56,046 bases of DNA. Origin: a virus (lineage: Duplodnaviria; Caudoviricetes). The stretch covers positions 1 to 56,046 of IMG/VR virus record IMGVR_UViG_3300032281_000106; one strand, written 5' to 3'. How positions within the stretch are numbered: position 1 is the stretch's first letter; the number at the start of each line of letters is the position of its first letter. The notes below the pieces were generated by a model that did no database searches, was not told the DNA's origin, and saw only the letters and a list, made by a program, of their open reading frames with translations. This document shows positions 1 through 56,046 of the stretch, in pieces. The translations under genes were made by a program, and so were the position numbers.

Positions 1-23
1 AAACAATGGCTGCCAGGCTTCGC
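1..23. repeat. Terminal overlap of circular assembly (copy 1)
   Basis: aaacaatggctgccaggcttcgc matches 56024-56046 (aaataatggctgccaggcttcgc) at 22/23 nt. Confidence 0.9.
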
Positions 24-837
24 TGCTTGACAGGGGCTGTGTGAGGTCTGCAAATTTGCCTGCGCTAAACATCTCAGAATTTTTCGGCAGTTTGACCCTC
101 CAGAGCACGTTCCGAGAACGGTGAGGATATAAGGGGGCAAATATAGTTGCCAAGTAATTGCTGTCGTAGTAATCACGCAAGCGGCTGAACACTGAATCGA
201 GATCATCTTTGGCGATCATTTCCTTGTAGTCTTTGATTGAGGCAAAAGTGCCAAAGTGGTCGTCAACTTCAAGGCCTACCTTGTGCAGCATCAGCTGCAT
301 CACTTCGTAAGTCATCTCATTGACGTGGTTGTCTGCTGCACCAACTTGTGGGTCATAGACAGGGGTAGACAAGAAGGCAACACCGTCATCTGTCAAGCGT
401 TCACGAATACCTTCCAGCATCTTGTAGGCGTGCAACGGCTCAACGTGCTCAAGGACCTCAAAGCTTGTGATGACGTTAAACTTCTCATGAGGCAGCTTGC
501 AGTCTGGGAAGGCCACGTTGCCAATCAGAGTGGGCTTGAACTTTGTGTTCTCAAAGGCCTTAGGCATTTCCAGCTTGTTGTAGTCAATGCCGATATAGTC
601 AAGACCGTCAGAAGCCATGCGGCTTGTCATAAGCATCTTGGCCAATGGTACGTCTTTGCCGCAGCCAATGTCAAGCAGCTTGCAGTCCTTGCGGTGCTTA
701 GGGTTTCCCATCCACTTGGCCACGTGGGTCCAACGTAGACAGTGGGCAATGTAGTCACGGTGAATGAAACCGCGCTCTTCCGCCTGATCGATGCTCAGGT
801 GGGTATTGTCAATGGATTTTCCTCTGGCGTTTGCCAT
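1..837 (-). CDS. Class I SAM-dependent methyltransferase (~284 aa; last 5 codons and stop at 56023-56006 across the junction)
   Basis: Manual translation from ATG at 837: MANARGKSIDNTHL...KLLDIGCGKD (motif I)...YIGIDY...FNVITSFEVLEHVEP...LSTP; open to base 1; AGGAG RBS upstream. Confidence 0.88.
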   Translation of the reverse strand, partial: MANARGKSIDNTHLSIDQAEERGFIHRDYIAHCLRWTHVAKWMGNPKHRKDCKLLDIGCGKDVPLAKMLMTSRMASDGLDYIGIDYNKLEMPKAFENTKFKPTLIGNVAFPDCKLPHEKFNVITSFEVLEHVEPLHAYKMLEGIRERLTDDGVAFLSTPVYDPQVGAADNHVNEMTYEVMQLMLHKVGLEVDDHFGTFASIKDYKEMIAKDDLDSVFSRLRDYYDSNYLATIFAPLYPHRSRNVLWRVKLPKNSEMFSAGKFADLTQPLSSSEAWQPLF

Positions 838-860
838 AAATTCTCCTAGAGTGGGAAGGT

Positions 861-876
861 AGGGGCCGAAGCCCCT
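861..876 (-). other. Intergenic cUUCGg hairpin without U-tract
   Basis: Minus strand AGGGGC-TTCG-GCCCCT just after the DUF932 stop. Confidence 0.7.
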
Positions 877-881
877 GGGTT

Positions 882-1868
882 TTAGACTGCTTCAGCGAAC
901 TCGACAGCAAGGTCAAGTGCTTGGCGTTTACGAGTTGCTGCTGAACCAAACCACGCGCTTGTCAGACGCTTGTCTTGATCAGTTCCAGCGACGTGATCGT
1001 AGTAGTACGTCACGGCGTTGAAGGCGCCCCACCAAGTGCCGGCTGAGGTCTTCAGATCAGCGCCTGGTTGAGTGTGCACGATGTCGAGCAAACGGTTGAC
1101 CGTACGGCCAAGGTCTGCGCGATTGACTTGACCGTCTTCGGAAGCAATCAATGCTGCTTGATACTGGTCTGGGTTGACAAGCTTGGAGAAGAATTCCATG
1201 ACTTGTTGATCTTTGGCGCGTTTCTTAGACAAGAACTCGGCTTGCTGCTTGAACACGTCAAGCGACTTCATTGCAAGGCCAACTTTTTCCGCTGCAGTCT
1301 GCTTGATCTCATCGTCAAACGCGCGATCGTGCGACATGCGAAATGTGTTCTCCTTGTTTTTATTATCGCGAAGTGCGGCCGTCAGCGTGTTATTGCAGAC
1401 GACGCGGATTGGCGTGAACATGATCTGCAAGCTGCGGCCCCAGATGTGCGGATTGTCGAGCAAGATGTAGCCTTCGACTTCGTCTTTGCCGCCCAACATA
1501 AAGCCGCCGTTAATCTTTGCAAGGCCCCAAACACGCTTGCCGCCATGAAGAGAACCTGCAGTCTCCATCTTCATGTCGCCGGCTTTGCAGAACTTGTCAA
1601 AGAACTCAAAGACGTCTTGGTTTTGTGTAGGTGTGTAGTCGCTGCCGCAGACGCCAAGGATCTTGCTGTCTGTGTCGCGCACCAAAGCAAAGTGGCTGCT
1701 CAACACGTGGTCGAGTTCGTCGACGACCAAAGCTTTCTTCTTGACTTGCCAGTTGAGTCCAGCTGCTTCGAGCATCTGGGCAGGAGTCAAGTTGTCAGCG
1801 ACAGGGGTACCAAGGCCGTGCCAAGGGGTCTCATTGGCGTAAGCCATCGTTTCAACTTCATGTGACAT
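882..1868 (-). CDS. DUF932-family phage/plasmid protein
   Basis: MSHEVETMAY..PWHGLG, ETAGSL.GG..VW, TPIRVVCNNTL, GTWWGAFNAVT signatures. Confidence 0.85.
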   Translation of the reverse strand: MSHEVETMAYANETPWHGLGTPVADNLTPAQMLEAAGLNWQVKKKALVVDELDHVLSSHFALVRDTDSKILGVCGSDYTPTQNQDVFEFFDKFCKAGDMKMETAGSLHGGKRVWGLAKINGGFMLGGKDEVEGYILLDNPHIWGRSLQIMFTPIRVVCNNTLTAALRDNKNKENTFRMSHDRAFDDEIKQTAAEKVGLAMKSLDVFKQQAEFLSKKRAKDQQVMEFFSKLVNPDQYQAALIASEDGQVNRADLGRTVNRLLDIVHTQPGADLKTSAGTWWGAFNAVTYYYDHVAGTDQDKRLTSAWFGSAATRKRQALDLAVEFAEAV

Positions 1869-1924
1869 GATAAATACCTTTCTTCTTTCTGTTTATGCAA
1901 GCAGGATTGCTGTGCATGAGTTAG

Positions 1925-1953
1925 ATTCTAGTGCGTAAAACCACGCAGCGCGC
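1925..1953 (-). promoter_or_regulatory. Putative early promoter GCGCGC-N17-TAGAAT (copy 1)
   Basis: Same hexamers and spacing as 44528-44556 and 44601-44629; upstream of DUF932. Confidence 0.7.
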
Positions 1954-1995
1954 ACTTTTTTGCAAATAAATGCTATCACTTATACCAGTTAGGCT

Positions 1996-2159
1996 CAAAA
2001 TCCCTATAGAGTGATTCTAGAGCCATAACAGAGTGTATCAGTTTAATTAAAATCAATTCTACTACTCGTTCGCTCGATAGCATAAGTCTCCGCGAAGACA
2101 AAACAGAGAATACTAGTACACTCTGTTATGGTCTAGAAACTCATCTATAGCGTTTTTGG
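1996..2159. repeat. ~165 bp element with imperfect terminal inverted repeats (copy A)
   Basis: ctatagagtg..ctag..ccataacagagtgta ... tacactctgttatgg.ctag..tcatctatag; second copy at 40921-41086. Confidence 0.85.
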
Positions 2160-5100
2160 ATTTGAGCCAGACCGCCTCTGGCCTTACGGGTAAGAGCCTC
2201 TTGGTCTGTTACGCGGAACCAGTTGCCGACGCCGCCAGATCCTCCAGCCGGTCTTTCGTAGCCAGAGAATCCTCCAGCCTTAGCAATGCCTTCCATTACG
2301 AAGTCCTTGCCTTGCGCGGTATCGTAGATCTCTTCGCCGGTCATAGCCTTGCCTTCTGGCAGCTTGCCAAAGAATCTGCGCATCAGCTTGACATCTTCTG
2401 GGCTGTAGGTCTCTTCAAAGCGAAGCATCTTGGCTGCAGGTACGTCAAACTTGTTGATCATGGGAGGACCCATTTGACCAAACTGAGTCATCTTGTCTTG
2501 AGCCCGCTTAATCGCGTAGCCTTGGTCAGTCGTGACGTCTAGATTCTTTTCCCTGTCTAACCGGATGCGGCTAGGACCCCCATGGAGGACCCGTAGGACC
2601 TTTTCCGAAGCTTCCTTGAGTTTCCCTACTCGCCCACCTTCTTGGAAGCCCTGGGGAGCCGTAGGAGGTTCCTTAGGTTGTTCTTCTTCAGCTGGGGCAG
2701 GTGCAGGCGCCGCAACAGGGGCAGCTGGAAACATCTGTTGAGGAACTTGCGTAGCACCCAGGCCAATGGCTGGAGTTGCAGCAAACAGCTTCTGACCTTC
2801 TGTCGTGATCTTTTCCTTCATCTGAGGAGTGACGTCAACCGAGAAGGCGCGCAGTGTGTTGGCTTTACCTGCTTTTTCCATAAGGTTTCGTTCGGCCAAA
2901 GTTCTCAGCGCCAGATCATGGGCGGTATCGATGTGGTTGTCCATCTCGTCCCAAAGCTCGTTATCATAATCGTCCATCCGCATTCCTTCTTGGCGAATGC
3001 CTCTACGCTCCAGCGCTTCAGTTGCCCTACGATGAGCGATGTCTTGAGACATCTCCATAAGTTCCATGGGGTCAGCCTCGTTAATGCTCTGTATCTCATT
3101 CTCAAGATCACGAGTAGTCCAGCTTTTTGGAACAACCTTGCCCTTGACTTCCAAGTAGCCAGTCGGCGCCTTAAATTCCTTGCCTGCGTAGTTTTTAACG
3201 TAAGACGGCAAGCGTTGGTCGTAAAAAGACTTCATGCCTTCGCCGCCAACAGTCAAGTTTTCTCCTTCAATTTTTCCTATTGGAGCAGATGCAGTAGGAG
3301 ATCTTTCGGCAATAATGTCCTTAAGGAATCTCTGAGCGGCTTCTTGCTCGTTTTCATCCAGTGACTCAAAAATGGTATTTCGCTCTCTTGTTCCAGCGTA
3401 TTGCAGCATGTCGTTAAGATCAGCTAAATTTGCATTTGGACCAGCGCGGCTCATGATACCTGAAACAAGGCTTGGTCGAAGACCGTATTCAATGGCAATC
3501 TCTTCCGAATTTGGGCCAAGAGTGTTCTGTGCTAGCCAAGTGTTGTACCTTTGTTCAAGTTCAGCTTGAATTCCCTGACCTGCTGGAGTATCATCAACAC
3601 CTTGCTCCCAATCATGGACAAATCGCTCAAGCCAATTGCGTTGCTCGAGATCCAAAGCCTCATAGTTGGAGTACAGCAATTCGTCGGCACTCATCTCTGG
3701 CATCGGCTGGCGTCCAAAAGGCGTTATCTTTTTAGTTTCAGGACCTACTTGGGAAGCTAAGGCCTGAGCTTGAGCCTCAATGTCTCTGGCTATCTGGCCT
3801 CCAAACACCTCCGATAGTGTTTTTCCATCAGCTGCTCCACTAACAAACGTGTCTTCAAGAGCTTTTCCATCAAAAACAACTCTGTCGCCCTTTTTACCTT
3901 GAACAAGCAAATACCCGTCAGCAGTTGGAGAAAACTCGATTGAGTCAACTGCCTGACGTAAACCTTGTGAATAGCGATTGATCTGCTCAATACCAGGAGA
4001 GAACGCAACCTTGTCGTAGCCTTCCTTAGCTGCCAAGTCTAAGATGTCCTTGACTGCAAGCTCGTGCCAGTTCTTCTTGAATGGGGCATCAGGAACCTTG
4101 CGTTCAATCTTGCCTGCTTCTTGAGTCAGTTGATTTTTAATATCGTTTTCTGGCGATGTCATGTGCGTTCTTGGCTGAGCACCTTTGCGAGGCTCCCCAG
4201 TTTTTGGATCTACTTCAATGACTGTAACAGACCAGTTGTCTCTGACTTCATCAAGGGCTCTTTTTTTGGCCCAGTTTGAAGCAACCTCCTCGCTAACGCC
4301 AGCGTTCATTGCCTGCTCAAGTTTGCGTTCGTAAGCAATCTTAAAGGCAGGAGAGCTTTCACCGGAGTTAAAAGAGAGCACTTTGTCTTGATCCCCCCGA
4401 CTGTTAACAATTTTTCCTGGCGTAAAGTACTCTTGAATCTCGTTATAGCTTAGACCTTCATCTCGAATGCGTTGAACTTTTTCGTTAAGTTGCCTAAGTT
4501 TTTGACTGTCTTCGGCTGTCCTATAGCCCGCCTCTTCAGGGACCTCTTGTTCGAGTTGAGCTTTACGCTCCTTCATTAAGCGATTAAAGACGGATGTTAT
4601 TTTTGTTTTATTTTCATTAGTGAAATCGGTGGCCCCGACCTCATCAAGTGCTTTTTGACGAAGGGCGCTGCGTTCTGAGTTCAAGCGTTCTTTGATTTCA
4701 GACTTACGAGCATCACGGCCTTTTTGGTGCCAGTCAGATTGGATCTCGTCAACGTACAAGACTTTCTCGCCATTAGGGCCTTCCATGTCAGAGACGCGAT
4801 AGTGAGCCAAGACGTCAGGCTGGTCATAGTGGCTTGCTGTAAATTGCTGGCGAGTCATGCTGAGACGGTCAAGCAAAGAATCAATCTCCTTGTTGACAGC
4901 AGCAGCTTCTTCATCTGTAGCAGGAGTGCTTTTCATAAGCTCGTCAATGCGCTGACCCATTGCGCCGGCACCAGGGACTCTGTCTTCTTGGTTTTGAAGC
5001 AAGATCTCGCGATAGTTATTCTGGCCCTTGCTCTTGCTATACTGACTAAATTTTGTGCGAGTTTTTTCAAGAGCCAAATCAAATTGTTCTTCTGCTTCTA

Positions 5101-6292
5101 CGGCAGCCCGTCTTATGTTTTGAAGAAGATACGCGTCTTCAGGATCAAGCTTTCCTGTTTCTGGGTGAACTGGAATTCCAAGCTGCTGTGGGTCCATATT
5201 GCGTACGTCACTTGCGCTAAGAATTTCGCCTGTTTCAGGATGATAAAAACCTAATGCCTTGCCATCATTTGGGCTAACAACCGGCTGAATGTTTAATTCT
5301 TCAAGAGCGTTCTGAAATCTTTTTTCAAGACGAGGTTGCCATTCAGGATCTACACCTTGTCCAAGCTTGATTCGCTTAGGAATTGGCGGCTTGTTAGCCT
5401 TAATCGTCTTTTGCAGTTCTTCTTGAGTGATCTTAGGAGACGCCATCAACTTTTGCTTGATACCACGAGATTCAAGTTCCTCTGGCTTAATGCCAGGAGT
5501 GGTCTCAAGCTGCTTAAGGATCTGCTCGCCAGTTCCCTTCTTTTGCTTCAGCGTGTTGATCGCCTTGTCAACAGCAGAGAAGAACGTGGCAACCTTGCCG
5601 ACCTTGCCGCCGTCTTCGTACTTTTGGATCAGGCCGCCCAAAGCTTTTTTGACGGGGTCTTCAGACAAGGCTTCGCCCACTGTTCCCATGGTTCCGCCAA
5701 ACGTGGTTCCAATGCCATAGTTGAGGGCTCTTGGATCAACGGTAGGAGACAGGTACTCGATAGGAGCTGCTGCAACCTTACCAGCCATACCCATCTTCTT
5801 GGCTCCACCAATGATCTTGTTCATCAAGGCGCCTGGAACCGGCAACTGACCAAGCATCTCGCCGCCAGCATAGGAAAAGTGTTCAAGAGCCCCTTTAGGC
5901 TCATTGATACCCATGTCCTTGCGAACAGCTTCCTTGATTTTGCCCGCTTTTTTGTCTGCCGCAACAGCAAAGTCTGGGGCGTACTTTTCATCTATAACGC
6001 CTGCAATTGCAGGGATTGCGACGGTGTTGTAGTAGATGCCAGGAGTTCCTTTGCCAATGCCGACCTTGCCTTCATCGTCAAGGCCAGACCACTGGCTTTT
6101 GAAACCAGCAACCGCTTGGCTAATAGCACTTTGGGCCGTGTCAGGGCCCTCACGCTTAGCTCGTTTGCCAGACTTAGGGTAGATACCGAAGGCCGCTTTG
6201 TCAGAGCCCTCTAGCGTCTTGGCCAGTTCACGAATGTCCTTGGCCTTGTTCCCTTTTTCGTACTTCTTTTCGAGTTTGTCAAGATCACTCAT
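2141..6292 (-). CDS. Large polyvalent/ejected virion protein (~1383 aa) with possible C-terminal ART-like domain
   Basis: Likely start MSDLDK at 6292 overlapping the upstream stop; NYREILL, SHYD..VLAHYR..VDEIQSDWHQ, PDAPFKK.W, GMKSFYD blocks typical of large phage polyvalent proteins; last gene of the virion module. Confidence 0.65.
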   Translation of the reverse strand: MSDLDKLEKKYEKGNKAKDIRELAKTLEGSDKAAFGIYPKSGKRAKREGPDTAQSAISQAVAGFKSQWSGLDDEGKVGIGKGTPGIYYNTVAIPAIAGVIDEKYAPDFAVAADKKAGKIKEAVRKDMGINEPKGALEHFSYAGGEMLGQLPVPGALMNKIIGGAKKMGMAGKVAAAPIEYLSPTVDPRALNYGIGTTFGGTMGTVGEALSEDPVKKALGGLIQKYEDGGKVGKVATFFSAVDKAINTLKQKKGTGEQILKQLETTPGIKPEELESRGIKQKLMASPKITQEELQKTIKANKPPIPKRIKLGQGVDPEWQPRLEKRFQNALEELNIQPVVSPNDGKALGFYHPETGEILSASDVRNMDPQQLGIPVHPETGKLDPEDAYLLQNIRRAAVEAEEQFDLALEKTRTKFSQYSKSKGQNNYREILLQNQEDRVPGAGAMGQRIDELMKSTPATDEEAAAVNKEIDSLLDRLSMTRQQFTASHYDQPDVLAHYRVSDMEGPNGEKVLYVDEIQSDWHQKGRDARKSEIKERLNSERSALRQKALDEVGATDFTNENKTKITSVFNRLMKERKAQLEQEVPEEAGYRTAEDSQKLRQLNEKVQRIRDEGLSYNEIQEYFTPGKIVNSRGDQDKVLSFNSGESSPAFKIAYERKLEQAMNAGVSEEVASNWAKKRALDEVRDNWSVTVIEVDPKTGEPRKGAQPRTHMTSPENDIKNQLTQEAGKIERKVPDAPFKKNWHELAVKDILDLAAKEGYDKVAFSPGIEQINRYSQGLRQAVDSIEFSPTADGYLLVQGKKGDRVVFDGKALEDTFVSGAADGKTLSEVFGGQIARDIEAQAQALASQVGPETKKITPFGRQPMPEMSADELLYSNYEALDLEQRNWLERFVHDWEQGVDDTPAGQGIQAELEQRYNTWLAQNTLGPNSEEIAIEYGLRPSLVSGIMSRAGPNANLADLNDMLQYAGTRERNTIFESLDENEQEAAQRFLKDIIAERSPTASAPIGKIEGENLTVGGEGMKSFYDQRLPSYVKNYAGKEFKAPTGYLEVKGKVVPKSWTTRDLENEIQSINEADPMELMEMSQDIAHRRATEALERRGIRQEGMRMDDYDNELWDEMDNHIDTAHDLALRTLAERNLMEKAGKANTLRAFSVDVTPQMKEKITTEGQKLFAATPAIGLGATQVPQQMFPAAPVAAPAPAPAEEEQPKEPPTAPQGFQEGGRVGKLKEASEKVLRVLHGGPSRIRLDREKNLDVTTDQGYAIKRAQDKMTQFGQMGPPMINKFDVPAAKMLRFEETYSPEDVKLMRRFFGKLPEGKAMTGEEIYDTAQGKDFVMEGIAKAGGFSGYERPAGGSGGVGNWFRVTDQEALTRKARGGLAQIQKRYR

Positions 6293-9200
6293 TGTCGAGG
6301 CTCCGCATGATGCGTTGGATTTTTGCTTCGTCATCCTCATCTTCAGGAGGAGCTTCTGGCTCTTCGGCTACCATGCGGGTTGTTGGAGCAGCAGCGCCAA
6401 CCGTTCCGGAAACTGTTTTGAGTCGACGGGCGGATGTGTTCTTGTCTTCGAGGAACTTGGCGCTGCTGGATTCTAGGCGCTTCAGGGTGTCATCAACCTC
6501 CTGAGTTGTACCTGACTTGAGCATCTTGGCCACTTCGCCTGCGGTCTTCTCGTCAAGCGTTGTACGAGCCTGCAAGTATTTCAAGACGCGTCCAACGACA
6601 GAGCCTGGGGAACCTGACGCAATGTCCACAGCTTCTCCTGCAATGTCGAAGATACCGTTGCCGGCCTTCAAGTCTTTTAAGGCTTCTGTCTTGTTGGCTG
6701 TCCGGCTGCCACGGACAATGTCTTGGGCATTACGGAACAACTCCGACTCGCGCTGGAGAGCTGCCTCAAACACCTTGTACTCGTTTGGATCTTGGAACAA
6801 GGCTTCTAGACGTTTACGTGTTGCAGGGGCTCCTATGATCCTCTGGGCCGCGTTAATTTGCTGCGGAGAGTCCATAACCTTGGTCAGGAGTGACTGGGCC
6901 ACGCCAGCGCGCAAGGCGTCGCGTTCGGCTTCAGACATGCCGTTAACCAGTTTCTTGGCTTCGTTTGGCAGCATCTTAGGCGACAGGTAATCTGTACGGC
7001 CCAGACGGAGCGCGTCTAGAACTTCCATGTCGCCGGCATATTTGGCTCTGGCTGCAGCGTACTCAGGCACGTTCTCGTCGATCACACCAATGTAAGCCTT
7101 GCGAAGATCCTTGAGGGCATTAGCTTCTGCCTTGCCCATGCCTTCGCCCTTATAGCCTTTGTCAATCAGCGCATCGATGCCGCGCTTGATGTAGTCAAGT
7201 GTTCTGACGTCAGGGATCTTGCCAACGCTAATCATGTTGCCGTCTTTGTCCAAGTCGTAAATGTCATTCAGCTTGAAGCGGCTTGGATCTTCTCCGCGGA
7301 GTTCTGCTGCGCGTGCTTCTTTGCTGGAGATGGCCTGGGCCTCCTTGAAAGCTTTCTTGAAGGTATCATCCTCCAAGACCTTCAGGATACGGGTATCATC
7401 AACTGATCCGTGGGCATAGGCAGTATCGTAGAGGTTGTTGGCGTTAGAACGCAAGGTTCCTACCAGCTTGTCTTCTTGTGCGGTGTAGTCAACGCCCTTG
7501 CCAATGTCTTTGAGGGCGCGTGATGCAGCGGCTTCGCGTCCGCCTTCCAAGCGCTCATTCAAGCCCTGGCCAAGAATCTTGCGACCTGATCCTGGGCGAG
7601 TCACTACAGCTTCGCCAAGGGTTGACAAGGATGGAGTTGCATCCATGATTGTGGACTGAACGCCAAGCTTCTGGTCTGCCAGCATCTTGGCTTTAAGAGC
7701 CGTAGGGTCCATTTCGTCCCTGCCCATAGCTTCCAATACCTTATTGGTTGCGCGTTGCTCTACGGCCCCTGGGGATGGTTTGAACGCGTTCTTGACAGCC
7801 TTCGCACCTTGACCTGCGACCTGGATAGTCTTTGCAACTGCTGGACCAAGGACAGCTCCTGTTGTGCCTCCGCTCATGGCACCAGAACCACGTTCGCCTT
7901 CAACAGCAGAACCTGCACCTGCAATCGCTCCGGTTGTTGCGCCTGCACCAGCTGCCCTGCCCATCGAGCCAGTCATAAATTTTGGCATGTATTGAGACAG
8001 CTTGCTTGCAGCCATTCCCATGCGGCCAGCTCCCATGACGGCGCCAGGTGTTCCGGCTCCGGGGATCATGGCCATGCCGATGGTTGGGATTGCACCAGAA
8101 ACTAGTTCGGTGCCAAGTGCAACAAACGGATTCTTTTCCTGGAAGCGCTGGTAAGCTTCGCGTTCTTCTTTGACCACTTCTTCGTAAGGACGACCTTCCA
8201 TCTTGGCGCGAACACGAGCAATCGCCTCGTCACCAAAGCCAAGGCCTAAGCCCTGACCAACAGCGCGGCCAATGTTTGCCATCGACATCTCACCGCCATT
8301 GGCCATGTGGACTATTCCGCCCTTGGCCTTCTTAACGAGTTCGCGATCAAAAAACTTATGCTCGCCTTGATTTCCCTTGCGGCCATATTGACCGTAAGTT
8401 GCAATGCCCTCAGGACCGCCCAAGTACTTACGCATCATTTCAAGCATCTCTGGGGAATAAGGCTGCTTGCTTGTGTTGACAGGTGGTATAACAGTGGGGG
8501 TAGTGGTTGTTGTTTTATTACCGGTGGTGGTAGTGGTTGTTTTATTACCAGTGGTCGTAGTCACAGGAGTCGGCTGGGACTGAGTGCCTCCAGCTGCTGT
8601 GTAGCGCTTGCTAACGTCTTGCCAAGGAAGACCTGTTGTTGCAGACATTTGAAGCGTGCCAACACCAAACTGGTTCATGGCTGCTGCAATTTCCTTGTCC
8701 GTAGCTCCAGGATTATTCTTCAGCCAGTTGTTTACGTCAGCATTGGTGTATTTAGGAGCAGCTGCGTCGTAACGCTTTTGAACGTCTCCTAAGTTAAGAC
8801 CAGTCACCCTTGCCATCTGAAGGGGAGACACGTTGTACTGGTTCATTGCAAAAGCAATGTCTTGGTCAGACGTGCCTGTATTCTTGCCCAACCAGTCTTT
8901 GACTAGGTTGTCGCCAATGGGTTGACTTGCAGCAGCGTAACGCTTTTCTACTTGATCTAATCCAAGGCCAGTTGCACTTGCCATTTGAGAAGGATCAACG
9001 TCATACTTGTCCATGGCCGCTGCAATCTGGTAATCCGTCAAGCCAGGATTTGAATTCAGATAATCAATGACTTCCTGATTGCTAACTCCTGCAGGAGCAG
9101 AAGGTGCGGGGGCTGTTGCAGCGTCATAGCGACTTTGAACGCTTCCAAGATCAAGACCAGTTGCCCTGGCCATCTGAGAAGTGTCAACACCAAACTGGTT

Positions 9201-11498
9201 CATGGCTGCAGCGATCTGTTGATCTGTCATGCCAGGATTTGCCAACAAGTAGTCATTGACCTGCTGGTCTGAGTAGCCGCCATTTGCGTAGTGTGCAACC
9301 ATACCGCCGTGCGCTTTAGTTACAGGAGTGTTGAAGTTTGATAAGTCAATACCATACTTTCTAGCGTTTTGGGCAAGATCGCTTTTAACAGATGAACTTA
9401 AAGGGCGACCATCTCGATCAAAATACATTAACTGCAAGCCGCTAGGGTCACTACCAATACCAAGTCCTGAAACTGGGTCACGCCAGAAATTGCGTATATT
9501 GTTTTGCCCTATGCCCTTTTTAGCCATGGCTTCCCAAGCGGGTGTGTCCACTCTTTCGGTTTGCGCCATTATTTTATTTTGGAGCGTTGCATATTGCGGG
9601 TTATCCATAGTCTGGCTTTGGCGTTCTGTATCTAACCCAAAACCTACTAAATTTTGTTGATCTTTGTAGAAATTTTTAAGCGCTGTATTAGCACCAAACT
9701 GATTTATGTCAGACGAAAGATTTCTAATTGTTGCCTCAGTCACACCGGGGCCACCTTTAAACGCATCAGGGTTTGCAGACAACACCGTTTGAAAAGCTTG
9801 ATTGACTTCTGGTTTTTTAGTCAAGATGTCTTGCATCAAAGAATATGACGGGGTGTTCTGCGCAGTTCCAGACATAAACTGATTTATGGGTTCAGCGTAC
9901 TGTGTTGTTTGTTTGCGTAAATATTCTGCGGGCTTTAAAGAATAATCTTGCGCTTTGCCGCCCATGTTTGAATAGTTGTAGTCACTATTTGCATAGCGAC
10001 TTGAATAATCTGCGAACAACGCCCGTTGTTTTTCAAAATCTTCTTGCGTTGTTGGGGCGTTTGTTTTATATGCTTGTAACTGACGGGTTAGTTCTTCTGG
10101 TGAAACTTGCCCACCACCAGCTAAAGACATTAAACCACCGCCCATAGCGTAGTGTGCAACCATACCGCCGTCAGCGTAACGACCGACAAAGCCGCCATCT
10201 GCATTTGCTTCAGGCGTGATCTTGCCGTAAGCACCCTTGCGGATCTTGTCCATCTTTTCCTGACTGGTCTTCATGCGGCGGGCAGCGGCTTGCATAGCCC
10301 TGTCCCAAATTTTTGCGCGTTCATTTGGGCTCATGTTGATAGAGCCTTGGATGTCGAGCAAAATCTTACGTTCGCCTTCGGTTGGGGCGCCACCAAAGAT
10401 GGCTTTCAACTGATCAAGGCCGTTAGACAAGACCAGGTTCTCGATCTCGGTAGTTGCCGTCACGCCTTCTGATTCGCCAACGCCTGGGATGTTACGGGCA
10501 ATGGTACGACGGGCACCAGCCGCAAAGCCAGAGTACGCCTTGTTGTTGAGTTCCTTGGCCTTGCTCAAGTTCAAGAGAACTGATTTGCTGGCATTGACGA
10601 TGTCTTCAGCCTCAAACAATTCCTTTTGCTCTTGGGCGCTCAAGGTCATGCCCTTGCCTTCGCCAGCCAATGCTTTTACACGGGCCTGATACTCCGCGGT
10701 TCCTGGAACCAGACCTTCGTCTTTGGCAAGTTTGCCAGCTGGTGATTGCGGCTTATCACTGTCCCGCTCGGCCTTAGCTTCAGATGGGATGTAGTTAAGC
10801 TTGTTCAGGCGCTGCTGATAGACCTTCTTGTTTGCAGGCGACACATTTGGATCGTTGATCTTTTCAAGCAGCTGATCGATCTCATTTGTCTTTGCTGCTG
10901 GCGTAGCTCTGGTGGTCAAGTAGCCAATGCGAGCTTGCGCATTCTTTTTGGCACTTGCAGATGCATTTGGATCCTCAATGACTTCTTGCAGCTTCTCAAT
11001 CTCAGTAAGGCGATCCTTAGGAGTTGAACGAGCCAAAGCAGTAAGGGCGCTGATCTGCGCCTTTTGTCCTTCGCCCTTAACATCAGAAGCCGCAAGCTGA
11101 TACTTGAGGTTGAGGTCTTCTAGTTCTTGCGTGGCTTTACGACGCTGAGAAAGAGCCTCACCAGTCGTTTCGGCAACGTTACCAAGAGTCTCACCAAAGC
11201 TACCAGTGCGAGTAGGCTTGCCGAGAGCAGCCGCCAAACGGAACGCCATCTCTGCCTGATCCGGACCAGCGGACCTAGCCATGATCCGCTCACGCGCCTT
11301 ATCCAACAGGGCCTGTTTAGCAGTCGCCGATTTTTCAGTGTTTTCAAGATATTTTGTCAGTAAAGTTTGAAGTTGGCCAGTATAAGGATTGGCAGCCCCT
11401 CTTGACGAGGAAAAGCCAAAGGTCTGCGCCCCGCTGGTTTGGTCTTGAGAATTCTGTTCTAGCGAACCGTTTTCTTCGTCGTCATCAAGCAATGGCAT
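6285..11498 (-). CDS. Large internal virion/ejection (DNA transfer) protein, multidomain
   Basis: 1737 aa, helical A/G/Q-rich, Gly-rich hydrophobic stretch (GAGATTGAIAGAG), position after pilot proteins. Confidence 0.65.
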   Translation of the reverse strand: MPLLDDDEENGSLEQNSQDQTSGAQTFGFSSSRGAANPYTGQLQTLLTKYLENTEKSATAKQALLDKARERIMARSAGPDQAEMAFRLAAALGKPTRTGSFGETLGNVAETTGEALSQRRKATQELEDLNLKYQLAASDVKGEGQKAQISALTALARSTPKDRLTEIEKLQEVIEDPNASASAKKNAQARIGYLTTRATPAAKTNEIDQLLEKINDPNVSPANKKVYQQRLNKLNYIPSEAKAERDSDKPQSPAGKLAKDEGLVPGTAEYQARVKALAGEGKGMTLSAQEQKELFEAEDIVNASKSVLLNLSKAKELNNKAYSGFAAGARRTIARNIPGVGESEGVTATTEIENLVLSNGLDQLKAIFGGAPTEGERKILLDIQGSINMSPNERAKIWDRAMQAAARRMKTSQEKMDKIRKGAYGKITPEANADGGFVGRYADGGMVAHYAMGGGLMSLAGGGQVSPEELTRQLQAYKTNAPTTQEDFEKQRALFADYSSRYANSDYNYSNMGGKAQDYSLKPAEYLRKQTTQYAEPINQFMSGTAQNTPSYSLMQDILTKKPEVNQAFQTVLSANPDAFKGGPGVTEATIRNLSSDINQFGANTALKNFYKDQQNLVGFGLDTERQSQTMDNPQYATLQNKIMAQTERVDTPAWEAMAKKGIGQNNIRNFWRDPVSGLGIGSDPSGLQLMYFDRDGRPLSSSVKSDLAQNARKYGIDLSNFNTPVTKAHGGMVAHYANGGYSDQQVNDYLLANPGMTDQQIAAAMNQFGVDTSQMARATGLDLGSVQSRYDAATAPAPSAPAGVSNQEVIDYLNSNPGLTDYQIAAAMDKYDVDPSQMASATGLGLDQVEKRYAAASQPIGDNLVKDWLGKNTGTSDQDIAFAMNQYNVSPLQMARVTGLNLGDVQKRYDAAAPKYTNADVNNWLKNNPGATDKEIAAAMNQFGVGTLQMSATTGLPWQDVSKRYTAAGGTQSQPTPVTTTTGNKTTTTTTGNKTTTTTPTVIPPVNTSKQPYSPEMLEMMRKYLGGPEGIATYGQYGRKGNQGEHKFFDRELVKKAKGGIVHMANGGEMSMANIGRAVGQGLGLGFGDEAIARVRAKMEGRPYEEVVKEEREAYQRFQEKNPFVALGTELVSGAIPTIGMAMIPGAGTPGAVMGAGRMGMAASKLSQYMPKFMTGSMGRAAGAGATTGAIAGAGSAVEGERGSGAMSGGTTGAVLGPAVAKTIQVAGQGAKAVKNAFKPSPGAVEQRATNKVLEAMGRDEMDPTALKAKMLADQKLGVQSTIMDATPSLSTLGEAVVTRPGSGRKILGQGLNERLEGGREAAASRALKDIGKGVDYTAQEDKLVGTLRSNANNLYDTAYAHGSVDDTRILKVLEDDTFKKAFKEAQAISSKEARAAELRGEDPSRFKLNDIYDLDKDGNMISVGKIPDVRTLDYIKRGIDALIDKGYKGEGMGKAEANALKDLRKAYIGVIDENVPEYAAARAKYAGDMEVLDALRLGRTDYLSPKMLPNEAKKLVNGMSEAERDALRAGVAQSLLTKVMDSPQQINAAQRIIGAPATRKRLEALFQDPNEYKVFEAALQRESELFRNAQDIVRGSRTANKTEALKDLKAGNGIFDIAGEAVDIASGSPGSVVGRVLKYLQARTTLDEKTAGEVAKMLKSGTTQEVDDTLKRLESSSAKFLEDKNTSARRLKTVSGTVGAAAPTTRMVAEEPEAPPEDEDDEAKIQRIMRSLDNE
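8595..9276 (-). repeat. Four ~55-65 aa repeats (V..YL..NPG.TD.QIAAAM.Q.GV...QMA.ATGL....V..RY.AA)
   Basis: Seen in the translation of 6285-11498. Confidence 0.85.
9286..9310. repeat. 25 bp exact direct repeat (copy 1)
   Basis: gcgtagtgtgcaaccataccgccgt, identical at 10147-10171. Confidence 0.9.
10147..10171. repeat. 25 bp exact direct repeat (copy 2)
   Basis: Identical to 9286-9310; encodes GGMVAHYA. Confidence 0.9.
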
Positions 11499-11507
11499 GT
11501 TTTATCC

Positions 11508-13355
11508 TTATTTTCCGAACATCTTGCTGAGGCCGTATCCAGAAGCCAATGCAGAGCCAAACTGCGACAATGGCGATGGCTGATACACGCTGGCTGGTCC
11601 AGTAGATGTCGAGGTTGTTGAGGTAGGCACAGTCATACCGCGAACAGATGCGTTCAAGAAGGCAATGTTGTTGCGGTCGTACTCGCGTTGGTTCATAAAG
11701 TCTTGGTAAGCCTGATCCAACGAACGTTGTGTCTGTTGCTGCTGACCTGCTCCTGCCGCTTCCAAGGCTCCGATGTTCTGCATACCCATCTGCTGGGTTT
11801 GTTGTCCAAGGGCACCCATAGCTTGACCTGACTGCAACATGCGAGCAAAGTCTTGATTGGACAGTGTTCCCATTTGCTGAGCGGCCTGAAGCTGCTGAGT
11901 TCCTGCGGCTCCTGCCAAGTTGCCTTGCATTTGACCAAGGGCTCCCATCTGGGCTCCAGCTTGACCGTACCTGGCAAGGTCTGCACCTTCTAAGCCTGCA
12001 GCTGATTGACCCATTGCAGCCTGTTGACCGGCTCCTGCCAAGTAGCGTTGGTAGTCGGCGCCAGTAAGACCAGCAGCTGATTGACCAAGGGCCGCTGATT
12101 GTTGGCCAGCTGCCAAGAGTCGTTGTTGATCTGCAGACGAAAGACCAGCCATACTTTGACCGATCTGAGCCTGCTGACCAGAAGCAGCCAAGAGGCGTTG
12201 TTGATCTGCAGCTGAAAGACCAGCCATACTCTGGCCAATTTGGGCTTGTTGACCAGAAGCTGAAAGCATGCGTTGAAAATCTGCAGCCGACATACCAGCA
12301 GCTTGCTGACCAAAACCAGCTTGTTGTTGAGCAGCTTGCAATTGACGGGCTCTATCAGCCTGAAGTTGCTGACCAGCTTGTGAATAGCCTGATTGCAAGG
12401 CAGCAGACTGTTGGGCCAATGTAGATTCTTGGGTATCGCGCAAGGCGCGTCCGATAGCTTCACCGCTGCGGCTGCCACCAAACGTACCGGCACGAATTGC
12501 TTGGTCTTGAATGTTGGGCAGCAGATTTTCTCTAAGGTTACGTGCTCCAAGTTCACCAATACGGTTGACCACTTGGTCTTGGTATGGGTTCATGTAATCT
12601 TGGATGCCGCCCAAACCTGTTTGAGCACCTTGGCCAGAAAGCTGAGAAGCCTGCTGCATGTAAGGATTTGCCAAGGCCGCAGTATTTGCAGACCCCGCCA
12701 TATTAGTCCCCATGGCTGCTGCTTGCAAATAAGGTGAGGCAAGAGCTGCCGTATTTGCTGCTCCAGCCGCTGCAGTTCCTTGAGAGGCTTGTTGCAAGTA
12801 AGGCGTTGCCAAACCTGCTGTGCCGCCTGCTCCTTGCTGAGTGTAAGCATTTGCCTGATTAAAGTAAGGCGTAGCTTGGCTAGCAGCAGACTGCATCGCC
12901 TGACCAGTCAGTTGATTGGCCTGGTTGAAATACGGTTGAGCCAAGGCGCTTGTGTCGCCGTAGCTCTGACCAATCAATCCGCTAGCTTGGCCAATGGCTC
13001 CAGAAGCCGCGGTATAGGGGTTATACTGAAGCGCTTGATTGATGTACGGTTGCGCTGCGTTAACAGAGCTACCGGCTCCTGCATTGTAGATGGCATTTTT
13101 AGACATGTCCATCATTGGAGAATACGTGCTCTCTAGCCCGGCCGTCTTGTTGTAGGCAGCCGTTTGTAGAGGGTCGTAAGCAGCAATCCTGGCCTGAGTG
13201 TACGGTTGATAGGGTTCGGCAGCAATAGCGTTAGCCTTGCTGATCAAGCCCTGCGTATAGTCAGAATACCAGGCTGGTACGTTAGAGGTTGTCTCGCCAT
13301 ACGTCGTAACTGACGGTGGTGGATTTCCCTGGAACAGAAAGTCCAGAACTCCCAT
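11508..13355 (-). CDS. Ejection/pilot protein, Q/A/G-rich repeats
   Basis: 615 aa; PYQPY..RIAA N-terminal block, ~25-aa QQAQIGQSMAGLS.ADQQRLLAA repeats, amphipathic C-terminus PSPLSQFGSALASGYGL. Confidence 0.65.
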   Translation of the reverse strand: MGVLDFLFQGNPPPSVTTYGETTSNVPAWYSDYTQGLISKANAIAAEPYQPYTQARIAAYDPLQTAAYNKTAGLESTYSPMMDMSKNAIYNAGAGSSVNAAQPYINQALQYNPYTAASGAIGQASGLIGQSYGDTSALAQPYFNQANQLTGQAMQSAASQATPYFNQANAYTQQGAGGTAGLATPYLQQASQGTAAAGAANTAALASPYLQAAAMGTNMAGSANTAALANPYMQQASQLSGQGAQTGLGGIQDYMNPYQDQVVNRIGELGARNLRENLLPNIQDQAIRAGTFGGSRSGEAIGRALRDTQESTLAQQSAALQSGYSQAGQQLQADRARQLQAAQQQAGFGQQAAGMSAADFQRMLSASGQQAQIGQSMAGLSAADQQRLLAASGQQAQIGQSMAGLSSADQQRLLAAGQQSAALGQSAAGLTGADYQRYLAGAGQQAAMGQSAAGLEGADLARYGQAGAQMGALGQMQGNLAGAAGTQQLQAAQQMGTLSNQDFARMLQSGQAMGALGQQTQQMGMQNIGALEAAGAGQQQQTQRSLDQAYQDFMNQREYDRNNIAFLNASVRGMTVPTSTTSTSTGPASVYQPSPLSQFGSALASGYGLSKMFGK

Positions 13356-13356
13356 A

Positions 13357-15420
13357 TTAAGCTCCTCTTAGGTAAGACAGCGGACTCTTGGCATTCGGGC
13401 TGATCTTGCCGCTTGCAAGATTCTTGCCTTTATGTTGGCGCAGTTTAGAGCGCATCTGATCAAGCTTTGCAGCTCCTGCCTTAGAGGATCCGTTGCCAAG
13501 CATTGCCACTGATTCTGCATCCATCACGTATTCGCCATCTGACAAGACCGCGTTTACGTCATCGGAGCGTCCATCAGCACCTCCGCCAATCTTCATGCTG
13601 TGCACTTGGCTAAGACCCCCCATTGCTTTCGCTTGGGTAGGAACCTGGCCATATTGGTAGTAGGCAGTCTTGGGGTCACGGGGACGCTGAGGCATCTGAG
13701 GACGACCTTGCTGCATGCCTTGACCTTGTGCATTTTGAGGCATCATTGGTCGTTGTGGCATTGCGCCTCCTTGCATCATAGGAGGACGACCTTGAGCCAT
13801 GCCCTGAGGACCGCCTTGACCAGCTGGACGCTGTTGAGCCATAGCTGCCATCATTTGAGCACGTCGAGGATCTTGCATACCTTGAGCCATACCGCCTTGA
13901 GCAAAGTGCTTCATCTGGATCAAGCCGCCCATCTTTGATGGAACAGGAGGTTGACCAGGAATTGGCACAGGCACGAACTTAGTATTCTGGAAGAACTGGT
14001 GTTCGCCAGGGGTTGTTTGACCAACTTGACCATACTTGGTAAGGTCGCCGCCGTAGTTGGCCTTGTCGCGCATGTATTCATACAGGTCAAGTGACTTGTT
14101 GAAGTTTTTGTCTTGCGTTGAGCCTTTTGGAGGAGGCGTTGTAGTAGGAGGACCACCTGCTCCAATTGCACTTGTAGCTGCCAAGGCTCCACCAACAGCA
14201 GTCCAAGGATTTGCCTTGACCCAGTCAACGGCCTGCGTTCCAACATTCTTAGCAGCATCAACAAGGTTTCCGCTTGAGATCTGGTCTAGGACACTAGGAG
14301 TGCCCATGTTGGTTGTTGCGTCGTAAGTGATGGTCTGAGGTGTTGGCGTGATGGCTGTCTGGCTCACAGTCACGTCAGGTGTTGCCGCGCCGTAAGTCCG
14401 GCCACTGTCGCCAGTCCATGTATCAGTTGTGCCACGGATTGAAGGATCAAGTGAGGCGTCGCTGTAGCGGAACTCAGGCAAACCAGAAACGTCTGCAGTC
14501 AAGCCCTGACCTCCGCCCATGCGAGCAAGGTTAGGAGCATCTGGCAGTTGCAAACCAGGACCACCTGACATACCACTTGGTGTTAAGCTGTAGTTGGCAT
14601 TGCCGTAGATGTCAAACGAGTCTGCTGGTGTGAAGTCAGGAAGCTTGAAGCCGGGGGCTCCGGACTGCATGCCGCTTGTCAAGCTGTAATCAGGAGTGAA
14701 CGACGTGTCCAAGCCAGACGTAAACGTTGGCATATCAACTTGCGGAACATTCGTGTTCAGCGATTGAAGCGGGCTTGTAGTAGTCGCCGCAGAAGTTGCT
14801 ACATCTGTTGGAGGAGCAATTGTTTCAAGAGGAGAAGGGGCAGTTACTGTAGTTGTAGGAGCTGCGGCTGATACATCTACGTTGGCGGAAGGCAGTGGTA
14901 CGTCAGTGCCTACGACTGTTGACAAGTCAACTGGGCTTGTCACGGCTGAAGGGGCCGCTGCAAGAGCATCCATTGGCACGTCAACAAAATTGTTGTTGGC
15001 CGCTAGGAAGTCTCCAAGAACATCTGTTGAAGGAGCAGGTGTTCCTGCATCTGCGCCAGCGCCACCAAACAGTTCTGCACCGACGCCGGCTCCCACGCCG
15101 GCCATCAAACCGCCTTTGATTGCATCGTCAAAGTCTTCACCTTGAACAAGGCCTGCTGCAGTGTTTGCGGCGCCTGCTGCAATACCCACGCCGACAGACG
15201 CCGACGTTCCAAAATAGGCAGCTGCTGCAGGGCCTAAGAAAGAAGCCGCTGCTACCGTTGCAATTGCAGAAAGAGGATCATCAAGGATAGGCTGGATGAC
15301 ATAATCATCAATTGCGCGGCCGACGTCTTCAACAACCTCAACAACACTTTCAACGACATCGCCAACGGCTTCAACTATGCCGCCAACTACGTCTGAAACA
15401 AAATCAACTACAGCACTCAT
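13357..15420 (-). CDS. Internal virion/ejection protein
   Basis: 687 aa; amphipathic acidic N-terminus, hydrophobic A/G segment, C-terminal GRSDDVNAVLSDGEYVMDA domain of the kind seen in tape-measure/ejection proteins. Confidence 0.6.
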   Translation of the reverse strand: MSAVVDFVSDVVGGIVEAVGDVVESVVEVVEDVGRAIDDYVIQPILDDPLSAIATVAAASFLGPAAAAYFGTSASVGVGIAAGAANTAAGLVQGEDFDDAIKGGLMAGVGAGVGAELFGGAGADAGTPAPSTDVLGDFLAANNNFVDVPMDALAAAPSAVTSPVDLSTVVGTDVPLPSANVDVSAAAPTTTVTAPSPLETIAPPTDVATSAATTTSPLQSLNTNVPQVDMPTFTSGLDTSFTPDYSLTSGMQSGAPGFKLPDFTPADSFDIYGNANYSLTPSGMSGGPGLQLPDAPNLARMGGGQGLTADVSGLPEFRYSDASLDPSIRGTTDTWTGDSGRTYGAATPDVTVSQTAITPTPQTITYDATTNMGTPSVLDQISSGNLVDAAKNVGTQAVDWVKANPWTAVGGALAATSAIGAGGPPTTTPPPKGSTQDKNFNKSLDLYEYMRDKANYGGDLTKYGQVGQTTPGEHQFFQNTKFVPVPIPGQPPVPSKMGGLIQMKHFAQGGMAQGMQDPRRAQMMAAMAQQRPAGQGGPQGMAQGRPPMMQGGAMPQRPMMPQNAQGQGMQQGRPQMPQRPRDPKTAYYQYGQVPTQAKAMGGLSQVHSMKIGGGADGRSDDVNAVLSDGEYVMDAESVAMLGNGSSKAGAAKLDQMRSKLRQHKGKNLASGKISPNAKSPLSYLRGA

Positions 15421-15875
15421 TGTTGTGCTCCTTCACGTTTTTGTCCAAGTTGCAAAGCAACCTGATATTGGCCGTCAGCTAACATAGTGACGTTGTAGCC
15501 CATGCCAGGGTTTGGAGGTTGTTTTGCAACATTGCGGAAAATGTTTATGAGACTTTGGTCGCTGAACTGGGTGACCACTGTGTCAAAGCCTGCTTTGTAA
15601 GCATCAACTGCAAAAGCAAAGCCTGACGCTGCGAAATTTGGGGCAGTATCTGCGTTCAGTGCTCTGAACATGCCCTTGCGAGGAGTCTTTGGCGAAGGAT
15701 GCACCACGTAGACAGTGTTGCCGTACCGGTAGAATTTTGCTCCAGGCATCTGCACCTCCTTGACGAAGGCAGCATACACGAATTCCATCGGGTACTCTGA
15801 TTTTGTATTCTCAGCAGCTACTTTAAGTACCTCGCCAAGATCTAGCATTTGTTGTCGGCTGTCTACGAGCGGCAT
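15417..15875 (-). CDS. Hypothetical protein, possible degenerate GNAT-fold acyltransferase
   Basis: 152 aa; strand/helix pattern FYRYGNTVYVVH..GMFRALNAD-helix-AGFDTVVTQF-helix; lies where podophages often have a GNAT gene. Confidence 0.4.
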   Translation of the reverse strand: MPLVDSRQQMLDLGEVLKVAAENTKSEYPMEFVYAAFVKEVQMPGAKFYRYGNTVYVVHPSPKTPRKGMFRALNADTAPNFAASGFAFAVDAYKAGFDTVVTQFSDQSLINIFRNVAKQPPNPGMGYNVTMLADGQYQVALQLGQKREGAQQ

Positions 15876-15877
15876 AA

Positions 15878-16999
15878 TTAGATCCTCATGTTGAAAAGCG
15901 CAGCACTGAACACGTTGCCCATGCCAGCACTCAAGCTTAACACTGCCCCTTCAGGTGCTTCAATCGCCTCTGAGAGGAACACATGATCCTCCTCGCTACG
16001 ATTCAAGATCCCAGGGACAGTTCCCTTTTCTAAATCATTGAACAGCAAGAGGGTCTCTAACAATCCACTCGCTCCCATCGTATGGCCGATTCGCTGCTTG
16101 TACGATGTTGCTACAAAATCACTCAAGAACCCTTCCAGCGCTGCCTTTTCAGCATCGTTGTTAGATCTGGTACCGGTACCATGAGTTTTTACGATTTTAA
16201 TTTGTTCTGAGGAAATTTGACAAAGTTTGAGCGCGCCCTCGATAGCTCGTCTAAAACCTTGTCCATCTTCTCTTTGTCCTATGGCGTTTTGGGCAACTTC
16301 TGTTGCTGTCCAGGCTGACAAAAGCTCGGCTCTTGCCCGCAATTTTGACCGCTTTAAAGCGTCTTCCGATTCAAATACGGCAAACGCTGCACCTTGACCT
16401 ATGTAGAACCCAAAGTTTTTGGAATCAAAGGCACTGGGGATCACCTGGTGAGCCTCAGCCATGCTCTCGGTCAGAGTTGCCTTAGCTTCTCCAAAGAACT
16501 GAAGGGTCATGTTGTTGACCTGGTCTTCAATAGCTAGTACAATTACCCGGTCAAAGCCGTAAAACTTGATCAGGGTCTGCACGTCCATCAAGGCCTTGAG
16601 GCTAGAAGTACAGGCTGTGGCGTCAGTTGCCGTGTGATCAATCTCTCCGCACTGCGCAGCAACGCGACCAGCGTAGATCTGGGTCAGAGACAGCGGAAGG
16701 ACCTTGTAGTTGTAGGTCCATTCATTTTCACGATTGAGTTTGGCGCCCTCGTTGGCAAAATTGCTGTTGCCGGCTGCCAGGATGAAGGCGGTCTTGCCTG
16801 TCTGGGTATCTTGGAGAAGCTTTAAAAGCGCGGGGTCCAGGACCTTTTCAGCTACTTTGTGGGCTGGGTTAATCAGGCCTGTCTTGATCCTGTCGTAGCT
16901 TTCAGGAAAAAGGTGAACCTTTTGGGGAAAGGTATGGTTCTGAAAAAGAGTTGTTTCCTCAGTGCTGGCAGTTCGGCTCTCAGTGAGGAAGATTCTCAT
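15878..16999 (-). CDS. Beta-ketoacyl-ACP synthase (FabB/FabF-like, Cys-His-His)
   Basis: ATACTSS (Cys), KTHGTGT (His), KQRIGHTMGASG (His), AFD...GF.IGQGAA, SAGMG; start MRIFL at 16999 overlaps the ACP stop (ATGA). Confidence 0.9.
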   Translation of the reverse strand: MRIFLTESRTASTEETTLFQNHTFPQKVHLFPESYDRIKTGLINPAHKVAEKVLDPALLKLLQDTQTGKTAFILAAGNSNFANEGAKLNRENEWTYNYKVLPLSLTQIYAGRVAAQCGEIDHTATDATACTSSLKALMDVQTLIKFYGFDRVIVLAIEDQVNNMTLQFFGEAKATLTESMAEAHQVIPSAFDSKNFGFYIGQGAAFAVFESEDALKRSKLRARAELLSAWTATEVAQNAIGQREDGQGFRRAIEGALKLCQISSEQIKIVKTHGTGTRSNNDAEKAALEGFLSDFVATSYKQRIGHTMGASGLLETLLLFNDLEKGTVPGILNRSEEDHVFLSEAIEAPEGAVLSLSAGMGNVFSAALFNMRI

Positions 17000-17286
17000 A
17001 CAAACCACTCCCTTGCTTGGGCTATGTCGACAGGCTGTCGGCGTCCCCATTCTTTCAGGAAGTCAAATAATTCTTGTGGCGTGGTTCCCATCATCTCTTT
17101 GCTTTTCTCGTCTTCTACGTCGTAGATCTCGCAAAGGTAAACCACACACATGAGCATGTCAAGGCTGTCTAATCCAGTCTCCTTGAGGATCATTTCCATG
17201 GAGTCAATGTGCCGAACTTCGCTGTTAAACGGCCTGGCTTTCTTAGCTACTTCATTCAGCAGCTCAATAAATTCTTGATCGGTCAT
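16996..17286 (-). CDS. Acyl carrier protein
   Basis: 96 aa, acidic, LKETGLDSLDML phosphopantetheine-Ser motif, EIYDVE...T.QELFDFL helices. Confidence 0.85.
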   Translation of the reverse strand: MTDQEFIELLNEVAKKARPFNSEVRHIDSMEMILKETGLDSLDMLMCVVYLCEIYDVEDEKSKEMMGTTPQELFDFLKEWGRRQPVDIAQAREWFV

Positions 17287-17513
17287 TAGTCCACCATTTG
17301 TACAAAGCGTTGTGCCCAGGTACGCCAGTCGGTAAATGCAAATGGATCAGGAACGTTTTTCTGACTCAGCCCTGAAATAACGCAGAACTGTAGTGCCCAT
17401 TCTTGCCACTTGTCCTCATCGTCTAGCCTTGAGAGCGCTCCATAGGTTGACAGATCCATAACGATCTGATCGGCCCAGTCGCGCAATCCGATTATAACAG
17501 GTTGCGTGATCAC
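17286..17513 (-). CDS. Hypothetical virion-module protein
   Basis: 75 aa, Trp-rich, overlaps both neighbours. Confidence 0.7.
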   Translation of the reverse strand: MITQPVIIGLRDWADQIVMDLSTYGALSRLDDEDKWQEWALQFCVISGLSQKNVPDPFAFTDWRTWAQRFVQMVD

Positions 17514-19156
17514 GTGGAACCCCCTGCAACGCCACCAAGCATATTGCCATCGGCTTCACCAACGTGGGCAATGACCTGGCCCATCTGATAGTCACCGTTG
17601 ATGGTGTTTGAGGTGAATTTGAACCGCAGTTCGCGGCGTTCTTCTTTGAACCAAACCACCTGTTCGTAGGGGGTAGCTGGGTCAGCAAAGATTGTGCGCT
17701 CAGGTCCTTCGACTTCAAGCGCCTTGGCGTTGGCCCTTCCGGTCAGCTGGACCGTCATGTTTTCAGACTGTATAAAATCAGGCTCAATGGCTTCAACACG
17801 GATCCACTTGTTCTTTGAACCTCCAGAAGGAGTCAGCATGCTCATGTCAGCTGTCTCAAAGAAAGAAGGAACCGCCGTGATAAACTGGCCATCAATCTCG
17901 TTCACGTCATGCTCGTGCTGCCAGACCTTGTAGCCTTCCTCAGGGACCGTGACGCGCTGATCGTTGTTCTGTGTGATCCGAAGGTCTCCGGCTTCTGTGA
18001 TCCGGTTGTTTGACACAAAAGTAGACGTTTGTAGGCCGCACAGAAGTGGCGCAGCATACAAAGGAGACCATTCCCCAGCCGTCCGTCCACCATTAGGCAA
18101 CTCGGTGTCATACCAGGTATTCTCACGGAGATTGTAGATGATGGCGTGGGTGCATTCTGTTGCGTCACCGCGTGGATAGCACCACCAGATCTCGCCGTAC
18201 CTAGGAACCTTGTATGCCCAGACTTTTTGGGCGGCTGCCCTGTTCAGGCCATCATAGAAGTAGTTGATGTTCAGGTTGTTGGGGATCTCGCGAACCACGC
18301 CGTTGAACATCAGCATGCGGTCTGTTCCAAGCCAGTAGTAGATGCCGTCGTATTCGATGACAGAGGCAGCTGACAAGATGCTCGATTCTGGGCTAATCGT
18401 GTCAAACTGGAAGACTTCCGCGCCACCAACGAAGGAAGCACGGATAACAGCGTCTGCGCTCCAAAAGAGGCCCGCTGGCGCGTTTCCTGGACCACCCCTA
18501 AGGGCTAGTGCACGAACGATCTTTTGACCTGCTACGCGAGCATTTCCTGAACCAGCTCCCGTCAAGTCTGTTGGGGCTCCAGCCACTGACCATCCGACAA
18601 CGCCGTCATTGCCAAAGTACATCAGGTAGGGATGCAAAGAGACCACGCCGCCAGTTGCACTTACGCCAGCAGGAAATGTCGTTACTTCTGTCAGGGCGCT
18701 GGTTCCTGTCATAGGACCAATGAAGATCTGGCCGCCATCCGTGTTGCAAAGGCAGCCAGCATTGGGAGCCACTTGGGCAACGATCATGTTGGCAGCCGGA
18801 ATAGATTGCGTGTCATAGATCACGTCAAACTGCCAAAGGTTGTCTTCGCTGGCCATATACGTAATTGGCGTGCGGTCTGTGATCAGACTTGAGTTGCCGC
18901 TTTGGTCAATAGTAAAACGCTCAAGAAAGCTGGCACTTCCAGAGTGAAAGTAAGTCAGGCCATTCTCTGTGAACGTCTTGATACCACGACTGATTTCGGT
19001 CAAGTAGCGATTGATAACGGAGTAGCCTCCAACCTTACGTGGAAGGCCACGTTGCCAACGGACCCATTGGCCGTCGACATGGTAGTCGCCCTCGTACCTG
19101 GTGCCATCACGCTTGATGCCAGGCAGCGACTTAAGGACGATTGGAGTTGTTGCCAT
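17510..19156 (-). CDS. Tail nozzle / DNA stabilisation protein (P22 gp10 or tubular protein B-like)
   Basis: 548 aa, beta-rich, PGIKRDGT, YGEIWWCYP...AIIYNLRENTWY; position after adaptor. Confidence 0.65.
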   Translation of the reverse strand: MATTPIVLKSLPGIKRDGTRYEGDYHVDGQWVRWQRGLPRKVGGYSVINRYLTEISRGIKTFTENGLTYFHSGSASFLERFTIDQSGNSSLITDRTPITYMASEDNLWQFDVIYDTQSIPAANMIVAQVAPNAGCLCNTDGGQIFIGPMTGTSALTEVTTFPAGVSATGGVVSLHPYLMYFGNDGVVGWSVAGAPTDLTGAGSGNARVAGQKIVRALALRGGPGNAPAGLFWSADAVIRASFVGGAEVFQFDTISPESSILSAASVIEYDGIYYWLGTDRMLMFNGVVREIPNNLNINYFYDGLNRAAAQKVWAYKVPRYGEIWWCYPRGDATECTHAIIYNLRENTWYDTELPNGGRTAGEWSPLYAAPLLCGLQTSTFVSNNRITEAGDLRITQNNDQRVTVPEEGYKVWQHEHDVNEIDGQFITAVPSFFETADMSMLTPSGGSKNKWIRVEAIEPDFIQSENMTVQLTGRANAKALEVEGPERTIFADPATPYEQVVWFKEERRELRFKFTSNTINGDYQMGQVIAHVGEADGNMLGGVAGGST

Positions 19157-20346
19157 TAGTAGGTTCCGCCCTGGATTGGATCAAGACCCAAAGAAACTTG
19201 AGCTGCTGCTTGGGAGGCAGCAGTAAACACAGCAATACCAGTTGAAGTACCTCCTAGGTTGATCAGGGCATTTCCTGCCGTAGTGGCTCCTGTACCGCCA
19301 TCAGAGACGCTGATAGGAACCGCTACGCCTCCAGTATCCGCAGCAACCACGTTGGTGCCATCAGAATACAAGATGGCTCTTGAGCCCTGGTTGATTGTGT
19401 AACCAGCGGCAATTGATGTCTTGACGGTTAGCGTGTAGGGGCCGGTTGTGTTGTTAGCCGCCCAGTATTGCTGCACAGTTTGCGGAACAATGACTGTACG
19501 GTTGCCCGTCAAGACGCCTGTGAAGTTGTAGGCGATCCTGTTTAATTCGCTGCCTGACAAGGTGTAGTTGCCTGTTCCTGCCACGCTGATTGATGTGTAG
19601 TCAAACGCAAAGACAGGCGATTGGCCGTACCCTAGGGTGTAGAAGTTAAGACCATCCGTGAAGATGATGGCAGAATCGCCAGGCTGGAAGGTGAGGGTAG
19701 AGGACCCGTTGATTGTCTGGGTTCCGGGAGGATCAATTAACAGTGCTCCAGTGCCCTCATTGCGAAGCTGGAAGAACCAATTGTTTCCAAGGGTGCCGGC
19801 AGTGGCCATGGTAAGGGTACCAGCGCCTCCATTCCAGATGAATGTCTTGGCCCGGTCATCTACACCCGCCGTATAGTTACTTCCAAAGAACGTGACCGGC
19901 ATGGCCAAGGACAAAAGGGAGCCAATGGCAATCAGTCCAGTGCCAGCTAAAGAAGCTGCGTTTGCCGTTGAGACAGCCGCTCCAAACTGGAATGCAAGCC
20001 AGGTGCCGCCAGCTGTTGTGTTGTTGGTTAGGTAGAGTTGCCACACCTGCCCAGCAGTAGGAGCTGCAATCTGAGTGCCGCTGTTGTTTTTGATGATGAA
20101 TGAATTAGCGCCAACGTTATTGAAAAGGATAGCTTGGCCTGTAGATACTTCCAAAGCGCTGGGCAAAGTCAGGCTAAAAGGACCTGCAGACGCCGTTACG
20201 TCCATGATGCCGGCAATTAAGTTAGTCGATGGCGCCGTCTCAAGGGCCCAGTCATACGTAGTATTAGCGGTCAAAGAAACAGCGGCGTAGCTGATCTCTG
20301 CGGGAGAGATATTGCTGCCGCCAAAGATATTGGTGTAGGTGGTCAT
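19156..20346 (-). CDS. Tail-associated structural protein / fibre base
   Basis: 396 aa T/G/A-rich, GGTGATTA motif, ends IQGGTY. Confidence 0.6.
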   Translation of the reverse strand: MTTYTNIFGGSNISPAEISYAAVSLTANTTYDWALETAPSTNLIAGIMDVTASAGPFSLTLPSALEVSTGQAILFNNVGANSFIIKNNSGTQIAAPTAGQVWQLYLTNNTTAGGTWLAFQFGAAVSTANAASLAGTGLIAIGSLLSLAMPVTFFGSNYTAGVDDRAKTFIWNGGAGTLTMATAGTLGNNWFFQLRNEGTGALLIDPPGTQTINGSSTLTFQPGDSAIIFTDGLNFYTLGYGQSPVFAFDYTSISVAGTGNYTLSGSELNRIAYNFTGVLTGNRTVIVPQTVQQYWAANNTTGPYTLTVKTSIAAGYTINQGSRAILYSDGTNVVAADTGGVAVPISVSDGGTGATTAGNALINLGGTSTGIAVFTAASQAAAQVSLGLDPIQGGTY

Positions 20347-20347
20347 G

Positions 20348-21001
20348 TTAGGCCTCGTTTCTCACGGCACCGCGGTCTAAGATCTTGCTCATGTCTTCGC
20401 CTTGCAGCGCTTGCGCAGCTGATTGGTACATGGCTTGCCAGACAGGGATTCGTTCGTCGTTTTTCAAGAATGGAGTTGCTTCCAACAGGGTTGCATACAG
20501 CAGCAAGTTAGGAGCATACTGAGTGAGCCAGTTGGTCTGGGTGTTTTCATCTAACAAGACTGGCAACTCATAGTACAAGATCTCAATTGGGTAGGCAGAA
20601 TCTGGTGTTGGTGCGATAATCCAATTGGTGTAATTGTAGTCGCCATAAAACACAGGCTCTTCTGTCAAGGTATCATTGGGCCAGTAGCTTCTGATGTACT
20701 CGTAGGCTCTTGAGAATAGCTGGACGCGGGTATTATTGCCGGTACTGGTTCCGATGTTCATCGAGATGGTCTCGCGCCAGCGGTCTGGTTTAGCAAGGAC
20801 CGCAACGCCAGCCTGCAAATTAGTCACGACGACAGTCTGGAAGCCTTGAATCTTCAGGTCGCGGCTTATGCGGCGTTCTGCAAAGTTGATCAGGCTTGGA
20901 ATTTGAGCATAGACCAATGGGTCCGTGACGACAGATGCCCCACGTTCCAAGTAGCTGCGGACGTCGTTTTGCAGCGACGCAAAGGTCATTGCTTGTGGCA
21001 T
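20348..21001 (-). CDS. Head-tail adaptor / tubular protein A-like
   Basis: 217 aa; FAERRISRDL, APTPDSAYPIEILYY, NWLT.YAP.LLLYATLLEA.PFLKND. Confidence 0.7.
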   Translation of the reverse strand: MPQAMTFASLQNDVRSYLERGASVVTDPLVYAQIPSLINFAERRISRDLKIQGFQTVVVTNLQAGVAVLAKPDRWRETISMNIGTSTGNNTRVQLFSRAYEYIRSYWPNDTLTEEPVFYGDYNYTNWIIAPTPDSAYPIEILYYELPVLLDENTQTNWLTQYAPNLLLYATLLEATPFLKNDERIPVWQAMYQSAAQALQGEDMSKILDRGAVRNEA

Positions 21002-21339
21002 TACACGTTCCTCTCGAAGTGAGGGCAGTCTACCAGGCTCTTAAAGTTTCCGCCCCAACGATTCTTGGGGTATAGGCTTTCCCAGTAGGCGCCCAAGGGA
21101 GCAAGGATTGCCTTGTCCCAGATGATGTTGCCATCCTTGAAGAAGTTCAGGTCGATTGCGCAGCGCTTCAGATGAATTGAATTCATGGTCTTGCTGCGGC
21201 CTGTCTTAACGTAGATGGCTTGTTGTTCGGGTGTCCGCTGCAGTTCGCCGCCGGTCACCATGAAACCTTGTTCTGTAGCGTATTGGATCAGCTTGCAAGC
21301 ATCTAGCAAGAATGCTGCTTGTTCTTGGCTCAGGCTCAT
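21001..21339 (-). CDS. Endolysin, M15 family peptidase
   Basis: RT..QQ, SIHLKRCAIDL (SxHxxxxAxD), WGGNF...DCPHFE. Confidence 0.88.
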   Translation of the reverse strand: MSLSQEQAAFLLDACKLIQYATEQGFMVTGGELQRTPEQQAIYVKTGRSKTMNSIHLKRCAIDLNFFKDGNIIWDKAILAPLGAYWESLYPKNRWGGNFKSLVDCPHFERNV

Positions 21340-21854
21340 TCTTTGCCTCCCTTACGCATTTCCATGACCTTCTCAACGGTACGTCCGCCAAAATAAGCGG
21401 TCATCACTAACATGCCCCACTGGCCCAGCAGCGAGACGTATGATTCGCTGATCTTGTATCCTGCACCATCAAGTAAGGCAAAGATGAGGTAAGCCGTCAG
21501 CAAGTAGACCAATGTTCCAGGGCGAACGTTCTTTGACAACCAAGAATCGGAAGCCATGTCAGCTTGCCAACGTTTTGATACATTGTCTTCTTGATTGGCT
21601 TGGGCTGCCAACAAGACTTTCAATTCTTCTTGTTCAATTCTCGCTTTTTCAATGCCAAGTTCCAGCAAGCGCTCTTCGTGGTCATACTGCAGCTGGCGAA
21701 GCTTAGACACTTCTTCAGGGCTTGGATTGTCGCTGATCTTCACGCCAAGCGCATTCTCAACAACTTCTTTGCCTTTTGCTTGGATTGCAGATGACAAAAG
21801 GCCCAGACCATTCTGAGCCAGGGTGCCTAATAGGGATGCAACGATTGGGATCAT
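21336..21854 (-). CDS. Holin (3TM/GTA-type)
   Basis: WQADM.SDSWLSKNVRP + two hydrophobic segments + YFGGRT.EK; adjacent to endolysin. Confidence 0.75.
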   Translation of the reverse strand: MIPIVASLLGTLAQNGLGLLSSAIQAKGKEVVENALGVKISDNPSPEEVSKLRQLQYDHEERLLELGIEKARIEQEELKVLLAAQANQEDNVSKRWQADMASDSWLSKNVRPGTLVYLLTAYLIFALLDGAGYKISESYVSLLGQWGMLVMTAYFGGRTVEKVMEMRKGGKE

Positions 21855-22123
21855 TTTTTCACCATCTTTTCACGTTCTTCAAGGAGTCTAACCTTGACTT
21901 GCAATTCGTTGATGTGATTCATCAACTGCTCTTTCATAATGGCCCTTCTATCCGCAGAAATTGGACTGTCGGTAGGAATGCCTTCTTTAGTGATAAGAGC
22001 CGGCATTGCGCCTTCAATCCTGGTCAGACGTGTAGAGAAGTCATTTACCTGGCCCAGCAGCCAAGCCAGTGAAGCCACAATGATGGGAATAACGGCTTTG
22101 AGTACGTCTGCCCAATTCATCAC
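21851..22123 (-). CDS. Small membrane/coiled-coil protein, lysis region
   Basis: N-terminal TM (VIPIIVASLAWLLG), C-terminal heptads. Confidence 0.6.
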   Translation of the reverse strand: MMNWADVLKAVIPIIVASLAWLLGQVNDFSTRLTRIEGAMPALITKEGIPTDSPISADRRAIMKEQLMNHINELQVKVRLLEEREKMVKK

Positions 22124-22332
22124 TTAGCTCCTTGAAACCAATGGATAATGTAGCCGCTAACAGTAGAGATCGCAGACACGATCATCATGCCAGCCCAAAA
22201 GCCGCCACGTCCCTTGTTTGCAAGGGCTAAAAGTTCTTCCATTCCTGCTTCAAGTTTGTCAACCTTCTTATCAAGGTCTTGAACTTTCTGCAGGAGTGAA
22301 CCGTACTCTACTAAATCAATGTCTGCGCTCAT
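22120..22332 (-). CDS. Small coiled-coil + C-terminal TM protein, lysis region
   Basis: VQDLDKKVDKLE then GGFWAGMMIVSAISTVSGYII. Confidence 0.65.
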   Translation of the reverse strand: MSADIDLVEYGSLLQKVQDLDKKVDKLEAGMEELLALANKGRGGFWAGMMIVSAISTVSGYIIHWFQGAK

Positions 22333-22334
22333 AC

Positions 22335-22496
22335 TTATTCCGCTGCTGGTGCCTCAGGCTTTGGCTCCATTTGGGCATCTGCCTGCTGCTTGATTTTCAT
22401 GACCAACGGGAAAGCGCCGGTCTTAGTGGGCAAATCGCCCATGACCTGCAAAATCGCGTTGACTTCGTCAACTGTCAGTTTTAATGTCAGTTCCAT
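22335..22496 (-). CDS. Hypothetical 53-aa protein (not in ORF track)
   Basis: MELTLKLTVDEVNAILQVMGDLPTKTGAFPLVMKIKQQADAQ...; GGAG RBS. Confidence 0.7.
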   Translation of the reverse strand: MELTLKLTVDEVNAILQVMGDLPTKTGAFPLVMKIKQQADAQMEPKPEAPAAE

Positions 22497-22549
22497 TTTT
22501 TTCTCCAAAAGTTGCCATCAAAATGGGGTGATGGCTTCCCCTTAAAACA

Positions 22550-22774
22550 TTATGCCGAAGCCGCTTGCAGGGGTGCAAGGTTTTCGGTCGTCCAAAAGTC
22601 TTTTGCGAGCATAATTTTCAGATGCTCTTTGTTACGAGCAACGCAGTCAGCCCACTCAGCATCTTCCATACGCTCTGGCTTTGCGCCATTGATGAGGTTT
22701 ACTGAGTCCATTGCGGCGCTGTAATGCTTGGCAATTTGTTCAGCGGTGGGTTTTTCTTGAACGATTTCAGTCAT
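22550..22774 (-). CDS. Hypothetical protein, fibre-associated
   Basis: 74 aa, follows fibre genes. Confidence 0.65.
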   Translation of the reverse strand: MTEIVQEKPTAEQIAKHYSAAMDSVNLINGAKPERMEDAEWADCVARNKEHLKIMLAKDFWTTENLAPLQAASA

Positions 22775-22775
22775 T

Positions 22776-23111
22776 TCAGTTGCTCCAAGGTAAAGGTGGG
22801 GTTACGACAGTTGGGGTTTTCTGAGCGTCAATTAACGCCTGAAGGTTGGCTTCAATTTCAGGGCGGTCGATGCTTGGGTTAATCCAGCCCCAGACCTGCT
22901 CTTGCGTGAGTTGGTCGTAGGGTGTGAACGGTGTTCCTGCGGTGTAGGTAACGGGCACAGAGCCTGCTGAAGTTGCTGAATATGTTGTCAGTAAATCCAC
23001 GCTTTGTTCTTGGGCCTGACATTGCCAGTTCACTTGAAATACGACATCAGTCTGCCCATCTTCTTGTGGGTAAGACGGCATTGAAATAATTAACCAATTA
23101 AAAGTTGTCAT
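22776..23111 (-). CDS. Putative tail-fibre assembly/chaperone protein
   Basis: Start MTTFNW with GGAG RBS; FTPYDQLTQEQVWGW...PPLPW; directly after the fibre. Confidence 0.6.
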   Translation of the reverse strand: MTTFNWLIISMPSYPQEDGQTDVVFQVNWQCQAQEQSVDLLTTYSATSAGSVPVTYTAGTPFTPYDQLTQEQVWGWINPSIDRPEIEANLQALIDAQKTPTVVTPPLPWSN

Positions 23112-23123
23112 TTTTATCTCCAA

Positions 23124-25685
23124 TTAACCTGCGGCCATGATGTTCCAATATGTACCATCACAAAATAAGGTTGCCCAAGAACCAGCGGTGGCTGGCAAAA
23201 TACTTGTTGTAACAGAGCCGCTTGCTAACGAGGTTACGTTTGAGGACGCAGACACTACGGCAAAACCGCTTTGCGTTTTTACTGACAAAAATCTACCAGC
23301 ATTAGATGCGGGTGTTGGCAAAGTTATTGTTGCCGTTGAAGACAAGCTGTAAAAAACCAAACAGACCGCAGACGACCCAATTGTTGCATTTCCAGTATAG
23401 GCATCTAACTGCCCCTGTTTTACAGCGCCAGCAGATTTCCAATTGCCAGTGCTGTCTGCATACAGCCGTGGATTCCCATCCCCGTCAGACAGCACGATGT
23501 AGTTGCTTGCTGTGCGAATGTCTAGGCTACCTTGGTTGCCTGAGTAAGCACCTAAAATACTGTTTTTAGAGCCTGTAGTGATAAGGTAACCTGAACCATT
23601 ACCAATAGCTACGTTTGATGCTCCGTTTGTTAGGTCACGTAATGCGTAAGAGCCAAGGGCGGTGTTAAAAGAGGCGGCAGTGGCTGTTCGCAACGCACCC
23701 CCACCAACAGCCGTATTATCGTTTACTGTGGTTAAAGATGTCCCTGCTTGATACCCAACATAAACTCCGTTTGCACCAGTAGTATTTGCATACCCCGCCT
23801 GATAACCAACCGCAGTATTGTTTGATGCTGTGGAATTGGCGTTAAGTGCTTCGTTGCCAAGGGCTACGTTGTAACTACCTGAACTGTTACTGGTAAGCGC
23901 ATTTACACCTATTGCATTGTTGAATCCGCCAGATGTCAGACTAGACATTGAAGCCTGTCCAACTGCCGTGTTCTTAGTGCCAGTAATTGCACTTACCCCC
24001 ATAGAATAGTCGCCCACCGCAGTGTTGAACGAACCAGATGTGTGTCCGTATCCAGAGTATGAGCCAAGGAAGGTGTTGTAATCTCCTGTGCTAAGACGAC
24101 CAGCAGACCAACCTAATGCCGTTAAGCGAGTTCCAGTCGTATTACTATACCCTGCTTGGTAACCCACAGCAGTGTTTTGTGATGATGTGGTGTTGGAGAA
24201 CATGGCTTCTTTACCAACAGCAACGTTGTTGCCACCAGTCGTTGTATACACTAACGCATCATGGCCAATACCAACGTTATTACTTGCAGTTGTATTGTTG
24301 CGAAGGGCGTTGACACCAACAGCAACGTTAAATGTTCCTGAGGAATTTGAATAACCTGCGCCATAACCTACAGCCGTGTTGTAGTTTCCATTGTTTGAAT
24401 AAAGAGCCTGCCAGCCAATCGCAGTGCTACCTATTGCTGTGGTGTTGGAGCCAAGCGCACTAATACCAACGGTTGTGTTGTAACTACCAGTCGTATTGGA
24501 TTGCATTGTGGAAACTGTTACGCCCCATTCTGCTCCACCAACCGCCACGTTTTGTGTGCCTGTGGTGTTACCAACAAGTACTCCAGCACCAACGGCAGTA
24601 TTGTTAGACGCTGTACTAGTATTAAGAGCATTTTTACCAACCGCTGTACTTGATATTCCAGTTGAATTTTGATACAGAGCCGCACCACCAATAGCGGTGT
24701 TGTTGTAGCCTGTGGTGTTGCTGTATCCTGCGGTGTAACCTACAGCAGTATTGTCAGATGCTGTGGTGTTTGAACGTAGTGCTTGGCGACCCACTGCTGT
24801 ATTGTTACTACCAGTGGTGTTTAGTGTTAGTGAGCCTTGACCAACTGCGGAATTCTCAGACCCAGTTGTATTAACTTGTAAAGCACCATCACCAACACCT
24901 GTGTTTAACTGACCAGTGGTATTTAGGTTTAAGGCACTCCAACCAACTGCGGTGTTGTAGTCGCCATTGTTAGTATAGCCAGCCTGATAACCTACAAATG
25001 TTCCACGAGAACCTGTAGTGTTTGTAAATCCCGCATTAGTACCAAAAGCCGTATTATTTGAGCCAGTCGTATTAGCCGCCAAAGCACTAACACCCACCGT
25101 AGTATTGGTAGCCACAGCACCACCACCACGACCTACTGTGAGGCCATAAACAGTCAGGTCAGTGCCGCTGTACAGCAAGTTGGCAGATGATGTTTCTAAG
25201 CCGCCTGTGGAAGTGTAAACCACGCGACCGGTAGTCAGGCTACTATTTGTGATAGAAGTGGAAGCAGTTAAAGTGGTAAATGAACCCGCCAAAGGAGTTG
25301 ATGTTCCGATAATGACGTTGTTAATCTGATTGCCGCCACCAGCAATTGTTCCACCAAGAGTAAATGCTCCAATAGTGTTAGCGGTCAACGTAGTGCCGTT
25401 AAATGTCAAGTTAGCAGAACCAACAAGCAACTTTGAAGCATTCAAGTATTGAACTTGATTGGCCGTGCCGTAGGACAGCGTTGTCGACGTGGTGACAGTC
25501 AGCTGGTCAATTGTAGATGACGTGGAATTTGTGCCAAGCTCAACGACGTTGCCGCCGCTGTCTTTTGTGTAGATGCGCTTGGTAGCAGTGTTGACAGCAA
25601 TCTCAGTGCCGCCAGCTGCGTTGGTTAGGTCACCAGGTGCAGGAGCCCCTGCTGTGTCCTTTTTCTTGATCAGGATAGTGGTCAT
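23124..25685 (-). CDS. Tail fibre / receptor-binding protein with N-T-A-V-G beta-roll repeats
   Basis: 853 aa; N-terminal ILIKK...GTEIAVNT..KRIY domain; dozens of ~14-aa N(T/V)A(V/I)G..AL..NTTG repeats. Confidence 0.8.
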   Translation of the reverse strand: MTTILIKKKDTAGAPAPGDLTNAAGGTEIAVNTATKRIYTKDSGGNVVELGTNSTSSTIDQLTVTTSTTLSYGTANQVQYLNASKLLVGSANLTFNGTTLTANTIGAFTLGGTIAGGGNQINNVIIGTSTPLAGSFTTLTASTSITNSSLTTGRVVYTSTGGLETSSANLLYSGTDLTVYGLTVGRGGGAVATNTTVGVSALAANTTGSNNTAFGTNAGFTNTTGSRGTFVGYQAGYTNNGDYNTAVGWSALNLNTTGQLNTGVGDGALQVNTTGSENSAVGQGSLTLNTTGSNNTAVGRQALRSNTTASDNTAVGYTAGYSNTTGYNNTAIGGAALYQNSTGISSTAVGKNALNTSTASNNTAVGAGVLVGNTTGTQNVAVGGAEWGVTVSTMQSNTTGSYNTTVGISALGSNTTAIGSTAIGWQALYSNNGNYNTAVGYGAGYSNSSGTFNVAVGVNALRNNTTASNNVGIGHDALVYTTTGGNNVAVGKEAMFSNTTSSQNTAVGYQAGYSNTTGTRLTALGWSAGRLSTGDYNTFLGSYSGYGHTSGSFNTAVGDYSMGVSAITGTKNTAVGQASMSSLTSGGFNNAIGVNALTSNSSGSYNVALGNEALNANSTASNNTAVGYQAGYANTTGANGVYVGYQAGTSLTTVNDNTAVGGGALRTATAASFNTALGSYALRDLTNGASNVAIGNGSGYLITTGSKNSILGAYSGNQGSLDIRTASNYIVLSDGDGNPRLYADSTGNWKSAGAVKQGQLDAYTGNATIGSSAVCLVFYSLSSTATITLPTPASNAGRFLSVKTQSGFAVVSASSNVTSLASGSVTTSILPATAGSWATLFCDGTYWNIMAAG

Positions 25686-27832
25686 GCGTAAGTTCCTCCG
25701 GGGATTGTGTCAGTCCAGGTGGGTGAACCGGTACCCCCTGATATTAAAAATTGGCCAGATGTTCCAGCGGCGCTGAAGCCATAAGCCGTCCCAGTACCGT
25801 AAGCCACTGCTCCAGATGTTGGAGTTGTCGTGGCATTTGTACCGCCGTTTGCAATTGGCAAGGTGCCTGTTACGCCAGTCGTCAATGGCAAGCCGGTGAC
25901 GTTGGTTAGCGTACCGCTTGATGGCGTACCAAGTGCTCCGTTAAAGAGCACAAAGGCGCCAGCTGATCCTGTGTTGACAGCCAAAGCAGTTGCAACTCCA
26001 GTACCCAAGCCGGTAATTGAACCAACAGCTGGGGTGACCGTAGTGTTGGCAGCCAAGGTCAACTGGCCTTGAGCGTTTACGCTAAACGTGCCGACTTGAG
26101 TTGCAGAACCATAGGACGCCGCAGTTACCGCCGTATTGGTGATGCTGAACTGCGTTCCTGTAAGAGTCAGTCCTGTACCTGCGGTGTAAGAACCTACACC
26201 AGCAAATTGAACCCAAGTGATGGGGGTTGTGCCTAAAGTGCCGCCTGCATTGGAAGTACAAACCCAACCGGTGTCGGCGTATACGGTTCCTTGCTCGATG
26301 AAGGTGAACGCCCCTGGAACTTCAGCCCATGTGTCCATATCAGTTGCACGAGTCCAAGCACCTGCCGCAACCAAATAAATTCCGTTGTTTTGACTCAATG
26401 TCTGATCTTTAACCAAACACCTGTCTCCAGCAATCAGTGCTACACCATCAATGGTTTGGGTTCCAGACAACGTAATGTTCGCCGTTGTTGCCGCCACACA
26501 AGATGCCTTGGGGTCTAACCCTTGAGCCACAGAATCCACATACTGCTTAGTTGCTAATTCCAGCGCCGATGTTGGGTCTTGCGTCACAGCAACAGAAGTC
26601 AAGCCGCCTAAAGTAAGGCTTGATGCACCTAGGGCAATTGCTGTAGTGCCCACCGTGACCGAGCTATTTGTCAACGAGGCATTTGCAATATTAGTCAGCG
26701 TGTTGCTGCTGCCGCTAATGGTCTTATTGGTCAGCGTCTGGGTTCCGGTCAGAGTTGCAACAGTTGAGTCAATTGCAATGGTCACGGCTGTTGAGCCGTT
26801 GTAACTGGTACCAGTCAAGCCGGTTCCAATAGTCAAGGCTGCCGTAGCCGTCGCAGTGATCGTACCGGAAGCCCCTAAGGCAACGTTAACACCATTGAAA
26901 GTGACGGATGAATTGCTTAGTGCAGCGTTAGGGATGCTGCTGAAAGTATTCGTTGCCCCGCTCATTGACTTGCCTGTCAGCAAGCTTGGAATGTCGTCAT
27001 TCACAAGTAAACGGAAGGACGTTGTGGCCGGAGCCCCAGACGTTGGGCCGGCGTACACGTAATTGGCTGGCTGGGCAGACACAACCAGGGCAGAGCCCCA
27101 GGAAGGAGCAGCGGCTCCACCTGAGACCAAAACTTGGCCGTTAGATCCCTGGACGGTCTGCAAGAAGCCGTTGCTGCCATCGTTGTACCAGACAGCTCCG
27201 GCAGTCAAGGTGTTAACCTGCATGCCTGTTCCGCCGCGTGTCAATGGCAGCAGGCCTGTATATTCGGTCAGGTTTGCAAAGTTAAGGGCTGGGTGGACGT
27301 GGTCGCCGCGAGAAGAATTTGCAGCTGCTCCTGCCGAAGCTGTTCCAAGAGCTGCCGGGGCAGTAGCAGAAAAGTCAACGGCAAGCGTTCGATTGGCTTG
27401 TAAGTTACCGCCACCAGTCAAACCACTGCCTGCAATGATCTGGCGGGTGTCAGGAACATATCCGGAAATGACTAGGGCTGTCGTAGAGACACTTGTTACC
27501 AAGCCCTTAGTGTCTACAGTAACTACTGGAACTAACGTGCCTGAGCCATACGTACCAGCAGTCACGCCGCTGACGGCTAACTTGTCATTTGTTACGCCAC
27601 CGGTTGCAATGCTTAGGGTGCGGTCTTGCGAAAGATCTCCGCCGCCTTGCAAGCCGCCTCCCGTGTTAATCATGCGAGTAGCAGGTACAGAGACGGTCGA
27701 TTGCAGGTCAATGAAGGGAACCTGGTAAGTGATGCCACCGATCACGCAAATCATTGTTGCCGACGACGTCGGGTTTGGCGCAACGGGCAGCTGCGTGATT
27801 GACGTTGGTACAAGGTTTGATGGTACTGTCAT
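25682..27832 (-). CDS. Tail fibre protein
   Basis: 716 aa T/G/S-rich; ATKQYVD, KASCVAATT, LVKDQT..QNNGIY..AGAWTRATD; ends IPGGTYA. Confidence 0.8.
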   Translation of the reverse strand: MTVPSNLVPTSITQLPVAPNPTSSATMICVIGGITYQVPFIDLQSTVSVPATRMINTGGGLQGGGDLSQDRTLSIATGGVTNDKLAVSGVTAGTYGSGTLVPVVTVDTKGLVTSVSTTALVISGYVPDTRQIIAGSGLTGGGNLQANRTLAVDFSATAPAALGTASAGAAANSSRGDHVHPALNFANLTEYTGLLPLTRGGTGMQVNTLTAGAVWYNDGSNGFLQTVQGSNGQVLVSGGAAAPSWGSALVVSAQPANYVYAGPTSGAPATTSFRLLVNDDIPSLLTGKSMSGATNTFSSIPNAALSNSSVTFNGVNVALGASGTITATATAALTIGTGLTGTSYNGSTAVTIAIDSTVATLTGTQTLTNKTISGSSNTLTNIANASLTNSSVTVGTTAIALGASSLTLGGLTSVAVTQDPTSALELATKQYVDSVAQGLDPKASCVAATTANITLSGTQTIDGVALIAGDRCLVKDQTLSQNNGIYLVAAGAWTRATDMDTWAEVPGAFTFIEQGTVYADTGWVCTSNAGGTLGTTPITWVQFAGVGSYTAGTGLTLTGTQFSITNTAVTAASYGSATQVGTFSVNAQGQLTLAANTTVTPAVGSITGLGTGVATALAVNTGSAGAFVLFNGALGTPSSGTLTNVTGLPLTTGVTGTLPIANGGTNATTTPTSGAVAYGTGTAYGFSAAGTSGQFLISGGTGSPTWTDTIPGGTYA

Positions 27833-28128
27833 GGTATCATGTACTCGTCATTTGTGCCAATGATGAAGCTGTTGTCGTCCTCAGTCACGATACCCGCTGG
27901 GTTAGTGGTGAGTGGCAAGTCAGGTCTTACAAAAGGCAAAGTTATATTGTCGGGCTGGCGAGGAGGCAAGCGATAAGGATCAAGGTTGTCCAGGTCCTCG
28001 CGGCAAACTCTTAGCCCGGGTGAATTTGGGTCTGAGAACAACTCATCAAGGCTCATCTTGCGGCTGCAACGAGCACATAGGCCAATGCCCAGCGTGCTGC
28101 GTCCGCGAGTGTCCAAGTAGATGCTCAT
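27829..28128 (-). CDS. Small virion-module protein with CxxC
   Basis: 99 aa; GLCARCS...GLRVC..D.D..DP. Confidence 0.7.
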   Translation of the reverse strand: MSIYLDTRGRSTLGIGLCARCSRKMSLDELFSDPNSPGLRVCREDLDNLDPYRLPPRQPDNITLPFVRPDLPLTTNPAGIVTEDDNSFIIGTNDEYMIP

Positions 28129-29117
28129 CGTGTGTACACCGCAATGTTAGGTGTCAAGTAGATTGGCGAGTTGTCGCGTTCTTCGTTCTCGGACTCAAGC
28201 AGAGCACGTTGAGCCTTCTGATCCAAGATAGCAATCATCTGAGGATCCACGGTTGGAGTCTCTTCAGCAAGGCGTGCAGCCAAGACGTAGACAATCGAGT
28301 CGTACCAGCGCTGCGGCACTTCAATCTCTTGCGTCATTGTGCCAACGTCCATGATGTAACGCTTCACCCACACAACCACTTGGGCCGTGACAAACTGGGC
28401 TGATGGTACAGGCCACAAATACAATACGGGGTTGTTGAGTTGGCGATCACACCAGAATTGCAATGGACGTCCTTCAAACGTCTTGTTAGGCAAGTTGACG
28501 TAATCGTCGCGGTTCAAGCGTGCCATAGGGATCTCGTTTGGCGTATTGGCCAAGATCACCTGAGTTTGATTGAGCACGCCTGTTGTTGCTCTTACTCTAA
28601 AATAGGTGGTCGCTAGGGACCCCTGGACATCTACCCATGTTACCATACCAGCTGTCGCATTTGGATTGTCCTGGGTACTCAGAGTGGTCCAGGTGGTGCC
28701 ATTGTTAGATGTTTCAAGCGCATAGCTTGTTGATGCCCCTGACCACTCAATTCCAATGACTGTGACTTGCGTTTGCGCTGGAAAAATCGTTGTGTAGGTA
28801 GTTGAGGTAGTTGTGTCTGTTGTGTTCTCATTCACAACTTCAATGGTGCGCAAGTTGGTGTTGAGAATGTCAACGATGCCATTAGGCATTGTGATTAAGC
28901 CTTGAGCTTCATAGAGAGGCATCAAGTAACGCTCAATGCACCACAGCTGAAGGCCGCGATTGGCCAGCATGCTGAGCACAAGATAAAGCGTGTCAAGAGC
29001 AAAGTCGATTTGCTCTGATGAGATGCCTTCAGGAGGAATACGGCAGCGACGATACGCGTGGTCAATGACCTTACGCGTATTGAAAACCGTCATACTGACT
29101 GTGCCTGAAACTGCCAC
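28125..29117 (-). CDS. Head-completion/neck structural protein
   Basis: 330 aa; IDHAYRRC, ANRGLQLW, Y.NLPNK...GRP.QFW, LYLWPVP. Confidence 0.65.
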   Translation of the reverse strand: MAVSGTVSMTVFNTRKVIDHAYRRCRIPPEGISSEQIDFALDTLYLVLSMLANRGLQLWCIERYLMPLYEAQGLITMPNGIVDILNTNLRTIEVVNENTTDTTTSTTYTTIFPAQTQVTVIGIEWSGASTSYALETSNNGTTWTTLSTQDNPNATAGMVTWVDVQGSLATTYFRVRATTGVLNQTQVILANTPNEIPMARLNRDDYVNLPNKTFEGRPLQFWCDRQLNNPVLYLWPVPSAQFVTAQVVVWVKRYIMDVGTMTQEIEVPQRWYDSIVYVLAARLAEETPTVDPQMIAILDQKAQRALLESENEERDNSPIYLTPNIAVYTR

Positions 29118-29184
29118 CGGATCTGCTCCTATTTGTTGAGTTGCGGCTTGCCGTCAGTGGCAGACCCCGTGGATTGCCTTTATT

Positions 29185-29751
29185 TTACTTCATCTTGCCA
29201 AATTTTGGAACTTTTGAGAACGTTGGCACGCCACCTTTGGCAAGCTTGTTCCCGGCTCCTGGGCCGTGTGCTTTTTTAGCCGGCATATTGGCATGCTTTT
29301 CAAGCTTTGCCTCGACACCGCCGCCTTTTGCGTACTTCTGGGTCTCGGTGCCAAACTTCTTGGCCATCTTGTTGCCTGCCTTGCCCTCTGCGTCCATCTT
29401 GGAGCGAGTGCCTGCAGCGTATTGACCGCCTTCAGCCATTCCGCCGTGCTTCATGCCAGCTGGTGTGTCCATCTCGCCAGACATTTCACGCACTTCGTGA
29501 CTTATCATGGCCTTTGGGGCGCCTGACTTGCGCAAAAGAGCCACTTCCTTGCGAACCATGGCTTCTGGCTCACGTTTTGGCTTGACTTTTGGACCGCCTT
29601 TGGCATATCCGCCATCTTTCATGGCATGCGGAGCGTCATACATGGCCTTAGGGATGCCTTTTGTTGACTTTGCAGTGGATACTGTACGACCGGTTGGACG
29701 AGCAGGTGACGCAGGGAACGTAAATTCCCCATATTTGATATTTTTTCCCAT
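29185..29751 (-). CDS. Basic low-complexity protein with six xGG motifs
   Basis: 188 aa K/G/M-rich; MKDGG, YAKGG, MKHGG, MAEGG, YAKGG, LAKGG. Confidence 0.7.
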   Translation of the reverse strand: MGKNIKYGEFTFPASPARPTGRTVSTAKSTKGIPKAMYDAPHAMKDGGYAKGGPKVKPKREPEAMVRKEVALLRKSGAPKAMISHEVREMSGEMDTPAGMKHGGMAEGGQYAAGTRSKMDAEGKAGNKMAKKFGTETQKYAKGGGVEAKLEKHANMPAKKAHGPGAGNKLAKGGVPTFSKVPKFGKMK

Positions 29752-29752
29752 G

Positions 29753-29950
29753 TTATTTCCTTTTTGCGGCTGCCCGCATGTTATCTACAAGGTTGGGATA
29801 GGGGCGTCCGGCTGCTGCTGCGGCGGCCTTTGCGCTAGCTTTTGCAGCAGGCGCTAGTTTTTTGGGCTTTGGCAGGTCCTTTGGCCTTGGCTTGTCCCAA
29901 GGTGCTTTTACTTTGCCTCCTTTTGCGAAGGCCATCTTTTTTCCCATCAT
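29753..29950 (-). CDS. Small basic protein
   Basis: 65 aa; FAKGGKV, GRPYPNLVDNM. Confidence 0.7.
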   Translation of the reverse strand: MMGKKMAFAKGGKVKAPWDKPRPKDLPKPKKLAPAAKASAKAAAAAAGRPYPNLVDNMRAAAKRK

Positions 29951-29951
29951 A

Positions 29952-30263
29952 TTAGCAATCCCACTTGTTTAGGGCAAGGGCTTTCCTGGTCGGTCTGCCT
30001 TTGTCGTCTTTCATTGGACCCGGCATGCCAGACATTCGCGCGCAAAAACTGTCGCGACGTCCTGCTGCTTTGGGGCTCTTTGCTGCTTGCTTGGCAGAGA
30101 CTGGAGGCTTTAAGTTGCCGCCCGTCTTGCTGTTGTAAGCATCACGACCTTTTTGGTTCAAGCCGCCTTTAGGATTTTGTCCCTCTTTGCGCGCCCAGAC
30201 AGCTCCGCCTTTTGCAACAAACAAAGTGCCTCCGCCTTTACCGAATTTGTGATCGTTTACCAT
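29952..30263 (-). CDS. Small basic conserved phage protein
   Basis: W.RKEGQNPKGGLN.KGR...RR.SFCARM...ALNKWDC; start MVNDHK. Confidence 0.7.
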   Translation of the reverse strand: MVNDHKFGKGGGTLFVAKGGAVWARKEGQNPKGGLNQKGRDAYNSKTGGNLKPPVSAKQAAKSPKAAGRRDSFCARMSGMPGPMKDDKGRPTRKALALNKWDC

Positions 30264-30817
30264 GTTGCAATCGCCACACGTTCCCACGTGTTGGTCGCCA
30301 CGCAGACGTAGATATAACTAGAATCCCAACAAATGTCTCCTGTAGTGCCAGAAGCAGATGCCGAAGCTGGAGTTCTGGAGACTGGGATGTTGAGGGTGTT
30401 GCCAGTGATACCAAAGTTGCCGTTACTGTTGAAGGTAGCTACCGCTGTTGCTGCTGCGCCAGCTGCCATCAACAAGACTTGCAAGTTGAATGCCTCGGTG
30501 CCAGAGCCTACGTTAGTGCTCACTGCCGAAAGCAAAGCGCCAATCTCTGTGTTACTAGCTGATGTCTCACACTGGAAAGCAAGACGGGTTCCAATACCAG
30601 CTGCCGCCGTACCTGAAGTCTGGTGACTTAAGGTTGCAGCAGTGGCTGGCGTGTTGGTGTTGGCCGTCTCAACCAGTAAGGTTGGAGCGGAATTGGCAAA
30701 GGCCTTGATCTGGTCAGAAGTAAGCTTGACAGAAGTGGCCGACTGGACCGACTCATAAAGCTCGGTGCCAACAAGCGTGGTGCCTGCAGGTAAGTCCGTG
30801 ATCTTTAAGTTTGCCAT
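30257..30817 (-). CDS. Short fibre/spike-like structural protein
   Basis: Start MANLKITDLP (TAATG overlap); C-terminal G..GDICWDSSYIYVCVATNTW.R. Confidence 0.7.
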   Translation of the reverse strand: MANLKITDLPAGTTLVGTELYESVQSATSVKLTSDQIKAFANSAPTLLVETANTNTPATAATLSHQTSGTAAAGIGTRLAFQCETSASNTEIGALLSAVSTNVGSGTEAFNLQVLLMAAGAAATAVATFNSNGNFGITGNTLNIPVSRTPASASASGTTGDICWDSSYIYVCVATNTWERVAIATW

Positions 30818-31221
30818 TATGCGTAACCCTTGACCATCTCCAAGATACACCAGTAGGTGTCACCAGAAGAAGCATCAGCCGTGCTAAACATAATGTCGCC
30901 AGTAACTCCAGCACCGCCGTTGTTAGTAATACCACCAAAAGCGCTCATGTCAAGCGTTTGGGTAGCATTGGGCGCTGATAGAAAAAACGGCACATCTGTT
31001 GTGGCGTCCCAAAGCATTCTGACTTCCATGCCATGAGTAGAAATGTAGATTTTGGTAACAGTAACCCTATCGCAGACCGCTCCTGTTGCGCTTGCTGCTA
31101 GTGCAGAAACATCTACCTTTAATACAGCAGACTCGCCCGTGCCGTCGCTGATGTTTGTAAATTTCATGATGACCAAACGCTCACCATCAATAAGCGTTTG
31201 GCTTGTGACTGCATCAGCCAT
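30817..31221 (-). CDS. Conserved virion structural protein
   Basis: 134 aa MADAVTSQTLIDG..KFTNISDGTGESAVLKVDVSAL; strong RBS. Confidence 0.75.
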   Translation of the reverse strand: MADAVTSQTLIDGERLVIMKFTNISDGTGESAVLKVDVSALAASATGAVCDRVTVTKIYISTHGMEVRMLWDATTDVPFFLSAPNATQTLDMSAFGGITNNGGAGVTGDIMFSTADASSGDTYWCILEMVKGYA

Positions 31222-31239
31222 ATTTTTCTCCTAAAGATA

Positions 31240-31253
31240 GGGGCCGAAGCCCC
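31240..31253 (-). other. Intergenic cUUCGg hairpin
   Basis: GGGGC-TTCG-GCCCC after the 31262 stop, near-identical to 861-876. Confidence 0.65.
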
Positions 31254-31261
31254 CTGGTTAA

Positions 31262-32497
31262 TTAGGCCTGAGTCACGCCAAGAGCGCCAACGCGGGTTGA
31301 GTTAGGTCCAACAGCGATTGCAGGCAGCAAGACGCCCATCACAGTGCGATTGATACCGTCAGACGCAGTGCCTGGAACGTAGGTTCCACGAACGTCGCCG
31401 GTGGTAGTAGTAGCAGTAGCTGTGGCGGCTGCTACAAACGTGCCGGTGTCTTGTGCAAGTGTGCTGTTGGTCTTCACGCTGGCAATGTACGCAGCGTTGG
31501 TCACTCGCACTGGGAGGCCAAGAATGTCGGTAGTGCCAACAATCACGGCTGTTCCAGTTGCGCCAGAGGTTGTGATGCCACTGATCTGATAGAAAGCTTT
31601 CTTGCCATTCACAGCTGTGCTAACCGCTGCGCTAGACGTGATTGCTTCGCTCATGGCTTGACCGTAGTAGTCGTAGCCTGACACGGTGATGGTGACAGGA
31701 GCCACGCCCAAGGTGTAAGTCAAGCCTGTTGGTGTACCAGCGGTTGTCACTACTGCTGCACCTGCCGTAGTGGTCAGGGTAGCTGATGTAGCTGTCACTG
31801 CAGTCAAGATGTAGGTCGTTGGGTTTGTGTAGCCAGTGATTGTGCCTGTGCCACCCAAAGTACCGGAGATGGTCAAACGCTGACCAGTAACCAAACCTGC
31901 TTGCGAAGCAAAAGTGATTTGACCACCCGTACCTGCAATCACAACAGTAGACAAGGTCGCCACTGCTGCAGTAGAGGTTGTCACGCTAACTGCTCGAGGC
32001 ACATCAAGCTGAAGCACGGAGATAGCTGCTGCGTTGGTGGTAGACTTCACAGATGTGCCGGCAGTCAAGGTCAAAGAACCTGCGGCTGCTGGAGTTTGCG
32101 AAGCTGCAATGTTGTTTGCAACCAAGGCTTGGGGAATGGTGTCCCAAACAAAGATGCGACCCAAGGGGCCAACACCGCGGTCCATTGGAGCAGGGTCACC
32201 AAGCAAGGCGTTGCCATTAGCAAACATGGTGGTGCTGCCGGCTGACTGGGAAGTGTTGACAGTGTAGGTACCTGTGCCGCCGTTTCCGCTAACAAAAGCG
32301 GTGATGTAGGTGCCGTTGGTCACGCCCGAACCATCGACGTATTGGCCAATGATCAAGGGGTCGCCTGACAGCATAGCTGTCACGGTGAGGGTGGTAGTGG
32401 TGATGCTACCAGTGAAAGTGGAACTGGCGTTACGCAAGCCAGTGCCCATGAAGGTTTGTGAGGAACCTAAAAAGAGGTCGTCTGAATATTGAGGCAT
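31262..32497 (-). CDS. Capsid-associated (decoration/head-fibre) protein
   Basis: Start MPQYSDDLF with AGGAG RBS; T/G/A-rich beta protein directly after capsid. Confidence 0.65.
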
Positions 32498-32528
32498 GGT
32501 GTCTTCTCCTTGAAAAGCTTGACAAATT

Positions 32529-32563
32529 AAAAATGAAAAGAAGGGGACTTTCGCCCCCTTCTT
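32529..32563 (-). terminator. Rho-independent terminator after major capsid gene
   Basis: AAGAAGGGGGC-GAAA-GTCCCCTTCTT followed by TTCATTTTT. Confidence 0.75.
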
Positions 32564-32565
32564 GT

Positions 32566-33480
32566 TTACAGACCTGCTGTACCGTAAATGGTACGTGGAT
32601 CTGTCCAACCTGGAATGTAACGCTCGGTTGCTTTGTAGCGCATAGAGTCGGTTTCGAAATCACCTTCCATGCTCTTCTCAAGCTTACGACGCATCATCAA
32701 CTGCAAGCCGACTTTAGCGTCTGTCTGCACCCACCAAGCGGTAGTTGAAGTCAAACGTGACAAGTTAGCTTGGCCGCCATTGATCATACCCATCGAGTTG
32801 ATCGGGTTGATGTCGTTGTTGCCAGTACCTGCACGCAGGACGGACTTCAACAGCACTTCACCTTGGAACACGTTGCTAGGGCTCAACACAAGCTTCTCAG
32901 GAGTCAAGCGGATACGCTTACCATTGTTGTCAATGGCGTTGCGGATCTGAATGAGCATCTGCTCAAGCGAGGTCTGCGACAAGTTAGCTGCAGTGGTCAA
33001 CACGTTGCTGAATGTGCCTGAAGCGATAGGGTGTGCGGAGTTAACCAACGACACGCCGTCACCGCCTGCATACGCGCTGTTGAAGGCGCGGTTCAGGATG
33101 TTAGCACACAAAGTTTCTTTTGTCTCAATCAGGGACTGTGCCAAGTGCTTGGCGTAAGTCTGACCGATAGAGATGTGGTCGCCGTCTTCCACGAGGACCT
33201 TGGTCAAGGCAAAAGCCAAACCATAGACCTTGTAGACGTAACGTGCATTGAACAGGACGCCACCAGATTGGTAGGTCACTGGCATGCCGTCAGGCAACTC
33301 AGGAGCCGCTCCGAAACCGTACAAGACGGGTTCTTCGTGGTAGTTACGTGGGATACCTTGACGCTCGGTGAAAACTTGTTTCCACTCGTCAGCGCGCTGG
33401 TTATACAAGCCATCAAACTCTTCGTTTAAGATGGGCTCAACGATGGACCTAAAGTCCGTACTGCGCATTGGGACAGCCAT
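32566..33480 (-). CDS. Major capsid protein
   Basis: 304 aa; [29 protein letters not shown]...[19 protein letters not shown]; followed by terminator. Confidence 0.85.
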
Positions 33481-33491
33481 TTTTTAGCTCC

Positions 33492-34058
33492 TTAGTAAGC
33501 GTTGATAGTGGCAACGTCCTGATGCTCAGAGATCTGAACTTGGACAATCGTAAAAGCATCACCCCATGCGTTATCGGGACCGGGTGTGATACCGATCACG
33601 CGCATTTGGGCAGTGCCGCCTGAAGCCACAACTGAGGCAGTGTCCAACACGCATGTGCTCAGACCAACGACGGTAGAACCGGCGGTGATTGAACCAAAGT
33701 CGTATTGGTTGCCGATGTTGCTAATGTTCACAGCGCCATTGGCTTGGATCTGATAAACGATAGCTTGATCGCGCGTGATATACGCGGTCACATCAGTTGC
33801 AGGGGTGTTCGCAATAAACTTGTTGGATACACGACGACGGCCATCGCTGTCAGTGAATTCAACACCCATAAAAGTACCGACGAAGGCATCGCCAGCAGCA
33901 GCCGGAGTCACAACACCAGTGGAAGTATTTATCTTCACAGGTTGGTATTGCAACAAGGTTACCGCAGCGTTGTCCGCCAGCGTGAAGGCTGCCGGGCGCA
34001 CGAAACCACTTGCGTGGTAAACGGGCTGGAAGCCAAACGGTGTGCTAGTAGTAGACAT
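33492..34058 (-). CDS. Capsid cement/minor head protein
   Basis: 188 aa, PFGFQPV.., GTFMGVEFTD; directly upstream of capsid. Confidence 0.6.
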   Translation of the reverse strand: MSTTSTPFGFQPVYHASGFVRPAAFTLADNAAVTLLQYQPVKINTSTGVVTPAAAGDAFVGTFMGVEFTDSDGRRRVSNKFIANTPATDVTAYITRDQAIVYQIQANGAVNISNIGNQYDFGSITAGSTVVGLSTCVLDTASVVASGGTAQMRVIGITPGPDNAWGDAFTIVQVQISEHQDVATINAY

Positions 34059-34093
34059 GTTTGCTTTTCCTCAAAGGAGAATTAGTGGATTGG

Positions 34094-34627
34094 TCATAGC
34101 TCTTCAAATTTAGCTCGACCAGGATTTTCGCGCAATGCAGCGATACCATCACCTTCAATCACACGTCCGCCTGCAGCTGCTGCAGCTTCTTTAATGCCGT
34201 CCAAGATGGCTGTGAGCTTCTCATCTTCACGTGCAGGAGCATCATGGTGTGCTTCTTGCATAAATCGTGTATAGAGAGACAACGGCAGCTTGAATGCAAG
34301 CATTTCGTTGACACCAATAAACCCTTGCCATTCGCCTGTCTTAATGGTTACGTATTCCCAGCCAGGCACGTCTTCGGCTTTAATAGGTTGATAACCCAAC
34401 CGGATCCGTTGTTGAATGGAGTCTCGGGGGTTAGTGGTGGTCAACCAACATGTGTGAAAGCCAGGGATCTTTGGCAGATCTGGCAATGCGTCTTGGAAAA
34501 ATTGAGATCTAAACATCTCAACACGATCTTCGTCGCTAATAGCACGGTCTTCAGTCACATTGCGGTCTGTGGCTCCACGTGATTGGCGGACAAGATCAGG
34601 GGATTTTTTTAAGCGTTCATCAGACAT
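34094..34627 (-). CDS. Head-module hypothetical protein
   Basis: PKIPGFHTCW..RIRLGYQP..IGVNEMLAFKLP; GAAAGGAG RBS. Confidence 0.65.
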   Translation of the reverse strand: MSDERLKKSPDLVRQSRGATDRNVTEDRAISDEDRVEMFRSQFFQDALPDLPKIPGFHTCWLTTTNPRDSIQQRIRLGYQPIKAEDVPGWEYVTIKTGEWQGFIGVNEMLAFKLPLSLYTRFMQEAHHDAPAREDEKLTAILDGIKEAAAAAGGRVIEGDGIAALRENPGRAKFEEL

Positions 34628-34641
34628 TTTTCTCACTCCTT

Positions 34642-35625
34642 TCAGCGAGTTGAATTGTTTTCACGGTCCCACTTCGCATACTGTTTCAAGTAGCGTTGAC
34701 GTAGGACGGGGTCTTCCCAAACACCAGCATCTGTCATAGCTTGCTTTCGTTCTGGGGAGATGTATACTTCACGGCGGGTGGATTGCGGAGCCTGGTCCCT
34801 GCTGGAACCAACGGGCGGACCTCTACGCTGTCCGCGGCGATCGTCGTCTTGATGGTCATCATAGTTACCGCCTCCCTTAACGTCCGGCAATCGTTTGGCC
34901 ACTCGCTTGTCCAGCTCGCGCCAATATGCCTCTGTTTTTGGATTATAGCCCGCTTCTACGAGAGACTGATCAATTGCTAACACGATCTTCGAGGCCTCGT
35001 CCCCCGCGTTAGGGTCGTACCAGCTATTCCTGGACACCCAGTCTTGAGCAAAGCTCGCGACCTCGGGGTCAGGACCTGGCTGGGGAGCCGGGGCCTGAGA
35101 CTGCTGGTGCAGGTTCTGGGCAACTTGGTTCTGCTGGTGCTTGTGGACTTGTAGCTGCTGCACTCTCTGCATGGCCTGGTCGCGGATTCGCATGGCTTTG
35201 GCAGCATCGTCACCGTTACCGGCTTCGATGGCCTGAGACATGATTCTTTCTGCGGCCTTAACTTCTGCTATGGTGTCAGCGATACGGTCGTCAATGGTTG
35301 AGATCGTATTGCCTACAACAGACTTTTCGACTTGAAACATGCGCTTTTCAAGCGACTCGTTCCGCTGCCTCAGGAAGTTGAGCTCTGTTTTATCGCGCTC
35401 AATTGCCTGTTTTCTACGCGCTGCGCGATCTGACTTCTCTTCGCGGCGTTTGCGACGGAGTTCCTCGCGATCCTCATTGTCTTCTGAGAGACGCGAGTCC
35501 TCTGGTTGGTCATCGTCTTCGTCCTCATCACCTTCTTTAGTGGTTACGGGGACAAACTCGACTTCCTGAGGCTTACCTCGTTTTTGGTCTTCATCATCTT
35601 CGATGATCATGTTTTCACCAGCCAT
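34642..35625 (-). CDS. Capsid scaffolding protein
   Basis: Acidic N-terminus, long coiled coil, W..RNSWY, YW.ELDKR; position. Confidence 0.65.
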   Translation of the reverse strand: MAGENMIIEDDEDQKRGKPQEVEFVPVTTKEGDEDEDDDQPEDSRLSEDNEDREELRRKRREEKSDRAARRKQAIERDKTELNFLRQRNESLEKRMFQVEKSVVGNTISTIDDRIADTIAEVKAAERIMSQAIEAGNGDDAAKAMRIRDQAMQRVQQLQVHKHQQNQVAQNLHQQSQAPAPQPGPDPEVASFAQDWVSRNSWYDPNAGDEASKIVLAIDQSLVEAGYNPKTEAYWRELDKRVAKRLPDVKGGGNYDDHQDDDRRGQRRGPPVGSSRDQAPQSTRREVYISPERKQAMTDAGVWEDPVLRQRYLKQYAKWDRENNSTR

Positions 35626-35644
35626 TGCCTGCTCCTTTCAGCAG

Positions 35645-36064
35645 TTAGATAAACGCACGGATCGCAGTGGGATCTCCAGTAACCTTGGCAAGAATGTCTA
35701 GGTCATTGAACATCACAAATTCGATCTCCTCGTCACCGGACCGTACGGTCCAACGATCACCGCCGTATTTAGGTGCACGGACGTAGGCACCAACTTCACA
35801 CCAGGAGCCTTCGGGCCACGGTTCCATAGTGTTTCGGTTCTTGTAAGCCAATGTTCCGACCGCCACAACTTTGGCGATCTGGGTATTGCTGGCTTCTGTC
35901 TTTCTTGCTTCTTCCGGAATGTAGATACCGCCAGCCGTCTGGTTCTTGGCTTTACGGACTTGCACAATCACGCGTGAGCCCAAAGGCTCGTGACAGCAGT
36001 CTACTGTTGGGAAGGCCTCGTCCAATGAGGCGTAAGTAAAGGACATGGGGGTTTCAAGTAGCAT
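35645..36064 (-). CDS. groES: Co-chaperonin GroES-like protein
   Basis: PLGSRVIV...TAGGIYIP...AKVVAVG...VG..V..PKYGG...NDLDILA. Confidence 0.85.
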   Translation of the reverse strand: MLLETPMSFTYASLDEAFPTVDCCHEPLGSRVIVQVRKAKNQTAGGIYIPEEARKTEASNTQIAKVVAVGTLAYKNRNTMEPWPEGSWCEVGAYVRAPKYGGDRWTVRSGDEEIEFVMFNDLDILAKVTGDPTAIRAFI

Positions 36065-36085
36065 TCGCTTCTCCGTATGCTGGGG

Positions 36086-36286
36086 TTAAAGATCTCGTTG
36101 GTCGTTTTCAATATCACGATAGATCCGCTCAATCAACTGGACGGCGCGATCAAGGCCGGCGTAGACGCCTTGACGTTTACCGTATTCGAAGCTGATGTCT
36201 TTGCCTTCAGCTGGCTGCACTTTGATGGCTTCAATTGCCAGGGCCTGCTGCTCGGCTCGAATCGTCGTGATGATTTTCGCTAACAC
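36086..36286 (-). CDS. Hypothetical protein
   Basis: 66 aa, EYGKRQG..AGL; between portal and GroES. Confidence 0.65.
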   Translation of the reverse strand: MLAKIITTIRAEQQALAIEAIKVQPAEGKDISFEYGKRQGVYAGLDRAVQLIERIYRDIENDQRDL

Positions 36287-36502
36287 TTATCGGCTTCCAC
36301 CCGTGATGGTAGGGCCTTTACCACGCTGGCTGTTTGTGCCGCCATTGCCTTCGCCTTGGACCTTTTCGGTCTTCATCTTAGCCATGGTCTTGTAGTTTGC
36401 GTCTGGCAAACCTGGGGTTGGTGAAGGATCGCTAGCGATCTTCTTGGCTTTTGGGTAACCTTTACCCATGGCCATCTGCTTGTGTAGGCTGATTGCTACC
36501 AT
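36287..36502 (-). CDS. Small basic hypothetical protein
   Basis: 71 aa, AGGAG RBS. Confidence 0.6.
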   Translation of the reverse strand: MVAISLHKQMAMGKGYPKAKKIASDPSPTPGLPDANYKTMAKMKTEKVQGEGNGGTNSQRGKGPTITGGSR

Positions 36503-36511
36503 GATTGCTCC

Positions 36512-39040
36512 TTAACGTGGATTGGGGTTGATACCAGTGCCTGTTGAGACACCGATTCTTTCGCCAGTTGCTACCTCTAGGGCAGCAAGCTGCTTGGCTG
36601 TTTGGTTGTCGGACTCGTTCATCTCGAGGCGGGCGCGGATCTGGGCCTGTGTGCGCTGGTCTTCTGCCTCTTGACGCAGCTGCTCGATCTGAAGCTGCAT
36701 CTGCAAGGTCTCGATGCGAGACTGAATCTCGGCCTGCTTGTCCATGCTGCGTTGCTGCATATCGGCTTGTTTGAGCTGGGCATCTTGAGCCAGTTTGGCT
36801 TGCTGAGTTTGCGCTGTTGCCTGGTCCTTGGCCTGCTGGTTCTGCAACTGCTGCTCGGCGATCTTGACAGACGGATCCTGTGGAGGTGGAGGCTGCATTT
36901 GCTGCAACATCTGAATGGCTTGCTCGATGATCTGCGGGATCTGGCCAAAAGCTTCCTGGCTCTGCTTGGTCACGACCTGGCTTGTTGTGGCCAGCAGCTT
37001 GTCAAGCGATTGCTTCTCTTCGGTTGTTGCGTCCTTCTGGATCTCGCCAATGTCAACTTGGGCAGCTTCTGAGGCTTCGTTGTACACCTGAGTCGCGTAC
37101 CAAAGGACCATGTGCTCTTTGATGTGGTCAAGCATCATAGGAATAAATGCAGGGCCAATGGCCTTGTTGTTGCCGAACATCGGGTTGGTCAGGAAGTCAA
37201 GGTGGACTTGTAGGTGAGCCAAGTGATCTTGCTCAGGGAATGCGACGATTGGCCGGCGCATTGTGGCAGCGACGTTCTCGTTGACTGCGTTCAGCTCCAA
37301 TGGCTTCGGTGCAGGCAGCAGCAGGTCCTTGCCTTGAGGAACCTTCAAGCGCTCAAGGAACATGACTTCAACCTTGCGGAGATCGTACAGCTGAGGCATC
37401 TCTTTGGCTCGCTGCATGACGGCCTGCACTTGAGCAAAGCGTTGGGCTTCACTGAAGATGTTGGGGTCACTGACTGGCACAACGTTCATTGGGCCTTCAA
37501 AGTCGCTACGCTTAACCAACAGCTCGCCTGTCTCGTCGTAGACCTCGGCTTCGGTCAAGTAAGTCTTGTTCAGGCGGAACAGCAGCTTCAGCACACGGCC
37601 CATGGAGTCGTGCAGACGCGCATGGATCGCTGAGAACACAACCATGCCTTGCTCGATGCGGGCTAAGGTGGTTCCGACTGGCGTATTGGCATTTGTGTCG
37701 GCCAGTTCTTCAAATGTCGTGCGGACAACGTTCTGGCTAGCATCAACCAAGAAGCCGAGCAACTGGAACAAGACTGCGCTTGGTGGGTTGTAAGGCATTG
37801 GCATGAGCATCTTGCGGATGTCATCTTGGCCAAACGAACCCTCGATCTCTTTCACTTCGGTTGGATCAACACGGTCTGTCTGACCGCCTGTTCCCGACTT
37901 AAGCTTTAGCAAGCCCGGGAAGTTGTTGATGTGGGCAGAGTCTAACAAAGCACGCAAAGCACCTGTTGCAGCGGCACTTAGACCGCCAATCATGTGCGTC
38001 AAGCCAATCGGGTAAGCACCACGCCAAGGCACGAATGGGAATTCAACCATCCATTGCATCTCTTGCTTGGTGTCGTCGTTCTCTTCCCAGTTGCGATAGA
38101 TGGACAGCACGTTCTGGGTTGCCTTGTCCAGGCTGATGATGTAAGGTGCCAAGCCATACTTGTCATCGAAGTCATGGATGATGTAGCATTCGTAGGTTGT
38201 GCGCAGACCGTCAATGTTGTAGCTATCGGTCTGGCGGCCTTCAATCTTGTTGTTAGCTGTCTCGGCCTTTGATTCTTCAGGAGGCAGCGGACTGGCCATC
38301 AGGTCCACGTCCATGTACATACCAGACTCAACACGCTTCTGATACTCAATGCGAGTCAAGTACTGCACATGAGTCTTGCGCTCAGACGAGTAAAAGTTCG
38401 TTGCAGCAAAGGGCAAGTACACGTCGTCAATTGCCACGAACTGTGGAACAGGACGCTTCTTGTTTGCATCCCAAGTGATCTTGAGATACTGACCGCCGCC
38501 CAATGGCAACTGTGTGGACAGCTGCTCAAGCTCAGACCTAAACTCAGGCATCTGTTGAGTCATCTGCCAATTCATGAACTTGACAAGTCGCTCGGCCTTT
38601 TCTTGCTTCTCAAGGGTAACTTCACCAATGATCTTGTCTTTGGCTGGACCGTCTGGTGGGAAGAGTTCTTTCATGACGCGGGCTGAGAAGTCCACGCATC
38701 CTTGAGTCAGCATTGGGTGCACGACCTTGCTGGCTCCAGTGAACGATGCGCCGCCTGGGGCATCATCACCAAGGCCTGTACGACGCAGACCTTCTTCATA
38801 CTGTTCATCCCGCTTCTTGCGGGCTTCTTTGTCTTTTTCTAAGATGTCGCAGAGTTCAGAGCCAAGGTTTGCGAGCTTCCAACTCGGCATCGTCTCAGCA
38901 AGGTTAGCGTAAAACTCGGATTCAGCTGGTGTTGGCGAGTCGTCAATGGTGACCATTGCACCACCGTCCTCGGTATCACGGACCTTGGAGTCATCCTCAA
39001 CCTCGTACATCTCGCCGTATTCTTGTTCGTTTTCAGCCAT
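36512..39040 (-). CDS. Portal protein
   Basis: 842 aa after TerL; GASKVVHPML, ELFPPDGP, YPIGLTHMIGGL...LRALLDSA, PVGTTLA, PVSDPNIFS; coiled-coil C-terminal barrel. Confidence 0.85.
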   Translation of the reverse strand: MAENEQEYGEMYEVEDDSKVRDTEDGGAMVTIDDSPTPAESEFYANLAETMPSWKLANLGSELCDILEKDKEARKKRDEQYEEGLRRTGLGDDAPGGASFTGASKVVHPMLTQGCVDFSARVMKELFPPDGPAKDKIIGEVTLEKQEKAERLVKFMNWQMTQQMPEFRSELEQLSTQLPLGGGQYLKITWDANKKRPVPQFVAIDDVYLPFAATNFYSSERKTHVQYLTRIEYQKRVESGMYMDVDLMASPLPPEESKAETANNKIEGRQTDSYNIDGLRTTYECYIIHDFDDKYGLAPYIISLDKATQNVLSIYRNWEENDDTKQEMQWMVEFPFVPWRGAYPIGLTHMIGGLSAAATGALRALLDSAHINNFPGLLKLKSGTGGQTDRVDPTEVKEIEGSFGQDDIRKMLMPMPYNPPSAVLFQLLGFLVDASQNVVRTTFEELADTNANTPVGTTLARIEQGMVVFSAIHARLHDSMGRVLKLLFRLNKTYLTEAEVYDETGELLVKRSDFEGPMNVVPVSDPNIFSEAQRFAQVQAVMQRAKEMPQLYDLRKVEVMFLERLKVPQGKDLLLPAPKPLELNAVNENVAATMRRPIVAFPEQDHLAHLQVHLDFLTNPMFGNNKAIGPAFIPMMLDHIKEHMVLWYATQVYNEASEAAQVDIGEIQKDATTEEKQSLDKLLATTSQVVTKQSQEAFGQIPQIIEQAIQMLQQMQPPPPQDPSVKIAEQQLQNQQAKDQATAQTQQAKLAQDAQLKQADMQQRSMDKQAEIQSRIETLQMQLQIEQLRQEAEDQRTQAQIRARLEMNESDNQTAKQLAALEVATGERIGVSTGTGINPNPR

Positions 39041-39052
39041 TCAATACTCCGG

Positions 39053-40528
39053 TTAGATCGCGTAAGGGTTCACAAGCCTTGGCTTGCTGTCCCGTTCAAT
39101 TTTGTCTGGCACTTTTCTGGTGACTGAGAGACTATTGCGGTCAGCAAGCAATCTAAGTGCTTGAGTCGTTGAATCCACAAAGTCGTCATGCTTAATCGAT
39201 CCTTCACCATAAAAGCTACACAGCTGCGAGATTAAAGGGTCAGCCCAAGAACGAGGGTTCCCAGGCCGTTTATCAGATTCTACCACCCAAATGAATCCGT
39301 GTGCAAATAAATGCGAGACCGCGTGCAAGCGCTGCAGCTTATCTGCGCGGCCAGGATTGTAAGGATACGCCAGGATGTCCTCACGAGCCAGCATCTGACG
39401 CAGGCTGATACCAGATCCTTTGTCCTCGATGATCATCAGATCAGGCGACTTGCCACCGAACATCGATTGCTTTGGACCAATCAGCGGCTTGATCATGGGC
39501 CTAAAGTCCTCGTCGCCGTACCGGACAGCCCATTCTTTCTTGACCCGTTCGATCAGACCAGGCAGCCCAAGGTGGTCTTGCCAGCAGTCGAGCAGCAGGA
39601 AGGCCGGCTTCTTGTCATGGCGAAAGACACCCCAGACCGAGCACGCGGTTGGATCGGGGTCATGGCTCTTGCGGTCAATAGACTTCTCCGTGAACGCCGT
39701 GTCAAGGCTCATGACGATGTACTCAAGAGGCGGCAAGGGCTTGTCGGCTGGCCAGAGCTTGAACCAGCTTCGCTTGATGATGCCGGTCTCTTCTGGGTCA
39801 ATAACCTCGGCGTGGATCTCTTGTCGTCCAAGCTGCGTGCCTTCGTACTGTGTGATCTCAGCAAGGAAGGACTTTGCAAGGTTCGCTGCGTTGTCATAGG
39901 TAGACCCTCGAGTGACGTGAATCCGGCTGTTCTTCTTGGCAGCATCCTTGAGCAGCTTACGCACAAGCTCAATGGGCTTAGGAGTCGTGGTGATGACGAC
40001 CCGTGGATCCTCGCCAAGGCGCAGACCGAATCGCATCATGTCCCATGTCTCTTCAACGTATTGCCAAGCAGCCAGCTCATCGCACCAGACTCGGTGGAAC
40101 TGTGGACCGCGCAAACGACTAGGCTCCTCAGCTGAGAAGCCGCGGATCGATGACCCGTTCTTCAAGGTGATCTCGCCAATGGATCTGTTGTAGTTCTCAA
40201 CCAGGTAATGCGGGATGACGCCCATGATCCCCGATTCACCCTCAAAGCAAACGCCTCTGATGTCACCTGATGTTGGTGCAATGACCCCGCATCTAACGCC
40301 TGGGTTGTCTGCTGCATAGTTCGCTATGTCTTCGGCTCCTGTTCTTGTCTTGCCAAACCCACGACCAGCCAAGATCAACCAGATGCCCCAATCACCATCA
40401 GGCGTCATCTGTTGCTCACGTGCCGTGGCTTTCCATTTAAGCTTCCAGGCAAGATGAGCAAGGTCCTCCAGTTCCAGCACCGCAAGGTTTGACTGGATGG
40501 TGGTCAGCTCTGACTTTGACAGGATCAT
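39053..40528 (-). CDS. terL: Terminase large subunit
   Basis: AGRGFGKT Walker A, LRGPQF..WCDELAAW Walker B, TTTP, SLDTA, IEDKGSG, HDDFVDSTTQAL. Confidence 0.95.
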   Translation of the reverse strand: MILSKSELTTIQSNLAVLELEDLAHLAWKLKWKATAREQQMTPDGDWGIWLILAGRGFGKTRTGAEDIANYAADNPGVRCGVIAPTSGDIRGVCFEGESGIMGVIPHYLVENYNRSIGEITLKNGSSIRGFSAEEPSRLRGPQFHRVWCDELAAWQYVEETWDMMRFGLRLGEDPRVVITTTPKPIELVRKLLKDAAKKNSRIHVTRGSTYDNAANLAKSFLAEITQYEGTQLGRQEIHAEVIDPEETGIIKRSWFKLWPADKPLPPLEYIVMSLDTAFTEKSIDRKSHDPDPTACSVWGVFRHDKKPAFLLLDCWQDHLGLPGLIERVKKEWAVRYGDEDFRPMIKPLIGPKQSMFGGKSPDLMIIEDKGSGISLRQMLAREDILAYPYNPGRADKLQRLHAVSHLFAHGFIWVVESDKRPGNPRSWADPLISQLCSFYGEGSIKHDDFVDSTTQALRLLADRNSLSVTRKVPDKIERDSKPRLVNPYAI

Positions 40529-40851
40529 TTGCCGCCAGCGTTCAACTTGCCAATGAGGTCGGTGATCTGACCAACAAGCTCGAGCCTTGCTTCAATGGGT
40601 CCGCCATCAGGTCCGGTGATCTCGACCGACTTCTTCTTGGCGTGACCGTACTGCACGAGTTCCTTCAAGCAATCCTTACGGACCAAGAGGTCGTGTTTAG
40701 GGTCAAAAGCCATCTCTGCCAATGCCTCGAGAGGATCTCCATGCTTCTCGACGATGCGGTCGAAGATCTCTTGGCGGTTGACATCGCGTTTGTTTGGTGT
40801 GCCAGCCTTGCGGCCGGATCCAGCAGGCTTGACGCCTTTCTGAAATGCCAT
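40525..40851 (-). CDS. terS: Terminase small subunit
   Basis: F.KG...GSGRKAGTPNK N-terminus, EITGPDGGPIE C-terminus, overlaps terL. Confidence 0.8.
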   Translation of the reverse strand: MAFQKGVKPAGSGRKAGTPNKRDVNRQEIFDRIVEKHGDPLEALAEMAFDPKHDLLVRKDCLKELVQYGHAKKKSVEITGPDGGPIEARLELVGQITDLIGKLNAGGK

Positions 40852-40881
40852 TGCAGTGCTCCTTGTTTCTAAGTTGCTTCT

Positions 40882-40911
40882 ATTGTAGATCGGACTGCGA
40901 GATCACGTAAA
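40882..40911 (-). promoter_or_regulatory. Candidate sigma70-like promoter for the morphogenesis operon
   Basis: TTTACG-N18-TACAAT upstream of the terS RBS. Confidence 0.45.
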
Positions 40912-40920
40912 CAGGCGACC

Positions 40921-41086
40921 CAAATTCCCTATAGAGTGTTTTCTAGACCATAACAGAGTGTATTGATACACTTAAAATCAATTCTTACTATCGTTCGCTC
41001 GTCAAAAGAGGAGATCCCCGTGTCTGCAAAAAGGTTGTATTGATACACTCTGTTTAGCCTAAAAATATCATCTATAGCTTTTTTGG
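40921..41086. repeat. ~165 bp inverted-repeat element (copy B)
   Basis: Shares tccctatagagtg, ccataacagagtgtat, ttaaaatcaattct, tcgttcgctcg, tacactctgtt, tcatctatagc with 1996-2159. Confidence 0.85.
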
Positions 41087-41105
41087 TCTCCCTGGCTCCC
41101 GAACA

Positions 41106-41141
41106 TAGCATAACTTGCACAGAATATCGTATAATCTAACT
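41106..41141 (+). promoter_or_regulatory. Candidate promoter for the plus-strand gene pair
   Basis: TATAAT at 41130-41135 followed by CTAACT, as in promoter copy 1 (TAGAAT CTAACT); weak -35. Confidence 0.45.
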
Positions 41142-41166
41142 TCAACAACTTGGAAGGAACCATGCC

Positions 41167-41799
41167 ATGAGCTACATCATCGCCAGTCTGCCGCCATTGA
41201 AGTGTTTTGTGCGGCGAGAATTCCTGTACAACCACACCAAGGGCCATGGAGAGTTAGAGCCGGCCATCTGGGTAAGCATCAAGGCGCTGCGCGGTCAGGT
41301 CTTCCGCATTGAATCCTTGCTGCCCAATTACGGTGCCTTGTACGACAAGCTGCCGATCCATGCTTACGTTTGGAAAGAGGACCACGGAGACTTGCCCATC
41401 GACGCCTTGCAGCTATGGGATTGCATGGGTTATCGCTTCACGGTCTGCGAGAAGATTGGCCTTCGAAACCTTGGAGTCAAGTTCCTTGGTAAGGACAAGC
41501 AATGGCACCATGGCCGCTACCTGTTCACCGTGGACTTCTGTGCTGACGGCATGGACAGCGATACAGGTTTCACGGAGCAAGCTGAGGAGCACAAGAGCTT
41601 CAACTTCATCCGCTTGGACAACGGTCAGTTCGCCACGCAGCCTAACAACCGCTGCTTGTGGTATGACCAGAGCCTCATCCCGGCTGACGTCAAGTTCCCA
41701 GACTTCCAGGCAGCCAAGGACTTTTACACCGTCGACGGAACCCGTAAGTGGTCCGCTGGCGAAGATTGGTTTTATAGCATCGAGGAGAAAACAGCATGA
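41167..41799 (+). CDS. Hypothetical phage protein
   Basis: 210 aa, aromatic-rich (YGALYDKLPIHA, LQLWDC, YLFTVD, EHKSFN..LDNGQFA.QPNNR). Confidence 0.75.
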   Translation: MSYIIASLPPLKCFVRREFLYNHTKGHGELEPAIWVSIKALRGQVFRIESLLPNYGALYDKLPIHAYVWKEDHGDLPIDALQLWDCMGYRFTVCEKIGLRNLGVKFLGKDKQWHHGRYLFTVDFCADGMDSDTGFTEQAEEHKSFNFIRLDNGQFATQPNNRCLWYDQSLIPADVKFPDFQAAKDFYTVDGTRKWSAGEDWFYSIEEKTA

Positions 41800-42236
41800 G
41801 CCGTCCTATTGAAGCAACATCCCCATTGGACCTTGATACCGTCAAGATCATCGTCTGGGCCAGCGAGTATGGCACAGGGCAGCCGAACATCAGCCGCTTG
41901 TACGACAAGGAGGCTTCTGATGGCTTAGACCTTAGCCGTGGCACCTTCTTCAATGCCGTCAAGGGTCGCAAGGTCACGCAGCAAGTCATTGACAAGATCG
42001 ACGAGTTGATCGCGATCAAGGGCTGGAGGGCCAAGTGGCTGGAGCATTGCCGCGAAGAGCACAAGAAGCGCGTGATTCGTGCCTTTGAGAGTCCACCAGC
42101 CTACTGCTCTGTGTGCGGTCATGGCTGCCCTAACTGTGGACCGTCAAAGTCTGAGCAGCGTCGTAAGGCCGTCTTCGGTTACCTCAAGATGGATCCCACA
42201 GACCTTGGCTGCAAGGTGCGTGATCACGAGGAATAA
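41796..42236 (+). CDS. Hypothetical protein, possible HTH + Zn finger
   Basis: 146 aa; LSRGTFFNAVKG, CSVCGHGCPNC; ATGA overlap. Confidence 0.65.
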   Translation: MSRPIEATSPLDLDTVKIIVWASEYGTGQPNISRLYDKEASDGLDLSRGTFFNAVKGRKVTQQVIDKIDELIAIKGWRAKWLEHCREEHKKRVIRAFESPPAYCSVCGHGCPNCGPSKSEQRRKAVFGYLKMDPTDLGCKVRDHEE

Positions 42237-42261
42237 AAAAAGAGGGCTCAAAGGCCCTCTT
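42235..42261 (-). terminator. Terminator between convergent genes
   Basis: AGAGGGC-N6-GCCCTCT with A-run on the plus strand (U-tract for minus-strand transcripts). Confidence 0.75.
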
Positions 42262-42286
42262 AAAACTTCATGGCAACCGGCAACTG

Positions 42287-42562
42287 CTATTGTCGGCCAT
42301 TTATTGTAGTGTCTCTGAGGGCCATGGTCAACACTTCAATGTCCATTTTCAGCTTTTTATTTTCAGCCTCCATGTTACCTAGTAAAAGATCTAGCTCCCT
42401 GGCGTCAGTCGAAACGTTTCTGCTGCGGAGGTCCGCCAGCTCATCAACGAGGGCATCTAGGTCCTTTTTCTTCACAACTACATAATCATCTACTGCGCTG
42501 AGTTCTGTGTTGATCTGGGGCTCATCTCGTAAGCCCAGGGTACGTTTAATCCACTGCTTCAT
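42287..42562 (-). CDS. Hypothetical coiled-coil protein
   Basis: Start MKQWIK after GAGGAGG. Confidence 0.6.
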   Translation of the reverse strand: MKQWIKRTLGLRDEPQINTELSAVDDYVVVKKKDLDALVDELADLRSRNVSTDARELDLLLGNMEAENKKLKMDIEVLTMALRDTTINGRQ

Positions 42563-42773
42563 CGCCATCCTCCTCAGGTAGTTCATCAAGTAGTTCTTCT
42601 TCGCAGCAATCACTGACCTCGACCAGTCGGATGTCTACGCCGGTCGCCCCCCAATACTCGTAGCTGCCGATTCCTTCGTCAATGACCGTGCGGCTGCATT
42701 CTTTTAGGCAGCAAGAGCAGTACCAAGTCGAGTCACGGCCATCCTCGATCTGCCGTTTACGCCAGCCACTCAT
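42546..42773 (-). CDS. Small Cys-rich hypothetical protein
   Basis: WYCSCC...GIGSYEYWG...SDCC. Confidence 0.65.
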   Translation of the reverse strand: MSGWRKRQIEDGRDSTWYCSCCLKECSRTVIDEGIGSYEYWGATGVDIRLVEVSDCCEEELLDELPEEDGDEAVD

Positions 42774-43216
42774 AGCTCCTCCTCAAAGTGCCGCTCCAGA
42801 CCGTGCGCTTTAACAAAGCCCATGTAGTCATAGTCCGTGATGCCAACGCCTCTGCTACTGACCACTGCCGTCGTAAACAGCATCATGGTCCAGCCAGCTT
42901 CTTGCCCAGTCATATCTTCTTTCGGCACAAACTTGTAGTACCGCATGCCATCATGCAGCTTGATGTCGCCGACCGGCATCTTAGTCTTGGCGAAAGTGTA
43001 TTGATCGCTGGTGGGTTGAGCCAAGTCTTCTGCCGTGGTTCCGTTAAACCCGTGTGTTGGTACTGTCATCTCGATTCCCTTCAATAGTTTCCAAGCGCTC
43101 CAAACGAGCAATAAAAATCCGACTGCTGCCAGCCAGTGCGTATGAAGGATCCAACCGTCTGCCAAGACAGCGACCCATCCAAGTCCGTTTAAGACACCGT
43201 GCTGGAAGACATTCAT
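42770..43216 (-). CDS. Hypothetical membrane protein
   Basis: Start MNVFQH (ATGA overlap); N-terminal hydrophobic segments. Confidence 0.6.
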   Translation of the reverse strand: MNVFQHGVLNGLGWVAVLADGWILHTHWLAAVGFLLLVWSAWKLLKGIEMTVPTHGFNGTTAEDLAQPTSDQYTFAKTKMPVGDIKLHDGMRYYKFVPKEDMTGQEAGWTMMLFTTAVVSSRGVGITDYDYMGFVKAHGLERHFEEEL

Positions 43217-43383
43217 CTGTCGATGAACAGGCACTCATGCTGGTGCCTGATCCCCTTGGAGTCTACATAAGTCTCACCGCAACCAGCTGCCCATTCAAGC
43301 AGCATCATGACAAAGAAGCCGATGAAGACCAGGCCAATGACGGCTTGCAGCAACCACATTCCAAACATCTTCAGGTATTTCAT
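43213..43383 (-). CDS. 56-aa membrane protein (not in ORF track)
   Basis: MKYLKMFGMWLLQAVIGLVFIGFFVMMLLEWAAGCGETY...HECLFIDR; ATGA overlaps at both ends. Confidence 0.7.
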   Translation of the reverse strand: MKYLKMFGMWLLQAVIGLVFIGFFVMMLLEWAAGCGETYVDSKGIRHQHECLFIDR

Positions 43384-44123
43384 GCGTACTCCTTGTGAAA
43401 GATGACTTGCAGCATGTGCTTCAGTTCGCTGACACCGCCGTTGCAGTAGTGCAGGTTGGGATGCTTGCGATACTTAGCTTGGACCGAGTGATTGATGAAC
43501 TTGGTCATCAGAATTGTATGGTCCTTGTTGAATGTATAGTGACTGACGGCTTGTTCGGCAGTGGCGAATGTGTAGTCAAGGTCTGGCTTATAGTTCTTGA
43601 TGGTCTCCATCTGGCAGCCATTCAGTCCAATGATCAAGACGGTCGGACGCTTCTTGACCGGCTGCTTGCGGATGGTTAACTTCTCAAGGTGGGCATCTAG
43701 CCAACCTCTTTCAAGGATGGGTTGTGATTCCTCTACCTTTGGCTGCTCTGCCTGCTGCTTAGCTGCAATCATCTTATCCATGATCCGGTCAGCAAGGGCA
43801 TCGATAAATAGTTCAAAGACTTCGCCAAGTGTGTCAAGCCTCTTGACTGGCTCAGGGGCAACCACGGGCGGTGGCGTCGGTGCAGGCTTTGGCTTGCTAG
43901 TGTTTTGGCGGTGCTTCTCTGCTGTTGCCCGCGCCTCATTGATCAAGGCCTTGTAAGCAAAAACCTTTTGGTCGCTGATCTTGTGGCGGCGCTCGTACGG
44001 TATGACTTCCTCTTGTGCATTGAGTAGCAAGCCTTTGTTAGTCATCATCGGAGTCACGAAGCAGATGTCAATCATGCAATCGCGCAACGCACGCTTTTCT
44101 TCTTTTGTCCATACTATTCTCAT
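43380..44123 (-). CDS. Hypothetical protein with C-terminal DUF2325-like alpha/beta domain
   Basis: TVLIIGL...DHTILMTKFINH...YCNGGVSEL; Pro-rich linker. Confidence 0.55.
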   Translation of the reverse strand: MRIVWTKEEKRALRDCMIDICFVTPMMTNKGLLLNAQEEVIPYERRHKISDQKVFAYKALINEARATAEKHRQNTSKPKPAPTPPPVVAPEPVKRLDTLGEVFELFIDALADRIMDKMIAAKQQAEQPKVEESQPILERGWLDAHLEKLTIRKQPVKKRPTVLIIGLNGCQMETIKNYKPDLDYTFATAEQAVSHYTFNKDHTILMTKFINHSVQAKYRKHPNLHYCNGGVSELKHMLQVIFHKEYA

Positions 44124-44125
44124 GA

Positions 44126-44299
44126 TTAGATCTCCTCTTGTGCAACGATGATCTTGTAGCCAAGAGACTTGATCGCGTTGATGGTGGTTGACTTAAGTGT
44201 TTTTGTGCCAGCGATCTCAGCAAAGATCTTAGCAGTCTCGCAGACTGGATAGACAGTCTTTTGGCCGTAGACAGATGTGATGCGTACAGTAATTTCCAT
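44126..44299 (-). CDS. 57-aa hypothetical protein (not in ORF track)
   Basis: MEITVRITSVYGQKTVYPVCETAKIFAEIAGTKTL...LGYKI; AAGGAG RBS. Confidence 0.75.
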   Translation of the reverse strand: MEITVRITSVYGQKTVYPVCETAKIFAEIAGTKTLKSTTINAIKSLGYKIIVAQEEI

Positions 44300-44309
44300 G
44301 ATGATCTCC

Positions 44310-44474
44310 TTACGCCAAGTCGATCAACAAGTCAGCAATCTCGCTGATGGACATGCAGCTAAACGTGTCCATGTCTTCTGTCTCAGCAAGCTTAAATGCT
44401 TTCTTAGGAACGCGCATGCCGATCTCTTTCATTGCTGTGAGTTCGGCCAATACTGCTTTACGAATTTCGCTCAT
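44310..44474 (-). CDS. 54-aa hypothetical early protein
   Basis: Start MSEIRK after AAAGG RBS within the duplicated leader. Confidence 0.65.
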   Translation of the reverse strand: MSEIRKAVLAELTAMKEIGMRVPKKAFKLAETEDMDTFSCMSISEIADLLIDLA

Positions 44475-44527
44475 GATAAAACCTTTCTTCTTTCTTAGCA
44501 GCAGCGGAATTGCTGTGCATGGGATAG

Positions 44528-44556
44528 ATTCTAGTGTGAAACTGCGCACTGCGCGC
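44528..44556 (-). promoter_or_regulatory. Putative early promoter GCGCGC-N17-TAGAAT (copy 2)
   Basis: Exact hexamers, 17-nt spacer. Confidence 0.7.
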
Positions 44557-44600
44557 ATTCTCTGCAAAATAATTACTGGGACATTTACTAGTATTTAATT

Positions 44601-44629
44601 GCGCGCACTGCTGCACTACGCAGTAGAAT
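44601..44629 (+). promoter_or_regulatory. Putative early promoter GCGCGC-N17-TAGAAT (copy 3, divergent from copy 2)
   Basis: gcgcgc actgctgcactacgcag tagaat, then AAGGAG and ATG at 44652. Confidence 0.7.
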
Positions 44630-44651
44630 ACTACATTGAAAGGAGTTTCCA

Positions 44652-44843
44652 ATGCGTGTAACTGTAGCTAAAAAGATCGCCCAAGAGAACGGAATGTCCT
44701 TGGAGTACAACAACGACATGCGTCTGTACATCTTGAAAGACAACGAACAAGGCTGGCCTGACCAGTTCTTCCCAGGCAGTGCGCTGCGTACCATGGACAA
44801 CGACATCTTCATGTCCTTCTTCCTCCGGATCAAGGCAGACTAG
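44652..44843 (+). CDS. 63-aa hypothetical protein
   Basis: Own promoter and AAGGAG RBS. Confidence 0.7.
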   Translation: MRVTVAKKIAQENGMSLEYNNDMRLYILKDNEQGWPDQFFPGSALRTMDNDIFMSFFLRIKAD

Positions 44844-46276
44844 TTAAGCCATTCCTTCCACTCGTCTCCCAACACCTGAGATGACAGCATCTTCTTCTCG
44901 CGAAGGGCCTTGACAATCTTCTCGTCGACGCTCTTCCGGCAGATCAAGTCCACGTAGGTCACGGTATTCTTTTGGCCGATCCGGTGTGCACGGTCTTCAG
45001 ACTGCAGTCGGTGCTCAAGGTTGTAGCTGTTGCTGTAGTAGACCACGTTGGTTGCTGCCGTCAGCGTAATACCAAAGCCGCCTGTCTGAGGGTTTCCCAC
45101 GAAGTACGTGCATTCAGGGTCTGTTTGGAAGCGTCTGACTGCCTCCTGTCTGTTCTCATTGGATGTGTCACCATAGTAGGACACGATCGACTTCTTGCCA
45201 AACTCTTCTTGCAGCCTTGCTTCGATGTCCTTGATGTCTGACCTGTAGTTGGCCCAGATGATGACCTTGCCAGATGCCTCTTCAAGCACCTCCATCAGGG
45301 CTTTCATCCGATTGTTCTCAATGGGAATAACCTCTCCATCGTCCGTTGTGAGGTGGCCGCACACCAACTGGTGGAGCCGAAGCAGCTTTGTAAGTACGAT
45401 CGGTGCCGAGACCAGTTGGCCATCCAGTTCAGCCATAGCCTTCTCGCGAAGAGACTTGTAGTGTTTCTTCTGCTCGTCCGTAAGTTCCACCTCGTAGTAC
45501 TGGTAGATCTTCTCAGGTAGATCGAGACACTCAAGCTTGGTTCGCCGTGAGGACCACTTCTGAATCGACTTGGTAAGTTCATCGAGGTTCTTGAAGCCTT
45601 TGACCTTAGTGAACGCGCGGTTACCTGCTGTGATCTTGACCATCTCTGCATACTTTGCCCTGAATGTGTAGAAGCTGGTGAAGCCCAGCAAATGGGGGTT
45701 GAGGAACCAGGCCTGACTGAACAGGTCTAGCGGATTGTTGGTCACTGGAGACCCTGTCAGGATGCGGCGGTAGTCGGCCTTGCGTCCAATCTTCACTGCT
45801 GCCTTCGTACGCTTGGCATCCCTGTTCTTGATGGTCGTAGATTCGTCAATCACCATCAGCGTCCGGTGGCAGTTGACAAACGACTCGGCGATCTTGTAGC
45901 TGCGATCAAATGCCAAGGCTTCGATGTTCATGACAAAGATCTTGAGCGGCTCCAATGGCGTCAGCAGTAGGTCGTAGCTCTTCTTGAGTTCGGTGCCGGC
46001 TGCCGAGTCCCAATAGGTTCCTACCCACTGAATGTAGTCAGGCATGTGCTCAGGCAGCTCCTTGGTCACCCAGTTGCGGTATGAACCCTTGTTGCCCAAG
46101 ATGAACACAGCATTGATCTTGCCTGTCGCATATAGCCATGCAGCCGTGTCAACCGTGGTCTTAGACTTGCCAAGGCCCATCTCCCAAAACAGGGCGTATT
46201 CGTCCATGTCCCTGCTAAGCAGGAAGTCTGCGTCTTGATGCTCGAACGGCTTGGTCTTGTATTTGTAGTCAATCAT
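44840..46276 (-). CDS. SNF2-like SF2 helicase
   Basis: EMGLGKS, VIDEST, LTGSP, KLLRLHQ, GGFGITLT, QSEDRAHRIGQ. Confidence 0.9.
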   Translation of the reverse strand: MIDYKYKTKPFEHQDADFLLSRDMDEYALFWEMGLGKSKTTVDTAAWLYATGKINAVFILGNKGSYRNWVTKELPEHMPDYIQWVGTYWDSAAGTELKKSYDLLLTPLEPLKIFVMNIEALAFDRSYKIAESFVNCHRTLMVIDESTTIKNRDAKRTKAAVKIGRKADYRRILTGSPVTNNPLDLFSQAWFLNPHLLGFTSFYTFRAKYAEMVKITAGNRAFTKVKGFKNLDELTKSIQKWSSRRTKLECLDLPEKIYQYYEVELTDEQKKHYKSLREKAMAELDGQLVSAPIVLTKLLRLHQLVCGHLTTDDGEVIPIENNRMKALMEVLEEASGKVIIWANYRSDIKDIEARLQEEFGKKSIVSYYGDTSNENRQEAVRRFQTDPECTYFVGNPQTGGFGITLTAATNVVYYSNSYNLEHRLQSEDRAHRIGQKNTVTYVDLICRKSVDEKIVKALREKKMLSSQVLGDEWKEWLN

Positions 46277-47781
46277 AGGTCGAAGTATCTTTGCGTGCGT
46301 GGTGTGATGATGTGTAAGTTCTTCTTGGTTCTGGTGGCTGCAACGTAGAACACTCGAAGCTCGTCGTCTTGATTCTCTTGGTAGCCGATGTAGGTCTTAG
46401 GGCTCATGTCAGTGATGAGCAGCACGTTGTCTGCCTCGCCACCCTTGCTGCCATGGATCGTGCTGATGGTGATGCGGGGATCCCCTGACAAAGACTCACC
46501 TTGTCTTAAGGCCGCCAGGAAGTATTCCTTCTCCTCGTCGCTGATGCGGTCAAGGGCCACGTGCCAGATGGCTTTAGTCTGCAGCCCGTACTTCTCATGC
46601 AGCAGATCCATGTTGACCATGTCTTCTGTCAGCGTCTTCAAGGACAGATGGCCGTGATCGACCATCCGCTTTGACATGTGAGCATAGACCAGCTTCAACT
46701 GATCTGCTTGAATGAACTCACCCTTGCGAAGCTTCTCCCATGACCTGATGGCAAGCAACGCCTCAGACTTACGAGGGCTCATTCCTTGACACTCGTAGGC
46801 ATAACCCTCACGATGGCATAAGTCAACCAATTCCTTGAGCATATAGACATTCCTAGCAAGCAGGAGCCATGTTCCTTGGCCCATATCGACGTGCTCTATG
46901 TCGTTGTGGTATGTTATTGATCCTTGATGAGTAGCAGGTTTAAATGTTTTCTCACGACGCCGAGTGACTGATCTAATGATGTCAAAGCTGAGGTCGTGCA
47001 CAACCGCCGGTATTCGGTACGACTGGTCAAGAACCCGCACATCCCCATCCAAGGCGATGAAATGATCGATGTCAGCTCCTGCCCAGCGAAAGATTGCTTG
47101 GTCATCGTCTCCAGCGATGTAAGTTTCATCGGCCTTCTCCATCATTCTTTCAACTACCATCCATTGCAGCCTTGATAAGTCTTGTGCTTCATCCACTAGC
47201 AGAGCTTTTAACTTAGGCACGTGGCCTTCTGACCGCATCAACTCAAGCATGTCGGTGTAATCGATCAGGCCTTGGTTGTCCTTGTACTCTTTTAATGCCT
47301 TGCCAAACTGTTCCAGCTCAAACCAGCCAAGGTCATCGTCATTCAACTCTTCCCACTGCTGCTTAAGTGGCACGCACCGGATCCTTGCCATGCCCTCAAC
47401 GAAGCGCAGCTTATCGCCTTGCGCCATGCCAACCAGGGTTCCATCCTCACCAGTCTGGCGGCCCGTGATCTCAATGCCTAGCTCATCGCAAAGTTCTTGA
47501 TAGTGGTTGTGCTGCATGACCTGCTGCCTACTAAGTCCTAGCTGCCTGAACGCCAGGCTGTGGATCGTCCGGAAGAATGGCATCTGCTCGACAGCAAAGC
47601 CAAAGCGGGCCCGTGCCTTATCCCTGGCCTCTGTCGTAGCCTTCTTGGTAAAGCTGATGAAACCAATCTCATCAGGCTTAACACCCTTCTCCAGCAAAGA
47701 CTCGACGATGTTCATGAGCGTCGTGGTCTTGCCGGTTCCGGGCGGACCCAAGATGATGTTGGGCTTAGATGAGGCTGCCAT
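46273..47781 (-). CDS. UvrD/Rep-like SF1 helicase
   Basis: GPPGTGKT, TIHSLA, VDEAQD, GDDDQAIF.W.GA, TIHGSKGGEAD, FYVAATR; likely start MAASSK. Confidence 0.9.
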   Translation of the reverse strand: MAASSKPNIILGPPGTGKTTTLMNIVESLLEKGVKPDEIGFISFTKKATTEARDKARARFGFAVEQMPFFRTIHSLAFRQLGLSRQQVMQHNHYQELCDELGIEITGRQTGEDGTLVGMAQGDKLRFVEGMARIRCVPLKQQWEELNDDDLGWFELEQFGKALKEYKDNQGLIDYTDMLELMRSEGHVPKLKALLVDEAQDLSRLQWMVVERMMEKADETYIAGDDDQAIFRWAGADIDHFIALDGDVRVLDQSYRIPAVVHDLSFDIIRSVTRRREKTFKPATHQGSITYHNDIEHVDMGQGTWLLLARNVYMLKELVDLCHREGYAYECQGMSPRKSEALLAIRSWEKLRKGEFIQADQLKLVYAHMSKRMVDHGHLSLKTLTEDMVNMDLLHEKYGLQTKAIWHVALDRISDEEKEYFLAALRQGESLSGDPRITISTIHGSKGGEADNVLLITDMSPKTYIGYQENQDDELRVFYVAATRTKKNLHIITPRTQRYFDL

Positions 47782-49288
47782 TGTTAAAGTCAGGTGTCTG
47801 ATGGCCCTTGTCCTGGAAGGAGAAGGCAGGAACAGACCAGACAGTAGCTCGCTTACCGTTGAGCTTGTAGGTATGCGTCTCACCGCCATAGTCGCGGATG
47901 GCAGAACTTATCTGATTCAGCTTGAACTCCTTGAACTTCTGCTTGTCAAGGAAGTTGATGAAGTCTGCTAAGCGGAACAAGTGTCTGTTGTCATCACGGT
48001 CATGAAATGGTTTGCCAAGGAGGATCTCATCAAGATGCTTGGCTTGCGCCTTGCCTGTGCAATAACGTTCCAGCAGGTCGATGAACTGGCCTTTAGGACT
48101 TGCATCCTCAGGAGCCTCGATGATCACTACGTCTTGCAGCAGCGCTTGTATCATCTGATTCCATTGAGTCAGGTTCATCTTTGGCGGCATGTAATTCATT
48201 GCCTCCATGCAGCGCTTCTGGAAGCCTGCCTGATTCTGCAAGTCTTCCGTTGACAACGATAGTCGCATACCGTTGTCCATGTCAAGAAACCAGATGGGCG
48301 GCTCCGTGTTGTACTTGCTAAGTGATGATAGACGTGGCGTCCCTGATTGCTGGCCCACGCCAAACTTACGCATGCGGCACATACCAGCGTTGCAATTAGG
48401 TCGTAACGGTGGTCTGCTGCAGGTGTACTGGTAGTCGCTGTTCTGCATCGATTGAATGACCCCCATTGCTTCTGATTCAGGCAACGGAGGATCCATGATG
48501 TCTATGTTCATCTGCATGACCAAAGGCTGCCAGTCATCGGGTTTCATCTTCCTTGCCAAGACACACAGGTTGAACAATCCGTTGTTCCTAGTGCCCTCTG
48601 GGAACCCCGTTTGAGCCAGCTTCTCAATACATGGAGGAGCATCCTTGTAGGCTCGTTTTTTGCTCTTAGACTCTGCAAACTTCAGGCGCACGAAGTTAGC
48701 CCTTGTTAGCTTTAAACTTTCAGCATGAGCCAGGAAGTCATCGATCTTCATCGGGCTGCCGTTCTCAGCAACCCCGTATCTAGATGTTTGGTCGCCTTCA
48801 AAGTAAGGCATGTTGATCCAGTTGCCGACGTCACCGCGTTCAGACAACACTTGATCTTGTTTAGGAAAAATCTCGCAGCTTGGATGGCCGATCACAGTGG
48901 CCAGATCAGCAAGCTTTCGTTTGACATCAGCAGCCGGTATGGGCTCGCTGAAAAACATGTAGATGTGCGCACCGCCCGACTTACTTCGGCAAACTACAAC
49001 CGGAGCCTTAGCCTTTGCGCAAACGTCAACAGCATCTTTAAGGTCAAAATTCTTATATTCATCAATGTCAATCGCACCAAAGAGGCATGTGTTGTCCTCT
49101 CTGATTGGCACAATACCGATTCCCTTTGTTCCTGCTAGGTGCGCATCCCATAGCTGCTCCGTTACCGGCGCCCTCTTTGTGATTGCTGTCCCCTGAACCT
49201 TCAGACCGGTATTCTTGCCATCGATGTCATAGGTCCCGTAAGCACCCGTGTGCCCGGAATATAGCGCCATGAATCTTTGTGCAAGCAT
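47765..49288 (-). CDS. AEP-type primase with PriCT-like domain
   Basis: GAIDID, RSKSGGAH, EIFPKQ, GNWINMPY; PPC...EGTRNNGLF. Confidence 0.8.
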   Translation of the reverse strand: MLAQRFMALYSGHTGAYGTYDIDGKNTGLKVQGTAITKRAPVTEQLWDAHLAGTKGIGIVPIREDNTCLFGAIDIDEYKNFDLKDAVDVCAKAKAPVVVCRSKSGGAHIYMFFSEPIPAADVKRKLADLATVIGHPSCEIFPKQDQVLSERGDVGNWINMPYFEGDQTSRYGVAENGSPMKIDDFLAHAESLKLTRANFVRLKFAESKSKKRAYKDAPPCIEKLAQTGFPEGTRNNGLFNLCVLARKMKPDDWQPLVMQMNIDIMDPPLPESEAMGVIQSMQNSDYQYTCSRPPLRPNCNAGMCRMRKFGVGQQSGTPRLSSLSKYNTEPPIWFLDMDNGMRLSLSTEDLQNQAGFQKRCMEAMNYMPPKMNLTQWNQMIQALLQDVVIIEAPEDASPKGQFIDLLERYCTGKAQAKHLDEILLGKPFHDRDDNRHLFRLADFINFLDKQKFKEFKLNQISSAIRDYGGETHTYKLNGKRATVWSVPAFSFQDKGHQTPDFNNGSLI

Positions 49289-49311
49289 AATTCTTTCTCG
49301 TTGTTGTTGAT

Positions 49312-49335
49312 GGGGGAGCGGCCGAAGCCGCCCCT
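49312..49335 (-). other. Intergenic cUUCGg hairpin
   Basis: GCGGC-TTCG-GCCGC core after the 49339 stop, no U-tract. Confidence 0.6.
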
Positions 49336-49338
49336 AAC

Positions 49339-49575
49339 TTAACCGCCCCGCGTCGCAGCTTTCAACGGACTATTTGTCACGTGATCCGTCTGCGCTGCCA
49401 CCTTGACCTTCTTCACGGCAGCGCGCTTAAAGGTTGACTTCTTAGCCTTACCTTTCATCGCGCCATCCTTGTGCTTACGGCCAGGGCCTTTTTTAGTAGC
49501 ACTTGGATTCCGATCGTCTGTCTTGCCAAGGTTCATACCAAGGCTGGGGAAAATATCCTTAATAAGGGACATCAT
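49339..49575 (-). CDS. Small Lys-rich hypothetical protein
   Basis: ~78 aa, ATKKGPGRKHK. Confidence 0.5.
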   Translation of the reverse strand: MMSLIKDIFPSLGMNLGKTDDRNPSATKKGPGRKHKDGAMKGKAKKSTFKRAAVKKVKVAAQTDHVTNSPLKAATRGG

Positions 49576-50329
49576 CTTCCCCTGCGGCCGGTGCATCAGC
49601 TGGCGGCTCAGCAACTTTCACAAGTCCTGCAGTCACGTCTTGACCAAACTTCTTGGCTGCGTCATAGATGCCGCGATCTTGCACCATCGCCGGATCATTG
49701 ATCAGCCAGCCATACCAACTGTTTGCGTCCTTAGTCTCCATGCCGGTTCCCAAGTGGTAGCTGTGGCTAAACGGTGGAGGTGTGAACGACTTGTCGCCAA
49801 CCTTGACTTGCAAGGCCATCATCTGACCAAGCCAGCGGCGTGACTTCTTCAACTGCGTTGAAGACATAGCGATCAAGGCGCGTTCAAAGCCGCCATCAGA
49901 CAACACCAAAACGTAGTGATAGGCTGTAGTGACAATCAGGTTGCCATTGGCCAACACATCTTGGTTGCGTTCGTTCTTCTTGGTCTTCTCGAGGATCTTC
50001 TCGTCAGTCCACTCTTTGACCAAACCGCCACCAGCTTCGCGAGGAGTCCACTCGACGTAGCTCTTCTTGAAAGCGCAAGGGATGACGCGGACTTCTTTCA
50101 TCAACTGGCCTGTTACGGTGTTGATAATCAAGCCCTCTTCAGCACCAGCAACTTTGGTGACTCCACGAAGTTCAGGCGATAAAGCCTGCAGCACCTTGAG
50201 GTACGGGATAGCGACATCGTTTGCTGACACGTTCTCGAAACCGAGACCAGCGTCTGCCATCATGTCGTCTGCAAATGCCACAAGGGCGGTCGGCTGCTGT
50301 ACAGCCACTTCAGTTTTCTTAACCATCAC
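49559..50329 (-). CDS. Putative single-stranded DNA-binding protein
   Basis: IPYLKVLQALSPE, YVEWTPR..GGG, MSSTQLKKSRRW; acidic tail EDDVPY. Confidence 0.6.
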   Translation of the reverse strand: MMVKKTEVAVQQPTALVAFADDMMADAGLGFENVSANDVAIPYLKVLQALSPELRGVTKVAGAEEGLIINTVTGQLMKEVRVIPCAFKKSYVEWTPREAGGGLVKEWTDEKILEKTKKNERNQDVLANGNLIVTTAYHYVLVLSDGGFERALIAMSSTQLKKSRRWLGQMMALQVKVGDKSFTPPPFSHSYHLGTGMETKDANSWYGWLINDPAMVQDRGIYDAAKKFGQDVTAGLVKVAEPPADAPAAGEDDVPY

Positions 50330-50874
50330 TTACTCCTTTTGATTTTGGCGATTTGGCCGATATACACGTTGAAAAGTTCAAGGGGAAATTCGGCTCCGCT
50401 TTCCACTTGCTCTTTGACGAATGCTGTCAAAGTCTGAGGATGAACACCCATCTTGCCAGAATAGTCCAGACCCTGCTCATCCAGCTGGGCTTTAAACTCT
50501 TCGGCTTTCTCGTGCTCACCGCGATTGAATGTCAGGACGACTTCGTCTTTAATCAGCGCCTCGTGGCCATTGTCTTGCAACCAGCCAAAGCACTCATCAC
50601 GTTTCTCGTCACTGATCTTGGCGCTGTAGTACGGTTTGACGGTCACTTCACTACCGTCTGTAAGCGTAAACTTAGCAACACCAACTTCTGCCATGGCATC
50701 GGGCAACTGCTTCTCAGCGATCTCCCTAGCCTGTTCCTTTAAGATCTTCAGACGCGTTTCCGTGTCTTTAATCTCTTCATCAAGATCTGTGTAGCGCTCT
50801 GCAAGCGTACTGATCTTGCCTAAGCCTTGATCAGATGGCATCTGACTGTCGGCCAACATCTCATGTTCAAGCAT
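50326..50874 (-). CDS. Conserved replication-module protein
   Basis: LPDAM.E.G...TLTDG, WL..NGH..LIK, VHPQTL.AFVKE; start MLEHEM after AGGAG. Confidence 0.7.
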   Translation of the reverse strand: MLEHEMLADSQMPSDQGLGKISTLAERYTDLDEEIKDTETRLKILKEQAREIAEKQLPDAMAEVGVAKFTLTDGSEVTVKPYYSAKISDEKRDECFGWLQDNGHEALIKDEVVLTFNRGEHEKAEEFKAQLDEQGLDYSGKMGVHPQTLTAFVKEQVESGAEFPLELFNVYIGQIAKIKRSK

Positions 50875-51184
50875 TTCTGACTCCTGTAAGGTCCGCCTCA
50901 AGGGCGTAGTAACGATGCTCCTGGCGATCCCATTTCAGCATCTTGATCTTGCCACTGTTAAAGCCAGCAGCAATTGCGACGGACATACCAATGGCAATGG
51001 GGTCACCAATAGCCAGTAGAAAATCGCTGTCCGAAAAACTCCTAAGCTTGTCACGTAGGACGCGGATGGTTGGCGCAGTGGCCATCATCACTTGACCTGG
51101 TGGCAGCAATGTTTGTAGATCACCGTATTCCGCTGCAGGCAGCAGGTTAAACTTCGGCGATTCTTGTACGACATAGACTGTCAT
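50867..51184 (-). CDS. Hypothetical protein
   Basis: MTVYVVQE...A.EYG, DFLL.IGDP, LKWDRQ..RY. Confidence 0.7.
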   Translation of the reverse strand: MTVYVVQESPKFNLLPAAEYGDLQTLLPPGQVMMATAPTIRVLRDKLRSFSDSDFLLAIGDPIAIGMSVAIAAGFNSGKIKMLKWDRQEHRYYALEADLTGVRNA

Positions 51185-51588
51185 TGTTTTCCTCCAACTT
51201 GTGCATGACGAACGACATACTCGGTGCAAAAAGGTGGCACGTTAAAAAGCAGGTTGTTCATGTTCTCCCAATCAAATGGCTTTGTACATGACCAGACCTC
51301 AAAGAGATCCATCTCTCGCTGAATCTGGAGTACCTTTAGGACATTTTCGTTGCGAGCGAGTACGAATACACGTCCTCCACTTTCCTGACGCTTACGGTGC
51401 CATAGGATCTGTTCTGGACGTAACTCGCAGTGGCCCTTGGCATCCAATACTTTTAACTCTAGCCAAAGCTCGCTGCCCTCATGGCACATGTTCACGTCAG
51501 GAGTTCCTCTTGTCAAGGCGTTCTCAACGCGTTCCACGTGGCCTGGCAGCTTGCCTTTGACCAGAGCCCAAAACTGGCTCTCTTTCAT
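51181..51588 (-). CDS. PD-(D/E)xK nuclease (VRR-NUC/resolvase-like)
   Basis: MKESQFW..RVEN...GTPDV...WLELK...LRPEQ..W. Confidence 0.75.
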   Translation of the reverse strand: MKESQFWALVKGKLPGHVERVENALTRGTPDVNMCHEGSELWLELKVLDAKGHCELRPEQILWHRKRQESGGRVFVLARNENVLKVLQIQREMDLFEVWSCTKPFDWENMNNLLFNVPPFCTEYVVRHAQVGGKQ

Positions 51589-53447
51589 AACTTCACCTCC
51601 ACTGCTTCTCCCCAATTGGGCCCAAGCTCGCAATCTACTTTCAATGGCACGACTAAGTCCACGCATGTCAACATCTCCTGACGAATCATTCGGGCATGAT
51701 CTAAGTCCCGTACACTGAAGTCCAATTCATCGTGGATAGTCAGATGAGGGACTTCGCCTTTTTTAAACAAGTTGATCATGGCCATCTTGATCATGTCTGC
51801 TGATGACCCCTGGATCACAGCATTCATCGCCTTGTGAACAAAGTAACGCTTCAGAGGCAAACCATACTTATCTTCGGCCAGATCTTTCTTGAGTGGAATT
51901 AGACCTGGGCTGTACTTAGGTGGCCCAAACAACTGGAACCTTCGGCGGCGTCCTAAGAACGTCTTAACATAGCCACGGTTAGTCGCAATCCGCGTGCATT
52001 CCTCGCCAAGAGCCTTAATGAATGGCACGTTGGCATGGTATTGCTCGTAGACGCGTTTGGCTTCTGCTGGTGGCAAACCCAGTTGAGTTGCAGCCTTAGC
52101 AGCACCCATACCATAGGCCAATCCAAGGTTCAACGTCTTCGCGTTCTTTCGAGTGATTCCAGCCATGTCTGCAACCAGTTGATGGTAGTCAGTATCAGGA
52201 TCGTCCAGGTACCTATTGCGCGCAGTCTCAGCCCCAGGGAAATTTCGTAAGTAGCTGTAGTGAACCGTGACACGAGGCTCTTGTTGCGAGTAGTCAAAAA
52301 CTCCCCATTGGCAACCTTCTTCTGGTACAAAGATGCTTCTGATAAGAGGCGCCAGCACCGGATCTCTTGCAGGTACCTGCTGCATGTTTGGATTAGCCGA
52401 CGCAAAACGGCCAGATTTAGTTCCGCCACGATCGTCGCGAACCTGTCGAAAGGTCGGGTAAATTTTGCCATCTTTTTCCATCTGAATGATCTTGCTATCG
52501 ATAAATACTCCACCGGCCCGGTCAAGCTTCCGGACCTTCGAAATTAAGGAGAAAAATTCATGTTCACTAGCTTCAAGAAACTCACTGGGAAAACTAGCAT
52601 TCCCCTTTTCAGTCTTTGGGTAATCCAGCTTCAATGCGTCACTGGCTGCCTGTATATCATCACCAGACCAGATGTCTATGTCCCGCTCAGCAACCTTCTT
52701 CAGTTGCTCCATGAGCTGGCCTTGCTCATCAAGTAGTTGAGCCTTGACTTTGTGGGCGCGATCAAGGTCCACAGGAACGCCACGTTGACGCATGGCAACC
52801 AGTACGTCGACCAATTGCGTCTCGATGTCAAAGACTTCCCACAGCTTCTCGTCGTGCAGCAAGACTTCTTGTTGGGCAAAGATGCGAATGGGCAAGTCTG
52901 CGTCCTTGCGTCCGTAAGGTGCCACCTCACTTGCGTGAAATTGCCAAAGGTTTTCCTTGACCTTACTTGGATGGATGCCGCGCCTGACCGCTGCTGCAAT
53001 CAATGCCGTCTCGTCTTTGTGTTCTCCAAGGTAGGCTTCTGCAAGAGCATCAAGCCTATAGGTAATGCGATCCTCGTCAAGCAAAGGTTCTGCGATCTGC
53101 ACGTCATACTTAGCGCCTCCGACTTTGACATTCTCTGTCAGCAACCATTCCAAGTCGTAGGGCAAATTCGCGCCCACCTTTGGAATGTCTGTCTTCAGCA
53201 TGTCACGAAGCCAAGCAAACGCATTGTCAGGGTTTAGGTTTCCACCTGCTGCATGGCGCACCGGGTAGTACTCAGCAAAGCCATCATCTGTAGCAACAGA
53301 GAATCCAACGATATAGCCGTCTTTTCTTACGCCACCAGGACCTTTAGTCATTAAGTTCGGGTCGCGCGTCTCGCAATCGATAGCTATGCGCTTTGCTAAC
53401 AGCAGGTTGGGAAAGTGCTTCGGCGGTTGATATGATGATTCGTCCAT
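51585..53447 (-). CDS. polA: Family A DNA polymerase with 3'-5' exonuclease
   Basis: AIDCET (ExoI), N..YD, SGRFAS.NPNMQQVP, DYSQQEPR (A), KTLNLGLAYG (B), IHDEL (C). Confidence 0.95.
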   Translation of the reverse strand: MDESSYQPPKHFPNLLLAKRIAIDCETRDPNLMTKGPGGVRKDGYIVGFSVATDDGFAEYYPVRHAAGGNLNPDNAFAWLRDMLKTDIPKVGANLPYDLEWLLTENVKVGGAKYDVQIAEPLLDEDRITYRLDALAEAYLGEHKDETALIAAAVRRGIHPSKVKENLWQFHASEVAPYGRKDADLPIRIFAQQEVLLHDEKLWEVFDIETQLVDVLVAMRQRGVPVDLDRAHKVKAQLLDEQGQLMEQLKKVAERDIDIWSGDDIQAASDALKLDYPKTEKGNASFPSEFLEASEHEFFSLISKVRKLDRAGGVFIDSKIIQMEKDGKIYPTFRQVRDDRGGTKSGRFASANPNMQQVPARDPVLAPLIRSIFVPEEGCQWGVFDYSQQEPRVTVHYSYLRNFPGAETARNRYLDDPDTDYHQLVADMAGITRKNAKTLNLGLAYGMGAAKAATQLGLPPAEAKRVYEQYHANVPFIKALGEECTRIATNRGYVKTFLGRRRRFQLFGPPKYSPGLIPLKKDLAEDKYGLPLKRYFVHKAMNAVIQGSSADMIKMAMINLFKKGEVPHLTIHDELDFSVRDLDHARMIRQEMLTCVDLVVPLKVDCELGPNWGEAVEVKL

Positions 53448-53841
53448 TTTTTATCCAGAGTTGTTTTGCTTCTTGATGGGGATATTCCGCAGCGTAAACA
53501 ATGCGTTTGCAGCCTGTGTTTAGAAGCAGCTTCATACACGTCATGCAAGGCAATAAGGTTACATAAGCCGTGTCTATAGCTTCCACGTCTTTACACTGGA
53601 GGAGCGCGTTTTGTTCCGCATGAATAGCTTCACATACATCCAGGCCAGTCCCCGAAGGCAGAGCAGCACCGGGACAGCGAACGTCAATGCAATGAGTATG
53701 ACCGCGAGGCACCCCGTTATAACCAGTACTGAGAATATGCCCACGAGCAGATATGAAAACGCAGCCCACACTCCGCCTAGCGCAAGTGGCTCTTCGAGCA
53801 ACGAGTAAAGCCAATTCCGAAAAGTATTCATCTCTATTCAT
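53344..53841 (-). CDS. dCMP deaminase family protein
   Basis: C.RR.VG, TGYNG, HAEQNA, PCMTC; start MNRDEYF (ATGA overlap). Confidence 0.9.
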   Translation of the reverse strand: MNRDEYFSELALLVARRATCARRSVGCVFISARGHILSTGYNGVPRGHTHCIDVRCPGAALPSGTGLDVCEAIHAEQNALLQCKDVEAIDTAYVTLLPCMTCMKLLLNTGCKRIVYAAEYPHQEAKQLWIKNGRIIISTAEALSQPAVSKAHSYRLRDARPELND

Positions 53842-54632
53842 CCTTTCCATGTTGATAATTCCTTTAGAAAACCGTTGTGCACATGGCCATGAGCCAGCGT
53901 CCACAGATGATTGACAAGGTGGTCGTAGTCATTGAAGTAATCAAGATCAATAGGCTCATAATCGCCGAGGATCTCGCCATTCAAGCAAGCATCAACCTTG
54001 TACCAGTTGTCTTCGTACAGGTGCTGGCTTGCTGCATAGAAGTGCAACGAGCCAAGCCGAACATTTACACCTTTCTCACGCAGCAACAAAGCTACGCCAG
54101 CTGACAGCATACTAAAGTTGAACCAGTCGTAAGGTACGCCAAGCCAAGCATCAGAGGAACGCATGTTCATGAAGCAATGGATCCTGCCATTGCGAATGAC
54201 AAACTGGCAACTGATGGTACATGGGATGTCTTTTGAAGCACGAGGGTTTGGCCGCCAAATGGTAATGACAGCTTGACGAGAGTCAGGATCTTCGAGTAAG
54301 GCTTGAAGTACATGGCCCAGTTGGTCGCGTATCCTTGGGCCGTAGGCTCCAAAGAAGAGGATGCCGTCATCAGAAAAGTTGCTGATTGCTTTACTAAACG
54401 GGGCGATTGTGCTGACGCGGTTATCGCCTGACATGATCCAAGCTGCCTCAGCAGCCATAAACTTGTAGCCAAGATTGCGCTCCTTGATAGTGATGACAGG
54501 CTGGTTCATGTCGATCATCGACTTCATGCCCATCAGTTCTTTTGTCTTTTTGCCTCTTGGGCTTGTTTCAATGCCAGCGTTCATGATGACATCAAGCAAG
54601 CCTTGCCAGTTCATGTTTGTCGTATTAACCAT
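53838..54632 (-). CDS. Thymidylate synthase-family enzyme, probably dCMP (hydroxy)methylase-like
   Basis: AYGPR, DSRQA, DIPCT, MRSSDAWLGVPYD, SQHLY. Confidence 0.85.
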   Translation of the reverse strand: MVNTTNMNWQGLLDVIMNAGIETSPRGKKTKELMGMKSMIDMNQPVITIKERNLGYKFMAAEAAWIMSGDNRVSTIAPFSKAISNFSDDGILFFGAYGPRIRDQLGHVLQALLEDPDSRQAVITIWRPNPRASKDIPCTISCQFVIRNGRIHCFMNMRSSDAWLGVPYDWFNFSMLSAGVALLLREKGVNVRLGSLHFYAASQHLYEDNWYKVDACLNGEILGDYEPIDLDYFNDYDHLVNHLWTLAHGHVHNGFLKELSTWKG

Positions 54633-55617
54633 TTATGGCCTCCCTAAGTTCTTGAAGAAACTCAGCGCGTTTGTTGAAGCGCTTTGCATAAGATGGATGC
54701 ATGACCTTGCAGATCCTGCGTGTGAATTCAGTCATGGTACCAAAGGCACCATTGCCAAGGCAGATGACCTTCATGTAAGGCTTAGCGCGCAAGCAATCAT
54801 TGACGTACAACGGGCCATTGCCATCATGCGCATTGATGTAGACAGCGCGTGTCTCATCAAAGTTAAGCTCATGCAACGCGTCTGCAAAGAACTCGCTGCA
54901 ATTAGCAAAGTCGTAGAAGGGCCAGCTGACTGCACGCATCTTGCTGTTAGCCTTATCGCCAACAAAGATGATCTTTGCTTCATGCAAGTGACCTGCAAAG
55001 TTTTTAGTGTGCAGATGCAAAGCTGGTTCATACTGCTTCATCCAGCGTGATTCGAGGACAGAATAGATCATGCCAATGTAGACATCAAGATTGCGTCCTT
55101 CGACGTCATACCTGTAAGGCAGCACGTCATCACGGCGGCGCATACCAAAGACAGACAGTTGCTGAACATAGTCGCGATCATGGCCAGGAAAGCCACCTTC
55201 AAACAACATGTCAAAGCGTTCACGTACACGATCGACGTTGTCGTACATCTCGTCGCGTTCTGACTTCAGCTGCTCAAACTTTTCTGCATGGTTAGCTGGT
55301 GATTGAGCCAAGATGTAGACACCACCGACTTTGCGGATAATGCGATCCATCGTGCGACCCATGTGAGGCCAAGGGCTGCCACCACGATACACGTCTGCAT
55401 AGATGGCTTCACTCATCCACAAACGATCAATGACCACAAGCCTTGTACGTGCAAGCTTTAATGCACGATGAAGCGCGGCTGTATGGTACAGCGGCATCTT
55501 AGTTGGCCAGCGGTATGTGTTGTGAATGTAGACACCATCAAAACGATCGCAAATAGCTTTAGCAAGCGTAGTCTTGCCTGTTCCATCACAACCATCGATG
55601 ACAATAATGCCTTTCAT
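54625..55617 (-). CDS. dNMP kinase fused to uracil-DNA-glycosylase-like domain
   Basis: IDGCDGTGKTT and VIDR..SE.IY (dTMP-kinase-like); C-terminal IIFVGDK..WPF..YINA..VICLG..A..HPSY. Confidence 0.7.
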   Translation of the reverse strand: MKGIIVIDGCDGTGKTTLAKAICDRFDGVYIHNTYRWPTKMPLYHTAALHRALKLARTRLVVIDRLWMSEAIYADVYRGGSPWPHMGRTMDRIIRKVGGVYILAQSPANHAEKFEQLKSERDEMYDNVDRVRERFDMLFEGGFPGHDRDYVQQLSVFGMRRRDDVLPYRYDVEGRNLDVYIGMIYSVLESRWMKQYEPALHLHTKNFAGHLHEAKIIFVGDKANSKMRAVSWPFYDFANCSEFFADALHELNFDETRAVYINAHDGNGPLYVNDCLRAKPYMKVICLGNGAFGTMTEFTRRICKVMHPSYAKRFNKRAEFLQELREAING

Positions 55618-56003
55618 TCTTTCTCCTTTCTGATGAGGTCCGTAAGCGTTGGAGCCACGAATCCTGCAGGTTTCACTATATCATAGGTAGACCCACGTTT
55701 ACTATCTTCTGTCCTTAAAGCGCGCACTTTTTTCATGTTCGCATCGTGAACCCGCTTAAAGCCTTCGTTAAACGGCAGACCGGCTAAGTAGGCAGCCCCA
55801 AGGGCCACGTACACTAAGTCAATCAGGCCGTCAAAATACTCCTCAAGGTTGCCATTGATTGCTGAGGCCCTGATCTCGTTCAGCTCTTCTTGCAGGTGAA
55901 CGTTCTTGAGTTCCCAGATCTCCCTCACCGGAAAGTCAGGCTGGTTCGTAGGTTCCAGTCCGAACTTCTGATGAAACTCTGCCACCATCTGCGTCAGGTC
56001 CAT
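55614..56003 (-). CDS. MazG-like all-alpha NTP pyrophosphohydrolase
   Basis: V.EFH.KF, LQEELNE, DGLIDLVYV..G, RVH.ANMKK, KP.GF. Confidence 0.85.
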   Translation of the reverse strand: MDLTQMVAEFHQKFGLEPTNQPDFPVREIWELKNVHLQEELNEIRASAINGNLEEYFDGLIDLVYVALGAAYLAGLPFNEGFKRVHDANMKKVRALRTEDSKRGSTYDIVKPAGFVAPTLTDLIRKEKE

Positions 56004-56005
56004 GC

Positions 56006-56046
56006 TTACTCTCCAAGGTAGTCAAATAATGGCTGCCAGGCTTCGC
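56006..56046 (-). CDS. 3' end of the junction-spanning methyltransferase
   Basis: Reads EAWQPLFDYLGE*, in frame with 1-837. Confidence 0.85.
   Translation of the reverse strand, partial: EAWQPLFDYLGE
56024..56046. repeat. Terminal overlap (copy 2)
   Basis: 22/23 identical to 1-23. Confidence 0.9.

Follow-up and report, generated by a model that had tools for sequence, protein, structure and literature searches.

Which of the restriction, CRISPR and other nuclease defences a phage escapes depends on the modifications of its DNA bases, which have also given tools for epigenetic sequencing. In the hydroxymethylcytosine (hmC) pathway of T4, the dCTPase gp56, the dCMP hydroxymethylase gp42, the dNMP kinase gp1 and the dCMP deaminase Cd are followed by alpha- and beta-glucosyltransferases, and the known decorations of 5hmC are glycosylation and carbamoylation. 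According to the available text of PMC8670742, the 5hmC carbamoyltransferase of metavirome contigs (MetaGPA) co-occurs with thymidylate synthase (TS), PRA-PH and dCMP-deaminase domains and was shown to decorate the 5hmC hydroxyl, so that a hydroxyl-tailoring enzyme beside such a module has precedent.

The window analysed here is the whole 56,046-nt stretch of IMG/VR record IMGVR_UViG_3300032281_000106, from a virus of the Caudoviricetes. Its gene string resembles the T4 pathway in having an all-alpha NTP-PPase, a P-loop nucleotide kinase, a dCMP deaminase and a TS homologue with D143, C146, D169 and D177, a signature shared with a T4-like dCMP hydroxymethylase. Departures from T4 are that the genes are packed into one compact string with a PolA-type polymerase behind it, that the kinase is of the TMPK/YorR type and carries a UDG-like domain, and that the sole recognisable tailoring enzyme is a SAM methyltransferase rather than a glycosyltransferase; the T4 beta-glucosyltransferase model had no match in the genome, but its control failed, matching nowhere either. 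The extra enzyme also differs from that of the MetaGPA modules, being a Methyltransf_23 protein, and the same complete genome has no carbamoyltransferase, GT1/GT2 glycosyltransferase, C5 methylase (PF00145) or N6/N4 methylase (PF01555). The features are as follows.

882..1868, minus strand: DUF932 protein of 328 aa, upstream co-directional neighbour
862..875, minus strand: hairpin GGGGC-UUCG-GCCCC between the DUF932 stop and the methyltransferase start
842..847, minus strand: putative ribosome-binding site AGGAGA, by direct reading, 4 nt 5' of the methyltransferase ATG
1..837, minus strand: methyltransferase codons 1-279, from the ATG at 837 to base 1 without a stop
56024..56046, no strand: 23-nt copy of window 1-23, the assembly overlap, with one mismatch
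56006..56023, minus strand: methyltransferase end beyond the contig junction, with the final five codons (DYLGE) and the TAA stop
55614..56003, minus strand: MazG-like all-alpha NTP pyrophosphohydrolase (PRA-PH) of 129 aa, candidate dCTPase (PRA-PH match 9.7e-12)
54625..55617, minus strand: 330-aa fusion of a YorR/thymidylate-kinase-like P-loop kinase and a C-terminal UDG family-4/UdgX-like domain
53838..54632, minus strand: TS homologue with D143, C146, D169 and D177, a dCMP hydroxymethylase-type signature
53344..53904, minus strand: dCMP deaminase (dCMP_cyt_deam_1 at 7.2e-22), exact start codon uncertain
51585..53447, minus strand: family A DNA polymerase, closing the tightly packed gene string

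The methyltransferase gene is a practical warning, for it straddles the point where a circular assembly was linearised and was missed on that account. The sequence-only reading had described an ORF, listed as uncalled, with LLDIGCG and SFEVLEHV motifs that reads through the 23-nt overlap and stops 2 nt before the MazG-like ATG; the motifs, the read-through and the spacing were borne out. The ORF is on the minus strand, which that reading did not give, with LLDIGCG at residues 54-60 and SFEVLEHV from residue 125. The overlap copies agree save at window position 4 (C) versus 56027 (T), where the minus strand reads TTG or TTA, both Leu and synonymous. The full protein has 284 aa; D-Y-L-G-E-stop occupies 56023..56006, and 2 nt later comes the ATG (56003) of the 129-aa MazG-like ORF.

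The junction itself is supported by other assemblies. Two IMG/VR contigs (L005 and L006, 99% aa identity) carry the gene in their interior as a single uninterrupted 284-aa ORF with the same ...EAWQPLFDYLGE terminus, 2 nt and the next gene's ATG. In L026, window 100..1 corresponds to 7738-7837 and window 56023..55951 to 7838 onward, which are adjacent positions. Logan contigs from three runs, one of them from a different study, span the junction with short sides of 31, 38 and 108 nt. The bridging contig with the 31-nt side may derive from the source sample itself. Homologues are typically 283-285 aa long, the protein has the family-specific blocks HRDYIAHCLRW, STPVYD, NHVNEMTY and GTFAS, and purifying selection on it is strong, with dN/dS of 0.027-0.131 in 10/10 comparisons with relatives. 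It is virtually certain that the ORF is a genuine gene, cut in two by the linear representation of the contig.

The DUF932 gene, also present in 55 of 80 related viral loci, ends 44 nt upstream of the methyltransferase. The hairpin between them lacks a U-tract, and shuffled versions of the surrounding 71 nt (830-900) fold just as well (z-score 0.15). A consensus scan of window 1-2200 gave no terminator, and a scan of the gap 5' of the methyltransferase gave no promoter-like site; a separate transcription unit is therefore not claimed. The earlier statement that the methyltransferase heads the operon holds as to position and no further, given a co-directional neighbour so close upstream.

According to the accessible part of PMC13326640, N177D (E. 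coli ThyA numbering, used throughout) makes TS homologues dCMP-specific, an acidic residue 143 is typical of hydroxymethylating and not of methylating enzymes, and D169N marks 5-hydroxy-dCMP synthases. In the window motif GVPYDWF the Asp at ThyA 177 aligns with the Asp of MilA and with the Asn of TS, and among solved structures MilA, a CMP hydroxymethylase, is the best match (9.4e-24, versus 7e-15 for true TS). The set D143/C146/D169/D177 was found in 89/89 TS homologues, that of the window included, and in 6/6 from MAG loci. For calibration, the T4-like dCMP hydroxymethylase of CkP1 reads DCDD and the ViI-like enzyme of Det7 reads DCDN, and T4 td and RL38J1 gp166 have L143. Position 143 is an imperfect predictor, since N143, and not Leu, is present in a TS whose Xp12-like cassette includes DHFR; the co-occurring TS of L121 also has N143.

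The window TS homologue is thus a putative dCMP hydroxymethylase by signature, with D177 for dCMP specificity, an acidic residue at 143, and D169 kept. A 5-hydroxy-dCMP synthase was rejected on the retained D169. An Xp12-like dCMP methylase was downgraded, on account of the acidic residue 143, the lack of DHFR in the genome and a hydroxymethylase as best solved relative. No DHFR, ThyX or second TS was found in the genome, rated 100% complete, which fits a non-reductive hydroxymethylase.

The methyltransferase passes the gathering threshold of Pfam Methyltransf_23 (50.5 bits against a cut-off of 27), with Methyltransf_12, _31 and _11 likewise above their cut-offs and no other Pfam domain in the 284 aa. 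In its SAM-binding motif I (xLDxGCG), D56, G58 and G60 hardly vary and C59 is invariant; over 76 family sequences D28, E127, E130, H131, S157, P159, H171, E174, G196, F198 and N243 are also invariant, with E127, E130 and H131 in the motif FEVLEH. The AF2 model (pLDDT 94.5) has a Rossmann-like class I fold that matches 50 solved class I methyltransferases at Z 14.8-18. The fold searches (Foldseek, VIA) returned small-molecule and RNA methyltransferases only, on a flat plateau with no specific structural relative, and therefore the fold names no substrate. A single-sequence search of solved structures gave two weak matches only (best E 0.018), and the family profile gave HEN1 (1.3e-10), UbiG (3.6e-10), bacterial Hen1 and HENMT1 as its first matches.

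The family is large, with 1722 homologues at E<=1e-3 among 2259 candidates and 723 matching cluster representatives at the same threshold. The closest Atlas clusters are 95-100% viral, and members occur in freshwater metagenome runs and soil-isolated phages. The sequence-only reading had taken the protein for a small-molecule type rather than a DNA methylase, noting that it lacks DPPY/NPPY and PC motifs. Both points extend to the family: [DNS]PP[YFW] and PC[QS] occur in 0/76 members each, and the Pfam, family-profile and fold matches are all to non-DNA enzymes, of small-molecule or RNA type. The family pI (median 6.3, 53/76 acidic) gives no sign of DNA binding and is without power to tell DNA binding from nucleotide binding. 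By family and fold the protein is a phage-specific class I SAM-dependent methyltransferase, and it is very probably active. Its active-site region resembles that of the metal-dependent O-methyltransferases HEN1 and UbiG, and the enzyme may likewise depend on a metal.

The methyltransferase keeps constant company with the TS homologue. Where at least 3.5 kb lies downstream of the methyltransferase, a TS homologue is present in 65/65 viral loci, 12/14 loci of a distant subfamily and 5/6 MAG loci, counts that come mostly from related phages and are hence not independent events. The exceptions are L110 and L128, which have a cytosine-type TS elsewhere on their own contigs, and L105, an 11%-complete fragment. 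With no length filter, a MazG ORF lies directly 3' of the methyltransferase in 75 of the 80 viral loci and a TS within the locus in 71; the distant subfamily (roughly 35% identical and with differing gene orders) has a TS in 13/15 loci, and MAG loci in 6/11, with 4 of the remaining 5 truncated. Two contigs with no TS near the methyltransferase, L098 and again L105, are 15% and 11% complete and therefore uninformative on TS absence.

A tblastn search found four distinct phages (5 GenBank records), all annotated with methyltransferase, NTP-PPase and dCMP deaminase, and an ORF scan added a TS homologue and kinase in 4/4; their TS annotations are pyrimidine hydroxymethylase, dUMP hydroxymethyltransferase or thymidylate synthase. 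Searched at DNA level with a 6-kb piece of the operon, the phage collection returned short polymerase matches only. The cultured pelagiphage HTVC200P has a DCDD TS, 50% identical, and no methyltransferase match, so the module can work without the methyltransferase.

Gene fusions also connect the family to its neighbours. One natural methyltransferase::PRA-PH fusion was found (P0244), and 6 of the first 10 long family members scanned are C5-DNA-methylase::methyltransferase fusions, one of them directly after PRA-PH, TS and deaminase genes. The C5 domain of P0393 retains the FxGG, PPC and QRRKR motifs. Pfam on 10 further longer members showed no additional domains. The two kinds of fusion diverge, that with PRA-PH suggesting the nucleotide pool and that with the C5 methylase suggesting DNA. 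A predicted complex of the methyltransferase and the MazG-like protein, run without controls, scored 0.00 and gave no support. By its gene context the methyltransferase is a fixed member of a putative T4-like cytosine-replacement module, to which it probably belongs functionally as well. The earlier proposal that it acts on a nucleotide or modified base made by the downstream genes gains computational support from the observed co-occurrence with the Asp-type TS, the non-DNA-methylase family and the junction.

The module proposed here would clear dCTP with its MazG-like enzyme, produce 5-hydroxymethyl-dCMP with its TS homologue, phosphorylate this product with its kinase and supply dUMP through its deaminase. 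The methyltransferase would be the tailoring enzyme, transferring the methyl group of SAM to the hydroxyl of the 5-hydroxymethyl group, either at the nucleotide stage or after hmC has entered DNA, and the virion DNA would then contain 5-methoxymethylcytosine. For the window enzyme we infer substrate, atom and stage, and O-methylation of hmC on nucleotide or DNA is a plausible reading held at somewhat less than even chance. For the viral family as a whole it is a tentative proposal that 5-hydroxymethylcytosine is converted to 5-methoxymethylcytosine by a HEN1/UbiG-like metal-dependent O-methyltransferase, in the nucleotide-pool pathway or, in the lineages with a fused C5 methylase, on DNA.

If the proposal is true, 5-methoxymethylcytosine is a natural DNA base not yet described; a literature search, with subscription journals mostly outside its scope, found no account of this enzyme or of the natural base in DNA. 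The methyl ether would be a third decoration of 5hmC, chemically minimal and hard to remove, and would escape most of the current detection chemistries that need a free hydroxyl. Since the family is abundant, the base could be common in nature.

The same pathway may be served at another target, such as N4 or N3 of hmC, 5hm-dUMP formed via the deaminase, or some other intermediate. The synteny and the fusions apply equally to this alternative, the dCMP deaminase is a fixed neighbour that could turn 5hm-dCMP into 5hm-dUMP, and the fold matches mix N-, C- and O-methyltransferases. It is nevertheless unlikely: a metal site is not required for N-methylation, whereas all of E/E/H/H/E are invariant; O-methyltransferases come closest by profile; and all co-occurring TS homologues are of the cytosine type, with D177.

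An RNA methyltransferase, either Hen1-like in 2'-O-methylating 3' ends or acting on tRNA or mRNA, could sit in an early nucleotide-metabolism operon for timing only. The HEN1, Hen1 and HENMT1 small-RNA 2'-O-methyltransferases at the top of the profile matches point this way, as do the tRNA enzymes CmoM, Trm9 and CmoA among the fold matches, a match at 1.9e-10 to PHROG 4752, named 'tRNA methyltransferase', and a metagenomic record that calls one homologue a 'capping protein'. The PHROG and record names are untested labels, however, and the window protein is a single domain of 284 aa without an RNA-binding domain. The link to TS, MazG and deaminase holds to about 33% identity, through several gene orders and with gene fusions, and makes an RNA substrate quite unlikely.

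The C5-methylase fusions, with their motifs kept in P0393, could instead speak for a non-canonical orphan DNA methyltransferase that would counter restriction by methylating a normal base of the phage DNA and would have no part in the hmC pathway. Phages commonly carry fused DNA methylases. This alternative is improbable, because (D/N/S)PP(Y/F/W) and PC(Q/S) are absent from all 76 members, sequence and fold searches brought up no DNA methylase, the protein lacks a target-recognition domain, the family is mildly acidic by pI, and the exclusive company of hydroxymethylase-type TS would be left unexplained. SAM binding without methyl transfer, whether by a subunit that regulates or scaffolds a nucleotide-synthesis complex or by a SAM-consuming enzyme with other chemistry, has parallels in class I methyltransferase folds put to different chemical use (fold matches include SpnF, a cyclase, and CmoA, a carboxy-SAM synthase) and in the natural PRA-PH fusion, but is highly improbable when the SAM motif and the full polar active-site set are invariant under strong purifying selection, as in an active transferase.

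O-methylation of hmC, the preferred reading, draws on the likeness to solved O-methyltransferases. Of the solved structures, HEN1, bacterial Hen1 and HENMT1 match the family profile best (1.3e-10 to 1.9e-6), and HEN1 stands at rank 12 of the fold matches (Z 15.9, 18% identity). The EVIEH residues of HEN1 reportedly bind the Mg2+ that holds the ribose hydroxyls; E127, E130 and H131 of the family align with them, and STP-x-Y follows in both. H171, invariant, would be the fourth His ligand of the HEN1 type, but the HMMER alignments end at about residue 164. Unlike HEN1 and Hen1, the single-domain window protein has no RNA-binding domains, its neighbours are deoxynucleotide-metabolism genes with no Pnkp or RNA ligase, the likeness is confined to residues 36-164, and no curated model makes the protein a member.

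UbiG/Coq3, which O-methylates a hydroxyl on an aromatic ring, is the best NCBIfam match and shares the E-x-x-E-H-V motif; the likeness to HEN1 and UbiG is that of a shared methyltransferase core, the E-x-x-E-H motif being common in the Methyltransf_11/23 families. Identity with UbiG itself (NCBIfam equivalog TIGR01983) was rejected, at 39.2 bits against a cut-off of 102.95. Where homologues have been called they carry the name of a ubiquinone-pathway enzyme or plain 'methyltransferase', and the JGI label '2-polyprenyl...benzoquinol methylase' is an over-annotation. CmoM, Trm9 and the cmo5U methyltransferase belong to this fold group too, as class I enzymes that methylate an oxygen on a pyrimidine C5 side chain. 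Such tRNA wobble-uridine methyltransferases rank 23 in one fold search and 15 and 30 in the other, as fold-level matches within the flat plateau, and their substrates are tRNA carboxylates and not the hydroxymethyl group of dC.

Two cultured phages carry the module: Stenotrophomonas phage AXL3 gp31 and Pseudoxanthomonas phage PW916 ORF63 are homologues with 32% identity over 90% of the query that likewise precede genes for NTP-PPase, kinase, TS and dCMP deaminase. The available portions of their genome papers list both just as the methyltransferase of a 'thymidylate synthesis pathway', with no proposed function or base analysis there (PMC7504290, PMC9414467). In the same portion of the AXL3 paper, 2 of 37 restriction enzymes cut the phage DNA, both at A/T-only sites, and the 35 with G/C in their sites did not (PMC7504290). 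This resistance is an indirect lead that 5hmC, or a derivative of it, may replace C in AXL3.

The methyltransferase gene runs off the start of the window as an ORF of 279 codons (837..1, minus strand) whose ATG is preceded by AGGAGA. Window bases 1-23 are repeated at 56024-56046 with one difference, and beyond this overlap, from 56023, DYLGE and a stop complete the protein, 2 bases before the ATG of the 129-aa MazG-like ORF. The difference is TTG versus TTA in the methyltransferase frame, leucine either way. The sequence-only reading had proposed this hidden ORF across a circular junction, with its synonymous mismatch and 2-nt spacing, and each of these points holds. Two related contigs (L005 and L006; 99% amino acid identity) carry a single 284-aa ORF with an identical C-terminus and the identical 2-nt gap, both window ends map onto neighbouring bases of a third (L026), and Logan contigs from three runs in two studies, one run possibly being the source sample, bridge the junction. 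All of these agree, and the junction is genuine rather than an illusion of assembly. The gene is internal in 20 related IMG/VR contigs, its homologues are usually 283-285 aa long, and dN/dS against ten relatives is 0.027-0.131. IMG/VR lists the record as linear, 100% complete and without end repeats, the last because the 23-nt overlap is imperfect. Since the ends overlap and related contigs read through, the assembly is circular or circularly permuted, with strain microdiversity at the joint. A plus-strand ORF at 256..738 is a shadow of the methyltransferase gene.

On the circular map the methyltransferase opens a tightly packed gene string, after a DUF932 gene:

2141-6340 and 6285-11498, minus strand: two giant ORFs (1399 and 1737 aa, the former without a Pfam match) that close the structural module
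882-1868, minus strand: DUF932 gene, directly upstream of the methyltransferase
837-1, completed from 56023, minus strand: methyltransferase
55614-56003, minus strand: PRA-PH (MazG-like) protein
54625-55617, minus strand: 330-aa 'thymidylate kinase', a YorR/TMPK-like P-loop kinase with a C-terminal UDG family-4/UdgX-like domain
53838-54632, minus strand: thymidylate synthase (TS) homologue
next in order: dCMP deaminase, then PolA-type polymerase
49559-51229, minus strand: Pam3 gp34-, gp33- and gp32-like trio (PF23977, PF23984, PF23992; families whose name comes from a Pseudanabaena phage), a short way downstream of the polymerase region
47765-49288: AEP-TOTE-type primase

The predicted co-occurrence with an Asp-type TS is borne out in 80 viral loci collected with the family alignment; 71 of these contain a TS homologue, among them all 65 with at least 3.5 kb downstream, counts that are not independent events since the loci share descent. 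Eight of the nine loci without a TS end about 1.5 kb or less from the methyltransferase, and the ninth, L098, is a 9-kb fragment. A MazG ORF lies directly downstream in 75/80 loci, and a DUF932 gene is found in 55/80. In L098 a 634-aa ORF (6379-8283) takes the place of the MazG-like gene; with its NPCSE motif it resembles, by eye, a class II ribonucleotide reductase. A distant subfamily (~35% identity, several different gene orders) has the TS in 13 of 15 loci, and in one of the other two the contig carries a TS at a distance of 24 kb. Among the 11 loci in MAG contigs six have a TS and four are truncated; on the last, a contig 306 kb long, the methyltransferase and a cytosine-type TS lie 58 kb apart. 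The four distinct GenBank phages with a homologue (32-43% identity) all have it ahead of the genes for NTP-PPase, kinase, TS homologue and deaminase. The link with the TS thus persists to ~33% identity and across rearrangements. Promoter-like matches number six in window 1-2200 (1.8 expected from shuffles); three sigma-70-like matches inside the methyltransferase gene (124-167 and 645-674, minus strand) may be chance matches or may mark internal promoters that serve the genes downstream.

The solved structure closest to the window TS is the CMP hydroxymethylase MilA (9.4e-24, versus 7e-15 for true thymidylate synthases). Weigele and colleagues describe three diagnostic TS positions in E. coli ThyA numbering, where N177D indicates that dCMP is the substrate, leucine at 143 is correlated with methylated products and an acidic residue there is typical of hydroxymethylating enzymes, and D169N marks 5-hydroxy-dCMP synthases (PMC13326640). 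The window TS has D143/C146/D169/D177 (DCDD), as do all 88 other TS homologues beside the methyltransferase and 6/6 of those in MAG loci; one distal TS carries N143. Calibrated on annotated phage genes, the signature agrees with annotation (DCDD in T4-like dCMP hydroxymethylase, DCDN in ViI-like dUMP hydroxymethylase, L143 in T4 td and a canonical rhizobiophage TS) with one exception, N143 in the TS of an Xp12-like cassette with DHFR, so position 143 is suggestive and not decisive. The window genome, rated 100% complete, has no DHFR, ThyX or second TS. This fits a hydroxymethylase, which leaves its folate unoxidised, and the phage seems to be without a canonical dTMP route of its own. Together with the signature and the MilA similarity, it leads us to read the module as a T4-like pathway replacing dC with 5hm-dC. 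In the cultured Pelagibacter phage HTVC200P a TS annotated as an ordinary thymidylate synthase (5968-6786) shares 50% identity and all four signature residues with the window TS; no methyltransferase match was found for this phage, and kinase and deaminase are both unannotated near the TS.

The two-domain architecture of the 330-aa kinase is conserved in an alignment of 53 homologues, both domains being kept down to 32% identity. The UDG-like domain has the motifs GD..N...WPF and HPxxAxRF, and one homologue has a precomputed PF03167 match. The model (pLDDT 94.1) matches 2axp, UdgX and T. maritima UDG in Foldseek at 3e-5 to 6e-5. The fused pyrimidine-recognising domain may select the modified nucleotide.

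Searches of the window genome for a carbamoyltransferase, a GT1/GT2 glycosyltransferase, a C5 methylase and an N6/N4 methylase were all negative, leaving the Methyltransf_23 protein as the only recognisable group-transfer enzyme. Its most economical role would be O-methylation of the 5-hydroxymethyl group, judging from position, analogy and an O-methyltransferase-like polar site. A methyl group placed on the hydroxyl of 5-hydroxymethylcytosine would give 5-methoxymethylcytosine. The enzyme may instead act on another atom or intermediate of the same pathway; the gene's position is compatible with this, and the polar site points to the hydroxyl.

The protein exceeds the Pfam thresholds for Methyltransf_23 (50.5 bits, cut-off 27) and Methyltransf_12/31/11, and the top NCBIfam model, UbiG, scores 39 bits, below its cut-off of 103. 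The family holds 1722 proteins (E<=1e-3, of 2259 candidates), or 723 representatives after 50% clustering; the closest Atlas clusters are 95-100% viral, and 185,579 species genomes yield only 11 loci, all in MAG contigs, mostly phage-sized. A 76-member alignment keeps the SAM motif, invariant D28, E127, E130, H131, S157, P159, H171, E174, G196, F198 and N243, and the blocks HRDYxAHxxRW, STPxYD, NHVNEMTY, GTFAS and FAPLxPxxSRN. The AF2 model (pLDDT 94.5) matches only methyltransferases of small molecules and RNA, whose scores form a flat plateau, from ChlM (Z 18.0) to HEN1 (Z 15.9, rank 12), so the fold confirms the methyltransferase class and names no substrate. The proposed small-molecule type agrees with Pfam, profile and fold matches, RNA methyltransferases also being among them. 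The first profile matches to solved structures are HEN1 (1.3e-10), UbiG (3.6e-10), bacterial Hen1 and human HENMT1, and E127/E130/H131 align with EVIEH of HEN1, residues that are Mg2+ ligands in that enzyme. The HEN1, Hen1 and HENMT1 matches would suit a Hen1-like RNA role. The PHROGs match is labelled 'tRNA methyltransferase', a label that is untested. The persistent link to the TS points to the hydroxymethylcytosine module.

Gene fusions reinforce that link. One family member is fused with PRA-PH, and an N-terminal C5 cytosine DNA methylase is present in six of the first ten long members scanned:

L107 (related contig) 7980-9899: C5-methylase::methyltransferase fusion
P0242, P0247, P0255, P0262, P0265 and P0267 (family members): C5-methylase::methyltransferase fusions

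One C5-methylase fusion, with the methylase catalytic motifs kept in P0393, directly follows PRA-PH, TS and deaminase genes. The phages with these fusions encode a cytosine-type TS as well, and C5-substituted cytosine is expected in their genomes. For O-methylation of the hydroxymethyl group, the nucleotide pool is favoured by the PRA-PH fusion and by a protein that shows no DNA-binding feature, and the DNA level by the C5-methylase fusions. The C5-methylase fusions would also suit a non-canonical DNA methylase, but, as the sequence-only reading had it, DNA-methylase motifs are absent, with neither an amino-methylase nor a C5-methylase motif in any of 76 members. Non-methylating SAM chemistry on the same fold is the remaining alternative, beside a conserved SAM motif and an O-methyltransferase-like site.

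Stenotrophomonas phage AXL3 carries the module and is a ready test system for it. Of 37 restriction enzymes just two are reported to cut AXL3 DNA, and the sites of both consist of A/T only; the authors' conclusion was that its G/C bases may carry alterations, and they name gp31 simply 'methyltransferase' (PMC7504290). The observation as a whole is confirmed and its interpretation passes every computational test first proposed for it; the specific chemistry is unproven. A literature search, incomplete in coverage, returned no function for the family and no methoxymethylcytosine in DNA. In metavirome contigs the same TS, PRA-PH and deaminase domains co-occur with a carbamoyltransferase shown to decorate the 5hmC hydroxyl (PMC8670742), whereas the window genome has the Methyltransf_23 protein in that company. 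This phage-specific enzyme, with its putative chemistry, adds a new variant to a known kind of system, the 5hmC pathways with a tailoring enzyme.
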